NCBI GenBank assembly: GCA_051294375.1
Contig: CM119263.1
Coordinates: 29,381,134 to 29,445,133 of the forward strand
Length of the DNA: 64,000 nt
Origin: Paraspadella gotoi
Taxonomy: Eukaryota; Animalia; Chaetognatha
Reading direction: 5' to 3'
Below the pieces are notes generated by a model. It saw only the letters and a list, made by a program, of their open reading frames with translations, was not told the origin of the DNA and ran no database searches. Every line of letters begins with the position of its first letter. Positions within the stretch are counted from its first letter, which is position 1. Made by a program: the position numbers and the translations under genes. This document shows, piece by piece, positions 1 through 64,000 of this stretch.

Positions 1-32
1 GAAAAAACGACGTAATATAAAAATACGGAGAA

Positions 33-3000
33 ATGGCGAAACGAGAAGCAACTGGAAAACAAATGATAAAAAATCATATTAAACAAAGCGATTCTCATAA
101 CAAGGTAAGATACATGTAACAATGGTTTACGTATTAAATAATCGTTTGTAAGAAACGTAAGGAAATTTGAATCATTCCAGATCATATTTGGAATATGAAA
201 TCCGCTTTTTCGGTTGTACAATGGACATATTTTAGTTCGACACGGCAGAAAATGCCGTGATAATAAAAACTTAATCCAGTAATAATCAACGCCGTCTGAG
301 TCACTAACTGATTTAGCTAACTAAATCCTTGAGAAAAGGCCACTTAACCATGAAAAATTCAAGCGTCGGACTCGGAGTGTTACGATTGTGGACTTCAAAA
401 TGGCTGAAAGCTGGGGAGTCAAGTAAAATGGACTTCGGTGATCAAATGACCATGTGAAGTTAAAAATTCAGAAGTTGGATATCTCGAGTAAACATAGAAA
501 TTGTAGTAGAGTTGAACGTTACCCAATTGAGAACAGTTCAAAACTACATTGCGCCATTGCTTGCAAACACCAGAACAGGACAAAAATTCGTAGAGTTTGA
601 GATAATGGAAAATCTTTCGAGGCACATGATCTGGAGAAAGTTTATACTATGGTGGACTAAAATCCACCAACCTGTCACTATTGTTGCTGTCAGAAAGTTG
701 ACAGTTCTGGAGGGGTTGCGTGGGACACTCTGCCTCTCTATCCTACATTTTCATAATCAGATTCAGGGGGATTGCAGTCAGATAAACAACGCGGTAAAAA
801 GTCGGGAATCTTTATGCTTCATCGTGATTTTCGTAACATTTCCCAAAATTTGCATCAATTACAGAGGTTGCTGTTGGATTTTTCAGAAGTTTTTGATATC
901 GATCGAAAGAGAAATTAGCCTTGTTTTCAAATAGTCTCGCTTTTCTTCTATCATCAACCGTTTTTGGGCCGAGGGCACTTGGTCCCATTAGAGCTGGACC
1001 TCCCTGTATTAACCAAGTTATACATGGCAATATCAAATAACAATGAAATCAATCACCCAAACGTTGCATGGGCTAGAGAAATCATTTGAATAATTACTAG
1101 CTTCCGCCATTATTAACTTTTGTCCTTCTCTAATTCCTTAGGCGATGGAGCAACAAGAATGCTGGCGTCAATGGGAACGCCGCCGGCCACTCTCGCCCCT
1201 GGGAAGGACGATCCAGGAGAGACTAATGAAGTTCTCGTCGGATCCCGCGGCGGTGTTGGGCTCAATGAAGAGCATCTCTCAGGCCAAAGCAAAAAAGGCG
1301 GAGGCGGAGAAGCGGAGGAAGAGGAGAAGCAGGTGAGTTGGTAGGAAGAGTCTTCAGGGAGGTCTTCAAAGAGCGTCCCTTACGAAGGGTTTCTTCAGGT
1401 CGCGGAGCCGGTCTCGCTCGCCATCTCGATCGCGTCGACGAGCCAAAGTAAATAAGTATCTAGAGAGAGAGTGGGAGAGTCCGCCGAGGCTGCCCCAGTT
1501 CACGCAGCACGACGACCGACTGGGTAAAAGATCGAACTTAGGTAAGTCAGCCATCGCCGATTGATGAACGTGACCGATTGTATTTCACTAATGTATTTTA
1601 ACAGATGGTCGGCAGTCTGACCTAGACTCGACAAATTCGAGGGAAACCGCTCGAAGAATGAAACTGGACTCATTAAATAAAGGAGATAAAAGGTTGGAAA
1701 ATGAAATTATTATTATAACAAGTTTGATCTTGAAATCAACTTTTTTCTTCTTCAGATGGGGCCACGACGGGTTTCAGGACCTTTATCCCGCCGAGTATTT
1801 GGAAGTTCAAAATAAACAGAAAATAACTGAAAGACGCATGAAAAGACTTCGGAGGAACAACTCTAGTGGAAGCGAATCGAGGTAGTGGTTAGGGTCACGA
1901 CGCCGGTGGCGACTTCCTCCCACTTCGCTTACTTCACACTAGTATTCAGTTTTCATCAGTTTTCTATCCGACCATTAATTCACTTACCCTACTTATCTAT
2001 CTAATGCACAATTCATCAGTTTTTTATCCGACTATGGACAAATTCCCAATTCGACTTATACCCTTTTTGAGATACTATATATTAAATTCTAATCTGCCCA
2101 TCAATAACATCGCAAATTACTATCACACAATTTGTTTTCAGATCGAGTTACTCAACGACCTCTTCGTCATCTCGATCGAGTCCCGACAGATCACCACCTC
2201 CAAAGAAAAAGTAATTTGGAATTTAATTTGAACAATTAGCTTAACAGTCAGCTTCTGTATTAGTGAAATCCTTTCTTCAAAGAAACTGTCCGGCGACTCC
2301 TCTACTAACGGACCCCGTCCAGGCGACGTTAGTTCAGAAACGTTTGAGAAAATCTAAAGCGTCAAACGGTTACGCCAAGTCAGTCGCCGATCGCTTGGCG
2401 CGAATACCGTCTCTTATGGACATCCCCATTTCCGTCGATAATCAGCAACGGCCGGCGCAGGTTTCTTCAATTTGCTTTTTCTGGATGCCAATGAGCCTCT
2501 AAAAACAGATATCGTTCTCTCAGCTCTCAGCCACGGCGCCGGATCGGGACAAAGTCCAGCTCCGATTCAAAGAGCCTCGCCGTCGACGAATGGCGTTGCG
2601 GGCTAAATTGCCGGACGAGGAAGACGGCCTTCGATCGGAGGGCGCCCGCGGCGGTAACCGCACTACATCCGCTGGCGGTGGCGTCGTAGCCATGACCCCT
2701 GGCGTCGTTACCATGAACACCAAAATCACCAAATCCTTACGAAAGGCCATGAAAAAGAAACAGAGGGAAGAAAAAGAGCGAAGGAACGAAAAATCGACGG
2801 AGACGAAGGAGGCACTGGCTCCATCTCGAACCAAACGGCTTCTCCAGGATCGCCTGGGATCGAGCGTGGTGCGCCGACCGCGAATAGAGGTATCGTCGAC
2901 GCGGGACGTCGTTTGCGACGATCAAGTGGACCAAGAGGTGAAGGAGGGAGATTTTCTAAAAATCGGACCTTCTTATTGGGATTTGGATTCCGACGAAAAT

Positions 3001-3581
3001 CAGGTATGCTTTAATTATTATTATTATTATTATTATCATAATTATTTACAATTTATTAAAGTTTTCTCCTTTCCTTTCAGAACGGCGACGTCAATATCCC
3101 CGCTCAAAACGGAATTTCTCCAGATCAACCAGATCAAATTAGGCCCTTACAACCGAAGAAGACGCAAACGAAAACTCTACCACCATCCAAAGTAAAATCG
3201 GTCAATCTTCGCCGGCGAAGCCCTTCGAGCAGCAGTGGTAGCAGCGGAAGCGACAGCAGCAGCGAAACTGGAAGCGAAACGGATTCTCGCCGCAGCAGCT
3301 TCTCCTCCTCCTCCGGGAGTCGAAGTCGCGACTCAAAACCAAGACGACGCGATCATCGGAGGCGGAGAAGGTCGCGGAGAAGGTCGCGGCGACGAGGACG
3401 ACAACGACCGTCGCGGGAAGATCGAAGGTCCAGTCAAACACCTTCACTTATTCGGCGGAGTCGGCGGCGAAGGAGCACCTCGTCAAGCTCGTCGGGAAGT
3501 TCGAGCGGAGCGTCGGAAGTCAGCAGATACTCGGACTTTGTGAGAGAGTCTTACAAAGAAATCACTAAAAGAAAACATTAA
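33..3581 (+). CDS. NKAPD1: NKAP domain-containing 1 (C11orf57)-like protein, multi-exon, RS/Ser-rich C-terminus
   Basis: Exon 1 33-104 MAKREATGKQMIKNHIKQSDSHNK (cf. human [23 protein letters not shown]) with gtaaga donor. Exon 2 from 1142 AMEQQECWRQWE (phase 0). Later exon RWGHDGFQDLYPAEY (cf. RWGHSGYKELYPEEF). Last exon from ~3081 ends ...EITKRKH* (TAA 3579-3581). Middle exons not all verified. Confidence 0.8.
300..660 (-). pseudogene. Decayed F-box (probably F-box/LRR) gene fragment, antisense in NKAPD1 intron 1
   Basis: (L)SPDHVPRKIFHYLKLYEFLSCSGVCKQWRNV fits the F-box pattern LP..(L)..IF.YL......(S.)VCK.W. There is an in-frame stop just upstream, an apparent frameshift at the LP motif, and a downstream VRRLNFSW in another frame. 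Confidence 0.55.
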
Positions 3582-3884
3582 GTTTCGCAGGATACCATGA
3601 TGTAGCAATGTGATTATATTAATGTGCCGCGTAAAATTGCGGTCGAATTATTCTTCATCATTTGCATTAAAAATTACATGTCTCTGAAATAATCTGATTA
3701 ATATAAGTAGGCTCACAAAAGATTTATTAAACAGTCAAACAATATTGCCCAGCAAAAGGAACTATCAAGCTCTTTAGTTTCAGTCAAACTGGTGATAATT
3801 TTAGACAAAATAAATAATAGGGATAGGGAAGCCAGGTTCACTGGGAGTGAATAAATAAGACTGTGAAAGAGTCTTGATTGAAAG

Positions 3885-3986
3885 CTTGTAAGTGTGATGG
3901 AGGCCTTAAACCACCAAAGTCAGGGACAAGATAGCTTATTTATTAAATGAATAGATAATTTTTATATTGGTTGTACCAATTTCATA
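3885..3986 (-). repeat. Short dispersed repeat (~110 bp); other copies ~5257-5345, 25388-25500, 25726-25875, 28298-28362, 55243-55267
   Basis: Shared core atgaaattggtacaaccaatataaaaattatccattc..aataagctatct..ctgactttg..gtggtttaaggcct, in both orientations. Confidence 0.7.
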
Positions 3987-4800
3987 ATAATAAATCAACT
4001 AACATTTTAGAAAGGTATATTTCACGAGGTATCGTTAAAAAAATTGTGTATGTGCATACACGGTGACAGTAGTATAGAGCATTATACAGACTTTCTTCCA
4101 ATGTATATTTACAACTTTGTTTTTAAAATTGGTATATTTTCTACTATTTGAATATATATTCCTATCGAACTAGTGGGTTTTTCCCCCTTCCCATAAGGAA
4201 ATGTGCGTCGGCGGGACATGCGCACGGCCATTAAAGCTTGAAAAGGATATGCGAAGTAGGTTTTAAGGTAACATTCATGAGCTGGGGTAAAACTGAATAT
4301 AATACTTCTCAAAATTTTGATTATACAAAATGTTATGTTTAACAGAAATCACTTCTACCGTATAGTATCAAAAAATTACATTTACGACTTATAATTTACT
4401 TATGACAAACTTTTAGGAATAATAAGAAGCGTGTTGTCCTCTAGTTCAAAACAATCTATACGTAGTTATTAAAATTTAAAATCCCGACAGATAATCTTTA
4501 TAAGAAATTCTTAACTTATATATGAATGAGGCACTTTCAGAACTACTGTGAACATTTTTCAACGTTTCGTTAAGATACATTTGGCATACAATAGTAAAAG
4601 CTGTCGACCACAAGTTATTAATACGAAAATGGCGAAAGATGGAGAGATGAACAAGATTAATATGTAAATGAATTAAAAGAAATTTGAAAAGATCAAAACA
4701 ATACGGACGCACATGTGAAAGTAAAAAAAACTTATTTCATTCTTTCGTGGTTCAACTCATCAATGGAATTCCAATTTTTATTCCTTCAAAGTTTTTTTTT

Positions 4801-7800
4801 TCACTCTTTTTTCCCTGGCGTAACTTTGGCCATTGTCCTCGGGGTCGGGCGCTGAGACGGTGTCCGCGGACGTCTCTGTTCCGACGCGGACCGCGCCAAT
4901 TTCGACCTTGAAGGGAAAAAGATTTTAAAAGATCTCCGCCGATCCCCTTGCCCCTCCACCCGGAATGGGTCGTCCAAAATCTCTCGTCCGACCTGAGTTC
5001 GTTGTTTTCTCTCATGAAGCGTTTGGCGAGGTCGGCCTTGAAGTTGGCTTCCTGAGTCGTCGTCTGAAGCTGGCGACGGACGTTGGACAGTTCCGACAGA
5101 TCGCGTCGAGCTTCGCGTCGATTCACGTTGAGAACGCGAGTCATCTGGATAGAGTTTTTCGGAAAAGGTTGAGTCATGGTCTCTATTTTGGTCCAGGTCC
5201 ATCACCATGAACTTTTCCAAGACATTCTCTCAGGAAACTCGTCAAAATACATATTAAATTGGTACAACCAATATAAAAATTATCCATTCAACTTGTAAAT
5301 AAGCAATCTCGCACCTGACTTTGAACAGGCTACGTTGGTTTAAGGGGTCGGGCATTATAATAGGAACAAACTGGCTGACCAGTGATCAGTGACCACCCCC
5401 AAATCGAACGTCCCCCATACTTGCCCCCCCACCCCCCATCCAAACCTCTCGTTGATGCTCATGATTGAGAGCGTCGAGGCGACGGATCTTTTCTCGCTCC
5501 GCCTCCTTCAACAGCTCGGCCTCGTCCTTTAATTGCTGCTTCTCCTAAAACCCAAACGAAAAACGGGGGCAGATTGAGAGAGAGAGACACACACACAAAA
5601 TCACGTGGTTTAATTCGAATAATTAAAGAGTACTAAAAAAAAAGGTTATTTCGGCTGGCTGCCCCTGAGGCCCTGAGGGTGGATGGCTGCTGTCGCAGCG
5701 GCGGGCCAAAGAAAGATTCCCCTTCTCCTCGGGCTCGACCTGTTTTAGGGAGAGGACTTCTCCTTCCAATCTGGCCAGGTCTTTGTCGAAATCTCGTTTT
5801 AAGGAGTTAGTCAAGTCTTTTTTCTGGAGATCCAGGGCCACTCGAACCGCCTCGTCGCGGTCCCGACGCATCCTGAAAAAAAAAAAGAATCGGGTTTTTT
5901 GTCATTTTTTTTTTCGGCCAAATCTTTTTTTTTTTTTGGTCTGGGAGAAAATCCCGACAAACTAGTCTTGAGTGAAAAACGATTTCAAGTTTAAAAAAAA
6001 AAAACCTTTGAGCAAAAAAAAAAAAAAAAAGCATCGTAAGACTACGTACGCGTCAAGAGAGAAAAAAAAAGGAGCTGAAATCAAGTTTGAAAATTTATAG
6101 ATATAATTATCTGGCGGCTTGGCTACCTACTACCTAGTAAAAAACCCTTCACATAATTTGGCCCAGAAGTGGCGCTTAATGTCAGTGAAATACGTTTATT
6201 AATTGAATTTAAAAATATATCAAAAATTACAACTAAATTAATTTATGAAAATTTAATTTAAAAGAAATATCTTTCCAGGTTATAGTCACAAATTACACTG
6301 CGGCGCAAAAAAAAGTAGCCACTTTTTTACACTGAAAAAAACTACATTGGATGGCTAAATATAACATCAAGATATAGAAACATAAAACAAAGCTTATTGA
6401 AAGATTAAGCGATTGGTCCATATCCTATTAAAATCAAACAATGCGTTCAAAAGTTATAAGATGGTACAACAAATCTGAGGAAAAAAAAAAATTTTAGTTA
6501 AGAGTCTATAACTTTCCCCTATTATAAAATATTTATAATATCTGTAAGGATAGGTGTAAACCATTTTTAACCTAAATCGAATTAAAATAAGAAGGGAAAC
6601 TATTTGGAAAAACTATCTTTTAAAAGTAAAGAGAAAGCAGTCGAGTGATAACTTACCCAAAGTTACTTTCAAAGCTTTTTCACATCTAAGTTTTTTCCTT
6701 ATTGCATCTCATATTGAAGTAGACTAATATAAACTCACACAATTATATTAGAATTATTTTTTTTTATCATGGTGATGGTGCAAACCTTTTTTTTTATTGC
6801 GTTTTAATTCAGAAAAAGACAAAATTTTTATTTTGTTACAAACAATGATTTGTATTTTATTTTTAAAATACAAATAATTGTTTGTAACAAATAAAAACTT
6901 TTTATTTTTATCATAAAATTATTTATTGATTTTAAGATAATTTTTAAAAATTATTTTTAATATTTATTATTAAAATGCCATATTTGGCAGCAATTAAAAA
7001 TATATTTATAGAAAAGTAAATTAAATTTATTTCAAACCCGTTTATTGTTTAATTCCAATATGATTTTGTCAATTCTATATTGTAAACATCAGTCAGAAAA
7101 AGAAGTATCATCAACGCTAACCTTTGGAAATCACTTTTTCTTAATTCCTTTTGAGACTGACTTTAAAGTTTTGCTCTTTTCTACTGCCTGAACCAATTCA
7201 AATTTTATTTGCACTAACCGATAGCTCTTTAAAAGATCTATAATTTTATATATAATTATATATTTTTTTCAAAATTTAAAAAATAGTAATGTATTTAAAG
7301 CTAAAGACAAGCTACAGTACAGTGCAGAATTTAGAAAGGCCGATTTACAGCACTGAGGCCGATTTACAGCACTGAGTGTTCTCCGAACAGAACATCCACA
7401 TCCAAAATTATCAAACGTAATAATAATCATGCCAAATAAAAACTGTAATAATCACAAAAAAGCCATTGCGATTGTATAAAAAAAATCTTAAAAGTATAGT
7501 GATTTCGCCAGACGTTACTATCAAAAAAAATTAATTAAAAAATCTGGGAAAAAAAACGAATGATTAATGAGATAAATTATTAATGTAATAGTAATTGATT
7601 GATGTAATAGTAATTGATTGATATAATAGTAATTGATTGATGTAATAGTAATTGATTATTGATGCGATGATAACCAAATGATTGATGCGATAATAATCCT
7701 TCATTGATGTATCATTTATTGATACGATGATAGTCATTCATTGATGCGATGAATCATTCATCGTAAATAAAACAAACAAATGCGTGTATGAGTGAGTGAG

Positions 7801-9925
7801 AGAAAGAAAAAGAAAGAAAGAAAGAAAGAGAAAAAGAGAAGACCAACCGCTGCAGAGCTGAACTCGTTTTTAAACGAATCAGACAAAAAAAGAAATATAT
7901 ATATAATTAAAAGAAAGATAAAAAATGTTACAATTATTTACATTTAAAAATTGTTACAATTGTTTTTAATTAGAAGTTGTAAAAGTATATATTTTTATTT
8001 ATATTAAAATTTAGATACAGCTTTTCATCAAAAAAGTCTTTTAAAATAACATGTTTTATATTGATTCAAATATTTTTTATATAATTTTTTTTTCAATATG
8101 ATTTACTGTAATATGCAAATTAAAACATAATATTCTATATACTAATTTGCATATTATAGTGAATAATATATTCTAATTTGCATATTGCAGTAAATTATTA
8201 TAAAAAAAAAATTCAAACAAAAAATATTTGAATCCATATGAAACATGACAGTTGTAAAGATCTTAAAGATGAGAAGCCATATCTAAATTTTTAACTTGCT
8301 AAGATCACACACTTTTATAAAAATCTATTATAATTCGTAGTAGTTTTTATTAAAAAAAACTATATAAGAAAAAAGCGTATAAGAAAAAAGCGCATACGAC
8401 AACGACGACGTCACAAAGAAGCTGAGCCGGTCTGGCGAGATAAAAAGCTTGATTTACTTGTACTTCATGGTCTTTATTTCCTCCTTCTTGGCCCTGATCA
8501 CTTCCTTAATCTGATGCTCTTTTTCGCGAGAGAGAGAACTTCGCAACTGCGCCAACTCTTGCTCTTTTTCTTGCGTCAGTTGGACGCTCACCGTTTCCGT
8601 CGTCTTTTCCCGCACTGAAGAAACGATCAAAACGACATCGAAGTTAATTATGTAATTATGTACAACATTACACATTCGGTTTATGTACTTACTTTGTTCA
8701 AACGACTCTTTCATAGTTTTCACGGCCGAATTCTTATCACGTTCCAAACTTCGGCAGCGTCTTTTCTCGACTTGAAGATCGTTCCTTAATTTTTGTACCT
8801 ATAAAATTTATCACATGTTAAAAATATAAGTTCAACAATAGAATACAAGACAAATGGCATCGCCAATGTAAATGCAAAGACGAAAGCTCGACATAAACAC
8901 TAAGACAATCCCCCCTCCCCCCTCCACCAGGCATCCCCCCTCCCACAAGGCACCTGACTCCTCAAGTCCTGCACCTCCTTCTTGAGCCTCTGAAACTTGA
9001 CGCGGCCCTGTTCGCCTTCGAGGTCGTCGTCGTCGGACGCGGCCTTGGCGCCGTCCTTGGGGGCAGAGGGCGCCGACCGCGAGCGAGACGGCGTCGTCGG
9101 GGAAGAGATAAGCATCGACTTTGGACGGGAGGATTGCTGAGCATGAGCAAGGAGGGAAGGTATTAAACGAAGGTTAAAGAGATGAGGACATGGGAGGTAT
9201 TAAAAAAATAAAAGAGATGGTTATATAGGAAGTGAATATAAAAAGGATGGTTTTATTCAAGCCATAAATTGAAAAGATATGGTGAAAATATTTATGATTG
9301 GCTTTTTGCTTTCTACATTTACATATTAATTCATTATGACCTTATCTTTCAAGAAAACTCCTTTTAAAATGAAAAGATCGTCAATAACAACAAAAACAAA
9401 AAAGTTCCCCGAACTCCACCTGCTTTGGGCTGAGTCCGAGCGAGCTCCTCGTCGACGCCGAAGCGGCCCGTGGGCTCCGACTGTTGGGACTCCCGCGCGG
9501 CGGCGTTCCGCGGCCAGCGCTGCCGCGGAAGGATCCGCCGCGGGGGGTCGAAATCTCTCTCGATGGCGGAGGCGGCGTCGCGGAGGAAGGGAGAGACGAC
9601 GTCTTCTGATCTGTTGTCGGGCGATGGAAATGGAATTGAAGGTAGAGACACTCGGAGTCGTTCTCACAGTTACTTTTTCAATTTTAATTTTCTTGACTTT
9701 ATAATTATATGTGACGTAAAAGTAATGTAGAAACTTGCAAACAACAATACCATTTTCCTTCGTTGGAGGCAACGAAGGGGCCTTTTTCGTCGGTTGGGGC
9801 GGCAACGAATTGGTCGGCTCCGCGACGGATATTTCAGGCGGCGGCGGTAACAAGTCGGGCGACGTCATCAGATCCCTCGTTTGCCCGTCGCTTCGGTTCT
9901 GCTTTCGAGTATCGACAACATTCAT
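4801..9925 (-). CDS. Coiled-coil protein resembling the JAKMIP / RIMBP3 N-terminal coiled-coil region; true start uncertain (possibly ~10214)
   Basis: Spliceable exons give QDLRSQ|VQKLRNDLQVEKRRCRSLERDKNSAVK..|..EKEQELAQLRSSLSREKEHQIKEVIRAKKEEIK|MRRDRDEAVRVALDLQKKDL..|EKQQLKDEAELLKEAEREK..|MTRVLNVNRREARRDLSEL..|RSKLARS..GKKE* (TGA 4801-4803), preceded by Pro/Ser-rich exons. Confidence 0.6.
7478..8447 (-). mobile_element. DINE-1/HINE-like element, subfamily 2
   Basis: Same termini as subfamily 1 (aaaatcttaaaag... / ...gataaaaag) but subterminal IR atttcgccagac/gtctggcgagat. (GAC)n block near the right end, ~19-bp tandem repeat 7580-7660, internal palindrome ~8010-8285. Confidence 0.55.
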
Positions 9926-12900
9926 TAACCGAAAAGGAAATAAAAATTTGATACACATTCTGACACGAATATGATTTATATTTTTACCTCCTTCGTTGTC
10001 ATTTTGAGCTAAAATCTGGCGACAAAGAAAGTTTCTTCCCACAAAAGAAGCGAAACATTTCCACAAGAACGAAAAGGAAAAAAAAATTGAAAACGAAGGT
10101 ACAGGATTCTCCCTCCTTGGTCCCCGTTGTCCGCGGCCGTTTGTTTCTTGCGCGTGCGAACCGCGACTCTGCATCAGTGCCATGGAACTGGCGATGGCAA
10201 CGAAACGAGTCCATGCTCGATGAGGGCCCCGTTAGCGGGGGAACGATGCGACTACGGCTCGAAAAGGATGGGTTCGAAGAAAAATTTTACAGATTAACCT
10301 AGAACAGACAATTAAATTTTAAGATTTAATCTAAATTATTATTAATAAATACGTAAATACTGATTTATTAGTACTTACTACTTAGTAGTAAAAGAAAACT
10401 GATAACAGTGTATTTAGCTTTTATTTGAATAGTTTATAAGTTATGATAGAAAGAAAAAACAAGAAAACGAAGTTCTAACCTAAAAAGTAAACATACAATT
10501 CTTCATTTTTGATTATTTTTATTATAAACTCCTCTTCCTCCCATTTTAGATTAAACCTCATAGTCATTCCTCATAAAATAATTCGTTTGTGGAGGTAGTG
10601 ACGAGAAAAATTTTATTTCTCATGATTGTTAAAGAGTTGATTTAAACTGTATACAGGGAAATAATAACTTTTTTATTTTTTAGCAATTTAAACTGAAACG
10701 AAAAAATATATGAATTAAATATAGAATTGTTTTTACAAGAATTTTTTTTGGGTTTCAGAATTTGGTTATAAAAATTTTTTAAAAATGTTTAAAGACCAAG
10801 TTAAATTAATGATTAATGAATAAAAATTTTAAATCTAACAGCTAGCAAGCTTAATAATTGCATCTCTAATCTAATTATTACAGGATTTGTCAATTTAATT
10901 TTAAATAAATTATAACAAACACTATAAAGTTGACTATGCATATCATAACAGATTTATTGAAGCGAGTAGGTCTGGCACAGTAACAAATCCTATCATAAAC
11001 AAAAAGCGTAGACAATTAGCCCAATCCATATCCACAAGAAATGTTGCCACTTCAGTCAGAAAATAATTTTTCGATTTTCGCAAAAACATTCTTTTTGTAA
11101 TTTGTAACAAATTTTTGTTTCAAAAATACATTCCAAACGCAAAGCAAAAAAAATTTGATTAATGATCCATTTCAAATAAATGAAACACTAATTTTTGTGC
11201 ATTAATGAAAAACGTTTAAAATCAAAAACAATCTAAACTTAAATTGTTTTATTTACATTCATTCGCATTGTTAACATTTTCCAATACAAACGTCTCTAAA
11301 GTTTCCAAATTTGATAAGAAGCGACATCGCCATTAGAGGCACTACATTTTCATTTCAGCTTTTTTATCACGAACAACATCCTTTTTTATTAAAAAATAAA
11401 GTAAAACAAAAATCCAAGAACCGTCATTTTTAAATTCCAAGAAATTTTGACTTTATTTGACTATATGAAAGAAATGAATTCATTAAACGCTGTTAAAAAT
11501 ATTGCAGTAAAAGCCAAGACAAGCAAAAACTTCATAAAGAAAATAAAAACGGTGAATAAAGAGATATACAACAGTGAACATGAACGATATTAGAGCTTAA
11601 GCGAATTAACCACTTAAACGACAATATAGTAGTCCAGGATAAGAAAATCTTATATTACTATCGGACTCAACAACTTTTGCTATTTAATGTATTATCTTAC
11701 CTAATAATAGTGATAAAGGCTTAACGATTTACCATTTCATACAAAGCTTAGGTTTTTGTCCTGATTGTATCACTTTGTAAAGTATTAAATTTTTTTCTTA
11801 GTACGAACAGGTTTCTTAATAATCAATTAATCATACTTAATTTAACTACTTTTCACTCTTGCAGAGGGAATAACATTAATAAACTTCGGTTAAAAAATTG
11901 TTATATAAGAACGAAAATAATATTATTTTGTATAAGCGACAGAAGAATATAAGGCAAAGTAAATAACATTAACCTAAAATTCATTAAAAATCCGCCTTAT
12001 AACCTTAAGCCAACAACGGTTTGATAATGACATTAAGGAAAAAAAAAAGGGTTATTCTGACTTTATACAAATAAAATATACTACCTTGGTATATGGCAGC
12101 AATTTAAATTTTTTTATAAATGCCTGATCGTACTAAGAACTAAAAAAAAGAAGAAAAAAAAAATAATAATATCGCCCAAAATTCAAAATTCAGATGAGTT
12201 TAAAAAATAAAATAGATCAATATACTAATTTTGGCATGTTTCAACTCGAGAAACATCTTAAATTATTCATGAAATTTTAAAGCAGTAAATTAGAAATAAT
12301 CACAGTGAATGACAAAAAGAGAACGGTAAAGGGAAAAATAGAAACCATCAAAGAATAATAAAACTCGATAAAACATTTATTAGACGAGGGCTACCTAGAT
12401 TTCAGATAGTACTAAACATAAAGTATCTATTGAATTAACATGAATGGGGCTTTCAGGGTGCAGAGCTCCTGTGAGAAGAGAAAAGAAGACTAGTTATGCA
12501 ACTTTAGTGCATTTAAAAAAAGAGCATCGACAGTGTTGACGGCATCACCTTTTCGACATAAAACAGTAAATTAATTGATTAGCTACAGAGATGGAAACTT
12601 CAAGGTGGACTGACCATGAATAAATCCCACCAAAAAAAAAAAAAAATAGTAAAATAAACCAAAAGTTGCGGTAGTATTTTTCTATAAAAGTGTTATATTA
12701 TTTTAAAAATGAGCTCATTTAAAAATAAAAAGGTGGGGTAAAACAATAATGGGGGATTCTATAATGAAAATTAACAAGCTGACGCAAATCGAGAAAAGAA
12801 AAATAATTCCTTTTTATTACTACATTTCTACCCCAGTCCCTTTCAAAACGTATAATAAATTTACTAGGTATTCCGAAATGCATTTAATAAGGCCATAAAC

Positions 12901-13570
12901 AGTATTAAAATAATATTATTCCATACAGATAAACATTAAAAGATACCGAATACGATTATTAAATTTAAAATTGCCTTTAATTTCAAAGCTAGTTATTTAA
13001 AGTAAGGGCAGTAATACCATGAAGTCTCCGGTGCATCAGTAGCTTAAAACTTAAAGGAAACTTGGGGGGAAAAACTTGTAACAGGAAAAACTCATTGTGG
13101 ATAATAAACACTTAATAAATAATAAGTCTAAAAATAATCCCCTCCCCCAGTCCAAGTTAAATAACGAATTGATAAAAATGCGGAAAAGCAATGCGATAAT
13201 TTTCCTGCTCGAAGCCCATGATTTCAAGGCCACAGATGAAAATAAAAGAACCAGCCGAGAGACCAAAGATGTTTCTGAGATTTCCAATCAAGATTTTTCC
13301 GATGCACATTTTCTTCGGGTTTATATAATCATGATTACATGGTTCATCACAAGTTATGACATTCCTTATCACAGTTATTCACAGCCAATCGGGTCTCCTT
13401 CCTTCAGTTCGGTGGGCGTAACTGGAGGGATTTTTACATGCATTTCTCCTCACATGTAAAAAAGCTCTGCCCCCTAATCATCACCGCCCTACTGGTTCCC
13501 CCCCCCAAATGATTTTTTTCGCGATGTTTTTAAAAAAGGGGAAATTCTAATCGGACTCACGACTCCTAAT

Positions 13571-16500
13571 TCACGAAGTCGCTTCGCGTTTGACTTGGAC
13601 GCGTTCCGGCGTAACGTTCGGGTCCGACGTCATGGCGTTAGACGGGGTCGCTAAAAGGTGCCTCGCCAAATTGTTTTTGTAATTGTGATAATAAGACGGC
13701 GAAGGGTGGATCGGAGAATCTAGGCCTAAAACGGCCTTGTGAAGAACGGATGGTGACATAGAATCACCCGATGAAGAAAGGGAAAGAAGGGACGGAGGAT
13801 CGGCGAGGGTCGGGCGACTCGGTGAATGGGAAGACCGACGAAAGTCGGCGACTTCGGGCGTCGGGGGAGAACTACGAAGTCGCTTAAGATCATTTGAGCA
13901 TTGCTTCGAATCCAACCTGGGGGGCTCCATCGCCTCGGGAGCGAGGAGATCGCCCTCGGTCGGAACAGCGGTCAGTCCTTGAGCAGAGAAACAGGGTACA
14001 CTGAGCGACATTTCCGGTGGTTTCGGCACTTCCAAGGATTTGGAGGGAGCATCAACGGTGCCTTTAGCCATAGGCAGAGCCCTTTGTGAATCATCAATGC
14101 AATTTAACGGTTTCAGGTTTTCAACACTATTAGTTGATAAGCCATTATCAGGAAAATACTGATTTAAATGGGTAGAAGGCAGTGACTTAGAGGGAGTACC
14201 TAAAATAGATGAAGTTACAATTGCTTTATCACTTTTATGATAATCGACACTGTGAGACAATTTAGACCTATTTACAACTTCATTAGTTAAACCTTCACCA
14301 TTAACTGCGGCGGTATTCAAAAAGGGTGGAAGGCTGGATATCATATCGGAATTTCCTGCGAGAAACTTTTGACTGTGATTAAAGTGTGCTTCCATGATCG
14401 CTCTAATTCGCTTCTCATCATGAGAAAATCTTTGCATCACGTTAAAGAGATTCATGTCGATGGGCGCCACGCTCCATTGAGGACGGTTTTCGCGAGGCTT
14501 GTCCTCGACTTCGGGATGCGAATGGAGCGACTTTGAAGCTTGACCTTTATCTTCACAATCTTTCGAAACAGCGAGCAAGTCGGTTTCCTTTGAAGCGACG
14601 TTATTCCGAGCCGGTTGATGTATCATTGGTGCAGCCAATGGAGGAAGAACAGAGTCATATGAGAGTGGAAGTTTAATAGATGAGAAAGGCTGGGTCGGGA
14701 GATCTTGAGCTGTCGGTTGTTTTCCGGAGGAAGGATCAAAAGGAGGAACGAAAACGTTTTGAGGATTCGAAGAAGGCAGAGAAAAGTCTTGATTTACTAG
14801 TATTTTCTGGGCGGGAGTTGGAGAGACAGAACTGAGCAACAGACTCTGGAGAGAAGATGGCTTTGAAGAAGTTGAAGGAGATTGCGGAGAGTATGTTAGG
14901 GCAGGGATACTGGTAGTAGTTGTGTTGGGAACTGTAGAATTGTTCTCACTAGCTTTGTGCCGAACTCTTTGTCGAATCCTTGGAAGCACTGCTTCAGTTT
15001 TATGTCGCTTTCGGTAGTGCAACATAAGGTTATCTCGACGGGCGCAACGATAGGAACACACTTTACATTCAAAAGGTTTCTCCCCGGTATGAGTACGACG
15101 ATGCTCAATGACTTTTTTCATTTGAACCGAAGCAAATCCGCATATATCGCAAAGATAATGAGAATTTTCCTTATGACCTCTCATGTGGTTTTCGATTTCT
15201 GTTTCCCCTTTGTAATTTTCACCACATATTTTACAGCTAAGTGGAACTTCGCCCATGTTTTCACCCATCTGATGCTGTTGCATATGCTTATCATAAGCAC
15301 TCTTCACCCATGTTCTGTAACCGCAAGGGCAATTATAGCTCTCCTCGAGTGGGTCGGCCTTGATGCGATGCCTAACATTATTTGAGTGTTTTTGAACTCT
15401 TCCTTCTCTTTCGTGAACGACCAAATGTGACTTGAATTTATCTTTTCTGGGACTGACGTATCCGCATTTGTCACATGCATATACTTCACCTATTTGATGA
15501 AATGATTTGATGTGACGGTACAAAGAAGTTTTATAAGTAAAGATTATTTCACAGTAGGGACATTTAAAATGCTCACCAGCGAGGTTGTAATCTCCCAAGC
15601 CGTCAATAAAAAAGTCATCAGTGTGAGAACCATTGAAGGAAGGGAGAGGTTCTATTTGAGCAGCTGATGGGATAGGGTGAGCGTTAAGTAGTGACAATGC
15701 AGGGTTTTGCATTAAATGCGAAATATTAGGTTTGGGAATATCCTTCTGGTTAACTACTGAACGGATTTTAGCTTGAATGAAATCGCGTCTCAACTTTTCC
15801 TGGAAAACATGCCGTGAAATGTGATTCTCAAGATTGGTACTCCCATTGGACTCTGGAGAAAAAACGGACTGAAAAGGAAAAAAAGGATTATGATGTAGAT
15901 CACTCGTGGGCAGTAACTCATTTGATGTTGTGGACTCTGGCGTCGAGGAACTGATTTGGCGCTTAATGACTCTCAAATCAAGCGGAGATTCGTGTAACGG
16001 ACTCGGAGTTTCGTCTCGATTTCCACTGGCATACAGATTATTTACGATAGGATTTGAGTTTGAGTAAGAATCGTCATAGGCGCTCATAGGGGAACTTCTG
16101 GTGGACGCCGAAGGATATCCCGCGGTCCAGGAATCTGGATTGCCTTTTTGACTGGAATCAGAGCATGGAGTTTCCGACCTTGATGCTGAGTGAGGTGTGT
16201 TTGAGTTTACTAAATTATCTGAAACAGAATTTCCGTTTTCTGCATAAGGCTGCTGACTGGCTACATTCATAAAACTGTTGTGATTACCAAAAGGTTCGAA
16301 ACGAACAGGATTTTTCTGCTTTCGCCGTCCAGAGCCGCTGCTAGTAATGCTGGAGGTGCTATCCAAGCGCTTATTGTTGTTCATATACGGGAAACTCTTC
16401 GAACATAAATCAAACTGACGATCGAAATCATCCTCAAACATTTCTTCATCACTCGTGCACGACATTCTTTCCGTCGAGTAGTTTTCCAAGGACGAACCAA

Positions 16501-17557
16501 ATTTAAGATTCCACGGTGCTAAGGGCGGTCCCGACCCATTTTCCTCGGAAACCAAATCGTTTTCTTTCTCTATTCCAGTTGGATTGGATTTACAATCACT
16601 TTTGGTTTCGAGAATATTATCTTGGCTCTCTTCCAACAGTTTCTCAAATAAATCGTGGCTTTTTTCGGGTTGAACTTTTGATTTTTCGTGAGCAGAAAAT
16701 AATTTGTAACTAAGATCGACCTCGGACTTTGTTGACAAATCAGTCGCTGCGTTCGAAGAAGGCATTTGTGAATAAGTAGTACTAAGTGAAATAGTTTGTG
16801 AAGCATTTTCTCTCGAAGCCTCGTTATTTTCTTCCGGCCTACGATCCAAGGCTCCGTACGCGCTTTGATTTTCATTCTCGGTTTGATTGCTATCGCCGTT
16901 TCTATCAAGGAAGCCCACGGGCTCGTGGTTGGAGACATCCGCTTTGAGATTTTCTCCATCCCCATTCAAGTGTATTGCTTCCACGCAACCGACATCGTTG
17001 GTTTTCACCAAATCCTCAGCGCGCGTTTCCTCCCGAAATTTTTCGACAGATTCAAGAATTGGCAGAGACACTGGTGTTAATGAAGGCATCCCAACTTCAC
17101 GACCAGAGAGCAAAACGCCCAGGTGGTCATGATTTTGAGCTACGAGTGGTTTTTGCAGACCAGTAATATCCAATTTAGTGTATCCAAGCTTATCTTCATC
17201 ACAGTCGCGGTAGTAATTGGGTAAGAACCCTCGGTTAGTTTCCAAACGATCGCCGGTCAAAACGGGTTGGGGGCCCCACTGGGGAGGCGAGAGGACGGGG
17301 TCCCGGCCTTCCTCGAGCCTAACTCCGTTGAAAGTGGAAGACAGCGAGGGGGGCGCGGCGGGATCGTCGACGCGGGTAAAACTGGGCGGGGCCGCCTCTT
17401 CCGCAACTTCCATTCCTTCGGGAACGGGGCGGGCATCGAACTTCGAGGGAGCGGCCGACTCGCGGGACTTGATCGGAGAAATCAGGAGATTCAACAAGTG
17501 GTCATTCACGTTGATGGGTGAGCGGACGTTGCGATAACCCGATAAATCAACTGACAT
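13571..17557 (-). CDS. C2H2 zinc-finger transcription factor (6 fingers), single coding exon, ~1330 aa
   Basis: Uninterrupted ORF; first ATG at 17557 (the ORF-track start at 17599 is TTG). Fingers CPYC..H..H, CDKC, CPC, CKIC, CDIC..HTGEKPF-CKVC. Also RRKQKNP and PLDLR motifs. Confidence 0.9.
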   Translation of the reverse strand: MSVDLSGYRNVRSPINVNDHLLNLLISPIKSRESAAPSKFDARPVPEGMEVAEEAAPPSFTRVDDPAAPPSLSSTFNGVRLEEGRDPVLSPPQWGPQPVLTGDRLETNRGFLPNYYRDCDEDKLGYTKLDITGLQKPLVAQNHDHLGVLLSGREVGMPSLTPVSLPILESVEKFREETRAEDLVKTNDVGCVEAIHLNGDGENLKADVSNHEPVGFLDRNGDSNQTENENQSAYGALDRRPEENNEASRENASQTISLSTTYSQMPSSNAATDLSTKSEVDLSYKLFSAHEKSKVQPEKSHDLFEKLLEESQDNILETKSDCKSNPTGIEKENDLVSEENGSGPPLAPWNLKFGSSLENYSTERMSCTSDEEMFEDDFDRQFDLCSKSFPYMNNNKRLDSTSSITSSGSGRRKQKNPVRFEPFGNHNSFMNVASQQPYAENGNSVSDNLVNSNTPHSASRSETPCSDSSQKGNPDSWTAGYPSASTRSSPMSAYDDSYSNSNPIVNNLYASGNRDETPSPLHESPLDLRVIKRQISSSTPESTTSNELLPTSDLHHNPFFPFQSVFSPESNGSTNLENHISRHVFQEKLRRDFIQAKIRSVVNQKDIPKPNISHLMQNPALSLLNAHPIPSAAQIEPLPSFNGSHTDDFFIDGLGDYNLAGEHFKCPYCEIIFTYKTSLYRHIKSFHQIGEVYACDKCGYVSPRKDKFKSHLVVHEREGRVQKHSNNVRHRIKADPLEESYNCPCGYRTWVKSAYDKHMQQHQMGENMGEVPLSCKICGENYKGETEIENHMRGHKENSHYLCDICGFASVQMKKVIEHRRTHTGEKPFECKVCSYRCARRDNLMLHYRKRHKTEAVLPRIRQRVRHKASENNSTVPNTTTTSIPALTYSPQSPSTSSKPSSLQSLLLSSVSPTPAQKILVNQDFSLPSSNPQNVFVPPFDPSSGKQPTAQDLPTQPFSSIKLPLSYDSVLPPLAAPMIHQPARNNVASKETDLLAVSKDCEDKGQASKSLHSHPEVEDKPRENRPQWSVAPIDMNLFNVMQRFSHDEKRIRAIMEAHFNHSQKFLAGNSDMISSLPPFLNTAAVNGEGLTNEVVNRSKLSHSVDYHKSDKAIVTSSILGTPSKSLPSTHLNQYFPDNGLSTNSVENLKPLNCIDDSQRALPMAKGTVDAPSKSLEVPKPPEMSLSVPCFSAQGLTAVPTEGDLLAPEAMEPPRLDSKQCSNDLKRLRSSPPTPEVADFRRSSHSPSRPTLADPPSLLSLSSSGDSMSPSVLHKAVLGLDSPIHPSPSYYHNYKNNLARHLLATPSNAMTSDPNVTPERVQVKREATS

Positions 17558-18413
17558 GTCTGGCTTCTTTTTTTTGCTTTTCTTTAAAAATACGTCCAAG
17601 TGGTCAGGACGTTTGTTATTTTATTAAATATATTTTCGATTATGTAACAAACAACTAATAAAAAAAGAACTTTTCAAAACCGTTTCTATCACAGTAAACG
17701 TTTTTTTTTTGTTTCGTTATCTACAAATTAGCACCGTGACCAGAACTCGTTCAAACTAGTTTACGCATAACATCGACGATTGCTTTTTCGCTGGATCCAA
17801 ATTGAACACCTGAAGGCCGGAGCAGTTTAGCTTTTTTAGAATTATATCGTGTTAACCGGTCACCGCAAAAATTTAAACGATTTGTATTACAACGAAATTG
17901 GGGTAAACAAACATGAAAAATAAGGAGCGCCGAATGACGCGCTCAAACTTTCCTCCTTCACTGCGGGCGACTCCCTCGCTTTCTCGGAAAACGCCCCCAG
18001 CGATCAGGGCCGGGAGCGGAAGGGAGAAACCATAACGTACTTTACAAGGCTCATCGCGGATCGAGGAAAGTGGGCGTGGCAGGGACGCGGAAATTGACGC
18101 ATTGCGCGGAGTCCGAAGAATGAAGGATGGAAATGTGAAGGGGGGGGGGAATCGCGTCTCATCTCATGTCGCCGCCTGAAAAAGAAAGAGAAACGACGTC
18201 GCTAATGCGAAGGAGGAGGAGGCAAAAGGCGGCGTCGTTACTGGCGACGAACGACGCCGGATCCTCCGCTCTCGCTCTCGCACCATATTTATCGGCATGT
18301 GACAAAGACGCGTCGCGCTTTGATCTCCGGTCTATCTCATAAAAGCCGGTGACTTCGGGAAAGGCTAGCCTTTTTTCCCCCTCGCATAAAAAAGCCGGCC
18401 TTCTTTGTCGCCA

Positions 18414-18415
<2 letters not shown>

Positions 18416-18460
<45 letters not shown>
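18416..18460. repeat. (GA)n microsatellite (others at ~21275-21305 and ~24352-24378)
   Basis: Directly visible dinucleotide runs. Confidence 0.9.
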
Positions 18461-18466
<6 letters not shown>

Positions 18467-19579
18467 CTCAAGGGAGTAAGGTGCAAGAGAAAAAAAAAGA
18501 ATGAGAAAGGAAAGTAGTGAGGAATTAAAAAAAGAAAACAAAATATAATAAGAAGGTTTATACCATATAGCCTATAGGCAAAGACAGCAAAAAATAATAT
18601 CAAAATAAATAACGTTAGGTTATGTTATTATAAAAATTATTCTTGCTCAAAGATCATGGAAAAGGAAACAATTATTGCAAATTTAGTTAAAATTTAGCCA
18701 ACTATTTGTACACAATAATTTTGAACCCTCAAACAAATATAATTTTTTAAATATTTAAATGTTAAAAAAGAAATATGCCATTTTTACAAAACATTTTTTT
18801 AAATAAAACAAAAAGTAAATCTATAAATTAGATTTAAAGTCTTTTTTTGTACAGATCTTTTCAAAATATTTTTTCTTATATTAATTTTAACCAATTTTGT
18901 TTTAGGTGCTACAGCTAATTAATAATAACTGGATAGATTGACTTTACTGGATTCCTCTTTTAAAAATTTACATTTAACACTCATAATATTTCATTACATA
19001 TAGATTAAAACTTCAATTAATAATCAAAAATTTATTTGATTTTAAAATTTTAAAAATTGATATTTTTTACATGAACTGCCCTCCACTCACTTTTAACTTA
19101 AGAAATTATTAAGAAAATTAGATGGCTTATACCTTTAATATGAGAATACTTAAAATCTAATATTATAATTATTCTATTTATAATGAAAAACATTTTAGAT
19201 GACAACATTATAATTAACTCTAAACCAAAAAAGATACAAATTAAGTACAATCTTTTAAAATTTTTCAATCAAGTTAGCAATCACACTTGCTCATAACTTT
19301 TGAATGGCTTAAATTACAAAAAACCAAAAATGGTATTACAATAAAATTTTGTAAGAGATATATTTTTTGGATAAATTGTAAAAAGAAAGGAAGGAACAAA
19401 GCAGAGAGAAAAAAAATTGGGAAAAGGAATTGGGATAGAGGAAATTAGAGATCATGAAGATAATCAAGCAAAGCATGAGTAATGTATGAGTACGTAGAAT
19501 AAAGAAGGAATGACGAAAGAGAAAGAGAGAGAGAGATACGGCGCACGAATGTCTCACATAAACGATCGGTAACTCTTAC

Positions 19580-20357
19580 CTGGGCGAGCCTCCCCGACGT
19601 GGCGCGCGACCTTCCTCGGGGGAGGAGGGGGAGACAGAGAGAGAATCGGTCTCGCAGTCGCCGAGAAGCAGCAGTCGCAGACTGCGGCGGCTGCCGCGCC
19701 GGCGTCGTTCCGCGGGCTTTTCGTCCGCGAGGATGACTCTCGCGCCGGAAAAAAAAAAAAAACTTGATGAAAGAAAAGGCGACTTGTGTTTTTTTTTAGA
19801 TGCGTTTGGAAGACGATAGATGGTCGATAAAGTCGGCGACGCACCCCCCCCTTTTCCACTCGCGCGGCGCTTCTTTCGGTATTCCCCGTTTTTCGACAAT
19901 CGCGAAGAGTTTGGAAAACGCGACACGTGACTAAAGAGAGAGAGAGAAGGAGCCTTCTCTCTCTCTCTCTTTTCTCTCTCTCTCTCTCGGCGCCAGGGAC
20001 GAGGACGACGACGATGCCGGGTTTTCCTTTTACCCGAGTCACTACCGTTCTTTCTGTCTTTCGCGTTATAAGTCGTTCATACCGACACTTCCTCCTCCTC
20101 CTCCTCCTCCTCCGCCCCCCTACTCGCTCCTCGCCAAAAGTCGTCTGCGTCTTAAAAAGAGATTTATGGAAAAAGGGTTTGTCTGGACGTCGTCGTCGCA
20201 GCCCCGGGTTTTTTTTTCTTTTTTCAATTTTTATTTCTTTTTTTTTTTGCGTGTCCGAGGCGACGACCCGTAATTTTTTTTTTCTTTTTTAAATCTTTTA
20301 TTTCTGTTCTTCTTTTCGTTGAAGTTTCACTTCTCGATCCTCAGTCAAGACGACGGC
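19580..20357 (-). other. Probable non-coding 5'-UTR exon of the zinc-finger gene
   Basis: GC-rich block bounded by acceptor ctttctctttgttccag (~20358) and donor CCCAG|gtaag (~19579). A further donor ctgg|gtaagt lies at ~23696 and an acceptor ggccttcag at ~17811, upstream of the ATG. Confidence 0.45.
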
Positions 20358-21272
20358 CTGGAACAAAGAGAAAGAAATATATTAACGTGGAGCCATCATT
20401 CACGCCGTTAAAATTTTTTTTTTTGGCTATAAAAGTGATAAAATATTATAAATAAAGCTATATATATATCTTTATCACCTCCCCTTCCTCCCTCTCTTTA
20501 CACCCTCTCTTCCAGATTCCGTTAAGTTTTGCTAAGACTAAAATTTCTCGAATTCGCTTCGCGAGGAAAAAAAAATTCTCAACAAAACAATTTTCAAAAA
20601 AAAATGTTAAAACCAAAACAATAGAGAATTTCTTTTTCTTGTGACGGCGGGTCAAAGTCCCCTGGAAATTGATAAACAAGGGATTGAGGTTATGAGAACG
20701 AAAACCGTTTTTTTTTCTTCCCTTTCTTTTTAAAATATTATTTTAGTTTTCTTTTATTAAAAAGGATATTATCTCTATAATAACATTGTCAAACAAATTG
20801 CTTCGCCATTATATTCTCCGCGTGGCTAATTTCTTTTCAAATAATCGATCCGACTCTCCCACCACAACAAACACCTCCCCCCGCCCCCCTCTATAAAGAA
20901 TATTTCAAATAAAAAAAAAAAGTATCGAGAATTTATTTTTTAATACGTTTCGTAAACCACCCCTTTTTTTCCCCGGGACCCCAGCGCGAGATGCGAAGAC
21001 TTAGGTTGAAGAGAGAAGGGGAAAAAAAAGCGAAACGCGTATCTGTTAATTTCAGTTCGGTGAAATATTGAGGTGGTGAGGAGTTCACCAGGCGGTTTTA
21101 GTGTTCGCCTTCTAGCTTCTCCTAGTCTCTCTCTCTCTCTCTCACTGGTAAAATTGGGGGGTCACGACGACCTTAGGCTAAGTAGCTCCTCTCTGCTCTC
21201 CTCCTTCCTCTCGGCGAGGGTAAAATGCCGACGCCGAGAGAACCACGACGAGGCAACTTGGACGCCGCGCTG

Positions 21273-21308
<36 letters not shown>

Positions 21309-24300
21309 CGGTATCGATAAATCAAGGATGACCGGAAATTGGGAGGAGCGAGGGTTTTATCATTATCCTTTTTTACGATTGTGGTACAAACCCAAGTTCC
21401 AACAATGGAGTTTGAAATCAAAATTTGAAAAAAAACCAAACGGGAGAATCAAAAAAAAAGTTTAAATGAAAAAAAGAAAAAGAGAAGAGCATTTAAATAT
21501 AAAGCGATGGCAACAAAGGAGTCATAAAATTCGAAGGGTGTATGAAAAAGAACTAAAATGAAAATAAGAACATTTGTAAAAAAAATTAAATAATATTCAA
21601 AATTGATGAGGTAAACAAAAGGAAAAATAGTCATTAGTCAAGTATATAAAATAGGAGAGAAGAGATCTTCATGAAGAGGAAGGAAAAAAAATTGAGGACC
21701 GAAGAAAGATAAAGAGAAAACCAAAAAAAATTACCAAGTAAGGTGGGAGAGGAAGTAAAAAAAATAGTCTAAACCCAAAAAAAATCAAAACGCACTGAAG
21801 ACGAGAAAGATGGAAGGAAAGGCAAGGAAAGAGGGGAGAGAGAGAGAGAGAATCATATCTAAGTTCAGCTAAACACGAGGTTTCATGGAATTTTAAACAA
21901 TTTTGCTTATTAACCTGCGATTGTTCGGCAATGCGACGCTTCTTTTCTCGTGATTGGAAGGATATTTGACAAAAACACTTACCGAACTGTGAATATTTTA
22001 TCGTTACAAAATACCAATGGTCCCATTTATAGTATAACCCCTATGTTTTTACAATTCCAAACGCATCAATTCTTAAGAATTTTTTTTTTCTAAATCCCCC
22101 TAAACATAAAGGAAGGTTGCCTCGTGGAAGTTTAGAAGCTTATCCAAGCAAGCTTCGATCGGGTGGCTAAAATACCCACTGCCGAACTTTCCTGCAGCAG
22201 CAGCCGTAGCACGACGCTACGATTCAGCTGCTATCCTAGTCAGCCTAGATTCGTTTTTTAGGGAGGATCGGATGAGCGACAGCCAGGCACCGCAAGTATT
22301 AATTGTACGATATTCATAGAGGTAGGAAAAATCGATTACTAAGCGTTACGGAAAAAAAAGAAAATACAACCCCATCCGGTTAAAAAAAACTTATGACGTT
22401 GGAACTAATAGCTCAATGCATCTAATAATGGTGAGATTCTTAAAGAAAATTTAACTCAATTTAAGATTAAATGCACTTAAATTCACAGGATACTATACTA
22501 TACGAACAATCATTAATTCATTAATGCAGCAAATTAAGCTGAAATTTAGAAAATATATGTAATTTATAGAACAATAACTTGAGTAGCTGAGGTATCAATT
22601 AATTATTGCTTCCATATTTAGCTTGGTGACAAGGAGACCCAGATAGTAATAAAAAGACAATAATATAGTGAAACAAGTAATTTTGAAATTTTCATATATT
22701 AGTCACAATGATAAAGAACCCATGACGATTATGAGAAACTTAGAAAATCAACTTTTGTTTTTGTGATGGTAGTGAAAATTATGGCCCAGAGAGCAAATGA
22801 AAGTGGATTTTGAGTAGGTGTCCACTGTCCAACATATAAAGAATCTAATATAATAATCTAATAAAGTCTAATATAGTAAAACAAGTAATCTTGCAATTTT
22901 TCATAATAACTAGAACTAAACTAAACCATAAACTAAAATAACTAAAATTATGGCCCAGAGAGAAAATGAAAGTAGATTTGGAGTTGTCCAAAATATAAAG
23001 AATCTAATACAATTATAATAATAACTATTTTGTTTTAGAGAAAAATATGATCATTTCTTTTAAAGCGTAACGATATTAATCGAATTATAGGCGACTATTG
23101 AAACACCTGGAAGTAATTCCGCAGAATAACCGAAATCATTTTGTTTTAAGCTGAGACAATTAAGGGTCGCTTTTACCGAGACGTTTTCAATGTAGTCTGG
23201 CAAAATAAACACTAAAAGACTGAATTTTTTTCTGGAATGAAATTACCGAAAACCTTTTAATTCAGATTGGTTTTAACTGGTTTTCATCTTCATAACCATA
23301 GTGTAGGACAAGTCTAATAAGGGAAGCACAATAGAAACAGGTTAAAAATAAATACTTTAAAAACACAGTTTGGGAGCAAAAGTATCTCTCCTGTTTAAAA
23401 GTCTATTTTGATAACATCTCAAGTACATCTACTCCTTAAATTCTGTAAATTCAAAACAAATACTGTATGATATCTCTCCCTGCAACACTGGCGGTAACCA
23501 CAAATAATTCCCGAGAAAGCTCTTCGTGGAAGAGAAAAGTTGTTTACTGATTTAGTGATGAAGGGGAGTCGCAGCTAATTCCATCTTAAATTTAAAATAT
23601 CCAGAACATCTCCTTCTCAACGATATTAACGCGTCAATAAAACTATAAATATTATAAAATAATGAGGGCATTCTCCAAAGCGTCCCCGAAACTTACCCAG
23701 CGCGGAGGGGATCTTGAAAGAGGCTATTTCATTTCCCAACCGGTCCAACCGAATCCCCCCTGTCGAAGGAAAAAAGAAAAGGAACGAAGGAGAAAAAAAA
23801 TATTGAAAGAGGGGAAAAAAAAATTTATCTAACCAGTTTTTTTTTTTTTTTTAAACTTACATTAGACAAAAAGAATAATGATATCGTTACTACGTCTTCT
23901 AATGAAGAAGATCCACCGCCTTTCTCGCACCGAGAGAGGAAAGGGCGGACGTGTTGGAAGGATTCACTTGGTTTTCAGGTCGCCCGCTCGACCCTTCCTT
24001 CAAAATTCAATCTTCGGGCTTTAGGTTTTACTCATCCTTTTTTTATTTCTTTTTAGAGACTCGATTTTATTCTTCTTCGAAAAATGAAGCCGTTTGACGG
24101 GTGGACGAACGTCTACGTTTCGATTTGAAGTTTTTCCTTTCGGAGTTGTGTTTTTTTTTTGTTTTTTTTTTGTAATCGTTAGGGTTTCGAGGAAACGTTC
24201 ACAAAAGAGCGTTTTTTCCTTTTTGACGTCTGGCAGTTTCGGTAGCGGCTAGCGGAAAAGGTAGTACATTTTCAAATTTTAGGACAACAAAACTCAAGTT

Positions 24301-24479
24301 CGTAAAGAGGAAAAAAACAGACTCGCGATCAAGAAATTAACAGTCCAACAATAGAGAGAGAGAGAGAGAGAGAGAGAAGATTAAAATTCAAGGGAGAGAG
24401 AGAATTTCGAGGGAAAAAGAAAAATACTTTTTTCTCTCGACAATTTTCGTGGAGAGAGAGAGAGAGAAAGCGAGAACGT

Positions 24480-24720
24480 CGGGAGAAACGAACGAGTCCG
24501 CCGCGGGAAAAACGGGAGACGCAGCGGCGGCGGCGTCGGCGAAGCGGCGAACGCGCGCACTGCTGACGCCGCTCACGGTAAAGATTCTTATTGGCTGCAA
24601 TCCTATCCTCCAGATCTTCGGTCCCCGCATCGACGGCTGAGGCTGCTGAAGCCTCTGAAGCCGCCGCGGGGGCGAGGTGACCCCAGCCTTTCCTAGACTA
24701 CCGCCACCACCTTTTTTTTT
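24480..24720 (-). promoter_or_regulatory. Candidate promoter/TSS region of the zinc-finger gene
   Basis: GC-rich island with a CCAAT box (AGCCAAT on - strand ~24590) flanked by GA microsatellites, upstream of the putative UTR exons. Confidence 0.3.
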
Positions 24721-27158
24721 CGAGGCAACGATATAGAAAGAGCGAGATTTTCTCGCGGCATGAAGTAGGCCTAGGGACATCTTCCTCAAAATAGGTTTTT
24801 CCCCCTTTTCTCTTTTTTTCTTTCTAAAACGAAAAAGGAGAGGAGGGAATAAACAGGGATTCTGAATTTTTCTCTTTCTCAAGAAAAAAAATAAAAAAAA
24901 AGTTTTGTTCTTTCCATATTCGATCGCCCCCCCCCTTTCTAGCCAATCCTCTAATCGCTCGTATTAATTTTTTTTTCATTCTCCACGAAAAGATGCTCCC
25001 AAACATAGAAACCAAAGATAAAGGTCAGGGAGCTTTTTATACCGAAGATTGATAAGAAACAGTGGGGAAATATGGAATTTAAAAAAAGAGCCGTTGTTCT
25101 TTTGAGACTTTTTGGTTGATTACATTAAGAACTTTGTTTCGATTTCCTCTTTTTCATTCAGAATGTGTGGGCTCGATGTTCTTAAGTAAAATCGATAGGG
25201 CGGCAAGCAGAAAACTAAAATAACTTATATTTAAGAGTTGTTGACTCACAAGCTGCTTGTAAAATATGCTCGGGTAAATTTTAATGTGGTAGATTTTACA
25301 CCTGGCTTAAAAGGCACCGTCTTTGGTTTATGGCACAAACGAGAAAAAAATATTAAAAACACATTGGAAGGAGATAGAAAATAGTGTAATGAAATTGGAA
25401 CAACCACTATAAAAATTATCCATTCATTTAAAAAATAAGCTATCTTTCCCCCGACTTTGGACAGGCTTTGGTGGTTTAAGGCCTCAATCACTCTTACAAG
25501 ATAATAATATCGGTTTGTTATAGCAAGAAAGAAAATTCAATGAGTTGGCATATTAATCATTTGTTGTCTTAGTAAAGCAGAAAAAAGTTAAAAGGAACCT
25601 TTGAAATATCTCAAAACCATAAATTATCAGAAGAAATTTGAAAAGAAAATTGAAAAAAAAATTCCTGACTTTAAAAATGGATTTTCGCCTAAGATCTGAA
25701 TAAAAGCCAAAACGAGGTAATCATGTAATGAAATTGGTACAACCAATATAATGTTTGACTCCTCCACGCGCGCTCGTTTTCTATAAAAGGATTATAAGTA
25801 TTGGGCATAAATATTTCATCAATGATCCTTACCTTTTCAAATGACGTTGGACAGTTTTTGGTGGTTTAAGCCTTCCTCCCTTGCTAGTTTAAATAGACAA
25901 CAAAGAAAGATTTTAATCAAAGCTATAAGCATTTTGAAAAGCATCTTGACTCTTGAGTCTTTTCTTGAATAAAAGTTGAAAAGATCAGACTTTTTATTCT
26001 TTTTAAAAAGTCGAGTTCCACGAAAAAATGACGGAACTATTCTCCTCCCTTTCCCTCATTTCTCACAACCCGTTTCTTTAATTCCCTCGCCCTGAAAAAG
26101 ATTCCTAATAACCGCCGCTGGGGGCGCTGCACTCTGAGTTCCCTCCGTCCCGTCTCAAAGACGGCGGAGGATCGCTTAACCCTTTTTTCTTCTTCCTCTT
26201 TTCTGCGCAGTCGATCGAGATTAATCCCGCCGCCGCCGCCGCCGACCAAGGAAAGTCGGTAACTGGGACAACTAAGAAAAAAAAAGAGGGCAACACCGAA
26301 TTTACCCGTCCCCACGTCTTTTGTTTTTCTCATTATTTTTTCATGATCGACGGGGAATTAAAAGAAAACTAACAACGAATTTAACGAAACGAAAAATTAA
26401 ATTTAAGTTTACTTGGGTTTAACTTTAAAGGAAAATGCGACATGATTAAGTGCTGAAGTACAGAGCGAGCTTTATTGTGTACTGTCAAACGTTTTGAAAG
26501 CAAAATAGTTTTTTAATAATTAATAATTTCCGTAACAAGAGTAACGTAAAAAATAATGTCATCTTTAGATTCTTTATCACATACTTGAACTAAAAACTTG
26601 AGAGCAGCTTCCAAAGGCAAGATGGTCTTTTCAGGGAATGCTGTCAGGTTAGTTTTTAACGAGCTTTTGAAATTTAATTTTAATTTTGCTTAGGAAGTAC
26701 AATATGAATATCAAATATTTAAAATGGCTTCTTAATATCATGCTCCTGTTTTTATAATTATCATGGATGCACGCATGCAATATTTCCTTAGCGAGCTATC
26801 TTCTTTTACGGATCATATCTCTCTTTCTCTCTCTCGCATAAATCTACTAGCATTTTTATTAATTTCAACGTAACTTTATAAATTTTTTATAATTTGAGTA
26901 ATAATTCGTCGCGCATTTAATGGGTTGCTTTATTTTTTATATATAATACTATTTTAAATAACGCATTGGCATACCTAAACTAAAAATCGTCCAAAGCCCA
27001 AATAGTAATTTAACATTGCAATAAAAAAAAGCAAATTACTACTGGAACTGAATAAATTTTAATTTTGGCAACAAAATCAATGTCTCTCGGTCGAGGCAGT
27101 TAGTCTTCAAGCAGCACTCCCGCGGTCTCGAAGTCTCAATTCCGCACAAAAAAATCCG

Positions 27159-30100
27159 TCAGACTTTGCGGACGAACGCCACAACTTCATCCATGAATTC
27201 AGCCGGTTTTTGAGAGTGGACCCAATGTCCGGCTCCCTGCGGATCGGATTTGTTTCTTCGTTTGATTGTTTCAATAAAAGTGACGATTGTCAGCGATATT
27301 CCGCCCGATTAGAAAAGATGAGCTCTTCTCACCTGTAAGTGTTTGACGACGGCTTTCGGGAAGAAGCGACGAATGTCGGGCAAATCCTCGTCGGTCACGT
27401 AAGAAGAATCCGCACCGCAGAGGAACAACGTTGCGTCTGCAAAAAATTAAATGATTAAACAAATTACTAATGTAACAAATTTAAAGTTAGTAAATATTAA
27501 ATAGCTTCGTGCATCATTTTACTTCATAAAATGATCCTAATGATAAAAAAAGTGACCACCAAATATCCGCCTTCGAACGACTAACACTCCTCAATCCACA
27601 ACTATTACTGCTTAACACGTGACCGACCGACCGACCCCCCCCCAATAAAAAAAATCGAAAATAAGAGACCCACCTTTATAATTTTTATGAGGTAGGGATT
27701 CGGGGAAAAGCATAATGTTCATGAATTCGTTGGCGAAGGCGGTCAAGTTGACTCGGAAGCAAAAAGGGGAATCTCCGTCGGCCGCGGGCACCTGATATAA
27801 ATGTTGATGTTGTGGTTCGTCAAAGGTCAAACACGTTCGAGTTACCAAATTCATAAAATACAAAATAAGTTTTATTAATTAGTATACTTGCCAGAAAAAT
27901 AAACGCAAATTAAGTTTTTTTTGATGGGATGAAGTAGATCAATTAACTCACCGGCCAGCCACACGTCACCGAACTATCTTTAGCTGAGAGGTTCGTCAAA
28001 AGGAAAGCCCGGATGCCGGCCTCAGGCGCCGTCCACGTCAACTGCTCGTCCGCTTCTTTTCGCGCCTGAAAAAATAACAGAAGTACATAACACATAGCAA
28101 TGAATTAAACACGGAAACTTTTCATAAATTGTTTTACGCTTTCTTTGCGTGGATTAAAAGATAGAAAAAATCAAAGCGGAAAGAGTGCCACTTCTCAATC
28201 TCAAATGACATAATTTGTGGGAAAGTCTTTTTTTGGCAGTAACAATGAGTAACATCAAATACAATTGAAACATTCTTTGAAACATTATACTCTAACAAAG
28301 TCAAGGGTAAGATAGCTTATTTATTAAATGGATGGATAATTTTAATATTGGTTGTACCAATATCATTTCATTTAAAAAAATCTTAAAAGCATAAGGATCG
28401 TCGCAATCGCATGAGAAAAATCTGGATTGACGACAAATTTTGATACTAAAAAAAATGAAATTTGAGAAAAGAAAATTAATTTATAAACAGAAAGAAAAAG
28501 AATAAAAATGAGAGAAAAAATAGAAAGGAAAAAGAATAGAAAGGAGAGAAAGAAAAAGAAGGTAAGAAAGAATATAAAGAAAGAATAGAAAGGAAAGAAA
28601 GAATAGAAAGGAAAGAAAGAATAGAAAGGAAAGAAAGAATAGAAAGGAAAGAAAGAATAGAAAGGAAAGAAAGAATAGAAAGGAAAGAAAAAATAGAAAG
28701 GAAAAAAGAATAGAAAGGAAAAAAGAATAGAAAGGAAAAAAGAATAGAAAAGAAAGAAAAAAGAAAAAGGAAAAAAAGAATAGAAAGGAAAGTAAAAATA
28801 AAAAAGAAAGAATAGAAAGGAAAGAAAGAATAGAAAGGAAAGAAAAGAAAGAATAGAAAGGAAAAAAAGAAGAGAAGGAAAAAAAGAAGAGAAAGGAAAA
28901 AAAGAAAAATAAAAATAAAAAGAGTGACGAGAAGAAAGAACGAAATAAAAAACCGATGTTGTGATAGCAAAATGATAACATGCACGAATGCGATGCCTAA
29001 TTTTACGAGTTCAATCATAATTCAATTTTTTTTTTAATAAAAACGCAGAGAGAGAGAGAGAAGCCAAATCGTTTTCGGATGAATCAGCAGAAGCAGCAGG
29101 AGAAGAGAGAGAAAAAGAGAGAGCCCCTGCAGAGCCCAAGGAATCAGCGACTGGGAAAAAGAGAGAGAGAGAGCTACATATAATTAAAAGAGAAAAGAGA
29201 GAAAGAGACATGAAAAATAAAAGTAGAGCAAATTTGTTTGTTTTGATAAAACGTAAACAAAACGTATTTAATAAACGTCCTCACCCAATTTCAAGGACCT
29301 CGATGATGAGAAGCTGTATATGAATTTTCAGCTTCATACACCCAAATTTAATCTTCAAAAAGGCGATCTATAAATTGGAACGCCGACGATGACAACGACG
29401 ACGACGACGCCACTTATGTGCAAAAGCGTTACGATATCGTCGCAAAGCGATTGCGACGATAAAAAGAAAAGGTCGAAGCTCTCCAAAAACCTCTTTCACC
29501 TGTGACATGGTGAGTGACGAAGATGAGAGCTTGATTTTCTTCATGGCTTCGATGTAGTTGGGGATGATGCCGATGGAGGAACTGATTCGCGGAGAAATGT
29601 CACCGACGATCAGAGCCTCCACGAGCTCTGGTCGAGTCAGCGCTAGAGTCATCATAATTTTCCCTGAAATATTTAAAATAATATATATTATGTTTAAAAC
29701 ATTAAACCGACAATCATTGGTCAAATTTAGTACATTTTCTAATGCCGGCCTCGTTACCTCCCATACTGTGCCCCAACATGATGGCTTTTTTTAGGCCGAC
29801 CCCTTCCATGTAAGCCGATACGTCCTCGGCCATTTCCGGATAAGTCATGACGGGTGAGTGAGGACTGTCACCGTGATTTCTCGCGTCTAACGTAATCATC
29901 GTTCGGTTTAATCTGTCAATGGACAATTGGACATATTGACGTCAAAATGGACAAAAGTGAGTCTTAAAAAAATCCGCACAACTCGCCTTTGGCTCAACGA
30001 CTTGGCGATCGAGGTCCAGTTCTGTTTGCTCCCGAAAATTCCGTGCAAGATGATGACGGGAGAGGGATTGCTGGTGGCGGAGGGCGGATCGCCGAAGACA

Positions 30101-30406
30101 GTGTGAGAAAGGGTCACCGCGGTTCGAGCTTGACACCATTCTCGGCCGGCTTTCTCTTGAGGTTAAAAAAAAAAGGAAAATTTAAACGACACGTACCATA
30201 TAAGAAACCTCAATAAATCTAGCTATACCAAATTTAATATTCGATATATTTAACAACAATCGTTTGACAATTTCTACTTATTCTTTTACCAAATCGCGAT
30301 GGACGCTCCAAATCGCCAACTCTTTCGGCTTCAACCGTTCGAAAAGCCTCCGACCGTGACAACTGTCGAATATTTTCGACAGGAGTTGTCTACTAGAGTT
30401 CAGCAT
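27159..30406 (-). CDS. ABHD11: Alpha/beta hydrolase domain-containing protein 11 (mitochondrial)
   Basis: Exons give an MLNSSRQLLSKIF.. basic presequence, ILHGIFGSKQNW, LDARNHGDSPH, GHSMGGKIMMTLAL..VGDISP, FRVNL, and GAGHWVHSQKPAEF..RKV* (TGA 27159-27161). Confidence 0.92.
28374..29466 (-). mobile_element. DINE-1/HINE-like non-autonomous Helentron-associated element (ABHD11 intron)
   Basis: Subterminal IR atcgtcgcaatcgc/gcgattgcgacgat, adjacent partial IR hairpin, (GTC)n microsatellite, terminal CTTA..TAAG stem then T-run, internal 18-bp array (aaagaatagaaaggaaag)n. Closely similar ends recur at 40.1 and 46.2 kb. Confidence 0.7.
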
Positions 30407-30518
30407 GTCTAAAATTAAAAATCTAGAAAAAGGATTAAACATCCGGTGACATTAAGAAATAATAATTCGGGACTCAATTTCTTAAGAAAAAACAGAAATA
30501 TACGTGCGTGTATAATAC

Positions 30519-31264
30519 AGAAGGCTTCATATTATAAAATGTGGTACCCATTTTTTGTGACCAGAATCTGTTCCCATCAAACTACCCGATCAAATTTAAT
30601 GAAATTTTACATTTAGAGTGCTAATGACTATATAAATGGAACTATCGAGGCGAATTTTGATATTCAACCCCTGACAAGAGATACAGGGCCCTGAGGGTGG
30701 ACCCCTGGGGCGCCAAAAAATGCTAAAATTTTTTTTTTCATTTTTCAAAAATTGTTAGTAGCATCAGGTGCATTGACGTTTTAAACATAAGAAAAAAACA
30801 TTTTAGAACTAAAATTGATAAATTTGCAATAATTAAACATGGTTGAAGAAGCATGGTTCATCGTTTTACTTCCAATTTTCCCAAATTATTCCAAATCTGA
30901 CCAACTACTGACGTTCACGAAGCTAAAAATTGAGGTAAATGAATATTTTTTAGGTAATGAATACGTTTTTGTGGAAGAGTAAACGTCTGTGCAACTGTTC
31001 AAAACAAAAATAATAAAAAAATTTGAAAAAATTTTTGACCATTTTTTGCCCCCATGGGTGACCCCCCGGGGGGCCCATATCTCGGCTCAGCGGTCAAATA
31101 TTGAAATTCGCCTCGATAGTTTTATTAGTATTCACATAGGGATCGTTAATTCCAAATTTCAATACATTTGGTCCAGTAGTTTTCTCGGAACGTGTTCTGG
31201 TCACAAAAAAGGGGTACTGTGGAAATACCGCCTCAGTACCACATTTTATAATATGAAGCCTTCT
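30519..31264. mobile_element. Foldback MITE between KRTCAP2 and ABHD11
   Basis: Perfect 29-bp TIR agaaggcttcatattataaaatgtggtac extending into ~200-bp imperfect inverted arms; AT-rich flanks; superfamily not assigned. Confidence 0.75.
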
Positions 31265-31329
31265 ATATATCTATTTTCACTAGACAAAAACGGAATGTTC
31301 CCGACAAAAGCGGGGTTTAAACTAGTCGA

Positions 31330-32184
31330 TTATTTTCTCTTCTTTTTCTTCATGGCGTCGAGGTCGGCGCCGGCGGCGAGGACGGGCACGGCGTACTTGG
31401 CCGCCGCCAACCGGTTGATGAAGAAAGTGGCGGCGAGACAAGAGATGAGGCAGACGGTGACGCAGACGCGGTGAACCATGCCCGAGGCGAAGAGGGAGAG
31501 ACCCACGGCGATCGCCACCTGCCGCGGGCAGAACGATTATCTTTTTAACTCAGCAAGGTTTCACTGGATTCACGTTAGATCTTTTAATTATATCAATAAA
31601 TAATTATAAATCTAAATGAGCTGAATCTAAAAAAAAATGATTTAAAACGTGAGAAAAGGTTTAATAAAAGTAGGTATGTAAGTAACAAATCTCTGAGAAA
31701 AAACATATGGGGGCGTCTGGGGGATATGCGGGCATAGCAATATAATAGTAAATAGTAATGCAAAATCATTAAGAAAAACCGAATCAAAAAACGCCCAACA
31801 AAAAATGAAATCGATACAAAATCCACAGGAGATTAGGAAACAATCTACAATCGTTCTCACTGCCAGCTACTCTCTCACCTCGGGAAAAATTTTAGCTTGA
31901 AATCCTCGACCGAAAATGGCCATCTCCAAATTACTGATGGCCGTCAATAGGAAAACGAAGAGCTGAGAACCTTGAATGACAGGTTAAAATTCACATTAAT
32001 GAGCAGGTTTGTAATCAACGCATCCAAGAATCCAATCTAGCAATTTCAAGTCACCGAGAAGGCCTCCCACGATGGTTCCCCACTTGGTAGACGCTAGCGG
32101 GACTTTGTACAACTGCATCCCGGCAAAGACGACCAACGCGAGAGTTATTGCCAGCAGGAAGCTGTTGTAAGAGCTCACTGCCAT
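31330..32184 (-). CDS. KRTCAP2: Keratinocyte-associated protein 2 (OST subunit KCP2)
   Basis: Three phase-compatible exons: 32055-32184, 31879-31970, 31330-31518. [60 protein letters not shown]-terminal KKKKRK. Confidence 0.93.
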
Positions 32185-32379
32185 TTTTGACGGTATTTAC
32201 TAGTTTTCACTGACAAGCTGTAAGGAAAATCGGGAAGTCGAGTTTCGATAATGAACATTTTTCACGATGATCAAACACAAAAGTTATGAAAGTATAAACT
32301 AATTAATCCGCATATAGAAAAAAATTACACTTTCGCAGTAAAAATTCCCAATGTTTATTGTTTAATCGTCAGATAAGCT

Positions 32380-35300
32380 TTATTTCCTTTCCAATTCGAT
32401 TCCAAAAATGGTCTCCAGCGTCGCGGGCAACTCTTTCAGGTCGGCGATCCTATGACAATCGTCTCTGGCGCGACATTCGGCGTCACGCGCGGCGTCTTCG
32501 TCGGCGGCGTCGACCCAAACTACGGCCTTGGCGCCCGCCTCGATGGCGACGCGAACGTCGGTCGTCCAATCGTCGCCGATGACGACGGTCTCGCTCAATG
32601 AGACGCCGAGACGCGACGCGGCGAAGCGAAGGGATTCGGGGTCGGGCTTTTGCCAGGGATGGTCGCCGCAGACGATGACCGCTTCGAAGAAGGACGGGGT
32701 GCCCGTTCGCTTGCCAACAAAATGGAACAAAAGTAATCAAGGATGTCCACGTATCCAGGACCTTCAAAGGTCTTGTGACAAAAACATACGCTAAAAGTCA
32801 CACTTAAAATATTAGCCTTAACTGTAATTAAAAAGTTTGGAAATATGATCAATTGATGATTCATAAACTTTAAAGCATTTACTTGCAACTTTTCCCACTG
32901 GACTTTGCTTGGTCCGTTGGTCAGCAAACCCAAAGCGAAATTTTTACGAAGGCTGAGAAGTAATTGTTTGACGTCATCGCTCAAAATCAAAGCTTCCAAT
33001 CTTCTCTCTTTCCAAACGTTGTAGATGGTCACAGATTGTGATTCAGTGATTTTTCCCGGACCTGAGTAAAGATTAACTCTGTGTATTCAATTTTTTCATC
33101 TAAATTTTCCAACACCCATCGATCGACTACTATGTCTATAAAATATATTCAAATTACAACAAATCAAGAAATTAAAAAAAATTTTCTCCCCCCCAAAATG
33201 TTTTTACGAAAATATTTAAATCAAAGAAATATGCAAAGCACAATTTCTACTTAAAACTAACCAGCAACAAAATTTAACTAATTTGGCGGATGCTTGAATC
33301 ACAGAAAAAATAATTATAATAATAATTGCCTGTCGTATTTTTCTTCGTAAGCAGTTATCGCATCGCATCTGCTCGTCCAGAGATCATGTGTAACATTTCG
33401 TTGTAGGGTTGTAATCAAAATTAGCCATAGATGTATATTAACGTTAATTTGAAAGCAGAGTTAGATTTAAATTTAAATTTCGGCACGGACCATTCCAGAC
33501 ACAAGGGGTCATTTTTGACAAAATGCAGTCCTTGAACATAAAGAAACCTAATCATACTAGCTTTTCAAGTTATTATTATGTAACGACTGAGAAATGAGGT
33601 AACAGAAAAAATTGTCGCTTACGAAACTGGAACAGCTGCCAAATTGTGAGTTATTTTATACACTATAGTTTTATCCCGGTTCCTGTTTTGAAAGCTAAAC
33701 ATTTTTTTTCCATGTTACCGTGACATAAGGAAAAACGCGTTTGTTTACGAAAATTATTTTTTTATTTTATTTAAGAAGAAAAAGCAACGAAAAAAAAATG
33801 TGACGACGTTGATTCGATGAAGAAAAAAAAATTTTCCCTTCCGACCACGCGACAAAAGTCAGGCGCTAGAGGTCGGAACAAATAGTAGTAGAAACAACCA
33901 CCAAAATTAATTTTTCAGTTGAAAAGTAATCAATGACGTATGGTTTAAAAGAAGGAATATAGAAACTAATTTCATTCTTTAAGATCCAAAGATATCGTTA
34001 TCCTTAGCTTTCTCTCGCTCCAAAAACTCTTTACTCCATGGAGAAAGAGTAACCAAGAATCGCGTACTTATTTACAACCAGAAGCGAAGCCTTTCTTGCG
34101 CCTCGCTTTCCCTTTTTGTTATCTTTTCTTCGGATTAGTTAATCCATTATTCTAAATACCATCGTTCCCACCCTCCCCTTAAAGTCATCCGTCAAAGGGG
34201 TTCGTCTCGTCAAGCGTTGGCGTGGCCTCGTCTAACGTCGGCGTCACGGATCTTTCTCGGCGCCTTTCCCCGACGGGATCCTCGGTTGCTTTATCTTCTT
34301 GAAGCTTGGTCGTCGTCCCAGAAGGCTGAGCGGCCCGCGTGAGCACCGCGCCCGCGGGAATCGTCAAGGTCAAGCCCCCAACCGACAACGTCAGTGGACC
34401 TGACGTCGGCGCAACGCCCCCTGCTTCCGACGACGTCGCAGAGGCACCGACGAGGTTCGGCGATCGTTCCCGACTCACTCCCGACGGAGACTCGACCGCC
34501 GCCGACTCCGAAGGCAGGGCGCCGACGCCAGACGCGCGCTGTAGCCCGGCCAGCAGCGCAGCCATAAGATCGACACCCGTCTGGGTGGGCGCGGGGGCGG
34601 AGGAAGAGGCAACTTCGCGAGGGAGCGTGGAATCGATCGTCGACGCCGTCGGTGGCGCCGCGACGTTCAGAACTAACGGGACGTCGGTCTCGCTCGGTGA
34701 CGCCATCGACGTAGCGGTGGCGTCAGCGGTGGTCAAAGTCGTCGTCTTGTCGCTACTACCCGCTTCTACTTTGTTAGGGAGTAAACTAGAAAGGAGACCT
34801 AACCCCGTAAGGCGCTGCGGACTCTCGCCGCGAGACGACGGCGCCGCCGCCGACGCCGCCGCAGCGGGCCTCGACTCGACCGGAGTATTCGCTTTACTCA
34901 ACACTTTGGCAATATTCAAAGGCAATGACAGCGAGTTGACAGGGACGACAGATGCGGTAGTCGCAGAAACAGATTTAGTAGCAGACGGTACAATAGGCAC
35001 ATCTTTATCCCCCGTAACAACAAGCGGCGAAACACATTTTCCGCCTTCAAAACCACTGGACAAAATGGCATCGGAAACAAAAGGCTTCTTCTGACTCGAG
35101 GCTTCTTCTCCAGTTGATTCCGTTGATATTCCTTCGTATCCGACAGACGCTTCTTCCTCTTTCCTCTGAGCAGAGTTCTCTCTTTTGCAGTTTTCTTTCC
35201 ACGCAGTTCCGCCGGAGAGTTCCGCCGGGGGAATCGGAGCTCCCTCCTCCATCGAAGTCTGATCCAGCTGCAGAAGCGACTCGCCCTCTCCGCTGCTGTT

Positions 35301-38300
35301 GCTGTCGTCGTAGTCCATGGCCACTTCCGGCGGGAGGGCGGAGATGGGCGGGATTTCCTCGAGCGAGATCGGAGGAGGAGAAGCGGAGCCCTTGATCGGC
35401 GGAGGTTCGATCGAGGGCGATTTGCGGCGAGGCTTGGGGGTCGACTCCACGGGAGGCTGAAAGGACGGCGTTGTGACCACAGAAGATTCTAAAATGGAAG
35501 TCTGAAAAGAAAAGGAAAGGAAGATTAGGGATGAAAAATTGATGATAATTCAAGCTCTCCTTTCACTTACCTCTTTAAAATCCTCGTAACAGACTGGATG
35601 GTAAGTCCTCTCCTTGATTCTCAGCGCGTCCTTGAGATGCCATTCTTCTTCGTCTTCGTCCCAAAATTGCTCGAAAGCCTCGCCGCATATTTCGCAGGCC
35701 TGAGAAAAGGTGAGAAAAGACTCGTTCACGAATTAACAGATTATTGTTATTATTATTTATTATTATCATCATTATTAACACTCACCGAGTCGCCCTCGCG
35801 ATCTTCCGCCACCGGGCAACTCACGATCTCGCTCTCCGCCGGCTGACGATTCGACGCCGCCATCCCTTCGAAGAAGCTCGAAGACGCTGCGAGGAAAAGA
35901 GAAACAATACGAGGTATACTTCATAAACGATCACAGTATTTCCTTGGGGTTATACTGCAAGAAATACTTCTCTAGAGGTGGAGAACCGTAGATCAATTCG
36001 AACGGCAAATGAGGAGAAATTAATGATGAATAAAATACAATATGATAGAACATAACATTATTTCACCAGAGGGCTATAAATGTCACTCCTGTGAATCTTA
36101 CCTTTGTTCAAGTGCGCTTGATCAAATGGGCAGCAATAAAAAGATTAGTTAAAGAAATATGCATATTGTAATGCCACAAAGGAGAGAGCCGTTCCCTTAA
36201 TTTTAAGGAAAATGTAACAAATTAAATTCGACCCAAAAATACAATTCTTTTGATTTGCACAAACGAATTGCTGGCTTTCAACTTTTTACTTCCCTTAGCT
36301 AAAGTTGAACATTTTTCAAACTTAGGCCTATTCAATTAAATTGTGCAGCAAACTTAAAAATCGCAATACAAATTCAAAAAAAGGAGCCTCCTCCCCTGGA
36401 TCCAACCTGCTTCGTCGAGTTCGGAAATCTCTTCAAACTGGATCCACTCTTCAAGAGCATAGTACCACTTTCGGCTGGAGGCCTTGCGGTTGGCTTCCTG
36501 ATCCCGACGGAACTGGCGAAAATGCCAGTCCAGATGCGGGGCGTAGGCGGAGGCCCGATCAGAGCTGAAACGGACCCCGCAGGTGGAGCACTGAGAGCCG
36601 CGATATAACACGGAGATAGCGCTATCGTAACGGCTGCAAAAAAAATAAAGTTTTTTTACGATTGATGATTATAAAAAGTTTTGAGAAAAAAAAAGGCCGT
36701 CAGGCCCACATTTCACGTAAACTCACATCTTGAGCTTGTTAATGTCCCAATCGAGCAACGACGGCGCCGGCTTCGTCTTTTTCATTACCGGCTCGTCGAA
36801 TCTCTTCGACTCTGGATTCAATTCTGAAAAAAAAAAAGAAAAAAAAAAAGAAACTGATAACATGTGAAAAACAGTTAAAAAAAACAAAAAAACCCAAAAG
36901 AACCGAATGGCGATCAGATTATCTCCCTGATGTTTTCACGAGGATTCATCGTTGCAAAAATCATCATTGTAAGTTAGTAAAACGCAAAATATACAATAGA
37001 AACTGAACACAAAAACCTCACCTCTCCCACTCTCCCCGGACGGCTGCGGCGTCTGATCGGCCACGAATTGAGCGTTGGTCGATACGACGCTCGAGTCTTG
37101 AGCCTCGAAATCGGGCCCGCCGGCTTTGGCGGCGTTGAGGCCCAACTCTTGCTGCTTCTTGTTGATGATGCCGGCGGCGACTAGTTTTTCGAAGAGTTGG
37201 GTGACGTCGCTACCGCCCGACGCCGGAACTGAATTAGAAATATTAAAAATATATTAAAATTACACCAATATTTGAATTTAAATTTGAGCCCGTCCTTTAA
37301 CTTCAGTCATATTCAACAAAACAACAGCACCTGAAGCCTGAGGCGGCAGCAGCAGGGAAAGAGGGTCGAGCGGCGCGGCAGGGGCAGCAGGGGCAGCTGC
37401 GGGAGCCGTCTCGGTCTGCGGCATCGCCCCGGGAACAGAGACGTTGGGAAAACCGGAAGCGGGAAGGGAAGCGCTCATGAACGGAGGCGGTTTCAATTCG
37501 GGTACATCGTTTGAAGACATCGCCGGCGGAATAGGCGGGGGCGGCGGCAGGGGAAGATCTGATTGCTGCTGCTGTTGTTGTTGCTGTTGTGAGGAAGCGG
37601 CAACAACCGTCTCGGTCGAGGTTTCATTCTTCTCCGTCTTGGCGGCCTTTTGACTCGTGGAATACTTTTTAGGCCCGTGTTGAAGGACGATAGGTTTCCC
37701 GTTTTCTGGATCAGTGGGACCTAGGATCTTGACCTCGGGGACGGGAGATTCCAACCGCAACTGATGGGTCTTCCCTCCGAACACCACCGGTCGATCCATT
37801 CCGTCAAAGTCAACGTTGAAAATTTTTCCGTCGATGATGACCTCGTGAAAAGGACCGCCTGGACCCCCAAACAAAGAAAATCGAGGCGAGAGTTAATGCA
37901 AACATATAATATGAAATATACTGACATTAGTGACATAAAACCGACCAAAGGCGGCTTCGAAGTGTCGGTGATCGATCTTGATCCGCATCGGTCGATTCAT
38001 CGGTAACGAATAAGCCACCCCGTCGACGAAGATCTCCCTCGGCGGACCATCGAACTGAATCCCGTGAGGAACTAGTTTTTGTGCCCCGAGAGGCGGCGCC
38101 GCGTTGGGTGGATAAGTGGGCGGGACGAGGACGACGGGGATCACGCCTTCGAAGGACATCTCGCGGATGACGCCGTCGATGACGATTTGACGAGGAGGCG
38201 GGTCGAAACGGATCTGATGGGTCGAACCCTGAGCAATCGTCGAGTGGGCGGGGGGGGGGAAGGGAAGAAGAAAGACGAAATTTAACGGAGTGAAAAAAAA

Positions 38301-41300
38301 ATTTAATTCAGTTTTAAAAAAAGTTCGGGCAATAACATCAGATTATCTCCCAATAATTTCACGACGCGAAACGACAAAGGATTGCATCTCGCGATTCATC
38401 GGTGCAAATGACATCACGTTTTCAAACCAAAAGCCCAAAACCAAAAACCCAAAACGACTCCCAACAACCTTGAGTAAAATGTTCCTCGGCGCGCCCCCCA
38501 GCGTCGTGATAAAGTAGTTGTCGACGAAAAGTTCGTTGGTGAATGAGTAGGCCTGAAAGGCGAAGATCTCGCCCTCGACCGGCATCCGTTGCGGCGGAGA
38601 ATCGAATCGAATCTCAAAGTGAAAATCATCGATCCAAAATTCAGTCGTGGGTCCGTTGACCCAGACGGATTGGGGTTTCCCGCCGATCACCGTCGATCGG
38701 GGGATCTCGCCGATGCGATAGACCAGCTTCTGATCGAACCAAACCTGAAAGATAAATAAATAAATAAGTTTTATTTAAATGATTAATTTAATAAATAAAC
38801 CGATGATTAAATTATCATCAACTCGCCTCCCGATTTTCAGTATCGATCCGGACGGCGATCCTCGTGTTACGAAATCTGATTCGTCGCGCCTCTTCGTTGG
38901 CGCGAACGTAAAAGGTTTGATTGTCGATAAACAACTCGTGTTGCATCGTACGTCCAACGCCCTCTCTGTAGAATAAAAAAAAAGGTAAATTTGTTATGAT
39001 ATATTTTTTACACTTAAGTTTATCCTCCTCACCTCCGACTCCCGCGCATCTGTTGGACGTTCCGCAACAGCATCCGATGCCGAGGATCCACGCCGTCCTT
39101 GAGTTGTTCCTCCAACATCTCCTTGACCAGAGGCGTTGATGGCGGACGATCGTGTCGACCACCTCCACCACCTCTGGCCGGCATGGAGAGACGAGGAAGG
39201 GCGTTGTGATGTCCTCCCTTGCCGATCGTCTTCAACGCGTCGGCGCGGAGATCGTTCTCTTCCTTGACGTCGCGATTCGGACTGGAGACGCTCGCGGTCG
39301 CGTTGGCGGCGGTGGGCTTCGATTCGCGAGTCTCCCAAAGGGGCGAATCCGCGCGTTTCGCTGTGTAGAGACGAAAGTTGGGAATTTATTATTTCTATTT
39401 AATATTTTGTTATTATTACTTTTTTTGTTTTTCTGAAAGAAAACAGAGCAAACAAATAATTGCGGGAATGGTTGCAAAAAGATCTCACGTTAATAATAAA
39501 CGTGAAACTTGAAAAATAAAAGTAAAAAAACTCACGAGCGCCTTCGCTGGGGCTGCGTCTCCCGTGACCGTAGTCGACGACTTGGGGCGCGACCTCCTGG
39601 CGCCGCCGACGAGGATCTCGCGGTTTTCGAAGATCTTGATCCTGAAGAATAAAGTGGACGGAATTAAAAAAAGACCACAGTGACAAAAGCCCCAGCACCA
39701 CTCTCCTTACCTTTAACCCTGTGGCCTTGTCGATGTCGACCAACTTGGCGACGACTTCCTTCAGCTGCTCCGCCGTCAACTTCCCCTGACGCAGCTGTTC
39801 CTCCACGGGACCCATAACCACTGCGTGTCGACCGCAAAACTCGGCAAAGTTGCCGAGAGAGGGCGGGATGAGGGGCTCGAGAGAGGAGGAAAAGGCGCTG
39901 TCAAAGAAAATTAGCGAGGTTTTAATCACGAGTTTTAGGTTTCTCTGTCGGTGAAGTAAGATAAGCAAAAAAAATTGTTACAGAAAAAGAACCATCGTTT
40001 AAAACACGTATTTTTGAAAATCAAATGGGAAACGAAATGGATTTCGTCTCTTAATTAAAAAGAAGCGAAAAGGAAGAAAAGAAGTATGAATAAAAATCTT
40101 AAAAGCATAAGGATCGTCGCAATCGCATAAGAAAAATCTGGATTGACGACAAATTTTTATACTAAAAAAAATCAAATTTAAGAAAAGAAAATTAATTTAT
40201 AAACAGAAAAAAAAATAAGAAAAGAATAAATATAAAGAAAGAATAGAAAGGAAAGAAAGGAAAGAAAGAATAGAAAGGAAAGAAAGAATAGAAAGGAAAG
40301 AAAGAATAGAAAGGAAAGAAAGAATAGAAAGGAAAGAAAGAATAGAAAGGAAAGAAAGAATAAAAAGGAAAGAAAGAATAAAAAGAATAAAAAGAAAAGA
40401 AAGAATATAAAGGAAAGAAAGAAAAATAAAAATAAAGAGAGTAACGAGAAGAAAGAACGAAATACAAACCCGATGTTGCGATAGCAAAATGACAATATGC
40501 ACAAATGCGAAGCCTAATTTTACGAGTTCAATCCTAATTTAATTTTTTTTTTTAAATAAAAACGCAGAGAGAGAGAGAGAGAAGCAAAATCGTTTTCGGA
40601 CGAATCAGCAGCGGCAGCAGCAGAGGCACCCAGAAAAAAAATCAAAAGGCAGTAGCAGAAGCAGCAGGAGAAAAGAAAGAAAAAGAATAAGCCCCTGCAG
40701 AGCCAGCTGCAGACTCGTTTTTTTCCCCTATGAATCAGTGACTATCCAGACTCAATTTTAAGCACATCGATGATGAGAAGCTGTATATAAATTTTCAGCT
40801 TTATACACCCAAATTTAATCATAAAAAAGGCGATCTATAATTTGGAACGCCGACGACGACGCCACTTATGCGCAAAAGCGTTACAATATCGTCGCAATCG
40901 CTTCGCGTTAAAAAGAGAAGGATGTTTCGAGACGAAATCGTTCAAAAAATTTTGAGCATAGAAGAAATACAATAAATGAGAACCGTAACGTATGGTTCCA
41001 GTCGGAAACGAACAACCTTGTTCATTTAAATAGAATTTAAAACAACCTAGCTATTTCAACCTGATGTTTCAAATTGAAGTCCGCGTCATTATTCACCTCA
41101 ATAACTCTCGCTTCGCCGAGGAGGCGGAAGGCACACCCGGCTTGGCAGATTTTTCCGCCGCCGACGAGGAGGGCGGCGTGAACTTTCGTAGGTCTTGATC
41201 CTCGGTTCCGAATAAATTCCTGGGATGACAAAAAAAAAATACACAATATACATCATTACAAAAAATACTAATAATTTTCACAAAACTGACGTCAGATCGT

Positions 41301-44300
41301 CTTCCTTGGCCTTTTTCTGGGGCGGCTCCTCCTTCTTCGCCACCTCCACGGACCGCTTGGCGCCGCTCTGTCGCCGCCCGGAACTGCCCGGCCGCTGATC
41401 TCGACCGGACAGGCCCGGCCCGCCTTCGACGGGAGAACGAGCCAGCGTCACTCTGGCTTCCTTCGGCGAACGCGACCGCGAGCCCGATCGTTTTGGCGAC
41501 GAAGATCTAGAACGTTTCTCGCGCGGGGACGAAGCGGAAGAGTCTCGATCGTCGCGGGGACGATCGCCGCGGGGACGATCGCCCTGACCTCGAAACTGAC
41601 GATCAGGATGAGAGTTTTGATCTTTTCGTTCGGGAGTCGATAAGGGAGACTTCTTCGGCGATGAAGACGACGACGACGACGACGACTTCTTCGAGGGTGA
41701 AGATTTCTTTATCTTCGCCTCCTTCGAGTCACGCCCACTCTTCGACGCCTGGACGCCGTTCTTGGAAGTCTTTGGCGCGGGCGTTGTCGTTGTCGTCGTC
41801 GCCGTCGTCGTCTCTTTCGCGTTCTCGTTCAAATCGAAGAGGGCGACTTTCCCTCCAAGTTTTTGTTTCTGTTTCTCCAAATCGGCGAGGATCTTTTCGT
41901 TGGTTCCTCTTTTGTCTTTCGTCGTCTTGGCGACCCGTTGCTTCTTGTTCGCGGGCGCTTTACCCTCGACGAAGGCGACGCGACGCCCGGCGACGTCCTC
42001 GTCGTCGGACACAGCCGGACTAAAGGACGCCTCGGACTCGAATGGCGCCAGAGCGGCGGCCTTGGAGGTCTCGTCGGCCCCGGGCGCGGCGTCCTTGTTG
42101 ACTAGATTGCTGGAGGATCGAGATTTAGCGGCGACGGGGGCGGCGACTCCGGCGGTCGGCGTCGAAGGCTGAACGCCGGCGGCGGCCACTTTCGTCTCGG
42201 AAGGAGATTTTTTGGGAATCTTCATGGCGGGAGGCTTGACGGCCTGAGGGAGGTTGGTCGGGATATCTGGAACCCCGGGAGGCGCGGGCTGACCGACCAC
42301 CAAATCGGCCGTCGGGCGCGAAGGGGCTTCGTTCTTCATTCCCGCTTTGGCGCGGATACGAGGATCGCGGAGATTGACGCCCGCCGGGAGGGAAGACTTG
42401 AGGGGATTTAGGAGTAAGTAGTAAGTCAAATATATATAAAAAAGATTAATCTAAATAATATATGTGGATAAGGCGCTGAAGATGACTATCCGCAACTTAT
42501 TTTACTCCCTTTAACAGCCATGGAACGGATCCTGGGCTTGGAACCAGGCCTCCAAGGCGGTTTACGGCCGTCCTCACGCTTCCCGCAGGGTAAGTACCGG
42601 GTTGGGATTGTACGCGGTACCTAGTGGTCATGAGCTGATGGCTTTACTCAATGAGCCACCGGGTCACGACTGAAGGTGTCATTGCTTATAGGCGGGGTGA
42701 ACTTAGGAACTATTTATGTAGTCGGGCATGCATAACTATTAACTAATGACTACTATTTCAAACACAACTCACCGATTCGGAAGAGTTGGCGTGCCGGTCA
42801 AGCGCCTTCCTTAACTCCTCCTCTTCCTTCGACGGGGTCTTGGAGGCGGCGGCGGCGGCGGCGACGGGGGAAGCGGCGGCGGAGGCGACGGGGGAGGCGC
42901 CGGACGAAGCCGGCGACTTGATCGCCTCCAATTTCGTCTTCATCGCCTCGAGGTCTTTCTGAAATTTGTTTTGGCACTGCTTGAGCTGCTTGGTGATCAG
43001 ACTGTGCCGAATCTGCGCCTCCACCTCATTGAGGTCCACATCGGAGGCGGGGGGCGCCGAGTTGGACTTCGGCGCCGCTTTGGCCGCCGCAGCCGCACCG
43101 CTCGAATGGTGCGGGAGTGAGGGCTTGGCGGCGGCGGAAGCGGGCTTTTACCGGGGAAAGAGAGAGTATAACGACTGTATCTTTGTCTTATCGGAACCCC
43201 TCCCCCAAATAATGAAAGAAAGTAACAAAAATTACTTGTTCATTGGTTTTATTTTGTCAGAAGGGATAATTAAAAAGCTTTCACAACAAACCGTAATCAC
43301 TAATCAGATATAATGATAAATTGATCATCTTATCTAAAAGATCAATCGAGTCACGTAAAAAAACTACCTATAAACATATACATAAGATTACATATACTAC
43401 CATTTACTACTCTATCATATCTCTAACATATCTTTAATACTCCTACTATATATACCACGTGGCCTTTGAGGAATTTCCGGTTGACGTGGATTGTGGCGCC
43501 GAGAGTGGGGGTGGGAGTGGAGGGCGGCGTCGTTGACCCAGGCGCCCTAGCGAGGAGCGGCCATGCTGGATCCATCGAGTTGCACCCCTTGTCGATGCTG
43601 TAGAGTTTCTTCTCAGGGATGATCGGGATCCAGGTGTTGCGAAGGCGGAACATGGCACTGCGAGTCGTCTCGTCCACCTGGGTCAATTTTTTAAAAAAAT
43701 TTTATGTTTGTATTTGTATGTCCACTATTAAACCCTTGCCGACCTTGTCGAAAACCGTGAGAAAGATAGTGGTGATATTTTGTAAAAATATTTCCTTATA
43801 ATTTCCTTTTTCAGGAACGTTTTTCATGATCGAATCCATGAGATAAAGGACGGGCAAAGTTTTTCCCGGCTCAACCTAATAATTAAACAAAACAAAAATC
43901 ACCGTCTTAATAATAATATTATTAATTCAAATTAGTGTTTCCACCAACCTACCCGCAAGAGACGATCTTCGATAACTTTGACGATGTCCTTAGAGAACTC
44001 GGCATTCTCCTCGGCCAACATCGTCAACACGTTAATGTGCGGCTTCGAGTTGAAGCTTAGATCCTCCAACTCTGACTGATAATCCGCGACGGCGGCTTCA
44101 CGCGCGCTCTTCTTTGTATCCATCGTCCCACGTGGAGTTTTGAGTCTCTTCGCCGAAGATCACCAATATGTCGACGGCGGCATGAGTTTCAAGGAGGATA
44201 AGGCGCGTGGGTAAGTGGCTCTTTTAAGGCCACATGATTCCTCGATCATCGATCGATCGATTGCAAAGAAAAGAGGCCAAAGAAAAAAAGATGCCAGAAA

Positions 44301-45539
44301 AATGTGCAGCGGCGCAGCGGGGAAAAAAACGATTCCGGGCTGGCCGACTAACCTCGCTTAGGTAAACAAAAGAAACGTTAATAATAATAACAATAAACAT
44401 GGTCAAGAAAACGTAACAAGAAAATCGAGGATCGGGATTGATTGAGAAAATATCATCAAGTTATTCATAATGATAATAAAGGGAAAGATTTTGGATAAAG
44501 AACAAGTTTGTTAAAAATACGTTTTAATCGCGCCCTAGTTAGTTTTATCATGCTGTAGATTCAAGCATCCCACTTCTAATAAAACATCAGACGAGAGCAA
44601 AGAACACTTTGGATAAAATAAAATGTTTTATTTAAAGACCGGTCTGCAATTTGTTTTGTTTGTTTTTCTTTTTTTTCGGCGATTGTAATATTTGAAGAGA
44701 CAGTTGTAGTATCCGGCGATCTCTCGATCTTCCTCCCTCCTATTCTCCTCTTCTTCTCTATCCTCTTCCTCTCTCGCCGATAGAGATTTTCGCATTCGTC
44801 GATATTCGATCCTTTTGTACGTTTGCCTTTTCCTCATGGAAAATATATTATGTGGTCTACGATATACTTCGTCCTCACTCAGCATAGAGGATAGAGAAGA
44901 AGAGGAAGAGGAGAATAGGAGAGAGGAAGATCGAGAGAGAGCGAGAGATCGCCGGATACTACACGTAACAGTAATTATTTATAATTATTCGCGGCTTCCC
45001 TCTCACCATACGGAGGATCAGAAATTACAAGGATCAACGTGAAAAATTATTCATATTGATCGAGAGTATAATGGCAAGCCTTGACTTTACCGAGATATAC
45101 CACCCTCCTCACGTGGCGTATCACAGCGCATTCTTTTATTGTCTCATTTGTATCGATAATTTATATAATTTATATTTATATCCCTTTTCTAATCACATAT
45201 GATTTGTAGCCTAAAGCATTGACTCTCTCAGATTGCGCAATTGCGCATGGTATCGAATTGAAAAGAAAAATCTAAAAATATCTTCGTACCATAAACCTCA
45301 TCGGCGGCAGCCTGCCACAAGGCCGCCCTCTGCCGGTCCACATCCTTGATGCCCGTCTGGCCCACTTGGCCCGCGAGTCCGGCCTCGAAGGCCCTGGCCA
45401 ATTCCTCGAGCCTCTCGTCGTCGGCGAAGGATAGATTCTGTCGGACGAAGAGCTTGGCCTCGTCGAGGGCGACCCGCCCCGCCGCCCGCGTCGGGACGAG
45501 CGTGTTGTCAAAGTCGAAGACCAACGCGCGTTCGGCCAT
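32380..45539 (-). CDS. NANP: N-acylneuraminate-9-phosphatase (HDHD4), HAD family; 12.2-kb intron 1 contains PCF11
   Basis: Exon 1 45290-45539 (FDFDNTL motif I) joins in phase 1 to exon 2 32883-33061 (LLTNGPSKVQWEK). Exon 3 32380-32710 has KPDP and VIGDDWTTDV. Junction LWQAAADEVYG|PGKITESQSVTIYNVWKERRL is collinear with human HWEEAIQETKGG..YFLWKSTRL. Confidence 0.88.
33761..33771 (-). terminator. Candidate PCF11 polyadenylation signals (overlapping AATAAA x2) inside NANP intron 1
   Basis: Plus-strand tttattttatt = two AATAAA on the - strand, ~415 nt after the PCF11 stop and ~700 nt before the NANP exon 2 acceptor. Confidence 0.4.
34185..44123 (-). CDS. PCF11: PCF11 cleavage/polyadenylation and Pol II termination factor
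   Basis: N-terminal CID (YQSELEDLSFNSKPHINVLTMLAEE; LYLMDSIMKNV; RSAMFRLRNTW; DPAWP). Zinc motifs QCSTCGVRF..HLDWHFRQ..SSRKWY..EWIQFEE and CEICGEAFEQFWDEDEEEWHLKDA..YHPVC. TGA at 34185-34187. Confidence 0.93.
40092..40915 (-). mobile_element. DINE-1/HINE-like element (PCF11 intron)
   Basis: Collinear with 28374-29466 including the 18-bp array; internal deletion and a partly degenerate right terminus. Confidence 0.7.
42505..42668 (-). mobile_element. Probable tRNA-derived SINE relic with LINE-like tail (PCF11 intron)
   Basis: Minus strand: A-box-like TGGCTCATTGAG, degenerate B-box GTACAATCC, tail GGAGGCC..CCATGGCTGT reminiscent of RTE 3' ends. Confidence 0.35.
44705..44963. repeat. Inverted repeat / MITE-like hairpin in NANP intron 1 upstream of PCF11
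   Basis: tgtagtatccggcgatctctcg... / ...cgagagatcgccggatactaca perfect 22-bp ends plus ~40 bp CT/GA arms; no clear TSD. Confidence 0.65.
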
Positions 45540-45773
45540 AATGATTATCGAGGGAATTTTAAATGTATTCAACTGTTTATTTACGGAACATCATCGCATG
45601 TAATGAGAAAAAAAAAACATTTTTGTTTCGTAGTATAAAACTATAATCATAATCGGTAGAGAGAAATAAAAACTAAATACTGAAAACGAGTTGCTTTATG
45701 AATAAAAGCAGAAGGAAATGAGGATCAGAATGCGAAATCTAAAATCTAAAACTCGAGATGATATTGAGGAAAC

Positions 45774-46409
45774 TCAAGGAATCTCTCCCGTGGCTTTCTT
45801 TCGATGGTGAACGAAAATCTTCTCCTTGAGCCATTCCTTGTCGAAAGGAAGGTAAACCATTCCCAAATTGGGAACATCCTGGGGAGGGGGAAATAGGATG
45901 GATTTTGAATAAAATTGTAAACAATTTTCAAAAATATCTTTATAAAAACATGAAACTCTCTCTTCTTTATTCACCAAGGAGCAATCTTTCGAAGTTAACA
46001 AATAACACTCGAAAGTGGACGACGCGTTCGAACCTGCAAGACGAAGACGTTGATGTCGCCGAGTCCGTCGATAAAGGACAAAAGGTCGCTCATATTGTAA
46101 TGGCTCGGGGACGAGCCAGATTTTTGGAGGTGTTCCTGCAGGAACGGGGAAGGTTTGTTCACCTATTTCTTTCAAAATGTAATAATAACATCGCAAGAAA
46201 TTTTTTTAAAAAATCTTAAAAGCATAAGGATCGTCGCAATCGCATAAGAAAAATCTGGATTGACGACAAATTTTGATACTAAAAAAAAGAAATTTGAAAA
46301 AAAAAAAATAATAAAGCACCGAGGAAAATTAAAGTTATAGTTTCTGGAAAAAAAATATTAACAAAAAATAAACTGATCAGCAGACGCAGCCCCGGAGAAA
46401 AAAAAAAAG

Positions 46410-46466
<57 letters not shown>

Positions 46467-47691
46467 AGCCAAATCGTTTTCGGACGAATCAGCAGCGGCA
46501 GCAGCAGAAGTACCCAGAAAAAGAGAAAGAAATCAAAAGGCAGAAGCAGCAGGAGAAAAGAAAGAAAACAAAAAGCCCCTGCAGAGCCAGCTGCAGACTC
46601 GTTTTTTTCCCTATGAATCAGTGACTCGTAGAGTGGAGCACTGGGGAACAAAAATTTTATTTGAATGATCAAACAAGGATATTTTAACGTGAGATAGTAT
46701 GATTAAGGAGTACAAAAAATATTTTTCTTATATTGTTTGGGGAACAGTATCATTAATTACAATATATTTATAGTAATATTCTTATAAAATCATAAATTTT
46801 CAAAATAATTTTTTAAAAATTTTAATTAAAGATTCTGATTCTTCATAAAAAGTTAGATCAAAAATATACCTTCATGTCTTCAGCGTCAAAAATGGAAAAA
46901 ACGGGTTAAATTCTCCACTTTTTATATTTTGTAGTAAAAACTATTATATGATGAAACATTTTGATCATTTTTCGCAGCTTTAACTTAAAAATATAATGTA
47001 ACATATTTTACAAAAAATCTTTTTTTTCCGGCGAATCCAAAACTATTTTTAAAATTAAGAAAATGTTTTTGAAATTTTATGATTTTATAAGGATATTACT
47101 ATAAAAAAAATTCAATTAATGATACTGTTATACAATTTTTTTTTGAAAAAAGGCTTATTTTATATTACATATACAAAGGTAACAAAAAAACATTGTTCCA
47201 TCGCTCAATCTTTTCATCACTCCACCCTAGTGACTAGGGAAAAGAGAGAGGGAGAGAGACATGTAATTAAAAGAGAAAAAAGAGAGAGAAAGAAATAAAA
47301 AAAAAGAAAATTTGTTTGTTTTGATAAAACGTAAACAAAACATTTAATAACTGTCCAGACTCAATTTTAATGACATCGATGATGAGAAGCTGTATAGAAA
47401 TTTTCAGCTTCATACACCCAAATTTAATCATAAAAAAGGCGATCTCTAATTTGGAACGCCGACGACAACAACGACGACGACAACGCCGACGACGCCACTT
47501 ATGCGCAAAAGCAAAAAATCGTTGCAAACGCTAAGCGATTGCGACGATAAAAAGATCAATTACTGTAGCAGCACCTCATAAATTTTGCCAACTCCCAAGA
47601 TGCAGTCATTGATGCTTTCAAAGTCCGTGTAACTCCTGGTGTCGGGCTTCTCCGTTTGAATCAGCAAAATGGTGTGGGTCACCCGACTCAT
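45774..47691 (-). CDS. ERH: Enhancer of rudimentary homolog, paralogue b (more divergent, ~107 aa)
   Basis: Exons 47575-47691, 46034-46135, 45774-45878: MSRVTHTILLIQTEKPDTRSYTDFESINDCILGVGKIYE|[29 protein letters not shown]|DVPNLGMVYLPFDKEWLKEKIFVHHRKKATGEIP*. Confidence 0.88.
46208..47554 (-). mobile_element. DINE-1/HINE-like element (ERH-b intron 1), carrying a nested hAT-type MITE
   Basis: Same termini and (GAC)n core as 28374-29466. Confidence 0.7.
46629..47229. mobile_element. Non-autonomous hAT-type DNA transposon (601 bp)
   Basis: TIR TAGAGTGGAG / CTCCACCCTA; 8-bp TSD gtgactcg (46621-46628) / gtgactag (47230-47237); internal inverted repeats; absent from the other HINE copies. Confidence 0.7.
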
Positions 47692-48115
47692 TTTGAACAA
47701 TGCTTTTTTAGACTAATAAATACAGTGCCTAAAAAGAAAAAAGCAATCAAAATCAGTATAACCAGTAAAAACAGGTTGACTGGCCGCGTAAATAATCAAG
47801 AGACGAGATTTGAGAATTGTTAAATCAAAGTGCTATCGATCAAATAAGAATCAATATCAAGTAACAGAGGCATGAGAAACAAAACCTAAGCCTGGCGAAG
47901 TCACACGTAAATTGCAATAAGAAAAAAATCAAAATGCGAAAACTCTGCTTTCAATTTAAGGGTCAAAAAGATGAATAAGGATAAAAAATATAAATATCTA
48001 AAGTGTAATACGAAGCTCATGCTGAAAAGCATGACAAAACGATGAAACAAACACAGAATCTCTGGTGAGTTCTCAAAATCGAAATTTGAAAAAAGAAAAA
48101 AGTCCCCAAAAGAGG

Positions 48116-48714
48116 TTAATCGGTGCGAAGGGACTCGGCCGAACCCTTTTCCTCGGCGCGCTTTCGAAGTAAAACGTAGATCTTCTCTTTGATCCATTCT
48201 TTGTCATAAGGGATGTAGCATCGATCGCGTTCCTTTAATAAATAATTTCCACGTACAAAAATATTTTATTACAGGAAATGAATTGATAAATTCATATTGC
48301 GCCATTATTTTACGGGGAGTTGAGGTTCATTCTTCTTCAAAGGAATGATAACTACACACGGGAGAATTTCTAAGCCCCGCCCTATATCACGTTCTAAAAT
48401 ATGGCGCGAACAAACGTCGAACCTTCAAAACGAAAACGTTGATGTCGCCTAGATCGTCGATGAATTTGAAAAGCTGAGAGGTGTCGTAGGTAACTTGGGG
48501 AATTCTCAGCGTTTTCGGATCGGGATTGCGAAGGTGTTCCTGCACAATAGAGAGAATATAAGTCTCCCCAATATTTTTATAAACTATCTCAGAAACGAAC
48601 CAGCACCTCGAACATATTGCAAACCCCTTCCATGCAGGCGTCCACGCTCGGAAAGTCAGCGTAACTTCTCGTTGGGGGCAGACCCGTCTGAACCAACAGA
48701 ATGGTGTGATTCAT
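48116..48714 (-). CDS. ERH: Enhancer of rudimentary homolog, paralogue a (~113 aa)
   Basis: Exons 48607-48714, 48423-48539, 48116-48232: [36 protein letters not shown]|[30 protein letters not shown]|[28 protein letters not shown]. Confidence 0.92.
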
Positions 48715-48941
48715 GATGAGTTTTTTTAATTTTTGGACAATAATCTTAGTGCCTAAACAAAAAAAAAAAACAACAAACAATTGAGTAATCCTTGATCATA
48801 AAGACATCGAAAATGAAAGAATGTCATCGCAACCGGACGCCGGTTATAAAACAACTAAATAAACATTAAACACTGAACAATAAATGGTGGAGCATTAAAG
48901 GGATTCGACCAATAAAACCGGGCGCGGGGGGGGGGAAGAGA

Positions 48942-51900
48942 TCAAGTGTCATTGACGTCACAATTGTCTTCGTCTTTCAAATCCTCTTTCTTCTCTCTTA
49001 ATTCCATAAAGCGTTTGGCTTCTTCGATCTGGGCCGCCGTGACTCTCTCGAACAAAATCACCAGCTCGCAGTGGTTCGTCTGCAAAAAAAAGTTACATAT
49101 TGTTAATAGTTATATATTAAAACGTTAACACAACCGGCAGATTTGTGTGAAGCATCTCCCGACAGCTGGCGCTCAGTGATTCGGACCAGCAGTGACCCCC
49201 CCATGTCACTGGCGTGATTATGCCGACACTATCACACTTAACCAGTATGACCGTGAGGGGATTGATGGTGAATGAGTACTTAGCTGTCCAAGTCAATGGA
49301 ACGAGCTGAGTTTCACCATGCTATACGGGAGGCGAATTTTGGATTCTCCACAACGTAACTAACTTCTTTTTGTGAAGAAAACACATAATACAAAGAGCAA
49401 TATATTTAATTTTGCGTAACAATAATTCCTTTGCTTATGAGTCGGTAAAATACCGAAAAGATGCAAAAACGAAAAATTGAAGACAGAAAGAAAGAGCGAG
49501 GAGAGAAAAACAGAGAGAGAGATGTTAAATAAGGTCAGTTAAGGACAGCCACGAGTTCATATCCTTGTATGTAACAAATATGTAACTTAAAGATTTATTA
49601 AAACCTTTAAACATACAAGAAGCGCAAATCCGATTAAAATCGGTTTTTTTTTTAAACTTAAATATTTAGACAAAGCGGATCGAATAAATTTGTTTTCTTC
49701 TGGGCGACAAAGAGAATTAACCAGCGGGAAAAAGATCGGCGACTGTCACATTTATTGTTGTTCCAATCGCAAAGACCAAACTCCTCCATTCTCAACCTGA
49801 GGAAACAAATCGATGGGGACGGCCTTGACGGGCAGAAAGGGGAATCCCTTGAAGCCCTTCTTGCTGGGGGCGCGGGCGAGATCGACGAAATTGTCCTTGG
49901 CCAACTTTGGATTGCAGGAGACGTAAATGAAGCGATCGATGGCCGAGCATCGACGAATCGCCTACAGAGAAAGAGAAAATTGAATATCTGTGTGATTGGA
50001 GACCCCTTTAATCGTCTTTTCATCGTGATTAACAACCCACACAGAGTCTCACCTGCAAAACCCTCTTGTGCAGTCCGGCTCTGGGAGGATCGACGACGGC
50101 GAAGAGCCGTTTGGTTTCCGCGAATCGCCCGTCCACGAGATCGGGTAAGACGTCCTCCGCTTTGCCGCAGACGAATTCCACGTTCGACACCGAATTCGCC
50201 GCCGTATTTTTTCTGACGTAAAGGGGAATAAAATTATTTATTTTATAGGCTAACTCGTTTTTAGTTGCGTGTCTCTGTCTACAGTGTAACTCTTTCGTCA
50301 TTCAAGTTTTTATTCAAATTAATATTCAATATACCTGGCGTCCTCGACGGCCTTTTCCACGCACTCGACACCAATAACACATGGCGCCCGGTCGCTAAGG
50401 GCGATGCCGATGGTTCCGGTGCCGCAACAGACGTCGAGCAGCGCCGCGTCAGTGTCGTCCTCCCGCAGCCAAGATCCGATAGTCTCGATCAAGAGCTCGG
50501 CCCCGGAAGTGTTGGCTTGGAAGAAGGCGTCTGGAGAAGGAGAAAAGAGTGGTTCATTGAGTTTCCATGGTAACGTTAAAGTGACAATTTCTTCTTCTAT
50601 GTATACTTTCAAGTCCATACCCGGCGAAATCCGGAACTCTCTCCCGGCCAGCTTCTCCACGATCGTTTCCTCTCCGTGGAGAAGTTCGAACTGTTGGTTG
50701 GACTCGCGACTCGAGAATCCGACGCGGGAAAAGTAAAGGGAGCGAAGGCCGACGGAAATCAGGTCGGGATCGGTGGTGCAGAAGGAGACCAAATCTAGAG
50801 GAGGTCGGGGAAGGAGAAATGGGGAAAGATTGAATAAGACTAAGAGAAACCTTCCTGGTAAAACTAGCAATATTTCAGAAGCATTCACACCCACAAATAC
50901 AAATGTAAATGATCACAATTTCATTTGAATCGATTCTAACCCGCTTTGACTTTGGCCAATCGTTCCTCCGTCAAATCTTGCGCGTGCATCGCCACCACCA
51001 CCATCACGTGACCCAACTCCGTCGTCCGCACCGTCAGCTGACGCCAGTGGCCCTCGTGATCGCGCGGGTTGAAGGGCGGGAGGCCCGTGGACCGGAAGTG
51101 AGCTTGGAATCGAGACGCCGTCGTCTTCGCCAGGGGAGGGAGGATCTTACACTCGCTGGATGAAAGAGGAAGAATGTTAATGGGTGAAAGAATCATGCAA
51201 CCAGCGTGAACTGTAATGTGAACCGAAATGCGAACTGAAAGGTGAACTGAAATATAAAATGAAATGCGAAATGCGAAATGAGCATTTCAAACCTGGGATC
51301 CATGACAGTGAGGGTTCCATCGCTGTACGATCCGATTCTGAATCCGACGGTGAGGAGCGAACCCTCGGCCTTTGGTCCTTCGCCGATGGTGAACTCGTTC
51401 TTGTTGCGATAACCGAATTGGAGCGGGGAACCGATTATGGGCAGCATTCGGCAACGAGGCCCCGACTGAGAAAGAGAAAATATGAATGGTTCAAAAAGGT
51501 GAAAATAAAAAAAAAAGGTAAACTAAGGAAAGGAGGGAATGAAGAGAAAGGAGAGGACAATCGCAATGGAAAAGTTACACTTGTTTGTTGCGACTTTAAA
51601 TTTTTCATCCTCTGCGCGTGAATGACGTTGTAAAGATCTTCGTTGATTTTCGCGATGGAATTCTCGATAAGATTCTTCACGAGTTGATTCATGTTTTTTT
51701 CTTTCATTGCCAATTGTTCTTCGTAGCTAAAAGGGAAAGAGAAAAAGGGAGAGATGATTACTAATCATACTAATCATTGACTACATCACACGAGATCCAT
51801 CTCTTAGATATTCACCTCATCGATTGCAAAGGGACGACGGCTTGAAGCAACTTGGCTCCTAATTCCTCCAACGAAGGAGGATTCGCATCTTTGCTTTGCG

Positions 51901-52744
51901 ACTTGAAAAAAAAGTTCCGATGTAAAAAAAAAACAAAAAAACGAAAATATTCGATAGGATCTTTGTCTGACCTCTGCTTTAAGAAAAGGGTCGGCGTGAG
52001 CCTTACACAAGGTGGCGCTGAGATGCCGACCTTTGACCACGGCGCCGTCGTTGATGGAGCTGACGGCCTTCTGACGATCTTCTTCGTTGGAAAAGGTTAC
52101 GAGGGCGCCGCCGTGCCACGGAGGAATTTTTAGCTGAAACGTTAAATGAATACTTAATCAATTTAATTTTGACGCTCGAATATTCGATCGACTTGAATTT
52201 GAAAAAGGATTTAATTGTCAGAGGATTATAAACACTTTTTAATTCGATCCTAATTTGTTAGTCGGAAGCAAAAAAATATAATTGGTTTATCGATAAAAAG
52301 TGCCATATAGCCAATGAAAAAACGAAACAAATTTGTGTCTTTCACCTTCTTGGGTTCGAGTCCGCGTTTGACGAGGAATTTCTTCAATTGTGCGTATCCC
52401 GTGTGACGCGGGAGACCGTGAATCTCGATTTTAAAAATCTCGGACGTGAATTCGTCGTCTCGTTTCGTCCGCGGACGCGGATCGTCGTCGGCGACAGATT
52501 GCAAGGATTCGGAAGGATCTCGATCGCCTTCAGTTAATTCACTTTCTTCAGTATCATTAGACGCTCTTCCATCTTTATTAGATTCACAGCCAGAGGTTTT
52601 CAAGTTTTTGTCATCTCTCTCTGTCTCCTCAGTTTCCTCAGTCAGTCGACCTTCCACCTCCGCCCCCTCTCCCGATAACCTCCTCTTCTTCGTCTCAGGC
52701 CCCGAATCTATCGGCACTTCGTCGGCCGTCTTCACTGAATCCAT
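48942..52744 (-). CDS. TRMT2A: tRNA (uracil-5)-methyltransferase homolog A
   Basis: FTSEIFKIEIHGLP (RRM), YEEQL, GYRNKNEFTIG, HWRQLTVRTT, FRISPDAFFQANT, LLDVCCGTGTIG, VVDPPRAGLH, AVPIDLFPQ|TNHCELVILFER; TGA 48942-48944. Confidence 0.93.
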
Positions 52745-52889
52745 CGCGGTCCAACAAAAGAAAACTCTATGCAACAGTTGGAAAATTATAAAAAAAATAT
52801 ATTTAAATTAAAACGCCGCACGATATATAACAAATTAGGACTAGAGCGAGAGCAGGAATGTAAAAAGGCAACGACAGTTTCTCTTCTAC

Positions 52890-55800
52890 TCAGATCAAAT
52901 TGATTTCCCCCATGATGTTGACGGGGCGATCCTCGTATTTTCTCGAAATTTCGCCTGTAAACAAAAAATCGAGATTGAAAGTTTAAAAATCAAATTTTTG
53001 AAATCAGTCCAAATAAAATGTTTTAAAATTTCGATAATCGATAATTTAAAGTTCAAAAATACAAACTTTAACCAGCCGCACTACAACTCATTATTGTTTA
53101 CGTAAGTATCAATAACGTGATGTCAAATGCGGTCAGATAATATTAAATGTATTTTCACAATAAAATGTCAGAGACAGAACAAGACGTTGATCCTAGAACG
53201 GCGACAACAAGAGTGAAACTCTATACAAGGGAAATCTAATTCTCATTCACAATTTCTTCTGTTCACTTATTCTAAAGTTCATTGGCTCCCCCGACCTTTC
53301 CTCCGGCTCTCATTGGTCGGGTGAGTTCATGGGTAAGTTCCTTGATTCTCTCTCTCTCTCTCCTCCTGCAGCTTCGCCGCTCCTGCTGACCTCCTGCTGT
53401 CCTCCCACCTTTGGCGTTTGGGCGAGGCTTCCCCTTTCTTCCTCTCTCTGCACCGCGTGGTCTCGTGTTCCTTCCCAGGTTCCACGTTGATGGTATATTG
53501 TGAATTCTCCTTTCCACCCCAAACTTATTCCTGACACCACGCCCACTCACCTCACCCTCTAACACTCACCCTCAATATTCTTCTGCAATTCTTTGGTCTT
53601 CCTTCTCAACTCATCGATGCGAGGGAGAAGATCTCGATTCTCGTCCTCCGCCTCGCGACGCCTCAACGCCACGTGGTCGCGATTGCGTCGCATCCGGTCC
53701 GCGAGAGACGAGTATTGGGTCACGCCCTCCACGAGACGGTCGAGGGCGCGGGGGTTGGCTGAGAGAGAGATATTAGAAAGGGGGGGTCTAGAATAGGATA
53801 TCGCCCTAAAACACAAGTCATGACGACCTTACCTTTGATGAGGCCGAGCTGCACGACTTTCTCGCTCCGCAGTCGCTCGATGACGCGACTAACGAGGCCG
53901 AGGTGAGACTCCACCTTCTTTTCGTCCGCCGTCTGTGAATGAGAAAGAAGATGATATGACAATGACATGAGATGATAATGAAATGAGATGATAAAATATG
54001 AGACGCAATAATACAGGAAAAATAATCACTCCTTTATAAATTTAAAGTGACAAAGTAATTTAGTTGTTTCAAAAGAACAACGAAAAGAACATTTTTCGCT
54101 TCAATTTCGCGACGTCGCAGTCGACCGCCAACGCCACACGTATCCCTTGCTGAAACCCCTGTTCTCCAAAATCGTCTTTGGATTCAAATCGAATTCGGCA
54201 ATTCTGTCAAAGTTCTCCCCCCACCGATGAGACGCGACAGAGAGAAACCATCTGTCCGGGTCTCCGAGCAAAACTTCCACGGGATTAGTTTTCCCGATCC
54301 TAACGAGCCACTCGAGGAGCGCCGCGCCGATGGCGGCGTCGTAAAGGAGGTCGCCGATGAGGACCACGTCGAAATCGACGCTGTTGTCGTTGTTGGCGAC
54401 GAGGAAATTTTCACGGGAAAAGGACAACCGACTGGAGACGTCGGCGGCGGAAAGATTCGCTGTTGCGTTCATGCGTGCGGCGACCAAAGCCGTTGGATCA
54501 ATATCGTTGGCGATCACGTGATCAGCGCCCGAGCGGACAGCGGCGATGGAGGACGAGCCGCAACCACACCCGAGGTCGAGGACTCGCTTGCCCGCCATCG
54601 AGTCGGTTCGGTCTGAATTCATCAAACGCGTAGTCGACCGGTCAGGATGAAAGGGAGGAGAAAATAAGGCAAGGGTTTACCTAAAACGAATCTGGTGAGC
54701 GACTGGCCTCCGGGCCAATAGAAAGCCCAAAAAGGTTCTCCGCCGAAACGCGCCAGTCCGGGGTGATCAGCCCCGGCCGACCACAAGGAACAGTTTTGGG
54801 TGATGAGTCTGAGGCTTATTTCTGGGGTGAGATGATCGGTGCTCGATTCCGTCTCACTCAGAATTAGAGATTCTAATTCGTCGACTTTGGGTGAAAGGCT
54901 CGTCTCTTTCCGAGTCGACATTTCATTCTTTGAACAGAAGCCGGCAAAGAGGCCCCGCCTTCGAAGGCTTCGGCCGAGGGAACGGTTAATATGAGTTAAC
55001 ATCGCTGGAAAAAATAATAGGCTACGGAAGTACTATAATTTATACGAGAAGGTTTTAAAAATGAAGTGGAGATTGACCTCGATTAGTCCATTTAAATGTC
55101 CCTATATTTAAATATATTTTTTCGACCTTTTGATAAAAGTTTTATCCGGAGATGAATGTCAGTAATATAAGCTTGTCAAAATGACAACGGGAAATCACAC
55201 GGATTTAACATAGTAATTAGTAAATATTTAACGTTGAACGTTATGAAATTGGTACAACCAATATAAAACAAATATATAGAGCTGCTAAGTAAAAGTAAGA
55301 AAACTAGTGAATGAAACAAAAGAGTAATTTCGTAATCATTAACAATAATTATAATAATTAACGGGCATTATTAGTATAGGAAAACGAGCAATGAATGAAA
55401 AATAAATAAAGGAACAATCGAGAAAAATACTTGGTTTGCGAATCAATAAAATGCATTCTTCAATACTCGGATCTTCAAATTAAAAACCGGGTAAAAGACC
55501 CAAACGAACCTGCAGAATGAGCGGCGAGTTTTGGAACTGATTGACGGAGAGGATGTCGTCCTCGCGTCGAATCTCCGCCAAACGTTGGAGCAGAAACGAG
55601 GAAATCTCCATGAGTTCGTCGAGGAAGGAAAATCGAGTCTCGGGATTTTCTGAAGGAAACGACGACTTTATATTAATCGATCCTCTTTGACCAAAAAATC
55701 ACAGGACTCTTAATCCTGGGGTCGTGGGTTCGAGCCCACATGCGCCACTCTAACTAAGGTCGGTAAGTCTGACTGAAATCTAGGTAAGTAAAGACGGGAG

Positions 55801-57704
55801 AAAATGGTGGGAAAGGAAATATAATGTAAGCGGCTAAATTCGGCGGTAAAAAAAATGGTAACAGAGACTGAACGGGAGAGGGACGGTGAGAGAGAAAGAG
55901 AGGAAAAAGCGTGAATGAAAAACCTAAACCCTGGACTCGAGCCTGGATCTCCGGGAGGAGGGGAGGAGGATGAGAGAAATGATGAGGAAACGGTGCATGT
56001 TGGCGAACCTATCGGTTCTTTCTGCTCACGCAACAAGGTAAGGGCGTCCTTCCCGACGGCCACGTTTCGTTCGTCGTCGTCGCCCCGCGCCTTCGAGTCG
56101 TCGACGATCTCGATGTGCAGAGCGTCGACACCCGACGCCGCCTCCGCCACCTCCATCGCCGACCAATCGATCTCGCTGCCTTCCGTCGTCTCCCACGCCA
56201 CCTCGGAGGCTTCAGGGGCGGCGGTGGTCGAGTCTTCAACATCGGCGTCGAAATCGATGTCTCCCCAGTCGATGTCCTCCTCCGCTGCTGCCGTCTCCGC
56301 AGCCTTATCCTCCTCCGCCGTCGACGCGACGACGCGGGAGGGACGCAACCCCGTGCGGAACTCGAAAACGGTCGTGTTGCCTAAGGGGCGGGTGAGTAAA
56401 AGGTAAGAAAATCACTTCCCACTCAATCCCTTCTCACTTCCAACCTTTCTCGTGAAAATGCTTCAAGATCGGAACGATCCCTTCGTCATCAACCAAGAGA
56501 AAATCGAGAAAGGCCTCGTAGAACTTGAGCGGGTCCGCGAGGCGGCGACAGTCGTCGGCTATGGCGTCGTAGATTCCAGGGAGATCCGTCAGTTTCGCCC
56601 TCAACTCGGAGCGGACGTCGACGCCTTGGATGTCGAGGCGACGGCATTTACTGATTGGTGTTTGAGGGAAGAGGGGTGGGGACAATGCCAATAATTTAAG
56701 TTTTTAAAAGTAGTCAAAGAATCATTTATGTACATTTATGAATGTATTATGTACCCAATGTTGGAGAGGGTTAGAGGGTCTCGTACCTCCCAAGCCCGGC
56801 CGGCGCCTGTCGGCATCGCCCACAACAATCCTCCTCTAACACCAATTCCTATCTCGTTGCCCCTATTCACTTTTTAACCGGTTCCAAAACCTGAACTTCA
56901 TTACGCCGCAGACTGTTTTTTCCCCATTTTAAACTCCCTCCCGGACCCCCCCCCCACCTTCCCCCCCACCTATCTGCCCCACTCCCTCTACCCCAATTCC
57001 TCACCTCTTGTACGTCTCCTCGATCTGCGAGACTTGGGCGTCGTAGTCCGCCTCCTTCCGCTGGCACTCCTTGACCATCTTCTTGTTCTTGTCGAGGGTC
57101 TTCTTGAGGGCGGCGATCTCATAGTTGACGAAGCGAATGAGCTGCTGCGCCGCCTCGGCCAGAAACACCCCGTTCTTTTGGTAATGTTTCATCACTTCCG
57201 ACCAGGCGTTCCAGATCGGCGAGGTGCATTGACCGAGAAAGTTTTTCTTTTCCTTTTCCTATGCGGAGGATCGGGGGGGGGGAGAGAAATTATCCGAGAA
57301 AGTTATTTAATCCCGCCAAAGAATCCCCACCCCAATTCGGGGGCAGCAGTACCGTCTCGGAGAGAATCTCGACTATTCGTCTCGCGTGAAAAAAGTTGGG
57401 ATGCGCGACTGTCAACAGTTCCGTCAGCGCGGGATTCTCGGGGACGTCTTCCGAAGAAACCGAGAGAGCCGCGTTGATTTTACCGCGAATAACGACTGTA
57501 GAGTATTAAATATCGATTTAATAACGTAATTCGTTAAGCCCGATCGAAAAAAAAGGGAGAGGGACGATTACCGGCATCGGTGGCCCAGTTGACGTTGCAG
57601 TGGCGCCGGTCGACAAGCCAGTCCAAGAGTTTGTTGTAATGAATGTCGATCGGAAGGATGGGCTTCCGCGGCGTCGTCGCTTCCGAAGCTTCTTGAGTCT
57701 TCAT
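52890..57704 (-). CDS. CDK5RAP3: CDK5 regulatory subunit-associated protein 3 (C53, UFM1 E3 adaptor); intron 53933-55509 contains ETFBKMT
   Basis: LPIDIHYNKLLDWLVDRRHC, LAEAAQQLIRFVNYEI, GNTTVFEFRTG, IDWG motif, DALTLL|ENPETRFSFLDELME, final exon GEISRKYEDRPVNIMGEINLI* (TGA 52890-52892). Confidence 0.92.
53166..53536. mobile_element. Possible solo LTR in last CDK5RAP3 intron
   Basis: TGTCAG...CTGACA termini around a GC-richer insert; no TSD seen. Confidence 0.25.
54101..55002 (-). CDS. ETFBKMT: ETF-beta lysine methyltransferase (METTL20)
   Basis: Two exons (54681-55002, 54101-54612; phase 1). Basic presequence, DHLTPEISLRLIT, PFWAFYWPGGQSLTRF, VLDLGCGCG, ANDIDP, IGDLLYD, LLGDPDR, ENRGF. Confidence 0.9.
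55702..55850 (+). mobile_element. 5'-truncated tRNA-Lys(CTT)-derived SINE / tRNA pseudogene fragment
   Basis: caggactcttaatcctggggtcgtgggttcgagccc = anticodon arm, variable loop and T arm of tRNA-Lys(CTT); D arm and acceptor stem missing. Confidence 0.55.
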
Positions 57705-58078
57705 CTCCGATACGTTTTGTACATCGATTTTCTCAATTTGGCAACAATTATTATTAATAAAGAGAGATCGGTATGATAAATTTAAAAACAAACAACGAGA
57801 AAGGATACAAATCAATAAGAAATGGAGGATGGAGAACTCAAAACGGAAAACATAATATTTTCTAACTTTTTTCTTATTTCAATAAAAAAAAATACTGCAG
57901 TTTTTCCTCAATTTTTTTAATTCATAAAATAACTCGCAGGAGTATCAAGATGATACAATGATAAGCATTAAGAAAACGGGGGGGGGGAAACGTTTTACAA
58001 ATTGAAATGGAAATAGCAATAACGAAATAAGACTAGAACTACCGAATCGAAAGCGGAATCGTTCATCGACCGATAGGG

Positions 58079-60280
58079 TCAACTCTGCTCGGTGCCGTCG
58101 TAAAATGCGAGACAAGTGAGCGCCTTGTTGTGACCTGCGTATTCCTGGACAATGTCGCCGGCGTCAACGTTCCAGAGGCGCGCGTTACCGTCGGACGACG
58201 CCGTCACGAGGTATTGGGAGTCGGCGGAGAAGGCGCAGTCCCAGACCCATCTGTGAACAAAGAGGAATACGTAGTGACCACAATGATAACACAAAGACAA
58301 ACGTTTATCTACACTCGCCTTTGAGTGGGTTCCCTCAACTCCGTCAAGAGAGAAAAGTCGGCCGTTCGCCAGATCTTGACGCAGTGATCAGCGGAGCAGG
58401 TGGCCAACAGCGTCGAGTCCGGGCTGAAGAGGCACTTGAGGGCGTAGCGCTTGTGAGCCTGGAACTTTGTCTTCAGATTGGCTTGAGTCTGGCTGGCGCC
58501 GTTGTAGCCAGCGCTGAGAGACCACACGAAGCAAACGCCCTGATAAGCAAGCATGCGCGGGAACGATATTTTAAAATTGATGCAATAAAACAAATTTTCT
58601 TTTTATAGTTATACCTTATTGTTCACGGCAGCCATGGTCTTGCCTTCCGGATCGACAGCAATACTCTGGATGGAAGCGTCAGGGTCAGGCACCATCTGCT
58701 CGTTGTGATCAGTTTTTAAGTCCCAAATGTGAATGGCTCCCGCCTGATCGCCCACGAGCAATTCCCCTGCGATGAAAGATATAAAAGTTTGTCGTTCACC
58801 TTATATACGAATTTCCTTTTTTTGTAATTATCGTTACCTTGATTTGGATGAAGGTAAGTGCAGTTGACAGGTGAACTAACCTAAAAGAAAAACGCAAGAC
58901 AATTACGATACAAATCATAACCAGAAATCTCTCTGCATCGGCCCTCACTTGAAATATTCTCGAGCACTGAAGGTTTCGGGATCTGAGATCCCAGACTCGA
59001 GCGGAATTGTCTTCGCCGCCCGTGTACATCCAATTTCCGTCGGCGTGGAATCCCACGGAGGTGACGTTCTTGGTGACGCCGTCGTAGTTGACGACGCAGT
59101 TGGGGTTGGAGGTTGTCAGGTCGAACATACGGACATGCTGGTAACCGGCCGCGGCGACCATGTGGCGATCGGGGGTAAGAGAGAGGGCGTTTACCTGGTT
59201 AAGTGGTCAAGTAAGGAATCGATCTGTAATAATAATTATTCTTAGGCCTATTGCCATATTGCTCACAAACTACGTAAGGAAAAATCTAAAAAAAGTCTGG
59301 AATCAATCTAGTTCTTTTCGAATTGGTTTTGTTGGCGTTGGTTTATTACTTTTCTCATTTATCAGAGTCAGAAAAACTAACAAAATAACATCGTAAGAAA
59401 AAAAGAAGAGCCCAATGGAACGTCACCAGGCCGGCTCTCTCCCTCATACGGGAATCTTCAGCCGTCAATTATTTTTTCGCGCTCACCAGTTAGAGTCTCA
59501 CCAATTAGATTTCGCGTTTTTTCTCACGTTTTTCACGAATTTATCGTGATTTTCACACCTTTTTCACGATTTCTGAAAAAGTTAAATTACACCCTTTTTT
59601 TACCGATTTTTTAAAGTTAAATTACACCCTTCAGCGAAGGGTTTTTTTTTTGCTTTATTCTCATTTGCATATAGTCGTGTTAAACAAATCGTTCGTTTAC
59701 CACTTGAATGAATTTTATCGTTGGTTTTTTTAAAATTTTATAAAACCGGTTCATAATCTAAGCGAGAAATTTTGTCTAAGTTTCGTAACATATGTCGTCT
59801 CATTAACGGGAGATATATTAAATCATACTTTAAGCCTGACGTCTCTAAACGAATCGAAGATAAACTAAATGATATACGTTGCCACTACAAATCGCTTCTC
59901 TGACGTGGTCCTTGGTGAGGCATATTTGACGACCTGTCGTCAAAAAAATTTGAATGGTTCCTGATAATTGAACCTTCTTAACAGTAACAGATTAATAAAC
60001 AGTAATAAATAATAATAAACAACTACCAGTTACGAATAAATAAATAAATTTATCCCAGTTATTGTTGTTTTTCGTATTTTCGCGAGCGCTCTTTTACTTT
60101 TCTACTTGCCTGAGAGTCGACGTGTTGAATCGTCCTGTTGCAGAGTCGCGTGTGGGGCTGCCAAAAACGGATTGTGTGGTCATAGCCCGACGTGGCCAAG
60201 ATGACCGAATGAGAGGAAGTTTCCCTGGCGAGGCTGTCGCCGCTGAACCCGCCCGAACTCTCGCTCATTCCGCTGCTCAT
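58079..60280 (-). CDS. MLST8: TOR complex subunit LST8 (WD40)
   Basis: [19 protein letters not shown]|[73 protein letters not shown]. Confidence 0.95.
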
Positions 60281-60520
60281 GATCGACCGTCAACGAAAGA
60301 AGTCTACATCTTCTATCAAATATATTTTTAAATATCTATAAATCGTAAAAAGCATTAAAGTTAAAAATATGACACCGAACGAAAATATCTAGGCTTTTTT
60401 TTTTTGACTTAGCAAAGCGCAGTTACTTGAGCTTATCACCAAGGAAAGTCTGCTTCAAAAAAGGCGTTTTAAATAAACTAGTGTCCAATAATTTAGTGTC
60501 CAAGGAAGACTTTTTCCTCT

Positions 60521-64000
<3,480 letters not shown>

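Follow-up and report, generated by a model that had tools for sequence, protein, structure and literature searches.

In C. elegans, intron 1 of cha-1 (ChAT) holds three exons of unc-17 (VAChT) at the cholinergic gene locus, and in unc-60 a complete series of exons separates exon 1 from exon 2B (PMC3875643). The genome of Hormiphora californensis, a trans-splicing ctenophore, contains 2357 nested genes, many of them parallel to the host; the genome paper poses, without solving, the question of how same-strand nested genes yield both messages (PMC8527503). The glass sponge Aphrocallistes vastus possesses nested genes and a leader (PMC10282587). In mammals, a survey of nested genes of all biotypes describes a slight antisense bias only (PMC11694760), contrary to the premise of the initial annotation of the present locus that nested genes are mostly antisense. 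Chaetognath spliced-leader operons consist of co-oriented housekeeping genes less than 250 nt apart and are resolved by leader addition (PMC2481426, PMC12460157); the longest operon given in the text of PMC12460157 has nine genes. Vertebrate PCF11 is autoregulated via a poly(A) site in its intron 1 (PMC6458999). Literature searches pairing gene nesting with trans-splicing, a spliced leader or operons gave no paper. The accessible text of PMC1657053 contains nothing on same-strand nesting, the word ‘nested’ has no occurrence in the main text of PMC12460157, and PCF11, NANP, CDK5RAP3, ETFBKMT and ‘nested’ are absent from three supplement files of the latter (the gene table may be placed elsewhere).

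The locus described here lies in a 64,000-nt stretch of Paraspadella gotoi DNA (the window). The whole of PCF11 is located between consecutive exons 1 and 2 of NANP, on the same strand, a position that agrees with the first part of the definition of a nested gene in PMC8527503 (wholly between two consecutive host exons); removal of the host stretch as a single intron from a real transcript, the other part of that definition, is predicted here. The features of the locus are listed in Table 1.

Table 1. Coordinates of the NANP/PCF11 locus and of the second nested pair
Feature	Position	Strand	Details
Operon-like run	27159..64000	-	11 co-oriented housekeeping genes, two nested ones included: prolyl-tRNA synthetase (EPRS-like), MLST8, CDK5RAP3 (with methyltransferase), TRMT2A-like, ERH1, ERH2, NANP (with PCF11), KRTCAP2, ABHD11-like
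NANP exon 1	45290..45539	-	250 nt; ATG; 83 codons + 1 nt; phase 1; donor G/gtacga
NANP exon 2	32883..33061	-	179 nt; motif II T131-N-G; acceptor AG ending at 33062
NANP exon 3	32380..32709	-	K164, D189, D194; stop TAA
NANP host intron (predicted)	33062..45289	-	12,228 nt; single-intron removal deduced from protein
Spacer, NANP donor to PCF11 acceptor	44357..45289	-	933 nt; hairpin element 44705-44963
Unpaired acceptor ahead of PCF11	44357..44376	-	candidate leader-addition site
PCF11	34185..44356	-	19 exons; ATG 44123; stop 34185; 2016 aa
PCF11 exons 1-7	44356-43953, 43875-43744, 43677-43456, 43144-42773, 42396-41291, 41219-41097, 39897-39711	-
PCF11 exons 8-14	39641-39536, 39360-39033, 38965-38827, 38744-38469, 38228-37946, 37858-37331, 37228-37022	-
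PCF11 exons 15-19	36823-36727, 36633-36407, 35886-35786, 35699-35571, 35501-34185	-
PCF11 poly(A) signal (predicted)	33761..33771	-	two overlapping AATAAA, 414 and 419 nt past PCF11 stop
CDK5RAP3	52890..57704	-	host of the second nested gene; open frame of 526 aa in 9 exons
CDK5RAP3 host intron	55509-53933	-	1577 nt
SAM methyltransferase	54101..55002	-	complete; two exons; 277 aa; within CDK5RAP3 intron, same strand

The NANP gene

The boundaries, donor and phase of NANP exon 1 and the acceptor at 33062, as proposed in the initial annotation, all hold. The three joined exons comprise 759 nt and encode 252 aa without an internal stop; exon 2 was tried with three adjacent starts, of which 33061 alone leaves the frame open. 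The joint of exons 1 and 2 had been described as both in frame and gap-free relative to known NANP, of which the first part is right and the second almost so: the alignment with chicken NANP (P0154; 78 of 244 residues identical, 32%, E = 3e-37) contains 12 gap positions, one of them a single-residue indel exactly at the joint. Residues D9/D11, T131, K164 and D189/D194 align with chicken NANP; they are the HAD motifs I–IV (DxD, T/S, K and GD..D), all four lying in one frame. Exon 1 carries motif I and the sole in-frame methionine of the protein, whereas exons 2 and 3 contain motifs II–IV and no in-frame ATG, so that neither half of NANP would work alone.

The Pfam Hydrolase profile is split consecutively over the three exons (positions 2-52, 87-131 and 136-191), and exon 1 matches positions 1-66 of the HAD profile and exon 2 positions 66-113 of HAD_2; exons 1 and 2 taken singly score under the curated Pfam cut-offs. 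The top solved-structure matches of exon 3 are N-acylneuraminate-9-phosphatases (E = 1.6e-9), as are the closest named full-length relatives of the joined protein. A HMMER search with exon 3 gave 456 matches, the best two of which, 38-39% identical, are both fragments; an atlas search with exon 1 returned bacterial HAD fragments only, and word-indexed protein searches gave no match. With a profile built from 80 full-length relatives, the joined protein scores 203 bits, exons 2-3 alone 170 bits and exon 1 alone 30 bits. Judging by motifs and nearest relatives, the three-exon product is a predicted NANP-type HAD phosphatase, and the removal of an intron across 12.2 kb is deduced from this protein. 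The same profile, run against all six frames of the window, finds only the three NANP pieces (E up to 9e-8; the next match has E = 2.4). The window therefore offers no other first or second exon.

The nested PCF11 gene

The complete same-strand PCF11 that had been placed in NANP intron 1 is confirmed: the frame has no internal stop, and its introns comprise 17 GT-AG and one GC-AG. Introns 1–5 match joints in RNA contigs (run X1, see below), and the remaining 13 are modelled from sequence. The Clp1-interaction domain (PF11526) and Pcf11_C (PF21936) are above cut-off; the N-terminal CID is represented by a PF04818 fragment in one exon, below cut-off (E = 0.001).

The host intron measures 12,228 nt, against 64-1199 nt for the 27 ordinary introns of the window. 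In a splice-site matrix built on only these 27 introns, the host donor scores 4.5, with 7 of the 27 ordinary donors lower, and the host acceptor scores 7.5, the top value among 51 AG sites past the PCF11 stop. The unpaired acceptor at 44357 has a modest score of 3.9 bits and is nevertheless the best of 58 AG sites in the 1166 nt that separate the NANP donor and the PCF11 ATG. Joining the NANP donor in cis to PCF11 exon 1 results in a 148-codon frame that stops before the PCF11 ATG. The spacer contains poly(A)-type signals, AATAAA at 45140 and 44632 and ATTAAA at 44528; the two AATAAA compare with 0.67 expected, a difference that is not significant. NANP exon 2 begins some 700 nt past the predicted poly(A) signal of PCF11. 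Neither spacer resembles any other part of the window.

Gene neighbourhood and a second nested gene

The operon-like setting proposed for the locus stands, with 11 co-oriented genes and successive stop-to-ATG gaps of 240, 374, 145, 227, 424, 234 and 195 nt; five of the seven are shorter than 250 nt, the other two being 374 and 424 nt. Gene families were assigned from Pfam hits, which are broad for the EPRS-like, TRMT2A-like and ABHD11-like members; these three names are our presumed readings of the broader hits. The KRTCAP2 ATG lies 195 nt past NANP, and 33 nt before this ATG is a strong unpaired acceptor (13.4 bits, top of 6). Acceptors of MLST8, CDK5RAP3 and TRMT2A are weak in the 27-intron matrix (1.3, 3.8 and 4.6). 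In ERH1, ERH2 and the methyltransferase, the AG closest to the ATG is outscored by another one. The chaetognath-type leader pattern has 0 matches in the window. No PCF11 match was found in the 80 of 156 metagenome loci kept for synteny. A reading of the two ERH middle exons as mutually exclusive was dropped, since they come from two ERH genes in tandem.

About 10 kb from NANP/PCF11, a second same-strand nesting has the same anatomy. Its host is CDK5RAP3, in which PF05600 positions 344-390 precede the host intron and positions 426-486 follow two exons on; a 33-aa exon stands for the 35 profile positions between 390 and 426. The nested gene encodes a SAM methyltransferase, which we take to be ETFBKMT/METTL20-like, and an acceptor-like AG at 55005 lies 2 nt ahead of its ATG.

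RNA contigs

The RNA evidence comes from one run (X1) of one study, possibly on the window's own material. Among three run rows, X1 is the one containing the stretch (0.69 of 948 words); runs X2 and X3 matched low-complexity bits only. X1 contains spliced RNA, since its contigs include spliced joints. The spacer ahead of PCF11 is covered by contigs, whereas bins with intron 3 of PCF11 and the final intron of ERH2, across both of which contigs join, have no or almost no depth beyond the exons; this contrast counts in favour of the operon-type reading given below. Results refer to a listing of 18 loose ends (out of 303) and 24 pieces (out of 1585); contigs show neither RNA start, strand nor level, and a contig with two genes does not show a single transcript.

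Contig 4 covers NANP exon 1, crosses the donor unspliced and continues to 44911; contig 3 covers 44781-44364 of the spacer. The NANP junction 45290-33061 was not seen among the 24 listed pieces, nor is there a loose end at the NANP donor among the 18 listed. The PCF11 contig (4763 nt) starts at 44356, directly after the top-ranked acceptor, and is free of NANP exon 1 letters. Taking this contig start as a graph branch, the other incoming path would not end in G, as read from one contig end; NANP exon 1, which ends in G, would thus be excluded, in keeping with a leader ending in another letter. Published chaetognath leaders end in a letter other than G. The start of the contig behind the best acceptor is a hint of leader trans-splicing. 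To that extent the initial proposal that PCF11 matures from within the intron survives; leader letters do not occur in the listed X1 rows. In the ERH2 contig, 28 letters are unaccounted for.

Possible routes to both messages

The locus is best explained, with a probability of roughly 45%, by one operon-type NANP/PCF11 precursor with two alternative modes of processing. The two open gene models, the splicing of PCF11 introns 1–5, the close co-oriented packing and the second nesting are observed; a common precursor, a leader, the joining of NANP exons 1 and 2 and an either/or choice are what we infer. Against this reading stand the absence of the NANP junction and of leader letters from the listed X1 pieces, the weak or ambiguous acceptors of several downstream genes, and the finding that the 25 longest of the 372 inverted pairs include no long complementary arms by which PCF11 might be looped out. 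In the usual route, leader trans-splicing at the unpaired acceptor 44357, together with cleavage near 33770, would free PCF11. In the rarer route, NANP exons 1 and 2 would be spliced together in a precursor that escapes both cuts, and PCF11 would be discarded with the intron. The weak NANP donor 933 nt upstream may keep the PCF11 acceptor out of cis use. An inserted gene would need just an acceptor and a poly(A) signal, without a promoter, and we propose that nesting is cheap here because trans-splicing spares the inserted gene a promoter. Contrary to what had been supposed, making NANP does not require all PCF11 splice sites to be skipped, as PCF11 introns could come out harmlessly within the host intron; NANP would have to avoid or survive splicing of its donor to a PCF11 acceptor, the cut at 44357 and the PCF11 poly(A) cut.

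Both messages could also arise in one polymerase pass, PCF11 being cut out by trans-splicing and cleavage at its 3' end, while NANP exon 1, tethered to the polymerase, is spliced to exon 2 over an intron that is by then discontinuous. No 12-kb precursor would then have to come through both cuts intact and in competition with 18 rival acceptors; an operon polymerase continues past a poly(A) site, KRTCAP2 following closely behind NANP, and splicing across a cleaved intron has been reported for transfected constructs (Dye et al. 2006, cited in PMC4410947). However, the same 25 inverted pairs offer no pairing arms to hold the NANP halves together; the leader would face competition from the acceptor at 33062, and no description was found of an exon held over 10 kb while 18 other splicing events take place. 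We regard this route as rather unlikely. Its extension, in which NANP and PCF11 both come from one pass and the PCF11 level sets polymerase run-through of its own operon, the nested passenger being the termination factor itself, is speculative and quite improbable. It is unlikely, too, that PCF11 has its own promoter in the spacer and that the two are independent, ordinary nested genes without trans-splicing. The 933 nt are enough room for a promoter, the listed X1 rows contain no leader letters, and mammalian host/nested pairs are mostly unrelated in expression (PMC11694760); against this, the PCF11 contig starts exactly after the best acceptor, and the 145-240 nt between most neighbours leave little promoter room.

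The remaining readings concern the integrity of the locus. NANP may have been broken recently by the arrival of PCF11 and be dead or nearly silent, with exons not yet decayed; this would fit the junction's absence among the listed X1 pieces, the unspliced exon 1 contig, a donor in the weaker third and an exon 1 frame that, read through the donor, stops after 103 codons. We nevertheless consider it distinctly improbable, given 252 open codons with every catalytic residue, splice sites in phase, GC3 values of 0.84 in exon 1 and 0.75 in exon 3 (exon 2, 0.49), poly(A) signals directly past the NANP stop codon (ATTAAA and AATAAA, 14 and 21 nt past it) and a second intact host in the window, which suggests that the genome tolerates nesting. 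A misassembly that put PCF11 between the NANP exons could draw on two gaps in spacer cover among the listed X1 pieces (44782-44910 and 44357-44363), yet it would require two exact mis-joins and two more for the second nesting. The window is without any N, and X1 pieces over ERH2, NANP exon 1, the spacer and PCF11 exons differ from it by 0-1 letters each, making such an error highly improbable.

Comparison with known systems

Same-strand nesting itself is already known; NANP/PCF11 is an extreme variant of it, with a mechanism that we infer, and the suggestion that the arrangement was undescribed yields to the precedents of unc-17/cha-1, unc-60 and the parallel nested genes of a ctenophore. The locus is a clean test case for the making of both messages from same-strand nested genes. 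NANP protein needs joining across PCF11, as the catalytic aspartates and the only start codon are in exon 1; the passenger belongs to the core 3'-end factors, and about 10 kb away lies a smaller twin with a 1.6-kb host intron. If leader trans-splicing frees nested genes, their tolerance in compact trans-splicing genomes would be explained. Automatic annotation may split or overlook such host genes.

As in Hormiphora californensis, whose genome has leader trans-splicing, nested genes here are parallel to their hosts; Aphrocallistes vastus combines nested genes with a leader. As in chaetognath operons, the neighbours are co-oriented housekeeping genes, most of them within the 250-nt operon spacing of PMC12460157, and the run comprises 11 genes, counting the two nested ones, versus nine in the longest operon there. 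The poly(A) signals upstream resemble those of vertebrate PCF11 in preceding most of the coding sequence, so that PCF11 could end transcription early; unlike in vertebrates, these signals, whose use is putative, precede the entire gene and lie within another gene's intron.

The cholinergic locus and unc-60 share with NANP/PCF11 a same-strand multi-exon gene or exon series in a first intron and a first donor that must wait for a far acceptor, and switch-like processing would be expected in all of them. There, however, exon 1 is common to both products, which are homologous or linked in function, whereas here coding exon 1 belongs to NANP only and the proteins are unrelated. A shared first exon of the cholinergic-locus type was not found: the PCF11 contig lacks NANP exon 1, and the cis join dead-ends. 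The nested gene here also differs in its size, 19 exons over 10.2 kb when the host coding sequence amounts to 759 nt, and in appearing to start at an unpaired acceptor.

Gene run and its two nestings

The stretch 64000–27159 is occupied by 11 recognised genes, all on the minus strand, with stop-to-ATG gaps of 240, 374, 145, 227, 424, 234 and 195 nt. EPRS for the prolyl-tRNA synthetase, ETFBKMT for the methyltransferase, TRMT2A and ABHD11 are likely names within broader families.

Features of the gene run (window positions)
Feature	Position	Strand	Remark
Prolyl-tRNA synthetase	within 64000–27159	minus	first gene of run
MLST8	within 64000–27159	minus	after prolyl-tRNA synthetase
CDK5RAP3		minus	after MLST8; open frame of 526 residues; second host gene
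SAM methyltransferase	55002–54101	minus	complete, two exons, 277 aa; nested in CDK5RAP3
TRMT2A-like gene		minus	after CDK5RAP3
ERH1 and ERH2	45774–48714	minus	tandem pair, three exons each, clearly diverged
NANP		minus	after ERH genes; contains PCF11
NANP exon 1	45539–45290	minus	
NANP exon 2	33061–32883	minus	
NANP exon 3	32709–32380	minus	
PCF11	ATG 44123, stop 34185	minus	19 exons, 2016 residues
KRTCAP2		minus	after NANP
ABHD11-like hydrolase		minus	last gene of run

Two of the 11 genes are nested in parallel with their hosts, which points to a property of the genome rather than an accident. Besides PCF11, the whole methyltransferase gene lies on the same strand within a CDK5RAP3 intron (53933–55509, minus; 1577 nt). 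The host matches Pfam positions 344–390 before this intron and 426–486 two exons on; between 390 and 426, 33 residues span 35 Pfam positions. Only 168 nt, with no AATAAA, separate the methyltransferase stop from the host acceptor.

An intronic repeat family has copies at 28400–29450, 39990–40900, 46220–46620 and 47260–47550, and long tandem arrays rich in TTCT occur in two of the copies (28489–28921, 40201–40434). Copies within 40600–46350 have high summed contig depth in X1, a public sequencing run whose contigs contain spliced RNA. A terminal-inverted-repeat element (30530–31240) lies between KRTCAP2 and the ABHD11-like gene. Outside the packed run, downstream of a long gene-poor stretch, a long reading frame (~14100–17300, minus) contains C2H2-type zinc fingers, recognised by eye.

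NANP and the nested PCF11 gene

The positions proposed in the initial annotation for the three exons of the sialic-acid phosphatase gene NANP were borne out. The exons had been described as joining in frame and gap-free; the frame holds (252 residues, no stops), whereas in the alignment with chicken NANP (78/244 identities, E 3e-37) a single-residue indel falls where exons 1 and 2 meet. Successive exons match consecutive portions of the HAD profile, and the best matches of exon 3 among solved structures are NANP structures. The only in-frame Met is in exon 1, as are the catalytic aspartates; the remaining motifs are in exons 2–3. A profile of 80 full-length relatives matches no other part of the window, which leaves neither half with a substitute partner exon in the vicinity. 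The closest relatives among those found, P0001 and P0002, are unnamed fragments; the similarity of P0001 begins precisely at the exon 2/3 border, which suggests that this intron position is common to both.

The inferred host intron measures 12,228 nt, compared with 64–1199 nt for the 27 ordinary introns modelled in the window. On a matrix from local introns, its weak donor outscores 7 of the 27 ordinary donors, and the exon 2 acceptor is the top of 51 AG sites in its stretch. The complete multi-exon PCF11 proposed between exons 1 and 2, on the same strand, is present with its CID, Clp1-interaction and C-terminal domains. A single X1 contig of 4763 nt is spliced at introns 1–5 in exact agreement with the model, and the remaining 13 were modelled from sequence alone (the model has a GC donor at intron 10, 38827). 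The nested architecture is confirmed by sequence and, in part, by RNA.

Two overlapping AATAAA motifs lie 414 and 419 nt past the PCF11 stop, ~700 nt before NANP exon 2. The spacer ahead of PCF11 has another two, not significantly more than the 0.67 expected by chance, which could act like the intron-1 poly(A) site through which vertebrate PCF11 limits itself (PMC6458999). This spacer also contains a hairpin element with purine-rich arms (44705–44963), probably a small transposon. Within 45540–45581, the AATAAA of ERH2, ~40 nt upstream of the NANP ATG, is immediately followed by the sole AG before that ATG; ERH2 3′-end formation may compete with NANP 5′-end formation.

RNA evidence and possible processing

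The RNA evidence comes from one run of one study, X1, possibly of the same material as the window; it takes the form of contigs and was compared over 40600–46350. Contigs cover the spacer before PCF11, while introns joined across by contigs show zero or near-zero extra depth. Counting against a spliced NANP message, the contig over NANP exon 1 is spliced from ERH2 and crosses the NANP donor without a break, running on as far as 44911; of the 303 loose ends, none of the 18 listed lies at this donor. Since rare junctions can drop out of contigs, this neither shows nor excludes the NANP junction. The same contig also has 28 letters beyond the ERH2 exon model, counted from the acceptor (47729), outside the compared stretch; they could come from a leader or from genomic sequence upstream. 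The PCF11 contig begins at 44356, directly after the highest-scoring of 58 AG sites in the interval from the NANP donor to the PCF11 ATG, at a modest 3.9 bits (matrix trained on 27 local introns). Contigs by nature show no RNA start, and this one likely begins at an assembly-graph branch at a splice acceptor, in which case the alternative incoming path ends in a non-G letter. NANP exon 1 ends in G and would not fit; published chaetognath leaders differ, terminating in A (PMC2481426). The start behind the 44357 acceptor is a hint of leader addition rather than a leader in itself.

As to how both messages arise, we infer, with a probability of roughly 0.45, a single operon-type precursor that can be processed in two ways. 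The PCF11 message would result from leader addition at 44357 together with cleavage near 33770; a precursor escaping both cuts would be spliced from 45290 to 33061, giving NANP. It had been held that NANP must skip every PCF11 splice site, which is too strong, since internal PCF11 introns could be removed within the host intron without harm to NANP. A cis join of NANP exon 1 to PCF11 exon 1 closes the frame after 148 codons, upstream of the PCF11 ATG. Joins to PCF11 exons 9, 13, 14, 15 and 17 would be in frame, and the resulting chimeras would have neither the active site of NANP nor the CID.

NANP exon 1 might instead stay attached to the polymerase during the excision of PCF11 and then be joined to exon 2 across a discontinuous intron. 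This route appears unlikely, although such splicing is reported for constructs, as cited in PMC4410947. Slightly less likely still is a promoter of PCF11's own. Fresh breakage of NANP is rather improbable, and an assembly error placing PCF11 in NANP is very improbable. The 25 longest of 372 inverted pairs in the window include no pairing arms able to loop out PCF11.

Comparison with known systems

Same-strand nesting, part of an arrangement initially put forward as a candidate for an undescribed system, is already known, in multi-exon form, from unc-17/cha-1 and unc-60 (PMC3875643), where the first exon is common to both products, whereas NANP exon 1 is not shared. In the ctenophore Hormiphora, 2357 genes are nested, a large number of them parallel to the host, and 56% of its full-length reads carry a leader; its authors call for a complex system and go no further (PMC8527503). 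A glass sponge combines 2432 nested genes with a leader (PMC10282587). Nested genes had also been assumed to be mostly antisense; according to PMC11694760, the bias in mammals is slight, all biotypes counted. Chaetognath operons have the same gene spacing as the present run (PMC12460157, PMC2481426), and the main text of the chaetognath genome paper (PMC12460157) does not use the word 'nested'. No literature pairing nesting with trans-splicing or operons was found, and subscription journals and supplements could contain precedents. NANP/PCF11 is an extreme new form of same-strand nesting, probably linked to operon-type processing, and lends itself well to testing how nested genes produce both messages.
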